A stretch of DNA of 59,226 nt from a virus. Taxonomy: Duplodnaviria > Caudoviricetes. Of this stretch, positions 1 to 59,226 are shown in pieces. Made by a program: the position numbers and the translations under genes. Under the pieces are notes generated by a model, which made no database searches, was not told the DNA's origin, and saw only the letters and a list, made by a program, of their open reading frames with translations. Within the stretch, counting starts at the first letter, position 1. Each line of letters opens with the position of its first letter. The stretch covers positions 1-59,226 of the IMG/VR virus record IMGVR_UViG_3300047457_001195; one strand, written 5' to 3'.

Positions 1-1259
1 CCTCCTATAGTTCCATTACTGGTTTTTATATCTATAAATCCACCTTGTGATGTGCTGGTGTTTAATCTCTTAGCACTGTAGATATAAACAGACCCTGCTG
101 TAGGTGTTCCTGGTAGTGTTTCGTAACTTCCAATTACCACACTACCATATTGGGTAGAGGTTGAAGGCACAGTTTGATATAACCCAATAATTCCTTGGCT
201 ATATGCTCTTACATTACCAGGTGTTCCTCCCTGACCAGGTGTTCCTGCGTTAATTGTAACACTGCCTGCGTTTCTTAAACTTCCGACACCATCTGTTGCA
301 TTAATTGTAACACCGGCACCGTCTCCGTCTACTGTTGAACCTGCCTGCAATACTAAGGGTCCACCATTACCAGAACCAACTCCACCATCACCGCCTGTTA
401 TTGTTAATGTGCTACCATTGCTTCCTGCGGTTACATCAAAACCTTGAATTCTCGCAGTGGCTAATTTATTAGCATCTTGTTTTAATTTTAAATTATTATT
501 AATAGTAAGACTAAAAATATTAGTGCCTAAAATTGCACTGTCATTTGTGTTATTACTCAGTTGAATTGGGTGTGCGCTAGTAATTAGCCCCGACGAATAG
601 CTAATATTTGGACCGCTAACACTAATCGCTGCTCTAGCTCTAGCATCCGTATAGTATAAATTACCAGATTCTGTGACATTTAGTGTTGTTAGGTTAATTA
701 CTCCAGTTAAACCATTAACACTATCAACTGCCTGACTATAGCTAAACACCCCTGTAGATGTATTATAAACTAAGTCACCTGATGCACTAAGCTGATCTCT
801 AACATTGCTATTAGTCAAATAGCCTGCATCATTGGAAAATGCGCTAATATTAAGCGGTTGCGAGTAACTAATTACTCCAGTGTTTACATCATAACCCAAA
901 CTTCCAGTTACAGTAATTGCTGTTCTTGCACGAGCATTGGTAAAATACTTATTTGTAGTTCCTTCAACCAACGCATCTGTATTAACTGGACCGGATCCGA
1001 CTTGAGCGATAGTTTGTGCTACAAAGGCTGTAGTAGCAAGCTGGTTATTGTTTGTTCCTGTGCTTGCTGTTGGAGCCGTAGGAATTCCAGTAAAGGCAGG
1101 ACTAGCCAACGGAGCTAATGTATTTCCGCCTGCATTAACTCCGTCATGAACTACAACAGTCTTTCTTGTAGTATCTACTGTAACTTCACCAACCTGTCCA
1201 ACAAAACTGCTATGTTGAACCTGTGTTCCTCTTCTTAATTGCAGAACTGTTCTAGTCAT
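1..1259 (-). CDS. Tail fibre/receptor-binding protein with Mtd-N-like N-terminal domain (3'-truncated by window edge)
   Basis: Not in the ORF track; read by hand. ATG at 1259 preceded by AAGGAAAGGT. MTRTVLQLRRGTQVQHSSFVGQVGEVTVDTTRKTVVVHDGVNAGG resembles the major tropism determinant N-terminus. Followed by SPAFTGIPTAPTA, two N.Y(F/Y)T.ARAR repeats and Gly-rich repeats. Frame open to the window start. Confidence 0.8.
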   Translation of the reverse strand, partial: MTRTVLQLRRGTQVQHSSFVGQVGEVTVDTTRKTVVVHDGVNAGGNTLAPLASPAFTGIPTAPTASTGTNNNQLATTAFVAQTIAQVGSGPVNTDALVEGTTNKYFTNARARTAITVTGSLGYDVNTGVISYSQPLNISAFSNDAGYLTNSNVRDQLSASGDLVYNTSTGVFSYSQAVDSVNGLTGVINLTTLNVTESGNLYYTDARARAAISVSGPNISYSSGLITSAHPIQLSNNTNDSAILGTNIFSLTINNNLKLKQDANKLATARIQGFDVTAGSNGSTLTITGGDGGVGSGNGGPLVLQAGSTVDGDGAGVTINATDGVGSLRNAGSVTINAGTPGQGGTPGNVRAYSQGIIGLYQTVPSTSTQYGSVVIGSYETLPGTPTAGSVYIYSAKRLNTSTSQGGFIDIKTSNGTIG

Positions 1260-1270
1260 TACCTTTCCTT

Positions 1271-3430
1271 TTAATCACTAATTATACCATGCAGAGTATG
1301 TCTATCAACGATGAACCCCTGTGTCCTACCATATGGGCTACCTTGTATTGTATAAGCAGCGACAGACCTGTTTTCGTTATCACAACCACAGACTAATGCC
1401 TTACCCTGATCTGTTATAACTAAGTTTAAATCGGCACCACTTGACCCTTGACCCATAGCTCCTGCTATACGTGTATTAGCAGGTAATTTCATTGGTTGGA
1501 ATAATCTTGAATCGCCACCAGTTTCTGGGTTTTGATCAGTTGGATCATTTGAAATTCCAGACCAACCTAGTCCAGATCCACCATAAGTATTACGACCGCT
1601 AGCCCATGCACGACCTTCTTCTGTAATTAGAATTGGGTTTTTGTATACGTTGGCTGTTGTTGTAGCACCGGCTTCATACATGGTATTTGTCACATGAACT
1701 AGATTTTTCACACCTTCTACTAGACCCCAACTACCACTCATACCACCACTATACCACCAATAACCGTGATTAGCATGTTGTCCTAAGTTATAGTTAAAGC
1801 TATCACCTGCGGCAAATGTAAGCCCTGTATCACGTTGTCTTACATACATAGTATGTGCTATATCACCTACAACCCAGAAATTATCAATTTCTAGTTGTCC
1901 TGGTCCAGTGTTGGTAAACTTAGTCCAACGATAATAGTTTCTTTGAGTGTTAGCACTGCCTAATAGATGAATAGTAGGACTTAGACCTTGCTGTGATCTG
2001 CCTGCAAATATCAAGCTACCATCATTACATAAGATATAACTACCTCGTTCACCAGAAGTTGAATGATGATAATAAGTCATCTTCTTGATGCCGCCGTGTT
2101 TCTTCCAATTGTAACCTATTTTTGTAGGAATTGGATGAACGTTGGTAACGTTATTTGAATCCCCTAGTCCTAGTTCTCCAGTATAGTTACAACCCCATCC
2201 CCATAAATCACCATCTTCATCTATTGCTAGCACAGAGGTGTATTGATTTCCAATTAGCATGAAGTCCATGACACGTTTGTTTTGGAAAAACGTAGCAGGT
2301 ATACGGGTTGGAACTAATTTGTTGTTAAATTGATCACCACTAACTGTAGTGCTCTGACCGTGACCTAATTGACCAAATGCATTATATCCCCATGACCATA
2401 AACTACCATCATCACCTAAGGCAAAACAACTAGTAGTATTTTGTGTTCCACGGATACCATTATTACTAATATCTACCTTAATAATTTTAGTTTGATTAAA
2501 GCTCTTTTGAAGAGTTTCACCTATCCAACCCACAGTGCTCTGATTAGTGCATCTAACAGGATAGCTTCGGTTAGTAGTAGAATTATCACCTAATGAACCT
2601 TCACCATTATAACCACTAGCATAAACTTCACCATTATTAAACAAAAACAATGCTTGCCAATAATTCTTAACCCACTGAATGCATCTTGGGGTTTTTCCAT
2701 CTGGAGTAGGTAATCCAATATTACTTAATACTATCCCTAGACTGGGTCTAACTTGGCTGCTGCGCATCCAATCAACAAATGAAAATCCTGATGGAACCCA
2801 TTGATGAGTCCAACCACCTTGGAATCCTCTTCCTGAAACGTTATAAGAACTACCGTTACCCCAACCGCCTGTGCTCATACAATTGCCTAGAGCATCAATA
2901 ACCCCATACATATATCCATCGCAGGTCTGAACTGTAGGATGATCACCGTTGTTACGTGTCCATCCTAATGGTGAATTATTAGGATAGCTCACCATATAGT
3001 TTCTTTTTAGAGATTGATTAACGTTTTGGAATATTTGTGTCCAGTATGTAGTGTCTTCGACCCAAGTATTTCTTACGCCGCCTACCTTGCATAGATATAA
3101 ATCACCACCTACTCTTACTACATCCCCAGGCTTATATGTTCTATAAGGCATCCAACCACGCTTAAAATTAAACGCTCTCGCAATCTGTTTCCAATACTCT
3201 GGATTAAGATCGGGACGTTTATCAATAATCATTAATTTTGGCTGATTAGTTCTATAATTTTCTGTGCTGACACTGACATCCATTGCAATTTCATAATCTC
3301 GTGGAATATCTTTAATACAGACATATGAACTATTGTCGTATTGAACGACGTCATTTTTAGAGTAGACAACCTGAGTAGTCCATACTCCCTTCCATGTAAA
3401 TTTCAATAAACTAGTGTCAATAACGCCCAT
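1271..3430 (-). CDS. RCC1-repeat (beta-propeller) virion/adhesin protein, paralogue 1
   Basis: RCC1-type repeats (GEVYASGYNGEGSLG, GSLWSWGYNAFGQLG, GDLWGWGCNYTGELG). Two N-terminal W...Y..(N/G)DVV repeats. Confidence 0.8.
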   Translation of the reverse strand: MGVIDTSLLKFTWKGVWTTQVVYSKNDVVQYDNSSYVCIKDIPRDYEIAMDVSVSTENYRTNQPKLMIIDKRPDLNPEYWKQIARAFNFKRGWMPYRTYKPGDVVRVGGDLYLCKVGGVRNTWVEDTTYWTQIFQNVNQSLKRNYMVSYPNNSPLGWTRNNGDHPTVQTCDGYMYGVIDALGNCMSTGGWGNGSSYNVSGRGFQGGWTHQWVPSGFSFVDWMRSSQVRPSLGIVLSNIGLPTPDGKTPRCIQWVKNYWQALFLFNNGEVYASGYNGEGSLGDNSTTNRSYPVRCTNQSTVGWIGETLQKSFNQTKIIKVDISNNGIRGTQNTTSCFALGDDGSLWSWGYNAFGQLGHGQSTTVSGDQFNNKLVPTRIPATFFQNKRVMDFMLIGNQYTSVLAIDEDGDLWGWGCNYTGELGLGDSNNVTNVHPIPTKIGYNWKKHGGIKKMTYYHHSTSGERGSYILCNDGSLIFAGRSQQGLSPTIHLLGSANTQRNYYRWTKFTNTGPGQLEIDNFWVVGDIAHTMYVRQRDTGLTFAAGDSFNYNLGQHANHGYWWYSGGMSGSWGLVEGVKNLVHVTNTMYEAGATTTANVYKNPILITEEGRAWASGRNTYGGSGLGWSGISNDPTDQNPETGGDSRLFQPMKLPANTRIAGAMGQGSSGADLNLVITDQGKALVCGCDNENRSVAAYTIQGSPYGRTQGFIVDRHTLHGIISD

Positions 3431-3431
3431 T

Positions 3432-3821
3432 TTAGAATCCTAAGCTAGTCAAATAGTTTGTAATTTCAGTATCTTTTGCGTTGATTGCAGTCTTAAAAGC
3501 CGCATTTGAATTTGCAGCCAATCGCATCATAGTAAATGTATCATACTGGCTTAAAAATCCATTTTTCATCTCACCTACTTTGGCTTGAAGGTAGATTAAC
3601 TTTGGAATTACATCCTGCAAAGAAGCCTTTTCTTCTGCGGTTTTATATTCTTTCTGATCATGCTTTGGATTCGCAGCTAGTGTAACCTTATCTGGGTTAT
3701 AACTAAAGTAATGAGAGCCATTATGATCACCTAAATGAAAATAATCTTCAGGAGTAGAATCAGCTGCTCTAGTTGGCATCGTATAGCTGTCAACTGCATC
3801 TTTATAACTAAAAACAATCAT
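3432..3821 (-). CDS. Hypothetical protein (possible fibre chaperone/accessory)
   Basis: 129-aa ORF tightly packed between RCC1 genes; no recognised motif. Confidence 0.65.
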   Translation of the reverse strand: MIVFSYKDAVDSYTMPTRAADSTPEDYFHLGDHNGSHYFSYNPDKVTLAANPKHDQKEYKTAEEKASLQDVIPKLIYLQAKVGEMKNGFLSQYDTFTMMRLAANSNAAFKTAINAKDTEITNYLTSLGF

Positions 3822-3825
3822 TTTA

Positions 3826-6156
3826 TTATCCTCTTGAATGTGAAATTACGACTGGTTGTTGGAAATATGCACCACGACCTGCATGTGTAGCATTATAACT
3901 TAAAATTCCAGTTTGATTTTGTGTGCTTGCTGGATTTGCGCAATTGTGACCGCCTGCCATTATCATACCGTTAGAGAAAATGAACCCCATGCCGGATGGT
4001 CTATTACCTGTATCATATTGAACTGCGAACGGTAGTAATTGTGTAACGTATTCACCGCAGGCCAAATAGCAATGTGCAGGGTTTCTAGTTGTTCCTGTTT
4101 CATCTAAGTTGTTGCTAGTTCCGATATAAGGGTTAAATCCACCATTGGTTCCTTGGAATAAAACTTTCCCACTGTCTAATAACCATACGCAATATTTATT
4201 AGTTCCGTTACCTCCTTGGAATCTAACATCCTTAATTCTATCAATCCAAGGAACAGCCACAGGAGTAGTAATAATTGCTGTAGTCGCATTACGACCGTTT
4301 ACATAACTAGCACTAGATCCTTGACCATGAACATAAGTAGCACCTGTATTAGTTCTTGTAAACACCTGATGATATTGAGGTTCACTGCCACTACCTAGGC
4401 CTAATAACCAAAAGTCAGTTATACTACCTCCAGGTGTAGCTGTTGTTTTAGTTAACTGTAGGTTGTTACTTGTCCCACCGTTTGCCGCTGTTCCTGTGCC
4501 ATTATATCCAGTATGCCATAAAAATCCGTTACCATCTAAAATCATAAATGCCTGGCTACCGTTATGACCAATCACTTGCCATTTTACAATACCGTTATTT
4601 GCTAGTGGATCCCAAGAACTCATTAATACAGGACGATTCTTTTGGTTAGTTGTTCCATCTCCGATCTGTCCAACGTTGTTATAACCCCAGGAGTATAAAT
4701 TATCGTCAGATGTTCTTGCATAACAGGTAGTATATTGACAATTACTCATTTGAATATCAATTACTCTTCTACCACCAAAATATTCTCTAGGGATTCTTGA
4801 AGCTCCTGCGGTGCTGTTTGTATGTCCTAATCCGAGCTGTCCATAACCATTATAACCCCATGTCCAAACATACCCGTCTTCATCTAGTGCCATACAACTA
4901 TGTATATCAGTTTGTTCATATCCTCCGAAGCTAATTTTTACTATCTTAACATCTTGTAGACCGATTACACGACGAGGAATTCCAATAGTTCCAGTTGTAT
5001 CTGCATCACCACGTTCACCGTATCCTCCATATCCCCAGCACCAAACTTCACCATTATTGAAAAGTGCGCCCGTCCAGGTCCACCCTTGTTCAACCTGTAT
5101 GACCTTGGGTGGCTCTCCGTCTGGAGTTGTCATCTTTCCTGTTCCACCGTTATCTCTACTATTCCACCATTCCCAATTATTAAATACCATTTCCTGCGGA
5201 TGGCTTTGAAGAACTTCACTAGCATCTCGACTTAGACCATGACTACCTGTTGAACCACTTCCTTGATTGAATAAACGACCAGATTGAGTAATCCATTTAA
5301 CACAATTCCAAACGCCCGGGGTTCCTGAAAATCCATGTGGGTATGGCCAACCAATAGGACCTCGGTTCTGTCCCCATGCAACAGACATATCTTCTGCTAG
5401 CCTATCGCCAGTCATTAATATTGTCCAATAATGCATAGTAGTAGGCGAAGTAGGAGCTTTACCTGTACTATCAGCAATAGCTAAGTAAGTTGATCCTTCA
5501 AATTCAATAATATCATTAGCATAATATTGAGTTCCGGAATTATATCTTCCCCTAAAAGAAGCACCACTGGTAACTTCATCCCAATACTGCCAACCTCTCC
5601 ATGTGAATCCTCTATTAAAACGTCCGATACTCAATCCACCTACACCAGAAGTTCCTGGAGCATAATAATATAATACACTAGGTGCATTACTGGCAAGGGT
5701 TAATGTCATAACACCATCAACCCCTGGAGTTCCTGTATAAGAAACTCCAGTAGTATATTCTGTTCCTGAATTGTTTGTTCCGTCGATTGTGGTGCTTAGG
5801 GCAAATCTCAAGTTAAAATTACTAACATCTTTCTGATAAAATCTATAAGTGAAACCAGGAAGTATAGTAATTTGTTGACTTCTATGTCCGTTGATAAAAA
5901 ATAATGACTGAGAACCGACTACTGTTACTGTAATATTATAGTCAATTACCTTATCAGGATCATAAGCAGTTCCATGGAAATTTGCTCTATCTCTTAGACC
6001 TGGTGAAAACTCGTTTGTAATTCCAGTTGGCTGAGCCTGCTTACAGATCCAAATTGCATTTTTAAAACTTACTACATCATTTAGAGCATAGGTAGATCCA
6101 GTTGCCCATGGACCTCTCCATAAAAATTTTAATTTACCTAAATCTAATGTTGACAT
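3826..6156 (-). CDS. RCC1-repeat virion/adhesin protein, paralogue 2, with inserted degenerate cupredoxin-like module
   Basis: GEVWCWGYGGYGERG, GYVWTWGYNGYGQLG, NLYSWGYNNVGQIG repeats. N-terminal LGKLKFLWRGPW. GFTYRFYQ...NAPSVLYYY insert. Confidence 0.8.
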   Translation of the reverse strand: MSTLDLGKLKFLWRGPWATGSTYALNDVVSFKNAIWICKQAQPTGITNEFSPGLRDRANFHGTAYDPDKVIDYNITVTVVGSQSLFFINGHRSQQITILPGFTYRFYQKDVSNFNLRFALSTTIDGTNNSGTEYTTGVSYTGTPGVDGVMTLTLASNAPSVLYYYAPGTSGVGGLSIGRFNRGFTWRGWQYWDEVTSGASFRGRYNSGTQYYANDIIEFEGSTYLAIADSTGKAPTSPTTMHYWTILMTGDRLAEDMSVAWGQNRGPIGWPYPHGFSGTPGVWNCVKWITQSGRLFNQGSGSTGSHGLSRDASEVLQSHPQEMVFNNWEWWNSRDNGGTGKMTTPDGEPPKVIQVEQGWTWTGALFNNGEVWCWGYGGYGERGDADTTGTIGIPRRVIGLQDVKIVKISFGGYEQTDIHSCMALDEDGYVWTWGYNGYGQLGLGHTNSTAGASRIPREYFGGRRVIDIQMSNCQYTTCYARTSDDNLYSWGYNNVGQIGDGTTNQKNRPVLMSSWDPLANNGIVKWQVIGHNGSQAFMILDGNGFLWHTGYNGTGTAANGGTSNNLQLTKTTATPGGSITDFWLLGLGSGSEPQYHQVFTRTNTGATYVHGQGSSASYVNGRNATTAIITTPVAVPWIDRIKDVRFQGGNGTNKYCVWLLDSGKVLFQGTNGGFNPYIGTSNNLDETGTTRNPAHCYLACGEYVTQLLPFAVQYDTGNRPSGMGFIFSNGMIMAGGHNCANPASTQNQTGILSYNATHAGRGAYFQQPVVISHSRG

Positions 6157-6168
6157 AAAAAAATCCTA

Positions 6169-8286
6169 TTAAAACCCTGCTAATGTAGTTAATAATGTTG
6201 CATTGGCGTTATCTTGCTGTCCTGCGCCATACATACTTGTTTGCAATTGGTTACCTCTACCATTAACCATAACCCTGCCTTCTTTATTTACCCATAATGT
6301 GGCGAAGTAATAGTTACCAGAATCATTGCCAAATCCCATAACATCTTCAAAATTTCCTATCATATCGCTAGCGCCTCTAACAGGTTGGAAAGCATATTGA
6401 GCTATTTCTTCAATGATATTTGAGTCTGCCCAGTTTTGGAATTGATTATTAGTTCCATTAGATAATTGACCTACGTTATTATCGCCTGCACCAAATCCTA
6501 GCCCATTATCTAATATTGCAAGCACAGAACATACATCGTCTTGGCCACTATATGCCATTCTTCTAACATTAACCATGTCATACAGAACACCGGCTACATT
6601 CATTTTACATTTATCAAATGTTGCCTGCTGTGTGGTTCCTGTTCCGCCTCTTGCTAACTGACCTCTAGCATTATATCCACATCCGTATAACACTGAATCT
6701 GCCGAGCTCTTAACATATAATGTAACCCTATTACCGCCACTACCTACCATCCACATATCAGATGCAACGCTATTAGCAATACTGCCAGGACCACTACCTA
6801 CGTTTACCCAAGTGTTTTGCTGAGTAGTATTGCCCAAGCCCATCCATGCGCTTCCTTGAAGTCCAGCGCAGTAAATTCTTCCTGTATCTGTTAATATAGC
6901 AGTAGATCCTTCACCAGTTGATCCATTCCATCTATCACTGTGGTTAATCTTAATGATATTACCTACACCACCACCACCAAATGAAACGGCAGTAACCTGA
7001 ATAGGTATGACCTTATTTACAGTGTCGCCTAGCCCTAGTTGTCCTTGCCCATTGAATCCCCACATCCATAGCGTTCCAGTGCTATCGACAGCAGCACTCC
7101 ATCCAGTTCTATTACCAAATGCCCAAATAGCTACAACATCATTGTTATTAAATCTTGAACGTGGAATTTTGGTAGGAATATTTCTACTGGTAGTAGAGTT
7201 GTCGCCTAGTTGTCCATAACCGTTATAGCCCCATGCCCAAATTTCACCGTTTTCATCAAGCGCCAATGTATGTCTAACATCATCAGGGGTCCCACATCCA
7301 CCGCCCATTGCAATTCTTTTGATTCGAATATTATAAAATAAGTGGTTAGATGTAGATACATTGAAAACGTTATTTAAAGTTCCGCCTACTCTAACAGGAT
7401 TACCTCTGTTTGATGTGCTACCATCACCGTTTTCACCGTTACCGCCATAGCCCCATGCAAATACTTCACCACTATTCATTAATACTGTATTACCTGAATA
7501 GCTTTTTTCCCATTGAATCACACGAGGTGTTGCATTATCTGGTGTGCTGTGAACTCCTGAACCACCATTACTAGTGCTTCTCCACCAGTCGTAGAAAACA
7601 AATGGTATAACATTAGCATTAGACGCTTGCGAGTTGTCTGTTATGCCCAATGATGAACTTTGACCTGTTCCCCATGTAATGCATTGCCCGTTTCTACTTA
7701 CATATCCAAGTGATAGAGATTCTACATTATTTTTATATCCGCCACCTTTATAAAACGGGCTATTATCAAATGCAATTCCTCGATTTGGTAATACTATTGC
7801 GCCATAATGGCTTTCACCATATACACCTAAATTGTATCCCCCTATCTGGCTACCGGCACTAGTTTGACTATTTAGAGCTGCTATTTGATTAATCGGAGTC
7901 CAGTATGCAGAATCGATAGGACCAATTGTTGGACTGCTAGTGTGTTGGTTTACACAAATATAACTTCTCGGAACTGATCTTACCAAGTTAAAATTTGAGT
8001 TTGAAGGAATCAATGTTCCTGATGTAATATGATTAACCACATCGCCTACTCTATATAGAGTTGAGCTAGTCCAGGTACTTCTAAAATTAAAAAAGCTACC
8101 AAAGATTGACCAATATGTTGAAGCATTAGGAGTAACGTCACCTGTGCTTCCAGGACCTACATCAGTTGTGCAGATATATTGTTGATTTCTAAATGTAACA
8201 ATATCATTCGCATAATATTGTGTAGAGGTAGAATGATCCCCTTTAATATCAAATCTAAGTTTCCCAAGTGTTACTGTAGTAGGCAT
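6169..8286 (-). CDS. RCC1-repeat virion/adhesin protein, paralogue 3
   Basis: GEVFAWGYGGNGENG, GEIWAWGYNGYGQLG, GTLWMWGFNGQGQLG repeats. N-terminal LGKLRF module. Confidence 0.8.
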   Translation of the reverse strand: MPTTVTLGKLRFDIKGDHSTSTQYYANDIVTFRNQQYICTTDVGPGSTGDVTPNASTYWSIFGSFFNFRSTWTSSTLYRVGDVVNHITSGTLIPSNSNFNLVRSVPRSYICVNQHTSSPTIGPIDSAYWTPINQIAALNSQTSAGSQIGGYNLGVYGESHYGAIVLPNRGIAFDNSPFYKGGGYKNNVESLSLGYVSRNGQCITWGTGQSSSLGITDNSQASNANVIPFVFYDWWRSTSNGGSGVHSTPDNATPRVIQWEKSYSGNTVLMNSGEVFAWGYGGNGENGDGSTSNRGNPVRVGGTLNNVFNVSTSNHLFYNIRIKRIAMGGGCGTPDDVRHTLALDENGEIWAWGYNGYGQLGDNSTTSRNIPTKIPRSRFNNNDVVAIWAFGNRTGWSAAVDSTGTLWMWGFNGQGQLGLGDTVNKVIPIQVTAVSFGGGGVGNIIKINHSDRWNGSTGEGSTAILTDTGRIYCAGLQGSAWMGLGNTTQQNTWVNVGSGPGSIANSVASDMWMVGSGGNRVTLYVKSSADSVLYGCGYNARGQLARGGTGTTQQATFDKCKMNVAGVLYDMVNVRRMAYSGQDDVCSVLAILDNGLGFGAGDNNVGQLSNGTNNQFQNWADSNIIEEIAQYAFQPVRGASDMIGNFEDVMGFGNDSGNYYFATLWVNKEGRVMVNGRGNQLQTSMYGAGQQDNANATLLTTLAGF

Positions 8287-8298
8287 ATTTTATATCTC

Positions 8299-11200
8299 TT
8301 AATAAGTTAGTTGTAATGTTCCATTCACTGACATAGCAATATTTGTCACCCTTGGATCATTAAAGAATGTAGTAAACGCACTACCATCTACAGTGCTATT
8401 TTCACTTCCTACATCTTTAACGTAAGTTAATAGTCCATCACTGTCAAGTGTTAATCCATGTAGTGTAGATCTGTTAACTTCATCTACATAGTTTTTATTT
8501 ACAAGATGATTACCAGTCAGTGCTGCCATTTGTGAGTATGTGGCAGTATAGTAGATATTAGTGCTTACATAGATCTTACCGGTTCCATCAGCAGATAAAA
8601 ATAAATCGCTGTTTGTGCCAGCTGTGGTTGTGAGTGTATCATTTTCAATATACAGTTTACCAGCTGTTAACACGTTAACAGTTAGACTATTAGATCCAGA
8701 ACCCAATTGACTATTAATATAAGTTCTAATAGCTCTTTGGGTAGGAACAATATTGTCACTATTTGCACTCATTGTTCCGTCAGCACTAAAGCTAAAGACT
8801 GTAGCACCTGTATTACCTAGTTGTAAGCTGTTCAAACCAGTTAGGTTAAATGAGCTAACATTCAATGTAGCTTGACCTGTAGCCTGATTAACTTGGAACA
8901 AGTCACCTACACTTAGGTTACCGTCTTGGTCAGTTGAAACATAAAACACACGACCATTATTCAAGCTCTTCTTTTCATTAGCTCTAACATAGTTTAATGT
9001 GCTCACACCTGGATAATTTGTAGAAGCAAAGTTTCCAGTTCCGATAGCTAGATAATCATGGCCAGTTAGTCGAACCTGACTAAACTTTTCATAAACTGCT
9101 GCTGTTGATCCCTGTAATAGTGGAGTAACTCTATCAATTGATGGACTGATAGAAACTGTTGCTGCACCAGTAATTGCATCATATGCAGTTGTTTCAATAA
9201 CTAAGAAGTTACCAGCTTGACCTGCAATAGTCATAATGCTACCAGGTCTTGGAGCCTTTGTAGTAAATCCTAGGAAATTAATTGAACTACCATACTGTGC
9301 AATTTCAGCGAATCCATTACCTGTCACACTGGTTACTGACGCAGTTAAGTATCCTGCACCTCTATTGCTAAAGGTTAATCTACTAATAGCACCATCTTTG
9401 ACTTCAGGTGTTAATGATGCTGCGCTGCTAGCTAAAGGATCAGTTATAGTAAATGTCGGCAGTGTTCCTGGTAGATAACCTTGACCACCATCAAATATAT
9501 AAACTGCACCAATAGTATCAGTTTCTGGATCAACTTGTGCAAATACTTTAGCAACTCTACTAGGACTATAACCAGTAGTGTTTACAACAACTTTAGCAAC
9601 GATTTCATACTTGGTGCTTTGGTCGAGCTCTGTTATGATAGCATCACCAGTTAATGTTTCCCATCCGTTGGTTCCGTCATCTTTCATGACATAAACGACA
9701 CGGGTAAATCCACTAGCACCATCTGTTACATAACTGTTCTTAACAGTTGCATATTGACCGCTACCTAAACCTTCTGTAATCAATATTCTCATTCCTAAAT
9801 ATTGATTATTTGTGTTCATTGAATCTGTAGCTGCCAATGCGAACCATACGCCGTTTCCGTTAGTTCCGCCTGTCCTACCAGTTCCTGTTACATATTGATA
9901 GTTTGCACCGCCGCTGTCGACAGTAATATGGCTTAGGGCGCCGTTGGTAAAGACTGGACTAGCTACCGCAGTTGTTCCACCTAATGGAGCACCTTCAAAT
10001 GTAACAGTTGCATTTGTGTAGTTTTGTCCTTGGTAATTCCATAAAACACCCAATACACGACCTTCGCCTGCTAGCACACGACCGACCTGTGCTTCTGTGC
10101 TTCTATTATTAACACTACCTGAATATCCTAGATCAGTTGGATCCAGGTCGCAAGCAACATCACCAAATGTTCCATAAGAGTTGTTACCATTTAATGCACG
10201 TAGAATACCACCTGTTTCAGTTAAGTATCCAATATAGGCATAATAGGTAAACACACTAACAAGTTCTGCTCTACCACCGTTTCTCGCCCAAATTGCAATA
10301 CCATCGTCGATGATCTGTGTGAAGTCATTTAGTGTCATTGACTTATAACCACTAGCATGTAGCGATCCGTCAATTAAAACACCAATAGCTCTAGTTCCAA
10401 ATACCGTACAGTTTTGAATGTATGGGCTTCGACTACTAATACTTCCTGTAGGATCTAAGCTAACATAACATCCAGATGCTGTAGTGCTTGGCCAAACTGA
10501 GGTTACTCGTTGAACACCGCTACCTGATGGAACCTGAACTCCTGTAAATTGTCCGGTCAATCCCATCATAGTCATGTTTCTAATAACGGTAGCATTATTA
10601 ACCAACCACATTCTACTTCTATTATTAGGTGTTATTCCATCGTCACTAATACCTTGACTTGCATATCTAAAGTTTAGGGCTGCTTGTCTTGAATAGCTGT
10701 TACCACCATAAATTAAATCGTTAACAACAGCTTCTACAAATTTTCCTGTATCTCTAGGACTTGTAGCATTTGTATAACCATAATTGGTTAGTAAGAAGGC
10801 TGCTGCCTCTTCTCTTAAGAATGTCTTATTAGCTAAAATTTGTGTTCTAGCATTAAGCTTGTACGGATCAGCAGTAGCAGGACCAGCAGCAACAATACCA
10901 GGTATTGCACCACCACTCATAACATTAGTGATAGTTCCAAATAAGTTTACTACAGTGCTCACAGCAGAAGCTGTGGACATTACACCCATTTGCAATTGTT
11001 GAACTGATGTCTGATAGGTAGTTGTCCATAGTGTATTCATCATTACATTAGAAACAACATCCTTAATGTAATTAATGGTAGCTACACAACTAGTGGTTAA
11101 AGCACTAAACTCAGTGCCTGGCATTACTGTAACTGAACGAAGTTCATCACCTACAATACTTACACCTGGCGGAACACGAATAGGTAGCTGCTCTCTATAT

Positions 11201-12471
11201 GTTCCTGTCTTAACAAAAATTGCTCCGCTTGTTACAACAGATGTTGCATATTTGATTGTTCTAAATGGACGATCAATTGTTCTACCATAATCTGATTCAT
11301 CTTCACCATTTGGAGCAACATACCAAACATTGTCAATTTGTCCAAATTCTTCATAGCGTGGTTCAAGGCTTGGCGTTGGAGAATTAACATATCTTGCCTT
11401 TAGAACCATGCCTTCTTGCACAGCGACTCCCTCAGGAGTTCCGTTGGCCATACTTAGACCAATAACTGCACCTGAATTTGATCTATAAGCAATATCACCT
11501 CTCTGAGTTAACACTGCTCCTACGCTGCCCTGAGCTAATAAAGTCCAATATGTGCTATTAGGAGGCATTTGGTTAGTGTTGACTGCGATAGCAATATAGC
11601 TATTACTATTTTTCTCAACAACATCACCAGGAGCGTATGAAGTGTTCGATGCCCATGTGCCTCTTGGATTTAGTCCTTTTAAGACTAAAGTCCAGTAGTT
11701 TGAGTTTACACCTGTAGTTCCAATATAGGGTTGAACATTTGTGCTATCAACTCTAGCAACATAGGCATATCCGCCATATTGAACAACATCACCTGTTTTA
11801 TAATTTGTGCTTGTTGTCCATGCATCTCTAACATTAAATCCAGTTGTTAATACATCCCAATAGGCTGTTTCTGTGCTAGGAGTTTTATTAACGTTTTCCT
11901 GAATAGAAACATAATTATAACCACCATAGGTTACAATATCCCCAACAGCGTATTGTCTAGAATTATCCCAACTATCCTCAAATTGTAAACCTTGAACAAA
12001 CTCATCAAAATAATTAGGATTAAATGTAGAAGTGCTAGTATGTTTTTGTGTTACGATAAAAACGTTAGCATTATACTTAACTAGATCATTTAAAGTATAT
12101 GTAGTAGCTGTGGTCCAAACACCCCTAAAGTTTACACTAGGAATATATAGATCCCAGTTACTGATGTTGTCCTCTAAGGATGCTCCACCTGTATAAGCTG
12201 TTTTACAGATATAAAGGTTTCCACCTGCTTGAGCAATGTCACCTACTTTGTAAAATGTCCCTGCAACGAAATCGTTTTTCCATTCGGTTCCACCTGTCAT
12301 TATCTGCCAATTTGCTTGGTTGGCAGGAAGTGTAGCACCACTGGTATGACTTACAATACATATATAGGAATAACCACCATAGCTTACGATATCATCTTTA
12401 TAATAAGCTTGATTGCTCTGCCATGGTCCTTTCCATACTAATTTAATTCTACCTAGTTTGAACTCAGCCAT
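8299..12471 (-). CDS. Large virion structural protein: ~7 N-terminal CBM5/12-like repeats plus parallel beta-helix region
   Basis: Repeats W....Y..GD.V.YGG..Y. WYVAPNG.D...GRT...PFRTI beta-helix entry motif. SPYIQNCT and C-terminal GRVFYVSTDQDGN...VNQATG resemble T4-like cyanophage structural proteins. Confidence 0.75.
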   Translation of the reverse strand: MAEFKLGRIKLVWKGPWQSNQAYYKDDIVSYGGYSYICIVSHTSGATLPANQANWQIMTGGTEWKNDFVAGTFYKVGDIAQAGGNLYICKTAYTGGASLEDNISNWDLYIPSVNFRGVWTTATTYTLNDLVKYNANVFIVTQKHTSTSTFNPNYFDEFVQGLQFEDSWDNSRQYAVGDIVTYGGYNYVSIQENVNKTPSTETAYWDVLTTGFNVRDAWTTSTNYKTGDVVQYGGYAYVARVDSTNVQPYIGTTGVNSNYWTLVLKGLNPRGTWASNTSYAPGDVVEKNSNSYIAIAVNTNQMPPNSTYWTLLAQGSVGAVLTQRGDIAYRSNSGAVIGLSMANGTPEGVAVQEGMVLKARYVNSPTPSLEPRYEEFGQIDNVWYVAPNGEDESDYGRTIDRPFRTIKYATSVVTSGAIFVKTGTYREQLPIRVPPGVSIVGDELRSVTVMPGTEFSALTTSCVATINYIKDVVSNVMMNTLWTTTYQTSVQQLQMGVMSTASAVSTVVNLFGTITNVMSGGAIPGIVAAGPATADPYKLNARTQILANKTFLREEAAAFLLTNYGYTNATSPRDTGKFVEAVVNDLIYGGNSYSRQAALNFRYASQGISDDGITPNNRSRMWLVNNATVIRNMTMMGLTGQFTGVQVPSGSGVQRVTSVWPSTTASGCYVSLDPTGSISSRSPYIQNCTVFGTRAIGVLIDGSLHASGYKSMTLNDFTQIIDDGIAIWARNGGRAELVSVFTYYAYIGYLTETGGILRALNGNNSYGTFGDVACDLDPTDLGYSGSVNNRSTEAQVGRVLAGEGRVLGVLWNYQGQNYTNATVTFEGAPLGGTTAVASPVFTNGALSHITVDSGGANYQYVTGTGRTGGTNGNGVWFALAATDSMNTNNQYLGMRILITEGLGSGQYATVKNSYVTDGASGFTRVVYVMKDDGTNGWETLTGDAIITELDQSTKYEIVAKVVVNTTGYSPSRVAKVFAQVDPETDTIGAVYIFDGGQGYLPGTLPTFTITDPLASSAASLTPEVKDGAISRLTFSNRGAGYLTASVTSVTGNGFAEIAQYGSSINFLGFTTKAPRPGSIMTIAGQAGNFLVIETTAYDAITGAATVSISPSIDRVTPLLQGSTAAVYEKFSQVRLTGHDYLAIGTGNFASTNYPGVSTLNYVRANEKKSLNNGRVFYVSTDQDGNLSVGDLFQVNQATGQATLNVSSFNLTGLNSLQLGNTGATVFSFSADGTMSANSDNIVPTQRAIRTYINSQLGSGSNSLTVNVLTAGKLYIENDTLTTTAGTNSDLFLSADGTGKIYVSTNIYYTATYSQMAALTGNHLVNKNYVDEVNRSTLHGLTLDSDGLLTYVKDVGSENSTVDGSAFTTFFNDPRVTNIAMSVNGTLQLTY

Positions 12472-12489
12472 TACTCATAATCCTTATTT

Positions 12490-13020
12490 TTATTCAGTTA
12501 TAGATCCGCAATCAATTATAGTATTAGGTATTTCAATGTCACCGACTGATCCTAAATCAGTTACTAATTTGTTTTCTAACGGACCAGTTTCTACAATTGT
12601 ACCTAAATCTTTGTCTCCTGTAAGCAGATTCTCAAGAGCTACTATATCAGAATATCCTTCACTATAGTTATAAACACTATTTATTCTGGCACTAAAATTT
12701 CCTTCTTCGTCAATATAGTAGAAAATATTACGACTATCCCACTTAAATTGCTCATAAAACAGGTTATCATAGACAAGATTATGCTCTAAATCACGACCTT
12801 CGAAAAAATCTACACCAGGCTCAAAAGTTTCAAATAATTTATTACCAGGCACATCTATACTAGGAGTTTGTATTGTGATAACATCAGATTGTCCATCTGT
12901 TTTAACCTTATATAAGGTTAAAAACCCGTCTTCATCATTTCTATTTAGACCATAGAAATACAAACTTCTATTAATCAGCTCGTTCTGATCTGGTTCGCCC
13001 TTTGGATAATACGTGCTCAT
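12490..13020 (-). CDS. Putative virion protein with C-terminal D-(L/C)-G-(S/T)-(I/V) repeats
   Basis: 176-aa ORF with upstream AGGATAG. Tail has DLGTI, DLGSV, DCGSI. Confidence 0.65.
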   Translation of the reverse strand: MSTYYPKGEPDQNELINRSLYFYGLNRNDEDGFLTLYKVKTDGQSDVITIQTPSIDVPGNKLFETFEPGVDFFEGRDLEHNLVYDNLFYEQFKWDSRNIFYYIDEEGNFSARINSVYNYSEGYSDIVALENLLTGDKDLGTIVETGPLENKLVTDLGSVGDIEIPNTIIDCGSITE

Positions 13021-13031
13021 TTTATTCTATC

Positions 13032-13361
13032 CTATGTTATTACCACATAACTTAATGAAACGTGTAAACTATTAGGCTGTGAACTTTTTACTGAAATCTT
13101 ACTGGTAGGTCCTAACACTAACCTCTCACCATTAGTTACAACCTTGAATGTAGCTTGGCTTGGCAACGAAATTGACATCAAATAATTTCCTACTGTAGGA
13201 GTAGCATCTGTCATAAAAACATCAAAATTACAGTCATTACCGCTGGCATTAGTTACATTAAATCCAACAATGGTTATTCTTTCAGCAGCACCGGCAGTAA
13301 GAACATCTGTAACCGTTAGTCCGATTCCTGTTACAACTTTATTATCAAATCTTGTTGGCAT
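13032..13361 (-). CDS. Small beta-rich virion protein
   Basis: 109-aa ORF in operon with beta-sandwich-like pattern ending V.LSY..IT. Confidence 0.65.
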   Translation of the reverse strand: MPTRFDNKVVTGIGLTVTDVLTAGAAERITIVGFNVTNASGNDCNFDVFMTDATPTVGNYLMSISLPSQATFKVVTNGERLVLGPTSKISVKSSQPNSLHVSLSYVVIT

Positions 13362-13363
13362 TT

Positions 13364-13729
13364 TTATCCTAGAATTAATGAATTTAATACTGAATCGTCT
13401 GTAAGTGCTGTGAAGCTAGCAGCATTAACAGTGACAAAAATCTGTTTGGCCTGTGATGCCCAATTAACGGCTTGATTGTTGTTTGAGCTAGAATAAATTT
13501 GAAGTCGCTGGACTGAATTAGAAGCAGTGCTATATCTCCCTACACCATTTTCCCATGATGGACCTAGAACTTCGGTAACACCATAATCAACAATACTATT
13601 ATCAGGTATAGCAGATAAAAATGTAATAAACCCCTGTGGGGCACCCCCTAAAACATATGTTCCAGTTCCTGTTGATGCAGTTGCTTCTTTAACACGATCT
13701 GCTCTAAATTTTTGAGGGTAATCTGCCAT
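13364..13729 (-). CDS. Phage structural protein (DRVKE...TGTG type)
   Basis: DRVKEATASTGTGT...WENGVG motif common in phage tail-associated proteins; ends in hydrophobic SLILG. Confidence 0.6.
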   Translation of the reverse strand: MADYPQKFRADRVKEATASTGTGTYVLGGAPQGFITFLSAIPDNSIVDYGVTEVLGPSWENGVGRYSTASNSVQRLQIYSSSNNNQAVNWASQAKQIFVTVNAASFTALTDDSVLNSLILG

Positions 13730-14133
13730 TATGGGTTATTCAGCGTAATAGATAATGTTATTCTAATTTCATCCCCAGCATTAGCGATTTGAATAGGTGC
13801 ATTGGTAAATCTGTTGGCAAAAAGCAATGATCCAGATGTAGATTGAATAACGTAGTATCCATAGATATATCCTGCTGCTCCGGTGAAAGTGAACGTGATT
13901 TGTGGATAGCTAGCCGAGCTAGGATCTCCAGCAGTAAATGTAAAATTAGCCGGGGTCAAAGTAACTGAAGCATAACCATATCCGCTGGCCTCTGTATAAT
14001 CTGCTGCTACGTCAGTTTTAGCAGGTGTTTTATTATTGGTATAAAGTTTAAGAACTAAACTTTGAGGCGCAGTGTTATTCACTATGTTTCTTAGTGCGAT
14101 TACTTCTCCGGCATTGGCGAAAACTATGGGCAT
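13729..14133 (-). CDS. Phage tail-associated structural protein
   Basis: LKLYTNN.TP...TEASGYGY...YGYYV pattern typical of small tail proteins; stop overlaps next start (TAATG). Confidence 0.6.
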   Translation of the reverse strand: MPIVFANAGEVIALRNIVNNTAPQSLVLKLYTNNKTPAKTDVAADYTEASGYGYASVTLTPANFTFTAGDPSSASYPQITFTFTGAAGYIYGYYVIQSTSGSLLFANRFTNAPIQIANAGDEIRITLSITLNNP

Positions 14134-14158
14134 AATGAACCTTTAATCTAATAAATTT

Positions 14159-14166
14159 TATTTATC
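14159..14166 (-). promoter_or_regulatory. Putative late promoter (GATAAATA)
   Basis: TAAATA core in the intergenic gap; same motif recurs upstream of many genes and resembles the T4 late consensus TATAAATA. Confidence 0.45.
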
Positions 14167-14167
14167 T

Positions 14168-15157
14168 TTACAAAAGTGTATATTTGAATTCTACACTCAA
14201 CCCAGACCCTGGTTGAACCTGGGTTCCGACTTGAACAACATCTACAGTGAGATAGTCATCAACTACCATATTTATGTTAACATTTACTTCAGTTTTAACT
14301 GTGCCAGTTGATATAGTAATTTGATTAACGGATGAACCATTTTGATTAGTCGATACCACAATGTCGCTATCAGCCGATGACGCTACTCTGCCTATAATTT
14401 TATAGATGTTTATAGGAGCAGGTGCGTGCCATCTAATCGTTCCGGTCTTTAAATTAAGAAATCCGTCTTGGTATAATATTACACTTTTGCTAACATCAGT
14501 GGTGCTAATCGTTCCGTCGCCGTTTATAACTAATCCATTACCAATCTTCACTGCACCAACTGTGGCTGTGGTGGCTGTATTGATGCTGAATGTTAGAGAT
14601 TTAGCAGTTCCAGATGTTAGAGCAACTATTCTAGTCCCTGTGCTGGCTACAAAATTTACAGTGTCTAGACCTTCAGCAACAAGTCCAGGACTTCCATCTA
14701 CATTCCAATTTTTAAAAGTAGAATTAATTGCTACTTTAGCAACACCATTGCCTAAATTTGTGACATCAAATCCACTATCAGCATCAAAGCTCAAGGTGGT
14801 TACATTGGTAACTGTGTTAGTTAGGGTATTATTAGTGGTGCTAAGAGCAACTTTTAAAGCTTCAACAGCTGGAACTGAAACCTTTACAGCCCCTCCACCT
14901 AAATTAGTAATACTAAAGTTACTATCAGTATCAAATCTAATAGCAGAAATTTGTCCAACTTCATTAAGTATGCTTCCGCCCTGTATGTTACTGACGCGAA
15001 GAGGTTGGACTGAGATTACCGATGTGTTAGTTCCTACGACCTGCTTAAGAAATATTTTACCGTCGTAGGTATTAATTGCCAGTTCGCCCAGATCTAAATC
15101 TGAGGGAACTGGAATCTTTGAAGGGACACTACTTCTTTTAAGTTTTATCTTATTCAC
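14168..15157 (-). CDS. Tail fibre segment protein
   Basis: GTG start. N-terminal IKLKRS...GELAINTYDGKIF. Two ~45-aa modules shared with the collagen N-terminus; ATTATVGAVKIG repeat. Confidence 0.7.
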   Translation of the reverse strand: MNKIKLKRSSVPSKIPVPSDLDLGELAINTYDGKIFLKQVVGTNTSVISVQPLRVSNIQGGSILNEVGQISAIRFDTDSNFSITNLGGGAVKVSVPAVEALKVALSTTNNTLTNTVTNVTTLSFDADSGFDVTNLGNGVAKVAINSTFKNWNVDGSPGLVAEGLDTVNFVASTGTRIVALTSGTAKSLTFSINTATTATVGAVKIGNGLVINGDGTISTTDVSKSVILYQDGFLNLKTGTIRWHAPAPINIYKIIGRVASSADSDIVVSTNQNGSSVNQITISTGTVKTEVNVNINMVVDDYLTVDVVQVGTQVQPGSGLSVEFKYTLL

Positions 15158-15162
15158 AAATT

Positions 15163-15188
15163 TTCACACCGAAGTGTGAATATTTATC
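15163..15188 (-). promoter_or_regulatory. GATAAATA motif followed immediately by a C(UUCG)G tetraloop hairpin
   Basis: Minus strand reads GATAAATA-TTCACAC-TTCG-GTGTGAA-AATTT-GTG(start). Confidence 0.65.
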
Positions 15189-17505
15189 AGTATGTTCCGC
15201 CGTCTAAATCTGCGTATTCTAAGGCAGTTCCATCTGCACTAACTTGTAGAACTGTTCCCGCAGCACCTTTGGTTAATTTAGATAGACTTCCACCGATATT
15301 ACCCACAAGTAAGTCATAGGCAGAGTAGCTGGTAAAACCTGTTCCACCATAACTTGCTCCTACTGTATTAGCTTGCCAGGTTCCTGAAGTAATAGTTCCT
15401 ACTGTGACAATACTGGTTTGGCCAGTATAGCTCGAAGCAATATCAATAGAGTCTGCGTTAACAGTGATTCTACCAGCAGTTCCACCTATATCCAAAACTC
15501 CTAGGCTATAAGTTAGACCAGCACCAGCAACACTGCTGGCTAATTGAACATTGTCATTAGAAACTTCGATACCATTTGTAGCATTGACAGAAAATACATT
15601 ACCTGTTAATGTAAGTCCATCACCGCCTATGTAGGTTCCAGCTCCACTAAACTGCGTAAACACAATCGGACTAGAACCAACTGTTGCAACTTCTTCAGTC
15701 TGTACCCAACCTGTATCACCGTTGACCTGACCATGAACAACAAATATAAAGTCGCCGCCTGCTAAATCTGCAGGTTGATTCATATCCTCTGCACGAGTGA
15801 ATGTTGTTGCGTTTGTTCTTATATAAACACCGTTATAGGCAGTTGTAGTTTCATTCTTAACTAGAACACGATCACCATTCACTAGTGAATATCCGTCCAA
15901 TGTGTTTAATGCAGAACTGAATGTTAAGTAGTCACCTACACCATTAGTTACTGTCGTATAAGTAACAGTTCCGCCAACTGATAAAGCCAATGTCTGCGTG
16001 GTCGCTGCATCAGCAGCAAAGTGAGTGTGCAGACCTTGTGCTACACTATCAACATAGTATTTGGTAGCAGCATCTTGATCATTTTGTGGTTCAGCAAGGT
16101 TTGTCAGTCTAGCATTGCTAAACTGGATTGTTGCTGAATTTTGTGTAACGATTGTAAATGTAGCTGTGTTTAGTGCTTCAATTGTATAATCATAGATTTT
16201 AACATTATCAACGGTAACTTCTGTTAGTCCTGATAAAACAGTGCTTGATGCCCCAAGGCTTATTGAAGTTGAGCCAATAGTAACTGCGCTGTTGGCTAAT
16301 TGTGTATTGCTTATTCCACCTGTCTTTACGCTAACATTACCGTCAGTTACACTAAAGGTAGAGCTAGTGAATCTAGCAACGCCCAGTGTCGACCAAGTTG
16401 CTGTGCTAACAAATAAATCAATTTTACCCGAACTGTCGTCATAGGTGCTGGTAATATTTTGGGTTACATTTCCTGTAAACAATCCACCAGCAATGTCTTC
16501 AATTCTTTCAACTTGGAGATTAACTGCACCGCTACTTACACTGAAATCAGTAGCATCAAAGCTAGCAATACCTTTAGTGCTTGTTGAAGCATTGTTAATT
16601 GCTACATCACCATTAGTTACTGTAAAATAACTTGCAGCGAAGCTGGCAATACCTTTATTAGCTGAGCTTGCGTCCTCACCACTAATAGTGATTGTGTTAT
16701 TAGTTACAGCAACATCAATGCCTTCTCCACCGTTAACAGCTAGTGTATCATTTAGTAGAGATACCGTATCACTTCCTGTATCACCGGAAATTGCGAGCTG
16801 TGAACTACTTTGCTGCCAAGTGGTTCCTCCTACTCCGTCACTGGTAAGAACATACCCGCTAGTGCCAGTGCTATTTGGTAAGGTAAACCAGTTATTGATA
16901 CTGATTTTACCGGTTCCATTTGTGGCCAAAACTAAATTGGCATTACTTGCGGTATTACTTATAGTGCTGCCATCTATCTGAATATTATCAGTGGCAAACA
17001 TTCCTGTAATAACTAGTTTATTATTAGCGGCATCCCATAATAGATTTGACGTATCAGCTAGTTTTCCACCAGTTGAAGCAAAGACCAAGCGACCATTGGT
17101 TAAATTTTCAACAGTTAAATCGTGCCCGGTGCTGACAACTACGCCACCAGTTCCGTTTGGTGTTAATGTTAAATTACCATTAGTATCTGTTGTGCTAATA
17201 TCATTACCGTTAATGGTAATATTATCAACATTAAGAACATCAATCTTACTGTTTGAATCAACAATTAGAGCGCTGCCTGCTGTCACTGTTCCAGCAACAT
17301 GATCCAGCAAGTCAGTGAAATATTTTCCACCTATGACAAAATGGTTAGCAGCATTTCCGCCGGTTTCAGACCCCATACCTATGTATAATCGATCTCCCCC
17401 GTTAGCCTGTGTTCCTGACAACGATGAATATGCTAATTCACCTGCGGCCAGTGTAGCTGGATTTCCTGCTACTGATGAACGTTTAATTCTAATAACTGAT
17501 GCCAT
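15187..17505 (-). CDS. Long tail fibre protein
   Basis: N-terminal IRIKRS...AGELAYS; KGIASF repeats; DAATKYYVD; GDRVLVKNE...NGVY; F.QFSGAG; C-terminal DLDGGTY. Confidence 0.8.
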   Translation of the reverse strand: MASVIRIKRSSVAGNPATLAAGELAYSSLSGTQANGGDRLYIGMGSETGGNAANHFVIGGKYFTDLLDHVAGTVTAGSALIVDSNSKIDVLNVDNITINGNDISTTDTNGNLTLTPNGTGGVVVSTGHDLTVENLTNGRLVFASTGGKLADTSNLLWDAANNKLVITGMFATDNIQIDGSTISNTASNANLVLATNGTGKISINNWFTLPNSTGTSGYVLTSDGVGGTTWQQSSSQLAISGDTGSDTVSLLNDTLAVNGGEGIDVAVTNNTITISGEDASSANKGIASFAASYFTVTNGDVAINNASTSTKGIASFDATDFSVSSGAVNLQVERIEDIAGGLFTGNVTQNITSTYDDSSGKIDLFVSTATWSTLGVARFTSSTFSVTDGNVSVKTGGISNTQLANSAVTIGSTSISLGASSTVLSGLTEVTVDNVKIYDYTIEALNTATFTIVTQNSATIQFSNARLTNLAEPQNDQDAATKYYVDSVAQGLHTHFAADAATTQTLALSVGGTVTYTTVTNGVGDYLTFSSALNTLDGYSLVNGDRVLVKNETTTAYNGVYIRTNATTFTRAEDMNQPADLAGGDFIFVVHGQVNGDTGWVQTEEVATVGSSPIVFTQFSGAGTYIGGDGLTLTGNVFSVNATNGIEVSNDNVQLASSVAGAGLTYSLGVLDIGGTAGRITVNADSIDIASSYTGQTSIVTVGTITSGTWQANTVGASYGGTGFTSYSAYDLLVGNIGGSLSKLTKGAAGTVLQVSADGTALEYADLDGGTY

Positions 17506-17516
17506 TTATCGCTCCA

Positions 17517-17819
17517 TTAATATTCGCCCGCATCGACGTTTTGTTGATCCAAGGTTGTGCTTGCTTTCCACTTATTTATATCGGTTTTATAAACTAGAAC
17601 CGACCCATTTGTGAGTTCTGTAATGTCTACATCAGTGGCCATATTGGCCAAAGTGTTATGATTTTCAGTGTAGGGAATGTCATTCCAATGGTTTACACCG
17701 TCCCCAACTTTGAACTTTTTAGTGTCAAGCTCAATACAAAGCTCGCCTTCTGCTATTACAGGATTGGCAGAAGACCATTGAGAAGCTGTCCCTCGACGAA
17801 GTTGTATTTGTACAGGCAT
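17517..17819 (-). CDS. Small Mtd-N/hyaluronidase-N-like fibre connector
   Basis: IQLRRGTASQWSSANPVIAEGELCIELDTKKFKVGDG; ends NVDAGEY. Confidence 0.75.
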   Translation of the reverse strand: MPVQIQLRRGTASQWSSANPVIAEGELCIELDTKKFKVGDGVNHWNDIPYTENHNTLANMATDVDITELTNGSVLVYKTDINKWKASTTLDQQNVDAGEY

Positions 17820-17827
17820 AATTATGT

Positions 17828-17835
17828 TATTTATA
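17828..17835 (-). promoter_or_regulatory. Putative late promoter TATAAATA
   Basis: Exact T4 late consensus, 8 nt upstream of the ATG at 17819, overlapping the upstream stop codon. Confidence 0.55.
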
Positions 17836-18376
17836 CGTATCCAGCATCAAAATTAGTGATGCCACCGTAGATGCTATCAGCATATCCGCCATCTAAATTA
17901 TATAAAACTGTGTTTGCGGGGCTAAATTCTAGTCCCGAACTGCTGGAATTTACTGTAACAACATAACCAGCAGCTCCTACATAACTATTCGGAGTATCGG
18001 TAAGGGCTAGAAAACTTGTAACACCAGATCCTGTTCCACCGCCTCCACTGGCAAAAGAAATTTCAGACCAATTAGCCTCAGCATTTGGCATAGCACCGGT
18101 AATTTGACTGCGGATTTCTCCGGGTAATAGAGCATAGGTATAATATGTTGAGCTAGTTCTAGTATAGCCACTGGCAACATATCCATTTTTTAAGAATACA
18201 ATCATACCTTCAGATATGCGCTGACCATATATGTCTGTTAGCTTATCTCCTGCGCCACCGGAAATGCTTTGTAGACCACCCCTTAACTCAGTATCAAGTG
18301 CGATTGGCGCTGCACCAGTAGGACTCCAAGTTCCCGGCCACGTGTTTCTCGTTAAACCACTGTAATCAACTGGCAT
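17831..18376 (-). CDS. Fibre-associated protein
   Basis: F.ALTDTPNSY.G..G..V.VN...GLEF motif; ends LDGGYA...FDAGYV. Confidence 0.7.
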   Translation of the reverse strand: MPVDYSGLTRNTWPGTWSPTGAAPIALDTELRGGLQSISGGAGDKLTDIYGQRISEGMIVFLKNGYVASGYTRTSSTYYTYALLPGEIRSQITGAMPNAEANWSEISFASGGGGTGSGVTSFLALTDTPNSYVGAAGYVVTVNSSSSGLEFSPANTVLYNLDGGYADSIYGGITNFDAGYV

Positions 18377-18380
18377 TTTA

Positions 18381-21300
18381 TTATCCTATATCAACATAAG
18401 TTTGACCTGGTTGCAGAGTTATTCCATATAAAGAATAGTTTTCTGCAACATAACCTGCGCCCGGGCTGTCTGGTTGAAGGGCAACTGTTCCTGTGGTTAT
18501 TGCAACATCGCTTAACAAAGAAGCAGAAGCGCCTGTTCTAAAACTAGTAGGTTGCGAAGCACTTGTTCTTATTCCAAACCAGAATCCTCTTGGCACAGCC
18601 TGTGTATTATTTACAAAACTAGAAAATACTTTAACCTGATTAGCTAATTGAGTAACTGTGCTTTTAAATCCGAACCCATTAACAATATCTGCTCGTTGAG
18701 GAACAAAGCTAGTGGCTGTGCTCCATGTCCAGAAGCTTGGATATGTAAAAGTTGTAGAAGGGTTAGAAGTTGTATTGGTTACAGTGGCAGCATAACTCGC
18801 ACCGGTTACAGCTACAGGTCTTGTAAATGTTGTGCTATTTGTCACTGTTCTGGTATCACTGGTATTATTTTTATGCACAGGGGTTGTAAACACAAATGTT
18901 CCTGATCCTATAGGATTTGAAACTGAACCACCGCTAGCTGTTACTGCATTTAAGTAGTTAGCAGAATTAGTTATTCCAGTAATAGATACAGTATAAGCTA
19001 CGTCAGTATAGCGTCCTAAGAATGTCTGACCTGTTAAGCTACCTAACGAAACCCCCATAGTAGGTGTAGCCCAATTTATATTGAATGTAGCACTAGATGT
19101 ATTATATGGTTGTTCGATGCTATTATTTGTATAGTTAAATGCAACTCGACTACTAGCCGAACCTCCTGAAATTGTAGTTGAATAAGGACGAATCCATCCA
19201 TTAGTAAATGATCTAGTCCAATCTACACCACCGGCTGGTGTGGCACTGTAACTTCCAGCTGTAAATGTTCCTAATGCTGCTACAAATCCTGTTATACTGC
19301 TTATAGATAGAACACTACTAATATAAGATTCTGTAAAGTCTGTAGGATTATCAACACTTACACTAAATCCAGTTGCAGCAACATCCCAGTTTAAAGAACT
19401 GCTCGGTAATGGCGAAGCAGTAAATGCTGGAGTAAATGTAGCGATAGTTAACCTTAACAAATTATTCGAAAACTCAGCAGTTCTTACAGGTTGAACACCG
19501 ACACCATCATTATATCCTGTTAAAATTCTATAATTACCCGAAGTTGTCCAAACTAAAGAACTATCACCTTGCGGTCCAGTTACCCCTTGCGGTCCTTGTG
19601 GTCCTTCTGGTCCAGTTGGCCCAGTTACGCCTTGTGGCCCTTGCGGACCAGTTACTCCTTGTGGCCCTTGCGGACCAGTTACGCCTTGAGGGCCTTCTGG
19701 TCCAGTTACTCCTTGTGGCCCTTGTGCTCCTTGCGGTCCTACAGGACCGACAATAGTTCCTACATCAGTCCATGTTCCTGATCCATAAACCCAAAGATGT
19801 CCATCATTTGATGTAATATAACCGTCACCGTTATTACCTATATAAGGATAAGGCAACCCTGCTTGTGTAGATGTTGATCCAATAATAGTAACACTGGTTC
19901 CATCATCACCTTTAGGTCCGCTAGGTCCAGTTGGTCCTGTTACACCTTGTGGGCCTTGTGGACCAGTTACACCTTGTGGTCCTTGTGGTCCTGTTACGCC
20001 TTGTGGTCCTTGTGGTCCAGTTACACCCTGTGGTCCTTCTGGTCCAGTTACACCCTGTGGTCCTTGTGGACCAGTTACGCCCTGTGGTCCTTGTGGTCCG
20101 GTAACTCCTTGTGGTCCTTCTGGTCCAGTAACTCCTTGTGGTCCTTCTGGTCCAGTTGGTCCAGTTACACCCTGCGGTCCTTGTGGTCCAGTTACACCTT
20201 GTGGTCCCTGCGGTCCAGTTACACCTTGTGGTCCTTCTGGTCCAGTTGGTCCAGTTACACCCTGCGGTCCCTGTGGTCCGGTAACACCTTGTGGCCCCTG
20301 CGGTCCGGTTACACCTTGTGGTCCTTCTGGTCCGGTTGGTCCAGTTACGCCCTGCGGTCCTTGTGGACCAGTTACACCTTGTGGTCCTTGTGGTCCTGTT
20401 ACGCCCTGCGGTCCTTGTGGTCCGGTTACACCTTGTGGTCCTTCTGGTCCGGTTACACCTTGTGGTCCTTGTGGTCCGGTAACTCCTTGTGGTCCTTGTG
20501 GACCAGTTACGCCCTGCGGTCCTTCTGGCCCAGTTACACCTTGCGGTCCCTGTGGTCCGGTAACACCTTGTGGCCCTTGCGGACCGGTTACTCCTTGTGG
20601 ACCTTCTGGTCCTGTAACTCCTTGCGGTCCTTGCGGTCCTGTAACTCCTTGCGGTCCTTGCGGTCCTGTAACTCCTTGTGGTCCTTGTGGACCTTCTGGT
20701 CCAGTTACACCCTGAGGTCCTTGCGGTCCAGTTACACCCTGAGGTCCTTGTGCTCCTTGAGGTCCTTGAGCACCAGCAGGACCGACAATCTGTCCTACAC
20801 TTGTCCATGTATTGCTGGCATAAACCCAAAGATCGCCATCGGATTCTACTATATAACCGTCACCGGGTTGACCTAAGTAAGGAAAAGGAAGTAACGAGTC
20901 TGTGCTTGTAGATCCTACAATTTTTACACTAGTTCCATCATCTCCTTTAGGTCCACTAGGGCCTGTTGGTCCTGTAACGCCCTGCGGTCCAGTTACGCCC
21001 TGCGGTCCTTCTGGTCCAGTTGGTCCAGTTACACCTTGAGGTCCTTGTGGTCCGGTTACACCTTGCGGACCTTCTGGTCCTGTTGGTCCCGTGACACCTT
21101 GTGGACCTTGTGGACCAGTTACACCTTGTGGACCTTGTGGACCAGTTACACCTTGTGGACCTTCCGGTCCAGTGACGCCTTGCGGTCCTTGTGGACCAGT
21201 TACTCCTTGTGGACCTTGTGGACCAGTTACTCCTTGTGGACCTTCCGGTCCAGTGACGCCCTGCGGTCCTTGTGGTCCAGTTACGCCTTGAGGTCCCTGT

Positions 21301-24300
21301 GGGCCAGTTACACCTTGTGGTCCTTCTGGTCCGGTTGGTCCAGTTACACCTTGTGGACCTTGCGGTCCTGTAACTCCTTGTGGGCCTTGAGGACCGGTAA
21401 CGCCTTGTGGGCCTTGAATTCCTTCTGGTCCAGTAACTCCTTGTGGTCCTTCTGGTCCAGTTGGTCCAGTTACGCCCTGTGGTCCTTGTGGACCAGTTAC
21501 TCCTTGTGGTCCTTCTGGTCCAGTTGGACCGGTAACGCCTTGTGGACCCTGTGGTCCTGTTACGCCTTGTGGTCCTGTTACGCCTTGTGGTCCTTCTGGT
21601 CCAGTTACACCTTGTGGGCCTTGCGGGCCGGTTACACCTTGTGGTCCTTCTGGTCCGGTTACACCTTGTGGTCCTTCTGGTCCGGTTACACCTTGCGGTC
21701 CTTGTGGTCCGGTTACACCTTGTGGACCTTCTGGTCCAGTTGGTCCTGTTACGCCTTGTGGGCCTTGTGGACCAGTTACGCCTTGAGGACCTTCTGGTCC
21801 AGTTGGTCCAGTTACGCCCTGTGGTCCTTGTGGACCAGTTACTCCTTGTGGACCTTCTGGTCCAGTTGGTCCAGTTACGCCCTGTGGTCCTTGTGGACCA
21901 GTTACTCCTTGTGGACCTTCTGGACCGGTTACACCTTGAGGTCCTTGCGGTCCAGTTACTCCTTGTGGTCCTTGCGGTCCTGTAACTCCTTGTGGACCTT
22001 CTGGACCAGTAACTCCTTGCGGTCCTTGTGGACCAGTAACTCCTTGTGGTCCTTGCGGTCCAGTTACACCTTGTGGTCCTTCTGGCCCTGTTACACCTTG
22101 TGGTCCTTGTGGCCCAGTTACACCTTGTGGTCCTTGCGGTCCTGTTACTCCTTGTGGACCTTCTGGTCCGGTAACTCCTTGAGGTCCTTGTGGTCCGGTA
22201 ACTCCTTGAGGTCCTTGTGGTCCAGTTACACCTTGTGGTCCTTCTGGTCCAGTTACACCTTGTGGTCCTTGTGGTCCTTGTGGACCAGTTACACCTTGTG
22301 GTCCTTGTGGCCCTGTTACGCCTTGAGGGCCTTCTGGTCCTGTTGGTCCTGTTACACCTTGTGGTCCGGTAACTCCTTGTGGTCCTTGAGCTCCTTGTGG
22401 TCCTTGAGCTCCTTCTGGTCCGACAATAGTTCCTACATCCGTCCATGTTCCTGATCCATAGACCCAAAGATGTCCATTATCAGAGGTAATATACCCGTCC
22501 CCGTTATTACCTACATAAGGATAGGGTATTCCTGCCTGGGTAGAGGTAGTTCCAATAATAGTAACACTGGTTCCGTCATCACCTTTAGGTCCGCTAGGTC
22601 CAGTCGGACCTGTAACACCTTGTGGTCCTTCTGGTCCAGTTACACCTTGTGGTCCTTGTGGCCCAGTTACGCCCTGCGGGCCTTGTGGTCCTGTTACACC
22701 TTGCGGTCCTTCTGGTCCCGTCGGACCTGTAACACCTTGAGGTCCTTGTGGCCCAGTTACACCTTGTGGTCCTTGTGGTCCGGTTACACCTTGTGGTCCT
22801 TCAGGCCCAGTTACACCTTGTGGTCCCTGCGGTCCTGTAACTCCTTGTGGTCCTTGTGGTCCGGTTACACCTTGTGGTCCTTCAGGCCCAGTTACACCTT
22901 GTGGTCCCTGCGGTCCTGTAACTCCTTGTGGTCCTTGTGGCCCTGTTACACCCTGCGGTCCTTCTGGTCCAGTTACACCTTGCGGTCCTTGTGGCCCAGT
23001 AACTCCTTGTGGTCCTTGTGGCCCTGTTACACCTTGTGGTCCTTCTGGTCCTGTTACACCTTGGGGTCCTTGTGGACCAGTAACTCCTTGTGGTCCCTGT
23101 GGACCTGTAACACCTTGTGGTCCTTCTGGTCCAGTTACGCCTTGTGGCCCTTGTGGTCCAGTTACGCCTTGCGGTCCCTGTGGTCCTGTTACACCTTGCG
23201 GTCCTTCTGGTCCAGTTACGCCTTGTGGCCCTTGTGGTCCAGTTACACCTTGCGGTCCCTGTGGACCCGTTACGCCTTGTGGTCCTTCTGGTCCTGTTGG
23301 TCCAGTGACACCTTGTGGTCCCTGTGGTCCGGTTACACCTTGTGGTCCTTGTGGCCCTGTTACGCCTTGAGGGCCTTCTGGTCCAGTTGGTCCAGTGACG
23401 CCTTGTGGTCCAGTTACACCTTGCGGTCCTTGTGGTCCGGTTACACCTTGTGGTCCTTGTGGTCCAGTTACACCTTGAGGTCCTTGCGGACCGGTTACGC
23501 CCTGCGGACCTTCTGGTCCTGTTGGTCCAGTAACACCTTGTGGTCCTTGTGGTCCAGTTACACCCTGCGGTCCTTCTGGTCCTGTCGGACCTGTTACGCC
23601 TTGGGGTCCTGTTACACCTTGGGGTCCTATAGGACCGACAATTGTTCCTACATCAGTCCATGTCCCTGATCCGTAAACCCAAAGATGTCCATCGTTGGAT
23701 GTAATATAACCGTCTCCGGCAATTCCTCCGTAGGGATAAGGTAATCCTGCCTGTGTAGACGTAGATCCAATAATAGTAACACTGGTTCCGTCATCCCCTT
23801 TAGGTCCGCTAGGTCCAGTCGGGCCAGTTACACCTTGTGGGCCTTGTGGACCAGTTACACCTTGTGGGCCTTCTGGTCCTGTTACGCCCTGTGGTCCTTG
23901 TGGTCCAGTTACGCCCTGCGGTCCTTGGGGCCCAGTAACTCCTTGTGGTCCAGTTACGCCCTGTGGACCTTCTGGTCCGGTTACACCTTGTGGGCCTTCT
24001 GGTCCGGTTACACCTTGAGGTCCTTGCGGTCCAGTTACTCCTTGTGGTCCGGTAACACCTTGTGGTCCTATTACATTTCCAGCATTAAAACTTCCACCGT
24101 CGTCGGTATAAACAATTAAATCACCATTAAGATCTACATCAACATTTGTTATGCTTACGCCGGATGGACCTGTAGGTCCAGTAACACCTTGCGGTCCTTG
24201 TGGTCCAGTTACACCTTGCGGTCCTTCTGGTCCTGTTGGTCCAGTTACACCCTGCGGTCCTTGTGGTCCAGTTACACCTTGCGGTCCCTGTGGTCCAGTT

Positions 24301-25835
24301 ACACCTTGCGGTCCTTCTGGTCCTGTTGGTCCAGTGACGCCTTCTGGTCCAGTTACACCTTGTGGTCCTTGTGGTCCGGTTACACCTTGCGGTCCTTCTG
24401 GTCCTGTTGGTCCAGTTACACCTTGTGGTCCTTGTGGTCCGGTTACACCTTGTGGTCCAGTAACACCTTGCGGTCCTTCTGGTCCTGTTGGTCCAGTGAC
24501 GCCTTGTGGTCCTTGTGGTCCAGTAACACCTTGTGGTCCTTCTGGTCCTGTTGGTCCGGTTACACCTTGCGGACCTTGTGGACCAGTTACGCCCTGCGGG
24601 CCTTGTGGTCCTGTTACACCTTGTGGTCCTGTTACACCTTGTGGTCCTTGAGCTCCTTCTGGGCCTACTACTGTTCCTACATCAGTCCAAGTTCCCGATC
24701 CATATATCCATAAATGACCGTCATTTGATGTAATATAACCGTCACCGTCTATTCCCCCGTAAGGAAATGGTAATCCAGCTTGAGTTGATGTAGTGCCTTT
24801 TAAGGTTATACTAGTCCCGTCTTCTCCTTTAGGTCCGCTAGGACCGGTAGGTCCAGTTACACCTTGTGGTCCCTGCGGTCCTGTAACTCCTTGTGGCCCT
24901 TGTGGACCAGTTACACCTTGTGGTCCTTCTGGTCCAGTTACACCTTGTGGTCCCTGCGGTCCTGTAACTCCTTGTGGACCTTCTGGTCCGGTTACACCTT
25001 GCGGTCCTTGTGGTCCAGTTACACCTTGTGGTCCCTGCGGTCCTGTAACTCCTTGTGGACCTTCTGGTCCGGTTACACCTTGTGGTCCTTCTGGTCCGGT
25101 TGGGCCGGTTACACCTTGCGGACCTTGTGGACCGGTAACTCCTTGCGGACCTTGTGGACCGGTAACTCCTTGCGGACCTTGTGGTCCGGTTGGGCCGGTT
25201 ACACCTTGTGGTCCTTGTGGACCAGTGACTCCTTGTGGTCCCTGTGGACCAGTAACTCCTTGTGGTCCCTGTGGACCAGTGACTCCTTGTGGTCCGGTTG
25301 GTCCACCGCTAGGACCAGTTGGCCCAGCAGGACCTGTAGGACCGACACTGCCTGTTACAAGGCTACCATTTACATATATTCCTCCGCCAATAACACTTAC
25401 TGTATTTCCGCCTAGAACAAAGGTGCTAGAGCTCAAATATAGACTATAGAAAGGACTTGTAGGACTACCTATATTAAAAGTTCCCGGAATGCCAGGAACA
25501 ATATTTGTTAAAACATTAGTTAGGTCAGTAGCCGACGAGCCCCCGCTGCCGCCTTTTAAAACAACTTTAGCTTGCCCGTTCCCAACATCGACAACATCAA
25601 AACTAGCTTCATCAAATGTAAGAGAAGTAACATTTGTTACTGTGCTTGTAACAGTATTGCTTGAAGAAATTAGAGCTATTTTTAGGCTGCTAATTAGCTT
25701 ACCACCAGGAGTTACATCGTCTCCCAGTCTTAGCTCACCTAATACCTCGTCATACCATATGGTTCCCTTAGGACCTACCCAAGATGAGGCCTCTACGGTT
25801 ATAACTCTGCCTGCTTCTATCTTACGTATAGGCAT
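18381..25835 (-). CDS. Giant collagen-like fibre protein (2484 aa) with periodic globular interruptions and Ser/Thr-rich C-terminal domain
   Basis: About 1,600 residues of Gly-X-Y ([12 protein letters not shown]) interrupted by six short non-collagen inserts. Confidence 0.92.
19570..25350 (-). repeat. Collagen-coding degenerate tandem repeat (9/27/81-nt periodicity)
   Basis: Plus strand repeats such as ggtccagttacaccttgtggtccttgt with synonymous variation. Confidence 0.95.
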
Positions 25836-25859
25836 TTGGGCTCGCTCCTAGTTGGCCCT

Positions 25860-26114
25860 TTACGGCAGTTGTTTTGTATCTGGATCTACTTCGTCTTGTG
25901 TTAGATCTGCGATAACAGGGCTTAATTTACCCTGATCTGCCTTTTGAAGTTCAATCTGTTGCTGTAATGGGGGAACCATTACAGGATCTTGCTTTAATTG
26001 TGATGGATCTGCCGGCTCGTCCTTGTTATTTTGACCCATTTCTAGTTCTGGATCACCGTCACCATTAATTTTTATGGTTATTGGAACATTGATTACAAAT
26101 TCTCTGGCTCTCAT
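25860..26114 (-). CDS. Small acidic protein with MRAREF N-terminus (possible head-packaged protein)
   Basis: 84 aa; PVMVPPLQQQIELQK motif; CATAAATA 7 nt upstream. Confidence 0.65.
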   Translation of the reverse strand: MRAREFVINVPITIKINGDGDPELEMGQNNKDEPADPSQLKQDPVMVPPLQQQIELQKADQGKLSPVIADLTQDEVDPDTKQLP

Positions 26115-26121
26115 AATAAGG

Positions 26122-26129
26122 TATTTATG
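26122..26129 (-). promoter_or_regulatory. Putative late promoter CATAAATA
   Basis: TAAATA core 7 nt before ATG at 26114; no Shine-Dalgarno. Confidence 0.5.
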
Positions 26130-26312
26130 TTAGTGAATCATTCCGAACCATACTATCGCTGCGACAATTAATAAGGGAATCCACCAGGATATAAAGTATC
26201 CAGTTAATAGGCAAATATTCAGCCATGCTAGATGATAAAGGTGGTAAAACCAAGGTATATTAATTACACCAAGAAGTTTTTGCTTCACCGAAATATTCTC
26301 TTGCGTAACCAT
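26130..26312 (-). CDS. Possible small membrane protein
   Basis: Hydrophobic 60-aa ORF filling an otherwise empty gap; overlaps the nuclease 3' end; start uncertain. Confidence 0.35.
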   Translation of the reverse strand: MVTQENISVKQKLLGVINIPWFYHLYHLAWLNICLLTGYFISWWIPLLIVAAIVWFGMIH

Positions 26313-26694
26313 TTTTTATTAATTCTGCTCTTAGACTTACACCGTTAAGAATTAGATCACCTAAGACCCGCCCACCAAACTTATCCCATCCATATAGAAC
26401 AACCTGATGTTTTTGTGTAGAGGCTACTGCATTTTTTGTAAAGGCTGTAGCTGCCTGTCCACGCTGATCTTCTGAAGGACATTGTGCTCTAAATCCCTTT
26501 TCAGGTGTGTCTACTCCAAATACACGCACCGCTAGCTCCGGCTTTAATGGTGCTGGCAAGAACGGTGCTGCGATTACCACAGTGTCTCCATCATTTACTC
26601 TAACAATTTTAGCATCATAGGTTACACCCTGTGGTGTTTTTTGTGCAAATGCCAATGCTGGTAGCATTGCTAATAATACTAATAACTTTTTCAT
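26260..26694 (-). CDS. Staphylococcal-nuclease (SNase/thermonuclease) family protein with signal peptide
   Basis: DGDT, RVFGVDTPE, DKFGGRVLG, ELIKNGYA motifs. Start moved to MKKLLVLLAMLPALAFA (AAAGGA upstream). Confidence 0.85.
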   Translation of the reverse strand: MKKLLVLLAMLPALAFAQKTPQGVTYDAKIVRVNDGDTVVIAAPFLPAPLKPELAVRVFGVDTPEKGFRAQCPSEDQRGQAATAFTKNAVASTQKHQVVLYGWDKFGGRVLGDLILNGVSLRAELIKNGYAREYFGEAKTSWCN

Positions 26695-26704
26695 TATCAA
26701 TCCT

Positions 26705-28042
26705 TTAATAAATTTCACGCCATTGCATACTAACTCGAGCAGTGCCATCGGCAGATCCTATGTTAGAAACAACAACAACAAAAACTTCACTGCTAGTGCT
26801 CGAATAATTTTGAACAATGTAATTCTTTTTTGCTGTGCTAGGTAAGTTGCTAGGAGGTGCACCAGCTGATTTTTGGCTTCCTTGAGTAGTAGCCGCTAGA
26901 TATCCTCCATCAATTTGTTCACCCCCAGTAAAGGCAGTAGCACTATCATTATATTCAACACCACTGCCATCATTAACACTAACCCAGTTAGTAGATGTAG
27001 TAAGAAAACTAGAATCTGGTAACTTAATCAATTTCCATTCCATATTTTCCTGTGTGCCAAAAATGTTAACATTACCCATTCTAGCAATCATTCTATTAGG
27101 ATAACTTCTAAAAGTATTTTTTAACCTAATAGCCAATATAGGAACTGTGGTTCCATCTAACATGGTTCTAGCTGTAGGGCTGTTTATACTCCAATCTTGC
27201 CCTGCTTCTAAATAACCGCCTTCTGATATAACAGTAGAGCATATTTGATCAAAATACGCTACAGTGGCAGTAGACGTTGTCATTATTTCACATCTTACAG
27301 GTAAATTAGGATTACTCATGTATACCGTAGGTAAATTATTTGAATGGTGAAAGCTATGACAAGGAACATAAGAGCCTTCATGAACAAATCCCACTGTAAC
27401 AGTGCCAACTCCTAACCATTGAAATTCTATAAAAGTTAATTGTGTTTTTGTAATATCTAAATTAAACAAACTTCCACCTGTGCCGTCGCAGGTGTCTATA
27501 TTCCATTCAGATTGTGGTTTACGAGTTTCCTCTGTAATACCATTAACGAAAGTTCTAATTACCCAACTCAATTGACCGTTACCAGATTGCTCAAAAAATA
27601 TTCCATTATTACTATCAAAATAACCAGTTCGTTTGGTTACCCCAGGTGTAGCAGAATAAAAATTAAAACTAGAAAGTATCTGTTGGCTCTTTCCTGGCAT
27701 ATAGTGGTGGTAAAACTTAGTTTGATGAATTACTGTGCAGGTATTAGAGCTAGTTGTTTGCAATCTAGCACAAGCTTTGTTAGGCTGGAAAGTTACACTA
27801 CCACCATTAGGCATATAATCTACAAAATTAGGATCTAATCCATAAAGATGTTTATAATCGCCAAGTGTAAACGGAGAACTCATTCTTAAGCGACCAAAGG
27901 CATCGCTTTGTCCTACCTTCAATGTTGTTCTAAGAACTGGTTGTCCTAAAGCATTATATTCCATAGACTTATGGACATTAAGAAGATTTCCTTCTTGTGG
28001 ATGTTCATAATTTGTAGAATTTTGATAACGATCTACGGCCAT
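26705..28042 (-). CDS. Putative virion structural protein (DAFGRLR type, beta-sandwich)
   Basis: SDAFGRLR.S.PFTL, Y.PGKSQ, FQWLGVG.V..GF, NLPVRCEI motifs. Confidence 0.65.
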   Translation of the reverse strand: MAVDRYQNSTNYEHPQEGNLLNVHKSMEYNALGQPVLRTTLKVGQSDAFGRLRMSSPFTLGDYKHLYGLDPNFVDYMPNGGSVTFQPNKACARLQTTSSNTCTVIHQTKFYHHYMPGKSQQILSSFNFYSATPGVTKRTGYFDSNNGIFFEQSGNGQLSWVIRTFVNGITEETRKPQSEWNIDTCDGTGGSLFNLDITKTQLTFIEFQWLGVGTVTVGFVHEGSYVPCHSFHHSNNLPTVYMSNPNLPVRCEIMTTSTATVAYFDQICSTVISEGGYLEAGQDWSINSPTARTMLDGTTVPILAIRLKNTFRSYPNRMIARMGNVNIFGTQENMEWKLIKLPDSSFLTTSTNWVSVNDGSGVEYNDSATAFTGGEQIDGGYLAATTQGSQKSAGAPPSNLPSTAKKNYIVQNYSSTSSEVFVVVVSNIGSADGTARVSMQWREIY

Positions 28043-28083
28043 AGAATAATTTCTAAATTAAAATTGATAAACATAGTCACAGG

Positions 28084-29184
28084 TTATACCCCATACCTGC
28101 TTCTTGTAGCCCTAAATGTAATGTCTATTTCATCTGCTGTCATTGCTCGACTATAAATCATCTGTTCGCCAAGACTACCTATGTAAGGATAGCTACCTGT
28201 AGGGTTTACTCCACCTGCGGTAAATGCTGAACGACCAAACCAAACTTCTTGATTGTTAGTGACCAATTGCGGATTAGCAAGGGTTTCATTAGCTTGAACT
28301 TTTAAAACATTATCAACATACAGATAAAGCTTTCCTGCTACAGTATCTCTTACAAATACAGCCATATGCCACGAATTATCAGCACAATTAGTTGCAGTCT
28401 GGATCCCTTGCGCTGTAGATGGAGAAGATGCTATGTCTCCATTGACGGTGCCATTGGACAACCAAATACGATAATTCCATGGACCTCCTGCTGTTGTTTC
28501 TTTTGAAACAATCATTCTAGGCACAACTGTATCATTACTACATTTAAACCAACTCATTACTGTAAAATTAGTAGCTGTAATAGACTGATTCATATCAATG
28601 TAATCATTATTACCGTCAAAGGTTAAGGCCTTATTAGTATATCCTACACCATTCGTTAACGTTCCAGTATAAGCATTTATTGACAAATCTGTAATACTAG
28701 TTCCCGAACCTGGATAACTATCTGTTGAAGAAGGATCTAAATACATTTGAAGACCTGATCGGGGAATATCAACCCACGGGCGTCCTACTAATAACCCATT
28801 AGGGTTAGAATTGTTAGTTGATGTATTTCCAAGATACTTTGTGGGTAACTCGTTCAGATCATAGATAGATCTTCGACCATCAAAAGACCTAGTAGCAGCA
28901 GCAATTTCAAGTTTCTGTATTTGCCTAGATTCCTTATCTCCAGATTGAATGGGTGTGCAAACTATGACGTCTCCATCTACAATTCCTAATGAGGAAAAAT
29001 TAGTAGCACTATTACTAATGCTATTGATAGAAGGGTCTTGATATAGACTTGCTTTATAGTAAGAAGAACTTAACCCTTCAGCAGTAGAAATCGTAGTTAT
29101 AAGATTATTAAAAGTAACTGTTGCTAATGTTACTGTTGCGCTGTTCTTGCTTCCTAGTAAACCCCAATAATAAAGGACTGCCAT
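28084..29184 (-). CDS. LamG/concanavalin-A-like domain virion protein
   Basis: GL.MYLD....SYPGSG...DLS, FDG.NDY, FTV..WF, WHM.VFV, IYSRAM. Confidence 0.8.
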   Translation of the reverse strand: MAVLYYWGLLGSKNSATVTLATVTFNNLITTISTAEGLSSSYYKASLYQDPSINSISNSATNFSSLGIVDGDVIVCTPIQSGDKESRQIQKLEIAAATRSFDGRRSIYDLNELPTKYLGNTSTNNSNPNGLLVGRPWVDIPRSGLQMYLDPSSTDSYPGSGTSITDLSINAYTGTLTNGVGYTNKALTFDGNNDYIDMNQSITATNFTVMSWFKCSNDTVVPRMIVSKETTAGGPWNYRIWLSNGTVNGDIASSPSTAQGIQTATNCADNSWHMAVFVRDTVAGKLYLYVDNVLKVQANETLANPQLVTNNQEVWFGRSAFTAGGVNPTGSYPYIGSLGEQMIYSRAMTADEIDITFRATRSRYGV

Positions 29185-29486
29185 TATTCTGCCCTATGTT
29201 GATGAGCTGGAAATAAACTGACGCTATCAGATCTCATATCAGCTGGATTCTTAGGACCATTCCAGCCTCCGCCTGCATCTACTGTCACACTATTAATACT
29301 AGCTACCTTTTCTGCTGGACTATTATTATACATTTGTTCATGCTCTTGACTGAGTAGGTCAAAGATTTGCCTAAAGCGATTGGTATCGACTCCAGTTTCG
29401 ATGGCATCCAATGAGCTGTGTTTTTCGTTGCAATCTATTTGATCAATAAGATCTAATACACCTCTAATAATTTCAGTAGCTCTCAT
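29184..29486 (-). CDS. Small protein with MRATEI N-terminus
   Basis: 100 aa; DAGGGWNGPKNPADMR motif; overlapping stop/start with both neighbours. Confidence 0.65.
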   Translation of the reverse strand: MRATEIIRGVLDLIDQIDCNEKHSSLDAIETGVDTNRFRQIFDLLSQEHEQMYNNSPAEKVASINSVTVDAGGGWNGPKNPADMRSDSVSLFPAHQHRAE

Positions 29487-31855
29487 TATCCCTTAACCCA
29501 TAAAGCCTGAACCCAAGTCTTACTGATACCAGGTTCTATAAACTGAAACCCACCGGATCCTTGATTCACTCTAATATCAGCGTAATCTCCAGTTCCGTTC
29601 AGATATACTAGACAACTTCCATATTGTTGTCCACCTTGACCTATCCAGCTAGAGCCTATATTTTTATATAAGTTTCCATTTTTGTATACCATTAGGCTTA
29701 CATTAGCACTCCAACTGCCGCTCCACTGAATATGGCAAGTAATATCGTACCAGCCACCTAAAGTTGGAGCTAGTCTATTAAATCCGCTAGCCGTATTCCA
29801 ATCAGTTCCGATATTGCCTGTTCCGCTAGTGTTATCGAACGGAACTAAGGTAACTGTATTTGCGGCAACTCCAAAATTTCCATTACTGTTATACATCCAA
29901 ACATCTGTAATATCAGAGGTTCCGCCTCCGCCACCGCCTGCTGCTTCTAATGTAGTTGTTCTATAGGCTAATTCATCTATAGCACTAGAAACAGTTCCAA
30001 CTGTTGGACTGCCAGTCCAATCTGCTGGATTGGTAGGAACATAATTAATGGCACCAGTGATTCCTAGACTGCTAATAACCACTGAATCAGTGAATTGATT
30101 TCTAACGGTCAAAGTTCCTGTGTTGATACTAATAACGAAATTATCATTGGTTCCAGTTATAACATTTGTGCCGGTGAATGCAGTAGCTTGTTCTGTTCCA
30201 TTTGGAAAAACTATATTTCCGCTATTATTAAAGGTCCATGTTTTATTTGGTTCACCTAAAAATATTTTAAACTCGCCGCCAAAGTCGACTCTTACTCTTA
30301 AAGACCCTGTAGAAAGATAAGTGCCGTCGCCGTATTCAATGTCAGAATTGTTAGGGAAGGTAAAACTCTTGTTTAGAGAATCTAATGACCAGGCATTAAG
30401 AAAATCACCAGATTGTATAAGGCCATTTCCGCTTGGAAGTTTAATTGTGTCGCCGATAACTTCGAATGTTAGGGGCAGGTAACTGCCTAGCATATCTATT
30501 TCTGTTGTTATTTTGTAAGAACTTGAAGTAGCATATGGAACATAGACAGAAGCACCGGTGCTGGTCGTTCCATCTGGGAATTTTACAATACCACTAGAAG
30601 ATGTTGTCACTTCCTTTGTAGCAGGATTATAATATAATAGAGAAGTTGTTGTGTTACCTGATGTATCTGCTCGTATAGGATCTATAAACAAACCAGCGGA
30701 AGAACCATCTAATGCAGAACCACTGGCATTGATAACAATGCTATTCGCAGGCTGATTACTGGCTCCTGCAAAATTTCCTATGGCTACAGCATATTGGCCT
30801 TGGTATGAAGAGCCTGCTAAAGATCCTACGGCTACAGCACGTTGTCCCTGACTATAAGCGCCTGCTAAATTACCTATGGCTACAGTTTGTAATCCTTGAT
30901 CTTGGTATCCTGCATTATTTCCTACAGCTACAGATGATGTGCTCTGATTAGTATATCCGGAACCTACCCCTACAGATACAGCATAAGATCCTTGATTAGT
31001 AGTTCCAGCATTTAATCCTAAAGCAACAGAACCTGTACCTTGAGTAATTCTTCCTGCTCTAAATCCTATGGCTATTGCTGCCGCGGATTGAGTGTTTTCT
31101 CCTGCATTATTTCCTACAGCTATACTATTACCACTTTGATTGATTAAGCCAGCACCCGACCCTAAACTAAATGAGCCTAAACTGTTGTCCTTGAATACTA
31201 CATTGTTTGGTAATGTAAGTGCTCCGTTGTTACCGAATACCCAAGTGTTAGGAAAAGGATTATAAGTGTTTATATGAATGTTTCCTTGCCCGCCACTTCC
31301 TGCTGACAGAACTAGAGTAGAGGTATCAACTGCTGCTATTTCATTACCTTGAACATAAATTTGACCGCCTTCAAAATCTGGAAATAAAACATAAGGAGCA
31401 CCGCCGATTATAAGTTCTAATTTAGCAGTTCCATTTACTAGTGTTGATGTAGTAACAGGGGCACCTGTGACCTGACTTCCATTTAATGTTAGATTTCCAT
31501 TACTTACACTTAGGGCTGTTCCGCCTATATAAATTGTCGATGTCCCTACATAAAGGCTGCGCCACTGACTGCTTGTAGATCCTAAGTCATAGGTAAGATT
31601 TGAAGTAGGAAGAACATGTGAACTTATTGTAGCAGTAAGGTATCCTCGTAGTGCGTGATTTCCCCACCCGTAAGCTGAATTCCAATTTGAAATATTATTA
31701 CTAGTTATAGAGCTGGCTGTCCCTGTTGTGTAAACAGGATCTGTCTCTGCTGCCGATGAAGCACGCCACCTTATTCCGTCGTAGGTATATAAGACTCCGT
31801 TAGTTCCGGTATAAATCTGACCTACTGAAGCCGATGATGGAAAATCTAATGCCAT
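29486..31855 (-). CDS. Tail fibre/adhesin with YadA-head-like 16-aa repeats and C-terminal C1q-like domain
   Basis: About 9 repeats of (S/A)(I/V)A(I/V)G..AG...Q. N-terminal MALDFPSS; C-terminal VPFD...GWY...YKNG...LVYLNGT.DY. Confidence 0.75.
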   Translation of the reverse strand: MALDFPSSASVGQIYTGTNGVLYTYDGIRWRASSAAETDPVYTTGTASSITSNNISNWNSAYGWGNHALRGYLTATISSHVLPTSNLTYDLGSTSSQWRSLYVGTSTIYIGGTALSVSNGNLTLNGSQVTGAPVTTSTLVNGTAKLELIIGGAPYVLFPDFEGGQIYVQGNEIAAVDTSTLVLSAGSGGQGNIHINTYNPFPNTWVFGNNGALTLPNNVVFKDNSLGSFSLGSGAGLINQSGNSIAVGNNAGENTQSAAAIAIGFRAGRITQGTGSVALGLNAGTTNQGSYAVSVGVGSGYTNQSTSSVAVGNNAGYQDQGLQTVAIGNLAGAYSQGQRAVAVGSLAGSSYQGQYAVAIGNFAGASNQPANSIVINASGSALDGSSAGLFIDPIRADTSGNTTTSLLYYNPATKEVTTSSSGIVKFPDGTTSTGASVYVPYATSSSYKITTEIDMLGSYLPLTFEVIGDTIKLPSGNGLIQSGDFLNAWSLDSLNKSFTFPNNSDIEYGDGTYLSTGSLRVRVDFGGEFKIFLGEPNKTWTFNNSGNIVFPNGTEQATAFTGTNVITGTNDNFVISINTGTLTVRNQFTDSVVISSLGITGAINYVPTNPADWTGSPTVGTVSSAIDELAYRTTTLEAAGGGGGGTSDITDVWMYNSNGNFGVAANTVTLVPFDNTSGTGNIGTDWNTASGFNRLAPTLGGWYDITCHIQWSGSWSANVSLMVYKNGNLYKNIGSSWIGQGGQQYGSCLVYLNGTGDYADIRVNQGSGGFQFIEPGISKTWVQALWVKG

Positions 31856-31878
31856 TATATTATCCTAATTATCTATAT

Positions 31879-33336
31879 TTATGGTACAATTAAATAGGGA
31901 ACGTGTTCCGATCGCAATGCTTGTGTATTACTTCCACCAAATGGGTTAGCAGATTGTATTCTTTGTAGATTATAGGTTGGAACAGTAAATGCACCTGTAT
32001 AAACTCCGATGCCCTTAACTATGCGTAGGTTCGTAATGTATCCTCCAAATGCCCCTGAATCCAATGAAGTCGGTCCCTGTTTACCTATCGTAAAAGTAGA
32101 GCTAGTATCAGTTAAACTAGTAGTAAATGCAACTCCTGCACCATTTAGTAGTGAACCATTCCTGAATATATAGACCTGCCCTAACCTTCTAACAATAGCC
32201 CAATGGGTCCATAATTTATAATAGCTAGACTTGGCTACTGTTGCAAGAGTTGTAGTAGTAGCACCATTATGTAACAATATATCAGCATTTAATCCAGATA
32301 TAGAAAAGCTAATACCTAAGGTTGGGTTAGAAGTAGTTCCATACCACCACGGGCTACTAGATTGATTATTGTCTGATGAATATGCGAACCATTCTATAAC
32401 GAAATCGTTGGTTCCAAAAGACATTCCGCTGTCTCCGGGAAAGGATGCCGAACTGCTACTAGCTCCATTTAACAGTATACTTCCTGATTGGTTCCCTGTA
32501 AAAGGACTAGACGAGCTTAGCCTGCACCCCGACAATGTTATAGCGTCATTAAACGCTGTTGACTTTGTTTGAGTTACTGTTCCAGCTTTAGGAGTAACTA
32601 TAGATGTTGCACTTGCATCATAGAGAATTTGCCCTGTTGGGCTGGTCATCAGTAGCTTAGAATTCGCTGTAGTTGATAATGGATATTTAGGTATTTGAAT
32701 GACAGCATCGTTTAAGTTATAAAGTGTAGAACCGATGGTTACACTGAGATTATATAGCTTACCAATTAAATTATTTGTAACACCCACGCCTAAGGCGTTC
32801 CTCCAGGTTCCTATTAAAGTAGGAGGAACATTATAATTATTAAGGTTTTCAAACAGGTTTTCTGGACTGCGATATCCGTTGATCCATGCAGCAAGTTGTC
32901 CTACGCCATTTCTACATATGGCTATGTGATACCAGGTATAGGCTTGCCAAACTTGTCCGGGAATAGCTTGAGATGGTATTGTTATTCGGTTATTAGTGAT
33001 AAGATAATTATTAATATAAATTGCATCCTGAACATGTAAAATAGCAAGACCGCCTAGCAAAGACCCACTGCCTATAATTGCTTGACCATTTACATGAACG
33101 ATATCATCAATCCACTGAACATTACTAAATCTTACCCAATATTCTATTGTAAATGGCTGGGTTCCAATTGCAGGTAGGTTAGCCACATTAAGGCTTGACA
33201 TCTTAGCTGTATCGCCAACAACCAAAAGTTCTCCTGCTGTTTCCCCAAATACTAGACTATTTGAATTAACAATTTTACCTCTAAAGCCGACAATGGGTTC
33301 TGACTGTGTCAGAACCATTTGTGTAATACCGGTCAT
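31879..33336 (-). CDS. Tandem LamG-like domain protein
   Basis: Two FTIE.W / W.H.AI.R / G.I.NL units. Confidence 0.75.
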   Translation of the reverse strand: MTGITQMVLTQSEPIVGFRGKIVNSNSLVFGETAGELLVVGDTAKMSSLNVANLPAIGTQPFTIEYWVRFSNVQWIDDIVHVNGQAIIGSGSLLGGLAILHVQDAIYINNYLITNNRITIPSQAIPGQVWQAYTWYHIAICRNGVGQLAAWINGYRSPENLFENLNNYNVPPTLIGTWRNALGVGVTNNLIGKLYNLSVTIGSTLYNLNDAVIQIPKYPLSTTANSKLLMTSPTGQILYDASATSIVTPKAGTVTQTKSTAFNDAITLSGCRLSSSSPFTGNQSGSILLNGASSSSASFPGDSGMSFGTNDFVIEWFAYSSDNNQSSSPWWYGTTSNPTLGISFSISGLNADILLHNGATTTTLATVAKSSYYKLWTHWAIVRRLGQVYIFRNGSLLNGAGVAFTTSLTDTSSTFTIGKQGPTSLDSGAFGGYITNLRIVKGIGVYTGAFTVPTYNLQRIQSANPFGGSNTQALRSEHVPYLIVP

Positions 33337-35256
33337 TTAGATCAATCCAGTTCCGTTAACAAACCAAACATTATTTTCAACTTTCATTATAGTTGCCATT
33401 CCATTTGATGTTAACGATCTCGGGCCTGTATCAGAAGTTCCTGCTAGAAGCAAGGTCACACCCCCTGCGGGAGAAATATTAATAGTTCCATTTCCTCGTA
33501 GAATTATACTTATAGCAGATCCTATAGGAAATGGCACAGTTAAACTGTTAGGAATAGTTACAGTTTGTATTCCACTGGCTACAGTGCTGTAGATATGTTT
33601 ACCTTGATCACTTAATGATAATGTGTAATCAGTGCTAGTGCTTATTTGAGGAACTACTAGATATCCTACCTGTAGCTGATTTTCATTATTTTGTGGAACA
33701 CTACCAGTTACAGTTCCACCGGTTACATTAGTTGCATTTGTAGCAGATCCGGCAAAAGCGGATGATAAAGAGGAAACAGCAAAATTAACTAGAGTTTGGG
33801 TGCCTAAAAATGCAGTCGTTTGTATACTACCGTCGCTAAATGCCAATGAAGACGATGTGCTCACTAACTCAATTGATCCTAATCTAAAAGCACCATAAGT
33901 TCCTGTGAAAATCCCATTAGTTTCTATACCGTTGTTAAACCATTCTAAATTCTTCGATGCATTGTCTAAAACCAAAGCCGCTGTTTTATCTGATCCTGAG
34001 TCGTAATAGTGCAGTCGGAATCCTACATCTAATCCGTCATTAAAGGCCCATTGAGCATCTACTCCACCTGGTGGAACATGAACTGAGATCAAATTATCTG
34101 TAAAATAAGTATTTGTGCTAGCCACATAGGTAACAGTGGTCTGAAAGGTAACCGGACCGTTAAACAGACTCGATCCGTTGACCTGTAGCCCACTAAATGT
34201 CACAGAGCTTGTTGTATCTAACGCTTGATTAGCACCAGGACCTTGCGGTCCTTGAGGGCCTGTAACCCCTTGTGGGCCTCTATCACCGCTGGTTATTATA
34301 GAAATTACGCCCTGCATGTTTCCGTAATTTTGCGAAACATAGTATAAAGTAGACGGTGAAGAAGTTGGAACTGTAAAAGTTACAGTCCCCGTAGCTGTTC
34401 CATTGTTAGTAACTCCGTTACTGTATCCAAAACCTACACCTGTAGCAGGGGTTGTCTTAATCCAAAATGGCGTTCCGGGGGCATTAACATTAAAATAATA
34501 AGTATAACCTCGTATTAATGTTAATGCAGGATCGTCTGAACCATCAATGTTAAAAGAAGCAACACCCGTAGCAGTAACAGTAAAATTCAAACCTCCTAAT
34601 AAACCTTGAACTCCACTAGGTCCTGAAGGTCCTGAAGGTCCACTTGGACCAGTTAAGGGTTGACCATTCGCTGTTAGTTGTCCATCTTGGTATGTTATAG
34701 TTGCCGAAGTTAATTGAATGTAATTGCTTATATGAAGTGCCCGAAAAGCTTGCCCATTTGTGCCTATATTATAACTTGCATCTGAATCAGGTAGGATATC
34801 TGAATTTACGTTTAACAGGTTACCGCTACCTCCGCTACCTCCGGAACCGGTTCCAGCATCAACCCAATAATTATCATAATAGATAAAAAGTTTTCCTAAT
34901 GTTGTATCAAACCATGTGGTTCCTGTTGAAGCATCTATAGGAGGACTAAGACCAACATGAGTGGTTCCGATTGGAATACCGTTGTAGGTTAAATTCCCCA
35001 CAGTATTAACAGCAATTAACCTATTATCTAAATAAATGGCATTATCAATATAGGCATTATTCCACTGTCGTGCTATGTTTCCGAGATTGTAAGTTTGGTG
35101 TAAGGCGGGAATAATATTATAATATTGTGTGCTTGTTCCTACAGTTGTAGTAGACAATTCTCCAAAATTATTGTTAACTTTAACAAATGCGGCACGAATG
35201 CTATCTCCATCTCCGGAGTTAGCGCCAGATCCTGTGTTTATATATTGAATAGCCAT
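33337..35256 (-). CDS. Tail fibre/baseplate-associated protein with short collagen and degenerate cupredoxin-like module
   Basis: INTGSGANSGDGDSIRAAFVKVNNNF (T4 gp9/gp10-like N-terminus); GPS/GPQ triplets; LTLIRGYTY.F module; C-terminal VPFPIGSAI domain. Confidence 0.75.
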   Translation of the reverse strand: MAIQYINTGSGANSGDGDSIRAAFVKVNNNFGELSTTTVGTSTQYYNIIPALHQTYNLGNIARQWNNAYIDNAIYLDNRLIAVNTVGNLTYNGIPIGTTHVGLSPPIDASTGTTWFDTTLGKLFIYYDNYWVDAGTGSGGSGGSGNLLNVNSDILPDSDASYNIGTNGQAFRALHISNYIQLTSATITYQDGQLTANGQPLTGPSGPSGPSGPSGVQGLLGGLNFTVTATGVASFNIDGSDDPALTLIRGYTYYFNVNAPGTPFWIKTTPATGVGFGYSNGVTNNGTATGTVTFTVPTSSPSTLYYVSQNYGNMQGVISIITSGDRGPQGVTGPQGPQGPGANQALDTTSSVTFSGLQVNGSSLFNGPVTFQTTVTYVASTNTYFTDNLISVHVPPGGVDAQWAFNDGLDVGFRLHYYDSGSDKTAALVLDNASKNLEWFNNGIETNGIFTGTYGAFRLGSIELVSTSSSLAFSDGSIQTTAFLGTQTLVNFAVSSLSSAFAGSATNATNVTGGTVTGSVPQNNENQLQVGYLVVPQISTSTDYTLSLSDQGKHIYSTVASGIQTVTIPNSLTVPFPIGSAISIILRGNGTINISPAGGVTLLLAGTSDTGPRSLTSNGMATIMKVENNVWFVNGTGLI

Positions 35257-35284
35257 ATGAATTCAAATTCCCGGATAATTTGCT

Positions 35285-35291
35285 TATTTAG
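35285..35291 (-). promoter_or_regulatory. Putative late promoter (CTAAATA) for the leftward tail operon
   Basis: TAAATA core about 28 nt upstream of ATG 35256 in the divergent gap. Confidence 0.4.
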
Positions 35292-35321
35292 TTGCTCTTT
35301 ATGGTATTCTTGTGCTATACT
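35292..35321 (+). promoter_or_regulatory. Putative sigma70-type promoter upstream of HNH gene
   Basis: TTGCTC-18 nt-TATACT with extended -10 (TGc). Confidence 0.45.
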
Positions 35322-35343
35322 CTAAGTTGTTGTTAAACCCCTA

Positions 35344-35351
35344 TATAAATA
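35344..35351 (+). promoter_or_regulatory. Putative late promoter TATAAATA
   Basis: Exact consensus 6 nt before the HNH ATG. Confidence 0.55.
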
Positions 35352-35357
35352 TGTAAA

Positions 35358-35867
35358 ATGACTTGTTTAATCTTAAATGCAGATGCTGCACCTATATCAC
35401 TAGTTCCTTTAAGCACAATAAGCTGGGAAGAGTCTATAAAATACCTAGTTTCTGATAAGGCAACCGTATTAGAATGGTATGACAATTGGGTTGTCCGTAG
35501 TCCTACTTGGTCTACGCAGGTCCCTGCTGTTATGATTCTTAAAGAATACCAAAAAAAGAAGTCTAGTGTGCGCTATAGTAAGCACAATGTATTCTTGCGA
35601 GATCAGTATCGTTGCCAATATTGCGGCGTTGATGTTAATAAACGAACTGCTACATTAGATCATATATTACCGATTAGTCACGGTGGTAAAACACAATGGG
35701 AAAATACCTGCTGTAGTTGCGGAACATGCAACAGCAAAAAAGGAAATGATCGTAAGATTAAACCTAAAATGAAACCTTACAAACCAAGCTACTACGAGCT
35801 AGCCGAAAAACGTCGGGCTATGCATTGGGATTTCCTACATCCAAGCTGGAAAGATTACATAGGTTAA
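35358..35867 (+). CDS. HNH endonuclease (McrA-like)
   Basis: RDQYRCQYCG, TLDHILP.S.GG...WEN, C..CN..K. Confidence 0.9.
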   Translation: MTCLILNADAAPISLVPLSTISWEESIKYLVSDKATVLEWYDNWVVRSPTWSTQVPAVMILKEYQKKKSSVRYSKHNVFLRDQYRCQYCGVDVNKRTATLDHILPISHGGKTQWENTCCSCGTCNSKKGNDRKIKPKMKPYKPSYYELAEKRRAMHWDFLHPSWKDYIG

Positions 35868-35888
35868 AAGGGCCCTAAGGGCCCTTTT
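35866..35888. terminator. Bidirectional intrinsic terminator between convergent HNH and infA
   Basis: AAAAGGGCCC-TAA-GGGCCCTTTT perfect inverted repeat giving a U-tract on each strand. Confidence 0.85.
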
Positions 35889-36106
35889 TATTTGTCTCTA
35901 TAAACTATACGCCCACGAGTTAGATCATAAGGGCTCATTTCTATTTTTACTCTATCACCGGTTAGAATTTGTATTTTGTTCTGGCGCATCTTACCGCTAA
36001 TATGTCCAAGGACCACAGGTCCTTGTTGTAATTTTACCCTAAACATTGCGTTGGGCAACACTTCTTGGACTTCTCCGTCCATACTGATTACATCATCTTT
36101 TGACAC
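35888..36106 (-). CDS. infA: Translation initiation factor IF-1
   Basis: 72 aa; [18 protein letters not shown]...GHISGKMR...[19 protein letters not shown]; GTG start. Confidence 0.97.
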
Positions 36107-36349
36107 TTAAGTTTCTTCTCCTTTTAATCCTTTTAATACAAGTTCTTTAGCCCGCTTATCTAACAATCTCTTTTCTTCTTCCATTAATTTAGCAGTCCAA
36201 GTCTGCAGAATTTCTAATACAGCCTGATTACCTTCATCAGTAAAATAGCAGTATTTTTCACCAAATTCGCTGTAGTTGTAGAACCTACGGTCCTTGGCTA
36301 ATTCTGCAATACTGCCGTATAAAATATTCTTTAATGCCGCTTTGTCCAA
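36107..36349 (-). CDS. Hypothetical protein
   Basis: Start moved to TTG at 36349, just after the ligase stop (MDKAALKNILYG...). Confidence 0.6.
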   Translation of the reverse strand: MDKAALKNILYGSIAELAKDRRFYNYSEFGEKYCYFTDEGNQAVLEILQTWTAKLMEEEKRLLDKRAKELVLKGLKGEET

Positions 36350-36350
36350 T

Positions 36351-37670
36351 TTACATTTTTTCCCCTGCTGTAAATCCGCGGAACCGTAGGAAACGTGGAA
36401 ACCTAAGCGAGTAAGAACCATCTTGATTTTGAGTAATAGCATCTGCCCTAACCTCTACTACTTGACCAGGTAGCGTATCACGCCCTGTCCAAAATGTATC
36501 ACGGTCAGAGTCACTAAAACCCGAACCACAGTTAACTCGGATTGCCTTGTCGTCATCCACACCTTCCAAGACCAATGCACCAAGTCGGCCCACATTCCTC
36601 CCTGTGCCCTCTTCAACCTCGATAACTTGAAGTGATACTTCGATGAAAGGTTTCTGTTTAAGCCACGAAGTTGATCTCTTACATTCATATTTGGCATCCG
36701 GATCCTTGATCATAATACCTTCGAAACCCTGTTCGATGGCATCTTTGTTAAATTGTTTAAATTGTAACTCACCTACATAACTGTCTAGGTCAATTTCTTC
36801 CTGCGGAATGATATCAATGTTTCCAATTTTGTCAAAGATCTTACGCATTCCTTTGAGCAGATTGGTTCTACGACGCTGTCCTAGAACACTGCGTCCTGCT
36901 TGAAATTCACTGAGTGGCAGTATATCAAACAGCATTAGCCTAGCATCATTGGCTTGCACGTTATCTTTACGATGAACCTGCTTCATCAATGCTTGAAAAC
37001 TTGAACTGACTATTTCACCATCAAGAACCATAGGTCGCTCGATGAGATCGATATTGGCCAAGATGCTGTCAGTGATATGACTAAAGTTCTCAAGAATTTT
37101 ACCATTTCTGCTATATTGTGTTACAGTGCGATTAGGTGGATCTACTATGGTAATTACCCTAACACCATCTAATTTTGGTTCTAGCAGTTTCTTACCTGTG
37201 ATTTTCTTTTCATGATTAGCTCCATCGTGTGCTAACATACATTCGAATACTGGCACAGGTTGAATATTATTGAAACGACCTTTAAGGACCTTATTCACAG
37301 TTTTTTCACTGACTCCGCAACGTAGGTCCTTAATAAGGATACGACGATACCAATTATTCCACTGGCTTTGCTTGCTGGCAGTTAAGGCTAACTCAATGGC
37401 ATCTCTAGCATCATGCCCAGTTAATTGGCGTGTGCTGAGTAATTTCAGCAATTCTTCAAATGCAGCCCAGGGAAGACCTTGTCCATCTGGACCGCTATGG
37501 CTAGGAATCTTTTTGACACCGAAAGTAGAATACGGGCTAAGGGCCCAACGAATTCCATTAAACAATTCCTGATGGTCTTGCTCTGCTTGATGTTCTAATA
37601 TTGCTTCTTTGTTTAATCGGCTTGGATGTGTTTCCAAAGCGCTGATTACACTTTCACAAGGATCTTTCAT
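36351..37670 (-). CDS. ATP-dependent DNA ligase
   Basis: Motifs EPKLDGVR (adenylation Lys), LDGEI, FDIL, EGIMIK, WLKQKP, RFPRF. Start moved to 37670 because the longer ORF overlaps a consensus promoter. Confidence 0.93.
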   Translation of the reverse strand: MKDPCESVISALETHPSRLNKEAILEHQAEQDHQELFNGIRWALSPYSTFGVKKIPSHSGPDGQGLPWAAFEELLKLLSTRQLTGHDARDAIELALTASKQSQWNNWYRRILIKDLRCGVSEKTVNKVLKGRFNNIQPVPVFECMLAHDGANHEKKITGKKLLEPKLDGVRVITIVDPPNRTVTQYSRNGKILENFSHITDSILANIDLIERPMVLDGEIVSSSFQALMKQVHRKDNVQANDARLMLFDILPLSEFQAGRSVLGQRRRTNLLKGMRKIFDKIGNIDIIPQEEIDLDSYVGELQFKQFNKDAIEQGFEGIMIKDPDAKYECKRSTSWLKQKPFIEVSLQVIEVEEGTGRNVGRLGALVLEGVDDDKAIRVNCGSGFSDSDRDTFWTGRDTLPGQVVEVRADAITQNQDGSYSLRFPRFLRFRGFTAGEKM

Positions 37671-37703
37671 AGAATTTGATATCGTGTTGTTAATGATATC
37701 ATT

Positions 37704-37732
37704 ATTATATGGTAGATTAGGTGATTTGTCAA
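37704..37732 (-). promoter_or_regulatory. Consensus sigma70 promoter for ligase-hypothetical-infA
   Basis: TTGACA-aatcacctaatctacca (17 nt)-TATAAT. Confidence 0.9.
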
Positions 37733-37739
37733 GCATTAG

Positions 37740-38057
37740 CTAAATTGTGAAACTTTCGCCACATCCGCAACGTCCTGTTTCATTTGGATTTATGAATTCA
37801 AATCCTTCATTCAAACCGCGTCTTTGAAAATCAATAGTAATGCCAGCCAGATAAGGTTGGTGTTTTGGATCAATAAAAATCATCACATCATTATGATGAT
37901 ATAGGGCTAGTGTTTCATCTAAGATGTCAACATATTCCAAAACGTAGGCAAGTCCGGAGCAACCTGTAGTTTTAACACCAATCTTAATGCCAAGACCTTT
38001 ACCTCGTTTAGCTATCAACTCTTTAATTTTATCAGCAGCTTCTATTGTGGTTTTCAT
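37740..38057 (-). CDS. iscA: A-type Fe-S carrier IscA
   Basis: GVKTTGCSGLAY, GLNEGFEFINPN, CGCGESF. Confidence 0.9.
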   Translation of the reverse strand: MKTTIEAADKIKELIAKRGKGLGIKIGVKTTGCSGLAYVLEYVDILDETLALYHHNDVMIFIDPKHQPYLAGITIDFQRRGLNEGFEFINPNETGRCGCGESFTI

Positions 38058-38677
38058 AGAATAAACAATTCCGACTCTTCTGACCCGAGTCTTCCTCTAA
38101 CAAAATAATTAAAGGCCACACAATATCTTTCAATAGAACTTTCGTTATAGTTAACTGCATGTGAAATATGCGATGGAAAGATAACAATTTGATTATTCTT
38201 TGGCTTTACGTATTCTCTAGTGTTAGTATACATTGTGGTCTTATCTGACGGGATCTGTAATTGTGGATAATGTGTGGTGCTATTTCTATTTACAAAAATT
38301 AAATCACCAGACTCATCATCTACATTAAGATAAACAATACCACTTATTATAGAATTAACATGATAATGGCTATTTGCATGATCTTTGTGTCTGTGTTTCA
38401 TTGCCCAGGACGATGTCATGTAAAACTCTACATCGTCTTTAGGGTTAAAAACTTCTTTCACAAACTTATTCACATGCGCATCAATTATATCTCTCAACCC
38501 TGTTAAATTTTCATCGTTTAGTAATTGCCTATTTTTTGAAATATAACCGTTTTCGCTATTCGCCAAATGGTAATCTGTAGAAAAAACGTAGTGTTTCTCT
38601 TCGTTAGAAATTTCTAAATCAAATGCTGTATACAACGGGACAGGAAACATGGGAATCATTAAAAAATTATTATCCAT
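38054..38677 (-). CDS. Putative 2OG-Fe(II) oxygenase (TIGR02466-like)
   Basis: SW...H.H.NS..SG..YL, IFPS...H.V..N...RY..AFN. Confidence 0.8.
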   Translation of the reverse strand: MDNNFLMIPMFPVPLYTAFDLEISNEEKHYVFSTDYHLANSENGYISKNRQLLNDENLTGLRDIIDAHVNKFVKEVFNPKDDVEFYMTSSWAMKHRHKDHANSHYHVNSIISGIVYLNVDDESGDLIFVNRNSTTHYPQLQIPSDKTTMYTNTREYVKPKNNQIVIFPSHISHAVNYNESSIERYCVAFNYFVRGRLGSEESELFIL

Positions 38678-39050
38678 TCTGCCTTTTCTTATAATCTGCT
38701 ATTGCTGCTTTGATGGCATCTTCGGCCAAAATTGAGCAGTGGATTTTAACTGGCGGTAGCGCCAACTCTTCTGCAATCGCTGTATTCTTAATTCCACCTG
38801 CCTCATCTAACGTTTTGCCTTTGACCCATTCCGTAACAAGGCTACTGCTCGCAATCGCTGAACCACAGCCATACGTTTTAAACTTAGCATCAGTAATAAC
38901 GCCATCTTCTACCTTTATCTGTAGTTTCATAACATCACCGCAAGCAGGAGCCCCAACCATACCAGTGCCAACGGCAGCATCAGATTTATCAAAACTCCCA
39001 ACATTTCTGGGATTTTCATAGTGATCTAAAACTTTATTTGAATATGCCAT
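38670..39050 (-). CDS. iscU: Fe-S scaffold protein IscU
   Basis: YS.KVLDHYENPRNVG, GAPACGDVM, FKTYGCGSAIASSS, LPPVKIHCSILAEDA. Confidence 0.97.
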   Translation of the reverse strand: MAYSNKVLDHYENPRNVGSFDKSDAAVGTGMVGAPACGDVMKLQIKVEDGVITDAKFKTYGCGSAIASSSLVTEWVKGKTLDEAGGIKNTAIAEELALPPVKIHCSILAEDAIKAAIADYKKRQNG

Positions 39051-39051
39051 A

Positions 39052-39363
39052 TTATTGCCGTATTAAAACTTCTTGTTGAACACCATTTAAAATCATAATC
39101 TGTTTGGTATAGACAACTCCATCTATAATAACTTGATTTGGTTGTAAAGGTTGTTGAATTATCACAGGTTGCTGAACTACTACAGGATCAGGACGAGTAG
39201 CAGCATAAACAACTGCGCCACCAATTAACGCAGGCACAATCCAATGGTGAGCTGGAGGGCTATGCCAATGACGGTGAGCATGGTGTCTATGACCGTGATG
39301 ATGTGGGCTAGCTAATGCTAGACTACTTGCAGTTAGAGTCAGTGCAGCAATAAGAGTTTTCAT
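39052..39363 (-). CDS. His-rich exported/membrane protein
   Basis: Signal peptide MKTLIAALTLTASSLALA, His-rich tract, WIVPALIGGAVVY. Start moved to 39363 (AAAGGAAA upstream). Confidence 0.7.
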   Translation of the reverse strand: MKTLIAALTLTASSLALASPHHHGHRHHAHRHWHSPPAHHWIVPALIGGAVVYAATRPDPVVVQQPVIIQQPLQPNQVIIDGVVYTKQIMILNGVQQEVLIRQ

Positions 39364-39395
39364 AATAGTTTCCTTTACTATATATAACGCCTTAG

Positions 39396-39530
39396 TCATA
39401 CAACGGGTTTACTATCTTGGCGATCTAACCAATCTTTTATTTTAGTCTTAACAAGTTTGGCCCAAAATGGCTCTGGAAAATGCCAGCCTACAAATGCACC
39501 TACAAGAATCCAAAATGCTATATCAAGCAT
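39396..39530 (-). CDS. 44-aa membrane peptide (below ORF-track cutoff)
   Basis: AGGAGG RBS; MLDIAFWILVGAFVGWHFPEPFWAKLVKTKIKDWLDRQDSKPVV. Confidence 0.7.
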   Translation of the reverse strand: MLDIAFWILVGAFVGWHFPEPFWAKLVKTKIKDWLDRQDSKPVV

Positions 39531-39554
39531 ACAGCCTCCTTTGTTTATGACAAA

Positions 39555-39573
39555 TATTTATAGGCTATAAATA
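39555..39573. promoter_or_regulatory. Back-to-back divergent TATAAATA late promoters
   Basis: TATTTATA-GGC-TATAAATA: one copy on each strand, facing the iscU/iscA arm and the erpA arm. Confidence 0.7.
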
Positions 39574-39578
39574 ATTAT

Positions 39579-39902
39579 ATGATCATTATTAGTGATTCAG
39601 CAAAAAAACGGATATTAGAGCTGTTAGCTGAGGAAAATAATCCAAGTCTTAAATTGCGCACCTTTGTCCAAGGTGGTGGTTGTTCTGGATTCCAATACGG
39701 ATTTACATTTGATGAAGATCAAGCAGAAGATGATTGGACCTTTCCAATCGATCATACTTTTCTTCTTGTTGACGCAATGAGTATGCAGTATATGGAAGGC
39801 GCAGAAATTGACTACAAAGAAGATATTAATGGAAGCCAATTTGTTATTAAAAATCCTAACGCTAAGACTACTTGTGGATGTGGATCTAGTTTTTCAGTAT
39901 GA
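39579..39902 (+). CDS. erpA: A-type Fe-S carrier ErpA
   Basis: [43 protein letters not shown]. Confidence 0.92.
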
Positions 39903-40237
39903 AGCCTTGGACGAGAAACGATACTAAAGATTGGATAGCTTCTGCTCAAAGCAGAATTGAAGATTTCAACTATTATCTAGGAAGAACTGTAGATTTTTGC
40001 GAGCAGCAAGGAATTTGGGAAAATCAAAAGGTTGTCATGTGCTGTCTCATAACCTGTATTTGGGTCAGCAGTATGCGGGAAGAAAATATTTCATTTCAAG
40101 AAATAATAGAAATTATGGGCATTGAGAACGAATATGATGAAGAAATAGAAGATAGGATATATTCTGTGTGTTCAGAATTTCAGTCCCTTGATCATGAAGA
40201 AATCCTGTCTTTACTAATAAAAGGTAGTAAGTGGTGA
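39899..40237 (+). CDS. Hypothetical acidic protein
   Basis: ATGA overlap with erpA; 112 aa. Confidence 0.65.
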
Positions 40238-40483
40238 CTACTTTCCGTCGTAATCTTTTACAGGACCACCGTGTAGTTCACTTTTCATTTTTTTACCTTT
40301 AATACGAACCCCACTGCCCTTTTTACCTTGTTTGCCCGTACCTGCGGTATGATCGCTATCGTGTTTTAAAAGACCACGACTTACGCATTGGCTGTATCTA
40401 ACATTGCTCAATCTTGCCTTGCCTACAGAGCATTGGCTAGCTGTAGGTGCGGCGATTTTTTCTAATAGTTCCTGGATGCGCAT
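40238..40483 (-). CDS. Small basic protein with MRIQELLE N-terminus
   Basis: Start moved to 40483; AATAAATA 5 nt upstream; Lys/Gly-rich. Confidence 0.65.
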   Translation of the reverse strand: MRIQELLEKIAAPTASQCSVGKARLSNVRYSQCVSRGLLKHDSDHTAGTGKQGKKGSGVRIKGKKMKSELHGGPVKDYDGK

Positions 40484-40491
40484 AAAATTAT

Positions 40492-40824
40492 TTATTTGAA
40501 TAGTATCAAACTCATAATTACAGTTTGGGCACAGAAGCCCAGGCATATGGTTGCAATGTATAAAAAATTACGCTCAATAAGGCTTTTGAAGAATAATGTA
40601 ATTAAACCACTCCATACAAAAATCATAAGGTCAACGGATGGAAGTTTATCGTTTTGTGCCATAAGAACCGATAATAATGTAGGAATACTGGCTAAGTGTA
40701 ATAATATTATCGTGAGCCAGCCAAGAGTATGAGCACTAATATGTCCCAAGTGTTCCTTTATCCAAGTCCAAATAATTAAAGGTAACCCTTGGATAAATGT
40801 AGCTAATTTTTCAACATAATTCAT
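40492..40824 (-). CDS. Small multi-pass membrane protein
   Basis: About three hydrophobic segments; directly downstream of the wall hydrolase. Confidence 0.7.
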   Translation of the reverse strand: MNYVEKLATFIQGLPLIIWTWIKEHLGHISAHTLGWLTIILLHLASIPTLLSVLMAQNDKLPSVDLMIFVWSGLITLFFKSLIERNFLYIATICLGFCAQTVIMSLILFK

Positions 40825-40832
40825 TTAAGATC

Positions 40833-41390
40833 TCACTTATAAAAAATATGGCGGCCAATCTTAGCCACACGTTCCTTCTTCCATCCTGGATTTATATAAT
40901 CAGCATGAAAATATAATGCATCAGTTAGGCTAGGTAACCTAAATCCCTCAAGCAGAACCTTTTTAGCGACCTCCATGCTTTCGTCGTAGATTGCTGGATG
41001 CTTTGGGTTAAAGTTTACGGTTCTATCACAGACCCAGCTAAACTGGCATAATACTTTATCATAAAATATATTCTTTTGAAACACTACTTTACAGATATCA
41101 CCAGGAAAACGACCGTCGCTGTTGGCCCTGTTGAGAGTAACCTGCGCAACTGCAACTTTTCCTTCAAAAGGTTCTGCTCCTGCTTCGTGATAGATATTAC
41201 GAGCAAGGCAGGATAACTGTTTTTCTCTAACTTGTGCAGTAATCTTGTTTTCTTCTAAAACTTCTACTGACGATAATCTATGTCCTACGGCCCAAGATGC
41301 CAATTGAAAAATCAAAAAGGCGCCTAGCAGCATAAAAAATCCGCTCACAGCCGTAATAAACTTTTTTTGGCTTAAAATGTTTTCATCCAT
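40833..41390 (-). CDS. SleB/CwlJ-family (Hydrolase_2) cell wall hydrolase with N-terminal TM segment
   Basis: CLARNIYHEA..EP..GKVAVAQVTLNR, FP..IC.VV.Q, CQFSW, YFHA.YI.P.W, IG.HIFY; AGGAGG RBS. Confidence 0.9.
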   Translation of the reverse strand: MDENILSQKKFITAVSGFFMLLGAFLIFQLASWAVGHRLSSVEVLEENKITAQVREKQLSCLARNIYHEAGAEPFEGKVAVAQVTLNRANSDGRFPGDICKVVFQKNIFYDKVLCQFSWVCDRTVNFNPKHPAIYDESMEVAKKVLLEGFRLPSLTDALYFHADYINPGWKKERVAKIGRHIFYK

Positions 41391-41481
41391 AAAAAGTCCT
41401 CCTTTTCTTCATAGGGTAAGATAATTTATGTAAAAGAAGCAAGTATAAGTTCTAAATACTAAAAAAACAACTCATTTTGAA

Positions 41482-42036
41482 TCATTTTTTTCCTATTAGC
41501 ATGAATCTTTTGAATTGCCAATTAGGATATACAAACTCTTTTTCGCCTTGAAATACAATTTCCTCTAGGGGAAAGGTCTCTTTAAAATGCTCTAAAGACT
41601 TAAATTTAAACACATGATCATCATGTATCATGTCTGCACCTTGCAATGCTACCCAGGTTCCTTTGGTAATATTATTAAACCATTTTAAACTAGAGAAATG
41701 CTCAGTGCTAGTATTTACAACAAGATCAACCTGCCCATCTAAAAACTCTAAGCTATCACAATCTTCTGTATAGGCTTTAAATTGCCAATCCTGCCAAACC
41801 CAATTTTCATTAATCATATCTGCGATATGTTCGCAGCTAGGATCAACATCAAAACTTTGAATCTGTCCTACTTGAATTTTTCCTCGTGATAGTAGTAAAA
41901 AAGCAAATAGTCCATACCAGCCTCCGTAGACCCATATAGTATCAATACCAGCGAAAGCTTCTTCTAATTGTTCACAAAGCCAAAGTTTACTACCTATTTG
42001 GCCACTACTAAAGGCATCCTTTAACGGATCGTTCAA
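41482..42036 (-). CDS. Class I SAM-dependent methyltransferase-like protein
   Basis: Q..SKLWL, GGWYG, SFDVD, VVNTSTEH. Confidence 0.7.
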   Translation of the reverse strand: MNDPLKDAFSSGQIGSKLWLCEQLEEAFAGIDTIWVYGGWYGLFAFLLLSRGKIQVGQIQSFDVDPSCEHIADMINENWVWQDWQFKAYTEDCDSLEFLDGQVDLVVNTSTEHFSSLKWFNNITKGTWVALQGADMIHDDHVFKFKSLEHFKETFPLEEIVFQGEKEFVYPNWQFKRFMLIGKK

Positions 42037-42037
42037 T

Positions 42038-42703
42038 TCAAGCAGCCTTATAATGATATATTTGATGGCCCATATCTCTTTCTCCCCAAAGACATGGATA
42101 AGTTGCTATTACTTCAAGAGAGTTAAGTTCCCCCATCTTTCTAAAATCACGGTCCTTAGAAATGTCATGCTCAATTATAAACAAATCAGCATCGTCAGTT
42201 AACATAGGGCGAATATTATTAAAAAAATTCCAATGTGATTTCATTTGGTCGTCTACTAAAATTCTACATGTATTGGTAATTTCTTCTTGAGGTCTACCCG
42301 TCATAGATTCTAAGGTTTCTTGTAGATTAAAACTATGCGGAGGGTTCCCTATTACAAGATCCCATTTATAAGGAATATTAATATCTAGAATAGAATCTGT
42401 TACAAAACTATCTACCTTATCTATTAGACGATTAGAATTTACTGTTTCCTTAACACGTTCTATAGCGGTAGCATATGCATCCATAAAGGTAAAATGATTA
42501 CAAATTTCGAAACCTAGTAATTCAAATCCCATTCTGCCTGCACCTGAACACCATTCTAAACCATGTTCATAATTAGCCTTTCCACTTTCTAAAATTGCAG
42601 TATGGAGTGAAGGAAAAAATAAAGCACCTCCACCATCTAGATGAGGCTGAGTCTTTAGTTTCAAACCAGAAAGTAATAGCTCATTTATAATAGGTTCATC
42701 CAT
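42038..42703 (-). CDS. SAM-dependent methyltransferase (NPP-motif type)
   Basis: LEWCSGAG motif I; DLVIGNPPH motif IV. Confidence 0.8.
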   Translation of the reverse strand: MDEPIINELLLSGLKLKTQPHLDGGGALFFPSLHTAILESGKANYEHGLEWCSGAGRMGFELLGFEICNHFTFMDAYATAIERVKETVNSNRLIDKVDSFVTDSILDINIPYKWDLVIGNPPHSFNLQETLESMTGRPQEEITNTCRILVDDQMKSHWNFFNNIRPMLTDDADLFIIEHDISKDRDFRKMGELNSLEVIATYPCLWGERDMGHQIYHYKAA

Positions 42704-44234
42704 TTTTTAATCCTTTAGGTAAGTTTTCTGTATAAAAATCAGCTAATTCTGGAAAGACATCAGCGAAATTAAGATTTCTTCTTTTATCATATTGAAAAAA
42801 GTATCTGCTAAAATTCTCTCTATCAATTTTTAGCGCCTTCTTATCAATATTAGATCTATCTAAAAAGATAGATAAATTTCTTTCCATCTTAGCAATTTCG
42901 AAATCATAAAATCCGCAGAAGTTTTCAGTATTAGCGTGAGATTTCATAAAATTTATAGCATCAACAAAGTATTTTTCAAATTCTATTGGTAAAACTTGAA
43001 TGGCCATCCATCCTGGATTTCTTAAAAGTGGGATATCAAACCAAATACGTTGTCTAGGCGCAATTTCATAGTCCTCATGCTCGTGCCATTGATCTAAAAT
43101 TGGTATGAAACGTTTCCCTTGATTATCTCTAGAATACTTATTCCTCAATCCTAGGATATAAGCAAGGTAATCTTTTATTCTAGGAACACTTAGAGCATTA
43201 AATGTATTAATAAACGTTACGGTAGTATTAATAGTTTCGTTTAGCACGTAATGAATATTGTAATTCATTAATTTAAAATCTAAGCCTGTTCTAATATATT
43301 CAGCATGATCACCTACACTATCGACGCTGATAAACAATGCAAAATTTTTAAGCGCCATATTTACATACCAATTATTTCCAGCAGAGGGGTTAAACCTTTC
43401 TTTATTTTCCCAAATTTGTATTTCCTCAAGCCTTTTTAGCTTTTCTACAAATTTACGCATAAGCTCAGGCTTAGGCGGACATAGATTTGATGTAATGCTT
43501 ACTTCTAACCAACTATTAGGGTTTTCATAAATGTAGTCAAGAACCCTAAAGGTATTAACATCAATTAAAGGCTCACCTCCTGTAATTCTAAATACTTCTA
43601 ACTTTTTATATAAGCTAGGCCACCATTCCCAAAAAGCACGAAGATAAGGATTTTCGTCCTGTTTTACCTTAATAGGCATTAGCTTTTGCTTTTCTAGATA
43701 GATAATATCATTATGAAATGATTCATTTCCTTCTTTATCAATGATCTGAAATGGTCCATGCTCCTTTATTTCTTCTTCCCAAGTTGTGCTAAGATGAGGG
43801 CTGCAATACATACACTTAAAGTTGCAGGCTTGATTAAAATTAACTTCTACATATCTAGGATCAATATTGCCTGTATCTAGAGCATCAATAATATCAGCTC
43901 GTGCATTTTGAGCCCAATATTCTCCAGAACGATAAATCCTATCACTTCTTGATCCAGAATCTTCTATCTTCCAACAATAGCTACAACCTTCGGGTCTTTC
44001 GCCTTTAAGCATAAGGCTACGTTCATGCTTTTTTTGTTTAGTGTTATGCAGTGCGCTAGGATTAGATTTAAGTTCTTTTATATCAATCTTATGTAAAGGC
44101 GGATGATAACAACTATGAGTCATTCCATTAGTTAAGTGCATACTAACTTGTGCCCACTTTGCATAACACATGGTTTTAGAAATAAAAGACAATTGCTTTT
44201 CAGCTCGGTCAGCTGATTGATTATATTCACTCAT
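42696..44234 (-). CDS. Radical SAM enzyme with N-terminal auxiliary Cys cluster (twitch-like)
   Basis: CNFKCMYC, ITGGEP; N-terminal CYAKW, SCYHP, CSYCW. Confidence 0.9.
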   Translation of the reverse strand: MSEYNQSADRAEKQLSFISKTMCYAKWAQVSMHLTNGMTHSCYHPPLHKIDIKELKSNPSALHNTKQKKHERSLMLKGERPEGCSYCWKIEDSGSRSDRIYRSGEYWAQNARADIIDALDTGNIDPRYVEVNFNQACNFKCMYCSPHLSTTWEEEIKEHGPFQIIDKEGNESFHNDIIYLEKQKLMPIKVKQDENPYLRAFWEWWPSLYKKLEVFRITGGEPLIDVNTFRVLDYIYENPNSWLEVSITSNLCPPKPELMRKFVEKLKRLEEIQIWENKERFNPSAGNNWYVNMALKNFALFISVDSVGDHAEYIRTGLDFKLMNYNIHYVLNETINTTVTFINTFNALSVPRIKDYLAYILGLRNKYSRDNQGKRFIPILDQWHEHEDYEIAPRQRIWFDIPLLRNPGWMAIQVLPIEFEKYFVDAINFMKSHANTENFCGFYDFEIAKMERNLSIFLDRSNIDKKALKIDRENFSRYFFQYDKRRNLNFADVFPELADFYTENLPKGLKNG

Positions 44235-45364
44235 TTTGCGTCTTTAAAAAGAGAATCAATTTTTCTATCTTTATCAATACTCTTGCCGCATTGATTCCAG
44301 CAAACACCTATGCTCTTAGATTTCCAACTCTTACTGTAAATATCCAATACCTTGCTGTCTAAAATTTCTTTTAGACTATGATGATGTAGACTGTTTTTAT
44401 TTTCCATTTGAGATTGAATTTCTTGAACTTGAATAGCTTCAGGGCTATGAGTTACAAGCATTCTGACACCAACAAAGCAGCACGGTAAAACTCTTCCCAA
44501 GGCATCTATATAAATTTCCACTACTGACCTATCATGATAAGGAACTGGAGCTTTTCTTGAGCTCATACAATCTATACTACCTTCTACCTTTATAGGAATA
44601 AATTTCGGAGCAATATATCTAGGATCAGCAGGAACATACGGCGGATATCCGTTGTTATTAGCATGTTCAATAACATAATCTAATTTAAGATTTTTATCGT
44701 ATGCTGGCATAGCCTGTCCGTCTACTCCAAAAGGATTTTTTAAGATAAAAATCATACCATGTTGATAGGCTAACTCCCTAGCCTTTTCTATCTGGTGAAC
44801 ATTGTGTTTAAATTGAAGGAAATCCCAATGTGCAAGAGCACCAGTTTCTACGTAGGCTAAAAGATTTTCCCAGACCCTACTCCACTTAACATTACGTCTA
44901 TAGATATGATTAGTATCCTCCAATCCATCTATACTAAATGTAATCACACGTTTGGGAATTACACCATTTACTGGTTTTTTTTGAGCAAATAACTCTCCTA
45001 TTTGCCTATATAATGTTTTAGATCGCAGTCCCCCATTTGTATTAACCTGTATGTTTCCTGGACTATGTTCTGCTATATATTCCAAAATTTTGTAGATATC
45101 CTTACAGGCCATAGGATCGCCGTAATCTCCACATAGCAACCAATAGTAAATGTTTGACATTATTTCCTTTGGGAACCATTTAACGAAATCTTCATAGGTT
45201 ATTTCAGTTTGAATAAGCCTTGGATCAGGAATAGGACTATTCATCATAAACCTAGTGCATCCTGGGCAAGCGGCATTACACTTGCTAGAAAGTTCTATGT
45301 GAACTGAAGATATTTTTTCATATCTCCATAATGGGTGTTTAGTGGTTATTGCCAAATGTTCCAT
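44231..45364 (-). CDS. Radical SAM enzyme with C-terminal SPASM/twitch-like cysteines
   Basis: CNAACPGC, GDP, TNGG, FSIDG; C-terminal PCC and CWNQC. Confidence 0.88.
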   Translation of the reverse strand: MEHLAITTKHPLWRYEKISSVHIELSSKCNAACPGCTRFMMNSPIPDPRLIQTEITYEDFVKWFPKEIMSNIYYWLLCGDYGDPMACKDIYKILEYIAEHSPGNIQVNTNGGLRSKTLYRQIGELFAQKKPVNGVIPKRVITFSIDGLEDTNHIYRRNVKWSRVWENLLAYVETGALAHWDFLQFKHNVHQIEKARELAYQHGMIFILKNPFGVDGQAMPAYDKNLKLDYVIEHANNNGYPPYVPADPRYIAPKFIPIKVEGSIDCMSSRKAPVPYHDRSVVEIYIDALGRVLPCCFVGVRMLVTHSPEAIQVQEIQSQMENKNSLHHHSLKEILDSKVLDIYSKSWKSKSIGVCWNQCGKSIDKDRKIDSLFKDAK

Positions 45365-46401
45365 GTTTTTCTACAATAATCAGTTTTCTCTAGATGATGA
45401 TAAATTTCTTGAGCTAACAATCGATGTGCTTTGGAGCTAGGGTGTCCACAATTCATGATCCACTTTGTTTCACTTCCCCCATGTTCTCCACATATAGAAA
45501 GGTGGTTTAATGATGGATCATAGTTGTCTTCTTGACTTAATGCGAGAGTAAAAAAATTAGATTTCCCTTGAGGAGCAATAAATGAATTCCAATCAACAGA
45601 ATCAAATAAAAACTGATGATATCTATCAGGTTGAGAATCTTCTCGAATGTCTAGGATTTGTTTTTTTTGATCTCTGATTATCCTAGTTTTAGACATTTTG
45701 TAGAAATAGTCTGGGTTATAGTAATCATTGAATGCCGGGAAAGTGATTAATTTTGCATTATGATTTTTTACCCATGACGTCAATAGTTGATAATTTGTAA
45801 GGAAATTTAATGCTTCCCATTTCTCCGAATAAAGCTCTTGTGAAAATCCCTCTTGTAATTTATTCCAAGAGATAGTTTCATGGTTAGCATAAGAAGGCCA
45901 TGCAGTTCGGTAATAGTTATCGTGACTATTTTCATCGATTAGAATATCTAATCGATTGGCAGAAGTAGGGCAAAATACTACTATTATTTCATCAGCCTTT
46001 TTCCATTCAACAGGAACCAGAAATAGCTTCATAATACTAGATTTAAGGCCAGCTCCTGGGCTTCCGAAATTAATAGGTGTATATTCTTTTTTTAGGAAAT
46101 CTCTACATAAGATTGATGTGAAAGAATTCTCAACAAACATCTTGTCGAATTCTATATAGGAATAATCGTGATTGCTCATAATAAGTCCTGGAAATTTTTC
46201 TAATATTTTTTTACGTTCTATTACACTATAATTATTAAGAGTCCATGTTGCACCGTTAGAATACACAGGAGGGGAGCTGTCTAAGAGTTCTTGACTAAAC
46301 GCAGCTGATCCAAAAACAAAAGAACATCCTATAGATACAATAATTTTATTTGTTTGATCAAGACCTTGATTAATCGCTTTTACGCTTTTAGAATAGTGCA
46401 T
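45346..46401 (-). CDS. SGNH-hydrolase-like protein
   Basis: GCSFVFG, NFG.PG.G, C-terminal CGHP...H. Confidence 0.55.
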   Translation of the reverse strand: MHYSKSVKAINQGLDQTNKIIVSIGCSFVFGSAAFSQELLDSSPPVYSNGATWTLNNYSVIERKKILEKFPGLIMSNHDYSYIEFDKMFVENSFTSILCRDFLKKEYTPINFGSPGAGLKSSIMKLFLVPVEWKKADEIIVVFCPTSANRLDILIDENSHDNYYRTAWPSYANHETISWNKLQEGFSQELYSEKWEALNFLTNYQLLTSWVKNHNAKLITFPAFNDYYNPDYFYKMSKTRIIRDQKKQILDIREDSQPDRYHQFLFDSVDWNSFIAPQGKSNFFTLALSQEDNYDPSLNHLSICGEHGGSETKWIMNCGHPSSKAHRLLAQEIYHHLEKTDYCRKTWNIWQ

Positions 46402-47411
46402 TAGTTCCCCCGCAAATACTCAAAAACTAATCTAGCAAACAAATCATGACCTTTTTGTCCGGGATGACTACAAGGTGTCATCCAACCGAGCGGACTTCGC
46501 TTATTTTGAAATTGGAAATAAAACTCTTCTTTATCAGATAGATCAGGTTCATTCATCATACACATATGAGCCATTGTAAAATGTCCGTTGGGGTCAAACA
46601 TGAGATGCCACGGCCAGTGTTCTGCTAGAGATTCGGCATCATTGTCATGAATATAATGTGATTCATCTTTATACAACCAATTAGATTCTCTGCTAATAGT
46701 TTTTCTAAGAATAGATTTCATAATTGATTTTTCAAATCTTTTGTCAAAGGCAGGAGTAATTATTAGTTTGGCATTTTTATTTTGGCACCAACTTTCTAGT
46801 TCTTTAACAGCCAAATAAGATTCAATCATACCTGCTTTATCAGAAAAAACAGCTTCTGAATAAGCTCCCCAAAGTTTACCCATGGCAGAAGTTTCGTGCC
46901 CTTTGGGCAGACTAGGCCAGACAGTTTTAAACCAATTACCTGGTGTAGTAGCGGTGTCTTCAACGAAGTCAAATCTTTCTAGTGACGTTGGCATAAAAAT
47001 AATGATAAGTTCTTTTATCAAGTGCCAATTAATCTGAGGGTGCAGGTATAGCTGCTTTACCCTACCTCTATTAGATCCGCCTGCTTTTCCAAAGTTTATG
47101 GGAGTATATTCTCCCATAAAATATTTGTTCGCTAGAACATCTACAAAGGCGTTTCTAGCGCACATTTGAAATATCATAATTTGACTATTTTCAAGAATAA
47201 GGTCAGGATATTCCTTTACTATTCTTGCCTTGGTATTATCATCTGCTAGAATCTTTAAAGGATATCCAGGAGCTTCAAAGTGCCAATTATATTTTTCATA
47301 AAGATCATCATCTATAGCACCCTGCCCTTCCACAAATGAATCTCCTAGAGCAATTATTGCTTTATTTGTTTTAGCTAGACTATTGTTAATTTTCTGTATG
47401 TCTACTGGCAT
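46401..47411 (-). CDS. SGNH-hydrolase-like protein (paralogue of neighbour)
   Basis: GDSFVEG, NFGKAGGSN, CSHP..GH; aligns with 45346..46401 (YTPINFG, PTS..R.D, LI..PAF). Confidence 0.55.
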   Translation of the reverse strand: MPVDIQKINNSLAKTNKAIIALGDSFVEGQGAIDDDLYEKYNWHFEAPGYPLKILADDNTKARIVKEYPDLILENSQIMIFQMCARNAFVDVLANKYFMGEYTPINFGKAGGSNRGRVKQLYLHPQINWHLIKELIIIFMPTSLERFDFVEDTATTPGNWFKTVWPSLPKGHETSAMGKLWGAYSEAVFSDKAGMIESYLAVKELESWCQNKNAKLIITPAFDKRFEKSIMKSILRKTISRESNWLYKDESHYIHDNDAESLAEHWPWHLMFDPNGHFTMAHMCMMNEPDLSDKEEFYFQFQNKRSPLGWMTPCSHPGQKGHDLFARLVFEYLRGN

Positions 47412-48780
47412 TTTTATTAATATGATTAATCATTATTTCGTATAGATCAAAAACATAGGTTTCTGCTCTATTTTGAAAATGTCTAAAATTATACTTTAAT
47501 ATACCTTCTATATCGTAATACCATTTAAATTTTTCTTCTATACTAAATGATTGAATGCGACGCATTTCTTTAACAATATATTCCATCCTTTCAAATGTAG
47601 GTAGTTCATCGTAACCTTCATTGATATAAGGATAGAAAGTTTTATATCCTAATTTCCGTAAATTTTTTAGAACCCCCTTGCTACCGAGGATAATAAACGG
47701 ATGCTGACATGCTATAGGTTTAAATGTTTTTTCACTGATAAAACAGGTTCCTTCTGCATCACTACAGCTTGCTTCACTAACAACGCTGCACCATGTCTTC
47801 AAAGTTGTTATATCACTGATCTTAGAGATATATGCCCCACCATCACCACTTTCAAAATTTGATCGACCGTAGTTCTCGGGATTTTCAAAAGGCATTAAGG
47901 GCAATGTTAAATTTAATCTTTCAGCATCTTCGGGAGAAATAGATTTACCCTCATTATAGCTTTCTTGCCATGTGAATTTATTCATTGAAACTAGATTATC
48001 TCGAATTAAATCGGCATCGTGAAGATACTTATAAAACCATAAGCGATGAGGCCTAGTTCTTTTTTGTAAAATATTAAAAGTCTGTATAGCAGGAGGGTTA
48101 AACTTTTTAAAGGCCATTTGATAATCAAAATCTGGCAATTTTCTCATTACAATTTTGCCAGGGTGGGGTAATCCAAATTCGGTATACCCTCTTGATACTT
48201 CATATATAGCAAACTCAAAATGAGGCCATCCTACGACCAACATATCTGGTGGAACATTATGGGCTTCTGCCCATTGTCTGTATCTCTCTTCTGCTTCAAT
48301 GTCACCGGTAAAATACATAATCTGGCTAGGAGGAATACCGTAATCTTGACACGATGTATGGAACCAATCAAATAACCACGGAGCATGATAACCTTCATGT
48401 GTCTGATCTATGAGGAAAAAACCTTGCTTATTCCTTAGTAGCTCTAACATACTAGGATTTATAAAAGAAAACAAATTTTTATGATTAGGATTTTCTGGAT
48501 TTCCGCCATTACCTTTGCTGTCTGGTCCTGACCATAACCAAGGAGCGGGACCTACACTTATTGGCATGATAAATTTAAAATTGCCATAAGTAGGAGCATA
48601 CTTAATATCAACAATTTGTGGATAAGGTTTATTTAAAACTGGATTAGATTTAACCTGTCTTAGCATTGTAGAAGCTATAGGGCTTACTCCTACTCTAGGA
48701 TTTAAACCATTTTGCTCTCGGCAAGTGAGTAAATTTAATCCATCATATCCGACTAGTTTCTCAAAATAAAACCTTAACAT
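47386..48780 (-). CDS. Putative glycosyltransferase (GT10-like C-terminal motif)
   Basis: R.HR, VVSE...FISEKTFKPI...HPFI..G...L..LGYKTF...I.E.YD. Confidence 0.55.
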   Translation of the reverse strand: MLRFYFEKLVGYDGLNLLTCREQNGLNPRVGVSPIASTMLRQVKSNPVLNKPYPQIVDIKYAPTYGNFKFIMPISVGPAPWLWSGPDSKGNGGNPENPNHKNLFSFINPSMLELLRNKQGFFLIDQTHEGYHAPWLFDWFHTSCQDYGIPPSQIMYFTGDIEAEERYRQWAEAHNVPPDMLVVGWPHFEFAIYEVSRGYTEFGLPHPGKIVMRKLPDFDYQMAFKKFNPPAIQTFNILQKRTRPHRLWFYKYLHDADLIRDNLVSMNKFTWQESYNEGKSISPEDAERLNLTLPLMPFENPENYGRSNFESGDGGAYISKISDITTLKTWCSVVSEASCSDAEGTCFISEKTFKPIACQHPFIILGSKGVLKNLRKLGYKTFYPYINEGYDELPTFERMEYIVKEMRRIQSFSIEEKFKWYYDIEGILKYNFRHFQNRAETYVFDLYEIMINHINKNASRHTEN

Positions 48781-49967
48781 TAGATTAGTCCCGGAGGAGG
48801 TTGATTTTGGGACAAAAAAGTATGATTTACGATATTTTTTAAAAATCCAAAATCTTCTGACATTTCAATTTTTGCCATTCGCTGCTTCATTATTTCAAGA
48901 TTATAATCTGCGATGGGTTGTAATTTATCAAGCAAATAAGCATACTCATTATCTGGCAAATTCCTTAATCTATCTAACTCACTAGCAACGGCTTCGAACC
49001 TGGTTTCTAAATTATCTATTTTGTCATATGATTCATCTATCCAGGGGTGAAAAGTTTTGAATCCTAGCTGTCTAAGTGCCTCTAAAAAGTTTTGAGATGA
49101 AACAATAATAAAGGGTCTGGAGCAAGAAATTGCCTTAAATGTTTTTTCAGTAGGAAAAGCCACTGAAAACCTATTAGGTTCTATGTGTTTCCAGTGCGGC
49201 CAAAACCAGTGCGGATCACATTGAGATTCTACAGTAACATTGATGCCAGAGGTCTGTATGAGATTATAAGTCACATCATTAAACTTCTGTTGAATATTAA
49301 CTTCTTTAAAAGTATAAGGTATTCCTGAGATCCAATCTAAAATCTTTTCAGTCATATTAAACCCCATTTCTTCTGCATCTTTAATTAATTGCTCATGGGG
49401 AAAAATTTTCATACCATAGGGATCAAGATTATTATAGGTATAATTAATATCTTTTAAAAGATCCTTATCTAGTAACCTTAAAAAAAAGTTTAATCTCCAT
49501 CGTTGGTAATTTCTACTCAACAGGCTGAAACGATTAATTATAGGTCGATTTGGCCTAGGATGGCAAATGCCCATCAATAAAGGCAAATGGCATACATGAT
49601 ATCCTATAAATCCAAAATCATTCATACTTTGGTTAAACCAATTTACCCAATTTTCATCTCCTAGGACAAAATAACATTGTCCAGGAGGAACCTCATGTTC
49701 TTTTAAAACGCTAACCCAAGCATCGATATCTGAATAATTAAAAAATTCGTCTGGATGAAAAATTAAAAACTTGCTAGTAGGATCGCTCCTTAGATGCTGC
49801 CAATGCCTCTCTTCTAAAAAATCTTTAATATGGAGTCCTCGAACAACAAAATCATGGCAGTCATACCAATATACATCATTTGGTCGGCAAGCCGAGTTCT
49901 TTAAATTTGCAAAGTATTGTCCTTGCAAATATCCGTGAGAGACATTAGTCTTTGTATAGATTTTCAT
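48780..49967 (-). CDS. Putative glycosyltransferase (GT10-like C-terminal motif)
   Basis: V.VES...FPTEKTFKAI...RPFI...L..LGFKTF..WIDESYD. Confidence 0.55.
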   Translation of the reverse strand: MKIYTKTNVSHGYLQGQYFANLKNSACRPNDVYWYDCHDFVVRGLHIKDFLEERHWQHLRSDPTSKFLIFHPDEFFNYSDIDAWVSVLKEHEVPPGQCYFVLGDENWVNWFNQSMNDFGFIGYHVCHLPLLMGICHPRPNRPIINRFSLLSRNYQRWRLNFFLRLLDKDLLKDINYTYNNLDPYGMKIFPHEQLIKDAEEMGFNMTEKILDWISGIPYTFKEVNIQQKFNDVTYNLIQTSGINVTVESQCDPHWFWPHWKHIEPNRFSVAFPTEKTFKAISCSRPFIIVSSQNFLEALRQLGFKTFHPWIDESYDKIDNLETRFEAVASELDRLRNLPDNEYAYLLDKLQPIADYNLEIMKQRMAKIEMSEDFGFLKNIVNHTFLSQNQPPPGLI

Positions 49968-50701
49968 GCTTGATCTCGTTTATCATAAGCTATTTTTTTG
50001 ATAGGATCATACCAATATTGACTTCTATGAGGGGGATCATCTTCCTTAAAAGTAGAATTGCTGGTATAGAAAAATAACCTAAATGTAGTCCTAGGTTTAT
50101 CTCTAGGACACATTAAGGGCTTTGTGTGTCCGTGCCATCCTAATTTGTCGTATTGCCAAATAATGCATCTATTGAAAAGACAATCTACATGAGTGACAAC
50201 ATTTTCTCTTTCTTTATCATAAAAATCTAAACCGCCGTTCCAACTAGGATCCCAATCAGGTGTTAGATAAATGATCATGCTGGCTGCTCTATGTAATTTT
50301 AGTGTGTCATTCCAATTAAAATCAGTATGTATTTTTAAAGTGTCTCCGGCGAATGATTTACTATATCCGGCACCGATAAGGTAAGGATCAGGAATCAATC
50401 CTTTAATACCTGTCATTTTTTCTAATCCAGCTAACGAACTTGCACTATGTAAATAGTTAGTGACTTCAAATGCCAGAGGTGTCTGATTGAGTTTGTTTAG
50501 CTCGATCATGTGACTACCATTTCTAGTAAATGTTCTCCATGTAGATTCATTAATAGATTGCAATTCTTGAAACATGTTTGATGCAACATCTACTGGAAGA
50601 AAATCATCAATTACAGTCATAGGGATAGGGCTAGCGCCAGCAAAATCTCTATCACCTTGATATATATCCTGTGTGAAAATATCAGTAAGATGTTTCATCA
50701 A
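49964..50701 (-). CDS. 2OG-Fe(II) oxygenase (prolyl-hydroxylase-like family)
   Basis: IDDFL, LKIHTDFN (HxD), IYL...W...W.G.L, FNR, WHG, R. Confidence 0.85.
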   Translation of the reverse strand: MMKHLTDIFTQDIYQGDRDFAGASPIPMTVIDDFLPVDVASNMFQELQSINESTWRTFTRNGSHMIELNKLNQTPLAFEVTNYLHSASSLAGLEKMTGIKGLIPDPYLIGAGYSKSFAGDTLKIHTDFNWNDTLKLHRAASMIIYLTPDWDPSWNGGLDFYDKERENVVTHVDCLFNRCIIWQYDKLGWHGHTKPLMCPRDKPRTTFRLFFYTSNSTFKEDDPPHRSQYWYDPIKKIAYDKRDQA

Positions 50702-51474
50702 AACCCAAAGTGACCTTTGTTTATTACAGGATCATAATCATGAACAATGTGTTTAATAATATCCATTTGCTTTCCATAATCCTGAGTTTTTGTATCGAGT
50801 GCGTCAGCTAGTTTGTAATGTAGATCAATCAAGGACTTTTCTCTTTCAAAATCTAAATTGAACCCGAACCTATTTCTAATTCTTTCGTTGAAAAAATGTA
50901 GGTGACTGTTAATATCCCCGTGTCCATCATGGCAGCGTCCTTCAAAATTTGTATTAACTTCAATAGGAAAATAATCTAAATCAGGCAGAGCATTAAGGAA
51001 TAGATCCTGCATTTCTCGATTAAAGTCTCCTGCATCTTTGTCAAAGTCAGGCCCTCTGGGATACATATAGAAAGTAAACTGGTAATCCATATTAAACATC
51101 TTGTTAGCAGACAAAATTGCCACAGAGTTTTTCATAATATCATTATTCCAACTCCACCATCTATCGCAAAAGGAATCTCCGTATAATGGATTATGAAATA
51201 CACATCCTCCTCCAGACCACGAATCTGTATAACGATCTTCTCTTGTCCAAGTGGACCATTGAGTAATTACCAAGTCACGATCTGTTATTTTATATTTGAC
51301 ATCAGCTTCGACCATTTTGTGCATGATAGCAACATTACCTATGCCCATCTGAGCAAAATTGTAAATTGGCTTGTCAGTTGAATAACGACACATATCTGCC
51401 CATGTGGGCCATCTAAAATTAGTAAATGAACAGCCAAATATAAAAATTCGATCAACATCATTTAAAGTTTTCAT
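50698..51474 (-). CDS. SGNH-hydrolase-like protein
   Basis: FGCSFT...WPTWAD, N.A..G.GN, QWS.W.RED, DGH. Confidence 0.55.
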   Translation of the reverse strand: MKTLNDVDRIFIFGCSFTNFRWPTWADMCRYSTDKPIYNFAQMGIGNVAIMHKMVEADVKYKITDRDLVITQWSTWTREDRYTDSWSGGGCVFHNPLYGDSFCDRWWSWNNDIMKNSVAILSANKMFNMDYQFTFYMYPRGPDFDKDAGDFNREMQDLFLNALPDLDYFPIEVNTNFEGRCHDGHGDINSHLHFFNERIRNRFGFNLDFEREKSLIDLHYKLADALDTKTQDYGKQMDIIKHIVHDYDPVINKGHFGF

Positions 51475-51497
51475 TGTTAGATCCTTAATAAATTAAT

Positions 51498-52502
51498 CTA
51501 CATTAGTCTTTCAGACCAAGTTTTCGGTGTATACTGATTGGTAATTTCTATAGGGTAGTCATACTGAAATGTCCTTGGACCCTGTTGCTTAATATAGGCA
51601 ATAGTAGATTTTAATCCATCAATGAGAGTGGTTTTAGTTTCATATCCTAAAATTTGTCTGGCCTTATCTGCTGAACAAGTAGCATATCTAATTTCTCTAG
51701 GACGCTCATCCATATATGTAGGTTCTCCTTGAAATCCAGTTTCTTGAATTATCAATTTTGCCAAGTCGTTTATGGTAACAAATTCTTCATCAGGTCCTAT
51801 ATTAAAGATATCGTTTTTAATTGTAGGATCTAAAGCTAACTTTTCCAAACATGATATACAATCTTGAACAAAACTAAAACATCTCATTTGATTGCCATCT
51901 CCATAGATAATAGGAGGTTTACCCTGTAGAACACGATTAATCATTATACTCATTACGTTTCGAAATGGGTCATCAAATCTCTGCCTAGGACCAACAATAT
52001 TATGAGGTACGGCCACTATCCATTCCATATTATTCATAGGAGCCAACATCTTTAAAACATCTTCTGCTGCCACCTTGGCCACAGCATATGGATCAACAGG
52101 ACTTGGGGATTGTGTTTCTTTAAATGGGTAATCTTGATTACCATAACGTGCCATGCTAGAACAAAAAACAAAACGTTTTACCTTATTTTGAATAGCAGCC
52201 GAAATAGTTGCTACACTAGCACCAAAGATGTTTTTGGTGATAAAGTGCGGACTAAAGATACTTAGACCTTCATGAGCTGTAGCAGCAGCATGAATAACTA
52301 CATCAGATCCTCGCATGGCATAGACCATTCTATCTATGTCATTACAATCAATCTGATAAAATTTGACAGACTGATCTACATTGATCTTATAACCACCTAG
52401 AAGGTTATCATTACCTGTTACTTCGTGACCTAACTCTAACATTCGATCTGCTAGGTGACTACCCAAAAATCCTGCAACTCCTGTGATAAAAATTTTAGCC
52501 AT
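51498..52502 (-). CDS. NAD-dependent nucleotide-sugar epimerase/dehydratase (extended SDR)
   Basis: ITGVAGFLG, SSMA.YG, YAVAK (YxxxK), N..GP, GDG.Q.R.F. Confidence 0.93.
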   Translation of the reverse strand: MAKIFITGVAGFLGSHLADRMLELGHEVTGNDNLLGGYKINVDQSVKFYQIDCNDIDRMVYAMRGSDVVIHAAATAHEGLSIFSPHFITKNIFGASVATISAAIQNKVKRFVFCSSMARYGNQDYPFKETQSPSPVDPYAVAKVAAEDVLKMLAPMNNMEWIVAVPHNIVGPRQRFDDPFRNVMSIMINRVLQGKPPIIYGDGNQMRCFSFVQDCISCLEKLALDPTIKNDIFNIGPDEEFVTINDLAKLIIQETGFQGEPTYMDERPREIRYATCSADKARQILGYETKTTLIDGLKSTIAYIKQQGPRTFQYDYPIEITNQYTPKTWSERLM

Positions 52503-52504
52503 AA

Positions 52505-53905
52505 TTATATCTTGTTATTTATCGCCCTACATAATTCCCAGAAATTTTGCATCTCAGGAAATGTTTCTAGAAAGTTCTGACGGCGTCTTTGATCATATTG
52601 ACTAAACCAATTATAAAAATCTTTTCTTCCCTGTAGAACTTTAGGAGTGTTATAATTTACTGTGGCAAAATAATCTCTCACTCGTCTAAATCTCTCATAT
52701 TCTAGATCACTGAATTTGGTTAGGTCTTTGTCATCTCTATGCTGATCCATAAATGATAGGATTTTATCAAAGTATGGCAAGTATTCATCTTTGGGCAGAA
52801 TATGCATGTCGTATTGTAGAGGTTCCTTAAGATATGGAGTGTCAAATCTTATTTTACGCTTATTGAGAGAGCGTATGTCCTGTGTGTCAATGATGCCATC
52901 ATATGTCTTTCTCCACTCGAGTAGTTTTTCTAAAAAGTCTACGAACGATGTTACACTGAGAATATTAAAAGTACACATTATTGCTAACGGTCTTCCAGTA
53001 GTTCTGATAAAGGTATCTATATTTTTTTCCCAGGTTTCGATCTTTAGACCTGTTCTCATATATTCAGCACGCTTGCCCCAACTTTCCATGCTAGAAAATA
53101 CTTTTATATCTTTAACTTTCTTACCATCAATTAGGCTTTTTACTTTTTGACTAAATTTATCAACTATTCTAGGACTCAATCCCATATTGCTATTGAAGTT
53201 CAATTCCAGATTAGGTTTAGGATCACGTTCCAGAGAATCCATTAATTTCCAAGTTGTCTTATGCATCAATGGTTCACCGCCTGTTACTCTAAGAATGTTC
53301 AGAGTCTTACTCATTTCAGGCCACCACTTCCACCAAGCGGAAATATAAGGATTATTTTCTTCTTCGTATAACTTAAACCATCCGATATCATTGGCATGAT
53401 TGACTACATTCTTATAGGGACCAAACTGCTTGATCTCGCTATAATAACTACTCGAATGTTTGGGATGGCAGTATCCGCATTTAAAATTACATTCGCTGCT
53501 GAAGCTGATTTCTATATATTCTGGATTAACATCTTGGTCCCAGGGATTATTTTTTATAGCATCAAAGTATTCAGGTTTAAAAATAGCACCTGTCTTAATC
53601 ATCCTATCACTGATATGAGTCTTGCTCAATGCTTCCACATTCCAACAATATTGGCATCCAGGTGGTTTAGCTCCCACTAGCATCATTGCACGCTCTTTTT
53701 TCTTATGTAGAGTATTGTGTAGAGCACTAGGATTATCTGCCAATTCATTTAATGGTATAGAATGCGGCGGTGGATGATAACAACTGTGTGTTTCACCTAG
53801 ATGCATGTAAAGAGTCACATGATGCCACTTGGCCATGCAAAACGTTTCACTAACTTCGTTGGTTATGTTAATAACACGATTAATTCTTTTTATTTCTTCG
53901 CTCAT
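52505..53905 (-). CDS. Radical SAM enzyme with N-terminal auxiliary Cys cluster (paralogue of 42696..44234)
   Basis: CNFKCGYC, VTGGEP; CMAKW, SCYHP, CQYCW. Confidence 0.9.
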   Translation of the reverse strand: MSEEIKRINRVINITNEVSETFCMAKWHHVTLYMHLGETHSCYHPPPHSIPLNELADNPSALHNTLHKKKERAMMLVGAKPPGCQYCWNVEALSKTHISDRMIKTGAIFKPEYFDAIKNNPWDQDVNPEYIEISFSSECNFKCGYCHPKHSSSYYSEIKQFGPYKNVVNHANDIGWFKLYEEENNPYISAWWKWWPEMSKTLNILRVTGGEPLMHKTTWKLMDSLERDPKPNLELNFNSNMGLSPRIVDKFSQKVKSLIDGKKVKDIKVFSSMESWGKRAEYMRTGLKIETWEKNIDTFIRTTGRPLAIMCTFNILSVTSFVDFLEKLLEWRKTYDGIIDTQDIRSLNKRKIRFDTPYLKEPLQYDMHILPKDEYLPYFDKILSFMDQHRDDKDLTKFSDLEYERFRRVRDYFATVNYNTPKVLQGRKDFYNWFSQYDQRRRQNFLETFPEMQNFWELCRAINNKI

Positions 53906-55685
53906 TGAAAACTTTTTTCAGTAGGTCATAGTCGTTGATATCTAGATTTTTATCTGCATAAGCCTGTGCATCTCTATAACCTAATAGAGCAAAATCAGCA
54001 TAATCAACGTGTGCAAATTTAGTATTCCAGATAGATAAATTTTGTTTAGATTGTTTATCTGTTTTTCTTAATAGCTTATAACATTCTCTAAATGCTGTTC
54101 GCCAAGTTGAAAATTCATCAGTGTTAAATCTATTTTCATTACTGATCTTATCTATAACTTTAATTCTAGTATTAAGTTCAGTGGTCATGTCTAGATAATC
54201 AATTTGCTTATCAAAAATACTTTTTGGAAATAACTTAACACCGCTGTGTCCATAACGTAGACCATTTACCGGATTGATAGAACTCCAAATATGAGTGCAA
54301 TTCCTATCAAACAGGTTAGGGGTAAAATTAAAGTTCCAGTCATCTACCAACCATGCATCGCCGTCGACTACCCAAAACATATCAGATTCACTTTGTTCTG
54401 CTGCGGTCTTATGTGCTTGGAAGATTCCTTTAATACCCATAATACGTTTAGCATTAGGTGCAAACTTCTGAACCCTAGACCAGTTTTCTTCAGCATTTGT
54501 CTCGTTATAGCTGATAAAGAACACATCAAAATGATCGCTGAGATTAGCAGGAAGATAACTATCCATGTAAAATTCCTTGCTATCCGATCTCATTGACTTT
54601 TTAACTGCCCAAACTCGGTTATAGTCTGTCTGCTTGGGATCTAACTCCCAAACAATTTTTTTATCCCAATCTTTTAACAATGGTCTATAATTAAACGCCT
54701 GTTCATAGTCTACATCAATAAAGTCAATATCAGGATTAACTTCTATATGCTCTACAGGCCTAGCATAACCCATGACTTTAACGCCTTCTGGTTCGTCAGT
54801 CCAGAGAACCTTGATTGCCCATAGGTCTTCACTGCCCTCCTCAAGATATTCCCTGTCTAAGAGATAAACATTTGCATAGCGCAGGTCATCCCAGGATGTT
54901 TGGCTGAGGTCGAGATCATAATCTACGATGCCTACACTGGAGTTATAGATTATTTCAGGATCTGGGGTGACTTGCCCGAGCCAATTCCATCCTTTGGTTT
55001 TTCTATATCTTGGTGTTACTTTAATGACCCATAACTTTTCATCTAGGTCCTTGGTATGGCTAGGATTCAAATAGTATGCATTATCATAGGCCAAATCCCA
55101 ATAGGCCGGACAAGCTTCTTCTAGTCTATAACCCAAATAAGGCAACTTTGGATTGGTTTCGACTAAGACTTGAGGAGTAAGGTAACCCATGTGCTTGGTT
55201 CCTTGACTTTTCCTACCCATTGGCTCACAGGTCATTACCCAAATCTCATCGTCAGTGGGATTAAACACAGGATCCATATACCAAATCAAGGTATAATCTT
55301 TGTCCCATGGTTCAGGCTCAAAGTTACCCAGTGGACTATCAAAAAATGTCATTGCAATATCAATGTCTGGATTCTTACGCCAACTATATTGAAGCTTGGG
55401 AATACGGATATCTATATAACCATTTTCTGGTTGCCAATTTTTTGGAAACAACTTGGCTAACCACTGATCTTGATAATGCCATACTATACACTGATCCTCA
55501 CAGTCCGGCACGTGATCAACAAGATGAGGCCAATTAGGATTTTCTAAATAGGGGTTCAGCACTAAACAGATGTTGAACTTGCTGGCTAATCCAGCTAACT
55601 TGACATCATATTCAATAGGGTCACCCTGGTATTGAATAGCCTCTACTTCTTCTTGTGTTAGTTTTGGAAATTTATCTAGGAACAT
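53880..55685 (-). CDS. Repeat-containing protein with C-terminal GT-A-like glycosyltransferase domain
   Basis: Four to five ~67-aa repeats, then DVFFISYNE..A, AH..AA, FWVVDGD (DxD), NPVNGL.YG..GVKL, WR.AFREC.KL. Confidence 0.6.
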   Translation of the reverse strand: MFLDKFPKLTQEEVEAIQYQGDPIEYDVKLAGLASKFNICLVLNPYLENPNWPHLVDHVPDCEDQCIVWHYQDQWLAKLFPKNWQPENGYIDIRIPKLQYSWRKNPDIDIAMTFFDSPLGNFEPEPWDKDYTLIWYMDPVFNPTDDEIWVMTCEPMGRKSQGTKHMGYLTPQVLVETNPKLPYLGYRLEEACPAYWDLAYDNAYYLNPSHTKDLDEKLWVIKVTPRYRKTKGWNWLGQVTPDPEIIYNSSVGIVDYDLDLSQTSWDDLRYANVYLLDREYLEEGSEDLWAIKVLWTDEPEGVKVMGYARPVEHIEVNPDIDFIDVDYEQAFNYRPLLKDWDKKIVWELDPKQTDYNRVWAVKKSMRSDSKEFYMDSYLPANLSDHFDVFFISYNETNAEENWSRVQKFAPNAKRIMGIKGIFQAHKTAAEQSESDMFWVVDGDAWLVDDWNFNFTPNLFDRNCTHIWSSINPVNGLRYGHSGVKLFPKSIFDKQIDYLDMTTELNTRIKVIDKISNENRFNTDEFSTWRTAFRECYKLLRKTDKQSKQNLSIWNTKFAHVDYADFALLGYRDAQAYADKNLDINDYDLLKKVFNERRNKKN

Positions 55686-55689
55686 GTCT

Positions 55690-55714
55690 TTACAGTGATA
55701 ACACTGTAATTATG
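55690..55714 (-). promoter_or_regulatory. Inverted repeat overlapping a CATAATTA motif, just upstream of the first gene of the tailoring cluster
   Basis: TTACAGTG-TTAT-CACTGTAA, 4 nt before ATG 55685. Confidence 0.5.
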
Positions 55715-55719
55715 CTAGA

Positions 55720-57684
55720 TTAACGTGGCAGATTCACTAAACTGGTTACTACACTATTGCTTTTGTCAAATCCTCTAAACATTTGAGTATTTGCTTCGTA
55801 GACATGAATGCGTCCATTCATGGGATTGTGATATTGACAAATATAGTATAGAGTAGAAGTTGACAGTGTATAGGGAACTGTGAATGATACATAGCCTGTG
55901 TCAGTTCCGTTATTGGACACTCCATTCACACCGTTAGTGACTCCCCCTATTGGTAGGTCTTTGATCCAAAAAGGATGCCCTGGAGAATTTACATTGAAAT
56001 TATAGGTAATGCCTTTGATTAGGGTAAGAGTTGGGTTAGTGCTTCCGTCAATAAGATAGGCGCTGGCTCCTGAGTTGGTCACTGTATAATCAGCGGTAAC
56101 AGAAATTATATTTCCTAAATCATCCCTAGGACCAGGATCTTTAAAATTTTGAGGAGCATTAAACTTGTCTTTAGGGCTATAGTAGTAAAAAGATCTAGTT
56201 AGTCGATCCAATGTTTGATTGACCGTGCTATCAGTGCTGGTTTCTCTTAGATCATTGAAATTAACGAACACGCTGCCATCGCTTGATTCTTCAATTATAA
56301 ACATAGACCCAGTGCTGGCATAATGGCCAAAATAATAATCATAGTTCCTTTGATCTGGTTCTTGTGTCTTTACTCTGTAGTCACCACTGAGATAGGTAGT
56401 GGCTGTGCCTTGCAAAGGAATTTGATAGACTGTTTGCCAAAAGGCAAATGGTATTTCTTGTCTGCCTTCCATAGGACTGAGATTGTCCACTGTAAACCAC
56501 TCAGCCAGTTCTTCCCTATAGGGGTCACTTTGATCAGCTCCGCTGCCTACACCTATGGTCAATGTTCTTTGTCCTGCTACAAAATCAACTCTCAAGCCCA
56601 CTATAGCATCGGGCTCTAATAACTTGGTCATGTAGGTCGCTGTGTTATAATTCAATGTGTAGTCTGGTTGATAGTTGGCAAAATTAGTGGCTGTGGTGGT
56701 CTGATATTGTGGATCAGTGGGACTTACTATCAAGGTGCTGGCATATAGCCCACTGCCCAAACGATCTCTCCATGGGTCAAACCTTACTGTGACTCGATTG
56801 GCACTGATAGCATCTACCCTCCATGCTGATGAACCTGACATACTGGCCGCAAACTCAATAACAGTTTCCGGGCTTTCAACTTCATTGACAAAGGCTATGA
56901 GCTGATAGGTAGCAGTAAAATTAAATCCAGGTAGGCTGGTATTGCCCACAAACCCTGCAGGTGTTAGGTTGTAATACCTATTACCACGCCCTACCACAGT
57001 AAGATCAACTCGGGTAAATGCTCCAGCTTCATTGGTATAAAAACCCATGTATTCATTAAACTGTCCATAATCTGTGCTGAGAAACTTCAAACCAAAACTG
57101 GCAGATTGACCCGAAGTCAATGACCACGGTGGACTAGAATAATTGGCCCCTGTATAGCTAGGCACTGCCTGCGTCATAAGATTGCTGAATACAGGCTCTG
57201 CAACTTCCAATGTGCCATTGCCCAAATTTGTTATGGTAACACGTCTGCTGGGGCTTTGACCCTCAGGAGTGGCATAGAACAATCTGTTGATAGGGCTAGT
57301 TGATGTATCTGTTATCTGCACACTGGCTGTGCCCGCAACTGTGGTGCTTTCAGGTTCACCATCTAACCAAGTGTATAGGGTTGCTGTTAGAGTTTCAATG
57401 CCCTCAGTGAATTGATCAGCGGTTATGGCTGTAAGAGCTAGAAACTGACTGGGCCACGGATAGGCCAACGTAGGGTGAAACAGCACAGCTTCGCTGAGAG
57501 GGTCAAGATCACCCAGGGCCTCTGTGACATCTTCTCCTGTGATATTGGTTCCAGATAATACCCCCTTGACCCATCTACCTGTGGTGCCATAATCAAAGGT
57601 TCCCACTGCTGTGATAGTCCAAGTTAGATATTCACCCTCGTTAACTGGATTTGGGCTAGGGGTTACTGTAAATGTCAAAGGCAT
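55720..57684 (-). CDS. Virion protein with Ig/Calx-beta-like domains and C-terminal cupredoxin-like module
   Basis: VNEG..T.T.T...D..TEG.ET...V.I.DTS; ITNLGNGTL; HPF...YYICQYHNPM. Confidence 0.7.
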   Translation of the reverse strand: MPLTFTVTPSPNPVNEGEYLTWTITAVGTFDYGTTGRWVKGVLSGTNITGEDVTEALGDLDPLSEAVLFHPTLAYPWPSQFLALTAITADQFTEGIETLTATLYTWLDGEPESTTVAGTASVQITDTSTSPINRLFYATPEGQSPSRRVTITNLGNGTLEVAEPVFSNLMTQAVPSYTGANYSSPPWSLTSGQSASFGLKFLSTDYGQFNEYMGFYTNEAGAFTRVDLTVVGRGNRYYNLTPAGFVGNTSLPGFNFTATYQLIAFVNEVESPETVIEFAASMSGSSAWRVDAISANRVTVRFDPWRDRLGSGLYASTLIVSPTDPQYQTTTATNFANYQPDYTLNYNTATYMTKLLEPDAIVGLRVDFVAGQRTLTIGVGSGADQSDPYREELAEWFTVDNLSPMEGRQEIPFAFWQTVYQIPLQGTATTYLSGDYRVKTQEPDQRNYDYYFGHYASTGSMFIIEESSDGSVFVNFNDLRETSTDSTVNQTLDRLTRSFYYYSPKDKFNAPQNFKDPGPRDDLGNIISVTADYTVTNSGASAYLIDGSTNPTLTLIKGITYNFNVNSPGHPFWIKDLPIGGVTNGVNGVSNNGTDTGYVSFTVPYTLSTSTLYYICQYHNPMNGRIHVYEANTQMFRGFDKSNSVVTSLVNLPR

Positions 57685-57690
57685 GGTTAA

Positions 57691-57698
57691 TATTTATT
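57691..57698 (-). promoter_or_regulatory. Putative late promoter AATAAATA
   Basis: TAAATA core 6 nt before ATG 57684. Confidence 0.5.
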
Positions 57699-57898
57699 CA
57701 GTCGATCTGTATGCCCAATATGGCCGTATTGGTCGCAGAGCTGACCCAGGGTCTGACTGTGCCGTCTAGCTCCTGGGTGACCTGCATGGTGGGTCTGGGT
57801 GCGGCAATGGGACTAGAACTGATCCTATAGCCCACAGCAAAGGCTACTGTGGCTGTGATCACATAGTCTAGAGCATTGGTGCTTTGAAAAGTTGGCAT
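57698..57898 (-). CDS. Small hypothetical protein
   Basis: 66 aa, starts 1 nt after the upstream stop and fills the gap exactly. Confidence 0.5.
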   Translation of the reverse strand: MPTFQSTNALDYVITATVAFAVGYRISSSPIAAPRPTMQVTQELDGTVRPWVSSATNTAILGIQID

Positions 57899-57899
57899 G

Positions 57900-59226
57900 T
57901 TAGAATAATCCGAAAAATAACATCACAGGCACCAACCACCATGGCCTAGACCCACCCCCACCACCCTGTGTATATTCTGTAGTGGCTGCTTCATAGCTCA
58001 AGCCTGACACATTGGTCACTGCTGTGCAGGTAAGATTGGAACTGATCACAGGCGTGGTATAGGTCATGGTGGTGTTTACTAGACAATTAGTGGCTGTTAT
58101 GACAAATCTCAATCTTCTACTCTGTTCAAAGGAGGCCTGATCACGTGTGGCTGCTATTACAATGCTGATGCCCGTGGTAGCACTGGTCCAGGTAGTCACT
58201 GTGGTTTGATAACTGGGGTTGACCCAATCCGATCTATCATAGGCATACTCTAATGCTGAACTGGATCTTAGCTCCGTGATCCATGTAGACCACATGGCAC
58301 TACTGGTAGACACTGAACTCACTGCCACGTTTGCTGCCTCGGGCTTTATGGATATGGTGTGTTGGGCTCGATCTGTTATGGCTTGGGTTAGCCCTATGGG
58401 ATCAGGGCCTTTACGACCCGACCATATGTCTATCCAACTGACCTGATGATCCTGCTCTCCATCCCAGGTCCACCATCCATTGACAGCACTGAGGCTACCC
58501 CCATTGGGCCCTGTGTAGAGATCTAGATAACCGGGTATGACGGCTGAATATCGGGCTGAACCCCCATCTATGCTGACCTTGACTGTGGTGGCCGTGCTCA
58601 ATACTGTCTGACCTTGCTCTATGCCCACTACCAACTTGGTAGAATAATCCCCATAGTGTAGTCCCACAAACTGATAGGGCGTGCCCTGTATACTGGGATC
58701 CTGAGTCAACATACTGGGCTGCCCTGCCACTGCTTGACTGAAGAAATAATCTTGACTTTCTGGGGAACGAACACCACCATAGGGATCTGTGGCCCAATTC
58801 ACATGATAGATGGGCCCACGACCCCCACCTACTCCATTTACTGATAAAGGAACTGTGACCCAACTGTCTAGGCTGCATTGAAACTGATACTGATCCAAGC
58901 CCAGGGGCTGAGCCTGCGCTAGCCCAGGCATGAAGGGCTGTATGACAAATTCACTGCCCTGATTGAAAAAGGCCGAGGCCAAATAGGTCTGAGGCCACTC
59001 TGCTTCTACCTGCATGGTGATGGTGGCCGTGCTTGAAATACCCCAGGGCTGTGTGCGTGTGCTGATGCCCTGATCAAATATTTGATCACAGCCTGACTGC
59101 TGAACTAGGCTGTTGGGATGACAGTTATAACGCTGTGCCTTGACTGAATCTACTAGCGTGATTAATCTGCTTAGAGTGGCAGTGGTGATTTGACTGCCTG
59201 TGTTGACCACTAGAGCGTCAGTCCAT
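57900..59226 (-). CDS. Putative virion structural protein (5'-truncated by window edge)
   Basis: Frame stays open upstream of GTG 59210 (WTDALVVNTG...) to the window end. A..FFN.G motif, Ser/Thr-rich; ends GGGGGSRPWWLVPVMLFFGLF. Confidence 0.65.
   Translation of the reverse strand, partial: WTDALVVNTGSQITTATLSRLITLVDSVKAQRYNCHPNSLVQQSGCDQIFDQGISTRTQPWGISSTATITMQVEAEWPQTYLASAFFNQGSEFVIQPFMPGLAQAQPLGLDQYQFQCSLDSWVTVPLSVNGVGGGRGPIYHVNWATDPYGGVRSPESQDYFFSQAVAGQPSMLTQDPSIQGTPYQFVGLHYGDYSTKLVVGIEQGQTVLSTATTVKVSIDGGSARYSAVIPGYLDLYTGPNGGSLSAVNGWWTWDGEQDHQVSWIDIWSGRKGPDPIGLTQAITDRAQHTISIKPEAANVAVSSVSTSSAMWSTWITELRSSSALEYAYDRSDWVNPSYQTTVTTWTSATTGISIVIAATRDQASFEQSRRLRFVITATNCLVNTTMTYTTPVISSNLTCTAVTNVSGLSYEAATTEYTQGGGGGSRPWWLVPVMLFFGLF

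Follow-up and report, generated by a model that had tools for sequence, protein, structure and literature searches.

The Mtd_N domain is a trimeric beta-prism that attaches Mtd to the fibre of phage BPP-1, and LtfC is the anchor of the lateral fibres of T5-like phages. The closest described system to the one considered here is the long tail fibre of T4, in which gene order is also fibre order. According to PMC3004832, gp36 and gp37 are separate proteins, the fibre segments are separate trimers, and binding between gp36 and gp37 is established. The principle of coupling fibre segments is already known, with T4 gp34–37 as the precedent. Literature searches found no printed rule for recognising such a "plug" and "cap" in sequence; supplements lay outside that search and could hold one. 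PDB sequence searches returned no solved gp36 or gp37 N-terminal entry, and hence no atomic model of the T4 joint: CC31 gp36 had 0 matches, the CC31 gp37 N-terminus matched the gp34 repeat alone, and p4, described below, gave nothing relevant. The Pakpunavirus P7-1 atlas (PMC13338283) proved uninformative, its fibres being single proteins on a triplex loop.

The window, meaning the whole 59,226-nt stretch analysed, has four consecutive minus-strand genes, here called p1 to p4 in order of transcription, with exactly the coordinates and termini that a sequence-only reading had given them. At each of their three junctions, a C-terminal hydrophobic-D-[GA]-G-x-[Y/V] end (the plug) meets a basic N-terminal domain of ~45 residues with the pattern I-x-L-K/R-R-S/G ... 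GEL (the cap). The window contains 215 ORFs of 40 aa or more, counting both strands. Among them the C-terminal motif is confined to p1, p2, and p3 and the N-terminal one to p2, p3, and p4, with GEL in all three of the latter, and the motif-bearing ORFs form one unbroken row. The three successive pairings of acidic end and basic start with a GE(L) motif, as first read from the letters, are thus borne out by the ORF list and the motif count. A megablast of positions 12000-19000 against phage records gave no match.

The first protein of the row, p1 (181 aa, 17831-18376), has weak PHROG matches to tail and virion proteins, an N-terminus of the DYSGLTRNTWPGTWS type, and a C-terminal region with two plug-like peptides (..LDGGYA..FDAGYV). 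In p2 (100 aa, 17517-17819), which starts ..IQLRRGT, an Mtd_N domain at residues 5-42 is followed by a C-terminal hairpin domain ending ..VDAGEY; p2 would be a double-ended adaptor. The long fibre segment p3 (772 aa, 15187-17505) starts ..IRIKRSS, with a type A N-terminal domain (IRIKRSS..GELAYS, residues 1-45, nt 17371-17505; alignments A1 and A3), and ends in the plug LDGGTY (nt 15190-15207). Its middle part matches PDB 9efk orf22 (E 4.4e-13). Finally, p4 (329 aa, 14168-15157, GTG start) begins ..IKLKRSS with a gp37-type domain (IKLKRSS..GELAINTYDGK, residues 1-45, nt 15023-15157), recognised by tblastn, BLASTP, and alignment A2. The p4 C-terminus is an unrelated sequence, and because this terminal domain differs, p4 is probably the distal segment of the fibre. 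All of these features are on the minus strand.

At the level of sequence, the p3–p4 junction is the counterpart of the T4 gp36–gp37 joint. The p4 N-terminus is 45% identical to that of T4 gp37 over 38 residues (BLASTP, E 9e-07), and by tblastn it matches the gp37 N-termini of CC31, EcS1, PG7, and other T4-type phages, gp37 starting I-x-F-K-R-S..GELAIN. On the upstream side, the D-x-G-x-Y terminus of p3 (..LDGGTY) corresponds to the gp36 ends ..DFGYY in T4 and ..DFGTY in CC31 and EcS1. As a whole protein p3 is not a gp36 homologue (best E 1.0 against T4 gp36); the tail peptide alone is common to both. There are other contrasts with the T4 fibre: the tail-and-cap joint would be used three times in succession, the bodies bear no relation to gp36 or gp37, counterparts of gp34 and gp35 are absent, and the chain would hang on a collagen-like giant protein via another end pair.

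The caps differ in how closely they resemble described domains. The p2 N-terminus matches Pfam Mtd_N (PF18454) with E 5.7e-14 and 52.2 bits, above the curated cut-off of 26.3 (53.1 bits in a search of its own record), while those of p3 and p4 have no Pfam match at E up to 1 and so fall below that cut-off. In profile–profile comparisons, the type A cap profile matches the Mtd_N type with 92.2% probability (E 5.7e-07) and the type B profile matches type A with 97.0% probability (E 1e-10); the direct link between type B and the Mtd_N type (A2 to A4) is weak, at 19.5%. The p3 and p4 caps read as related caps, linked to Mtd_N by profile comparison only, and not as called members of that family. Conservation in alignment A2 ends after about 45 residues, and when p4 residues 1-90 are modelled by AF2 as a monomer, pLDDT exceeds 90 over residues 1-50. 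Foldseek with this N-domain model found 0 PDB matches with E of 0.001 or less; HylP entries ranked 14th and 22nd, both with E above 2.

For the Mtd_N cap itself, the nearest arrangement is in BPP-1, where Bbp9 ends ..ADLGGIA directly before the ..VQFRGGT start of Mtd. These ends are homologous to those of p1 (..FDAGYV) and p2 (..IQLRRGT), p2 carrying Mtd_N, but Mtd is a receptor binder in terminal position whose diversity comes from a retroelement, whereas p2 is a 100-aa adaptor with a plug of its own. The N-termini of HylP1-3 (streptococcal prophage hyaluronidases) match p2 residues 1-61 in PDB searches (E 2.6e-06 to 3.6e-05), although these are single-protein tail fibres with enzymatic bodies. 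A looser resemblance is to the T5-like DT57C fibre: the first gene of the chain's relatives, of ~112 aa, weakly matches the LtfC-like beta-sandwich (PF23926, E 1.7e-4, below cut-off). The window is without such a gene, and neither the LtfC-like anchor nor the small adaptor of the relatives has a tblastn match below E 0.25 in it.

The reading we favour, with a probability of roughly three in four, is that p1–p4 and the giant make up one multi-segment fibre of an uncultured T4-like aquatic phage, built with reusable joints. Each of the five proteins would be a separate homotrimeric segment of one long virion fibre, encoded in proximal-to-distal order, and a single reusable joint would hold the p1–p4 segments together. 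The plug would be the extreme C-terminus of a trimer, made of a hydrophobic residue, then D-[GA]-G-x-aromatic/aliphatic, with a free carboxyl end, and it would add as a parallel beta-strand to the first strand (I-x-L-K/R-R-S/G) of the next trimer's cap. This cap would be a small basic N-terminal domain, of the Mtd_N kind in p2 and resembling the gp37 N-terminus in p3 and p4. Since conservation is limited to the cap and the tail peptide, bodies could be exchanged or inserted without altering the joint. Physical binding in this phage, the trimeric state, the order on the virion, and the site at which the chain is anchored are what we infer.

One pair, the p3 C-terminus with the p4 N-terminus, was modelled as a 3:3 complex, the kind of prediction that the sequence-only reading had proposed as a check. 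The model sets the two motifs against each other, the last seven residues of p3 pairing with p4 residues 1-10. The interface comprises p3 residues 750-752, 754, 757, and 766-772 and p4 residues 1-10, 14, 16, 20, 22, and 27. All three runs scored 0.85. Of 80 solved complexes 58 attain this mark, as do 2 of 110 mismatched pairs; the best control scored 0.01. The controls were unrelated proteins, so the score may reflect a generic fit of any fibre end with any fibre start. The runs share at least 97% of their contacts, and partner pLDDT is at least 77. PDB profile searches with A1 or A2 gave nothing or noise, with no relative of either side, which makes it unlikely that the model simply recalls a solved complex.

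This bears on a quite different account, in which the terminal motifs are fold-capping or trimerisation elements inherited by tandem duplication, their adjacency is synteny, and the ends do not bind each other. The mutual relatedness of the p2, p3, and p4 N-domains would fit such an origin, as would the kinship of many of the loci counted below and the 48 junctions at which a plug adjoins no cap gene in loci selected for the plug. The modelled interface, however, is made up of precisely these motifs; binding is established for the T4 pair, whose ends are the same (PMC3004832); the plug is carried by unrelated bodies, with at least four preceding sequence types and no p3–gp36 similarity; and the pair is also found in the distant BPP-1, S-CBS2, and Motura. 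On balance we regard descent by duplication without binding as unlikely.

The end pairs recur in relatives of the locus. Across the 20 IMG/VR loci in which the p3-like gene is complete, the small protein encoded before it always ends [DNE]-[GA]-G-x-[FY] and the p3-like protein always ends [DE]-G-G-x-[YF]; the next gene starts I-x-L-K-[KR]-S..GE in all 17 loci read downstream (13 + 4, with L008, L013, and L024 left out). The same chain is present in the cultured Limnohabitans phage DC31, Methylophilales phage Melnitz-3, and Pelagibacter phage Mosig, and the plug–cap pair also in myoviruses, BPP-1, Motura, and Synechococcus phage S-CBS2, which we take to be a siphovirus (its record gives no morphotype). 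An unbiased scan of IMG/VR for the ..DGGTY-TAA codon pattern was read in 80 of the 120 stretches returned. All 81 matches in these close an open frame no shorter than 60 codons, and the following gene has the basic N-terminus in 29 of 74 cases by a strict regex, or about 37 of 74 by eye.

Counting junctions, loci selected by p3 gave 26 with both motifs, three with the C-terminal one only, one with the N-terminal one only, and 169 with neither; for loci selected by the plug, the corresponding numbers were 36, 48, 20, and 460. Across the junctions, 62 different N-domains occur, which fall into 22 clusters below 60% identity, but many of the loci are mutually related and Fisher values overstate their independence. 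The sequence-only reading had expected the adjacency to be enriched over shuffled gene order, and in IMG/VR it is: 36 plug–cap pairs were observed, against 11.3 on average and 21 at most after shuffling. A plug stands before each of the 34 type A caps, and a D-x-G-x-aliphatic end precedes true Mtd_N. The idea that segments can be swapped also gains from these comparisons, the conserved parts being the first ~45 residues and the last few, on otherwise unrelated bodies.

The general coupling that had been proposed is supported, with limits: it recurs in the 20 related loci, in myoviruses, S-CBS2, and BPP-1, but it is not universal, and exceptions are many. Several cap proteins have no adjoining plug (P-SSM2, S-CAM7, DSL-LC02, and S-RIM2), and a stricter rule, that a plug always precedes Mtd_N, was rejected on these four and on the protein at 3-1259 of the window. 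What comes after a plug-ended gene is a gp13-like neck gene in L053, L074, L088, and L100, a small coiled-coil protein in L043, L047, L056, L090, and L097, and a Gly-rich protein in about 20 loci, and the plugs without a cap include a podovirus-like class of ~80-aa plug proteins after which Gly-rich proteins are encoded. In Mosig-like loci, a small Lys-rich gene separates the plug gene from the cap gene. These neighbours would suit a C-terminal peptide that serves as a docking or recognition tag for a partner not encoded by the next gene, for instance an assembly chaperone, a site on the baseplate or neck, or a small protein lying in between, with the caps binding elsewhere. We consider this somewhat less probable again than tandem duplication, given the enrichment over shuffled order, the plug before every type A cap, and the complex model together with the T4 precedent.

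The spacing of the genes raises one more alternative, that they are pieces of one gene fused by read-through or frameshifting, so that the joint is an internal domain boundary. The gaps between the chain genes are short (4, 11, 11, and 29 nt), and stop and start overlap in many relatives. Against this, the stop and a separate start are kept in every relative, a regex search of 107 IMG/VR loci (L005-L031, L037-L116) and seven window genes found 0 plug–cap forms fused in one ORF, and T4 gp36 and gp37 are described as separate proteins in PMC3004832. Fusion is very improbable.

Upstream of p1 lies the collagen-like giant (2484 aa, 18381..25835, minus strand), in which G-x-y repeats match Pfam Collagen (131.4 bits, with five stretches among the final 700 aa) and whose N-terminus is a variant basic/GEL domain. 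Its type of C-terminus precedes a p1-like N-terminus in 21 of 21 loci (14 distinct pairs, four of the 21 matched by eye after the regex missed them). The giant would thus join p1 through a second conserved end pair, the p1 N-terminus being the partner of the giant's C-terminus. That the chain extends the collagen fibre, as first suggested, is consistent with this co-occurrence, although the ends involved are different from those of the p1–p4 joints.

It is possible, though at present rather doubtful, that plug and cap are a universal portable strand-addition connector, shared by T4 gp36/gp37, BPP-1 Bbp9/Mtd, and environmental fibres by the thousand, from myo-, sipho-, and podoviruses, with small variations encoding the order of segments. 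Genomes would then reveal how a fibre is laid out and in which order it assembles, and its segments could be recombined at will. Position -2 of the plug is T before 31 of 35 gp37-type caps, as against nine of 34 type A caps. The plug peptides look alike at all three window junctions, and segment order is therefore not accounted for by the plug peptide. Of the "coupling code" originally put forward, the coupling is supported by the match of the p3 and p4 ends to T4 gp36/gp37 and by the modelled pairing of the motifs, but no pair-specific code has emerged. Gene sequence may reveal the order in which such fibres are built. In uncultured phages, most fibre genes are annotated singly as "tail fibre" or "hypothetical"; a sequence rule for joining order would turn gene lists into fibre architectures, unite the T4 gp37 N-terminus, Mtd_N, and the HylP N-terminus, which are now annotated separately, and account for the exchange of fibre bodies between distant phages (mosaicism). 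It would also supply a natural connector for host-range studies in laboratory phage–host pairs. The modelled strand pairing is a concrete structural target, since PDB sequence searches found no solved gp36–gp37 joint.

Two smaller features of the window were also recorded. A fifth Mtd_N-type protein, overlooked at first, is encoded at 3-1259 (..LQLRRGT), and the gene upstream of it (1271-3430) ends ..HGIISD, without a plug. Between the p3 stop and the p4 GTG start, a putative RNA hairpin with a UUCG loop (15156..15187, minus strand; core stem-loop 15163-15180) has a predicted energy of -12.8 kcal/mol (z -3.72), with two of 200 shuffled sequences folding equally well.

Four minus-strand ORFs follow the gene for a 2484-aa collagen-like fibre protein (18381–25835, here "the giant"): p1 (17831–18376, 181 aa), p2 (17517–17819, 100 aa), p3 (15187–17505, 772 aa), and p4 (14168–15157, 329 aa, GTG start). 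The sequence-only reading had described them as a chain in which a C-terminal peptide on one product (the "plug," hydrophobic-D-[GA]-G-x-[Y/V]) precedes a basic N-terminal domain on the next (the "cap," beginning I-x-L-[K/R]-R-[S/G]), and the ORF listing agrees with it in both coordinates and end peptides. Among the 215 window ORFs of at least 40 aa, the C-terminal motif occurs only in p1, p2, and p3 and the N-terminal motif only in p2, p3, and p4, so that the motif-bearing genes form one uninterrupted row. The plugs at these joints are near-identical, and the intergenic gaps along giant-p1-p2-p3-p4 are 4, 11, 11, and 29 nt. There is one exception within the window: a fifth Mtd_N protein (3–1259, 55.5 bits) runs off its end, and the gene upstream of it, 1271–3430, has no plug.

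The caps are of three kinds. That of p2 is a Pfam Mtd_N domain (E 5.7e-14, 52.2 bits against a cut-off of 26.3), and p2 also has matches at the N-termini of streptococcal phage hyaluronidases whose structures are solved; a Pfam search gave no call for p3 or p4, whose caps are referred to as types A and B. When alignments of relatives were compared as profiles, type B matched type A with 97.0% probability and type A matched the Mtd_N type with 92.2%, while types B and Mtd_N compared directly gave just 19.5%. Conservation among 22 p4-like proteins ends after ~45 residues, and an AF2 monomer model of p4 residues 1–90 has pLDDT above 90 for residues 1–50 only. A Foldseek search with the small p4 N-domain model found no significant match.

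An IMG/VR scan with p3 gave 27 loci, 20 of them with a complete p3-like gene. In all 20, a small upstream protein (68–125 aa) ends in [DNE]-[GA]-G-x-[FY] and the p3-like protein itself in [DE]-G-G-x-[YF]. In all 17 of these loci that were read further downstream, the gene after it begins with a type B cap, including four in which that gene runs off the locus. The first protein of the chain in these relatives is ~112 aa long with a weak LtfC-like match; no such gene was found in the window. A second IMG/VR scan, unbiased by homology, used a codon pattern for hydrophobic-D-G-G-T-Y-TAA and returned at least 120 stretches, of which 80, with 81 matches, were analyzed. Every one of the 81 closes an open frame 60 or more codons long, and the downstream ORF has a cap in 29 of 74 cases by strict pattern and in ~37 of 74 by eye. 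The capless remainder includes ~20 podovirus-like proteins of ~80 aa with a Gly-rich protein encoded next, four cases before gp13-like neck genes, and five before small coiled-coil proteins.

Junctions in the p3-selected loci comprise 26 with both motifs, three with the plug only, one with the cap only, and 169 with neither; the corresponding numbers for the plug-selected loci are 36, 48, 20, and 460. When gene order was shuffled within loci 2000 times, the number with both motifs averaged 11.3 and never exceeded 21, against the observed 36, an excess in keeping with the general adjacency that had been proposed. The 62 distinct caps in these junctions group into 22 clusters at under 60% identity, and the tallies therefore do not represent independent events. 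Two local arrangements were seen repeatedly. Members of the podovirus-like class (L038, L058, L062, L070, L079, L083, L116, and others) contain SPTFTGT and end in IDGGTY, with a stop overlapping the start of a 300–600-aa protein whose N-end is Gly-rich; these proteins have the plug, which may have a different partner. In pelagiphage-like loci (L003, 9710–9919; L045, L056, L072, L092), a small Lys-rich or coiled-coil gene of 46–97 aa separates the plug-ended fibre gene from the cap gene (..VIKPKRSE..).

The plug also varies with the cap that follows. Type A caps have a plug upstream in 34 of 34 cases, with T at position -2 in nine of these, and type B caps in 35 of 50, with T in 31 of the 35. 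For Mtd_N-type caps the figure is nine of 12 (two DGGTY, seven D-x-G-x-x variants). The difference at position -2 between cap types could reflect a code, or else shared ancestry. In a tblastn search the first 60 residues of p4 matched 137 phage records with a p4-like cap, and nine of these, from cultured phages, were examined. A plug-ended gene lies directly upstream of the cap in six (DC31, CC31, EcS1, S-CBS2, Motura, and S-CRES3), with two consecutive joints in S-CBS2. No plug was found there in P-SSM2 or S-CAM7, which have an endonuclease gene in this position, or in DSL-LC02, where the neighbor is divergent, nor upstream of the Mtd_N protein of S-RIM2.

The p4-cap matches include the N-end of gp37, the distal subunit of the long tail fibre, in CC31, EcS1, PG7, phiR1-RT, and others. 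In the CC31 and EcS1 records gp36 ends in DFGTY and gp37 begins with an I-x-F-K-R-S..GELAIN domain; in T4 itself gp36 ends in DFGYY, and over 38 residues the N-ends of gp37 and p4 share 45% identity (E 9e-07). Binding and polarity at the T4 gp36-gp37 joint are established (PMC3004832). Given these shared ends and the established T4 joint, p3-p4 is, at the level of sequence, the counterpart of gp36-gp37. A whole-length relationship between p3 and gp36 was considered and rejected (best E 1.0), the tail peptide alone being common to them. In sequence and profile searches of the PDB, neither gp36, nor the gp37 N-end, nor either partner in the p3/p4 joint had a relative, and in a 2026 T4 preprint the distal rod is modelled from predictions at low resolution. 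A similar pair occurs in BPP-1, where Bbp9 ends in ADLGGIA and the next gene, mtd, begins VQFRGGT, resembling p1 (..FDAGYV) before p2 (..IQLRRGT).

A predicted complex of three copies of p3 residues 683–772 and three of p4 residues 1–70, with a separate alignment for each, also supports p3/p4 binding, with controls that were unrelated proteins rather than other fibre ends. It scored 0.85 in three of three runs, a mark attained by 58 of 80 solved complexes and two of 110 mismatched pairs; the best of the three controls scored 0.01. Contact agreement between runs was at least 97% and partner pLDDT at least 77. The modelled interface involves p3 G750–V752, Q754, A757, and D766–Y772 and p4 residues 1–10, K14, P16, D20, D22, and A27. 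Because the lowest-error pairs (p3/p4 767-5, 769-7, 771-9) run in register, our reading of the model is that the plug would add as a parallel strand to the cap's first strand.

The giant itself appears to be joined to p1 by a second end pair, unlike plug and cap. The 34 loci with p1 relatives share the p1 N-end DY(S/N)GLTRNxWPGTWS (18330–18376 in the window), and the upstream gene has a giant-like C-end, YxLYGIxLQxGxTYVxI(S/G) (18381–18400; loci L158–L184), in 21 of 21 loci where it is visible, representing 14 distinct pairs; four of the 21 were matched by eye, the pattern having missed one residue. The two genes overlap or are separated by 4 nt, and several of the p1-upstream proteins begin with a type B cap or the giant's variant cap. 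The conserved pair makes it most likely that the chain extends the collagen fibre, as had been suggested. The best reading overall is a predicted five-segment fibre with reusable joints. The principle of joining segments in this way is already known from T4; what is added is the serial use of the joint, the linking of gp37-N, Mtd_N, and HylP-N caps, and a portable plug peptide. A literature search, supplements excluded, found no plug/cap sequence rule in print.

The window spans an entire IMG/VR virus record (59,226 bases) whose estimated completeness is 27%, with nearly all genes on the minus strand. Around the plug/cap row are genes for a baseplate-wedge-connector-like protein and several virion structural proteins, and near it a 1390-aa CBM5/12 tail fibre and three further paralogues. 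The nearest named relatives of p3 are from Limnohabitans phage DC31, the Methylophilales Melnitz phages, and Pelagibacter phage Mosig, the last two filed under Kyanoviridae. Together, the surrounding virion genes and these relatives indicate that the row belongs to the block of fibre genes in an aquatic, T4-like myovirus. The four paralogues (8299–12471, 6169–8286, 3826–6156, and 1271–3430) share a CBM5/12-like N-end, LG[K/R]-[I/L]-K-F-x-W-[K/R]-G-x-W, also found in a 1245-aa Mosig fibre, and three of them have RCC1-like repeats (PHROG "regulator of chromosome condensation").

The protein with the baseplate-wedge tail-fibre-connector match (phrog_677; 33337–35256, 639 aa) might anchor a cap-bearing fibre, for instance the giant, to the baseplate. 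Its C-end, VNGTGLI, is like the plug variants before Mtd_N-type caps (..DGGGVI, ..ADLGGIA). Between the virion structural genes and the giant is a nuclease-like gene (phrog_452; 26260–26748) with a signal-peptide-like N-end; the endonuclease genes of P-SSM2 and S-CAM7 are at the matching place, ahead of cap-bearing fibres. Downstream of p4, a 134-aa protein (13729–14133; M-x-I-V-F-x-N-x-G-E.., LVLKLY..) and the 121-aa protein after it may be tip or assembly proteins. Both recur 3' of p4-like proteins (L184, L180), and the p4-like C-end (..GLSVEFFYTFD) is likewise conserved in L184. A UUCG-loop hairpin (15156–15187, z -3.72) lies between the p3 stop and the GTG that starts p4, and the initial G and the T of that codon are part of its outer stem. 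The heptamer ATAAATA is found 13 times on the coding (minus) strand versus twice on the other and presumably resembles the core of T4-type late promoters. Copies of it precede p2, p4, the 134-aa gene, and a 789-aa gene by 15–32 nt (e.g., before 17819, 15157, 14133, and 31855).
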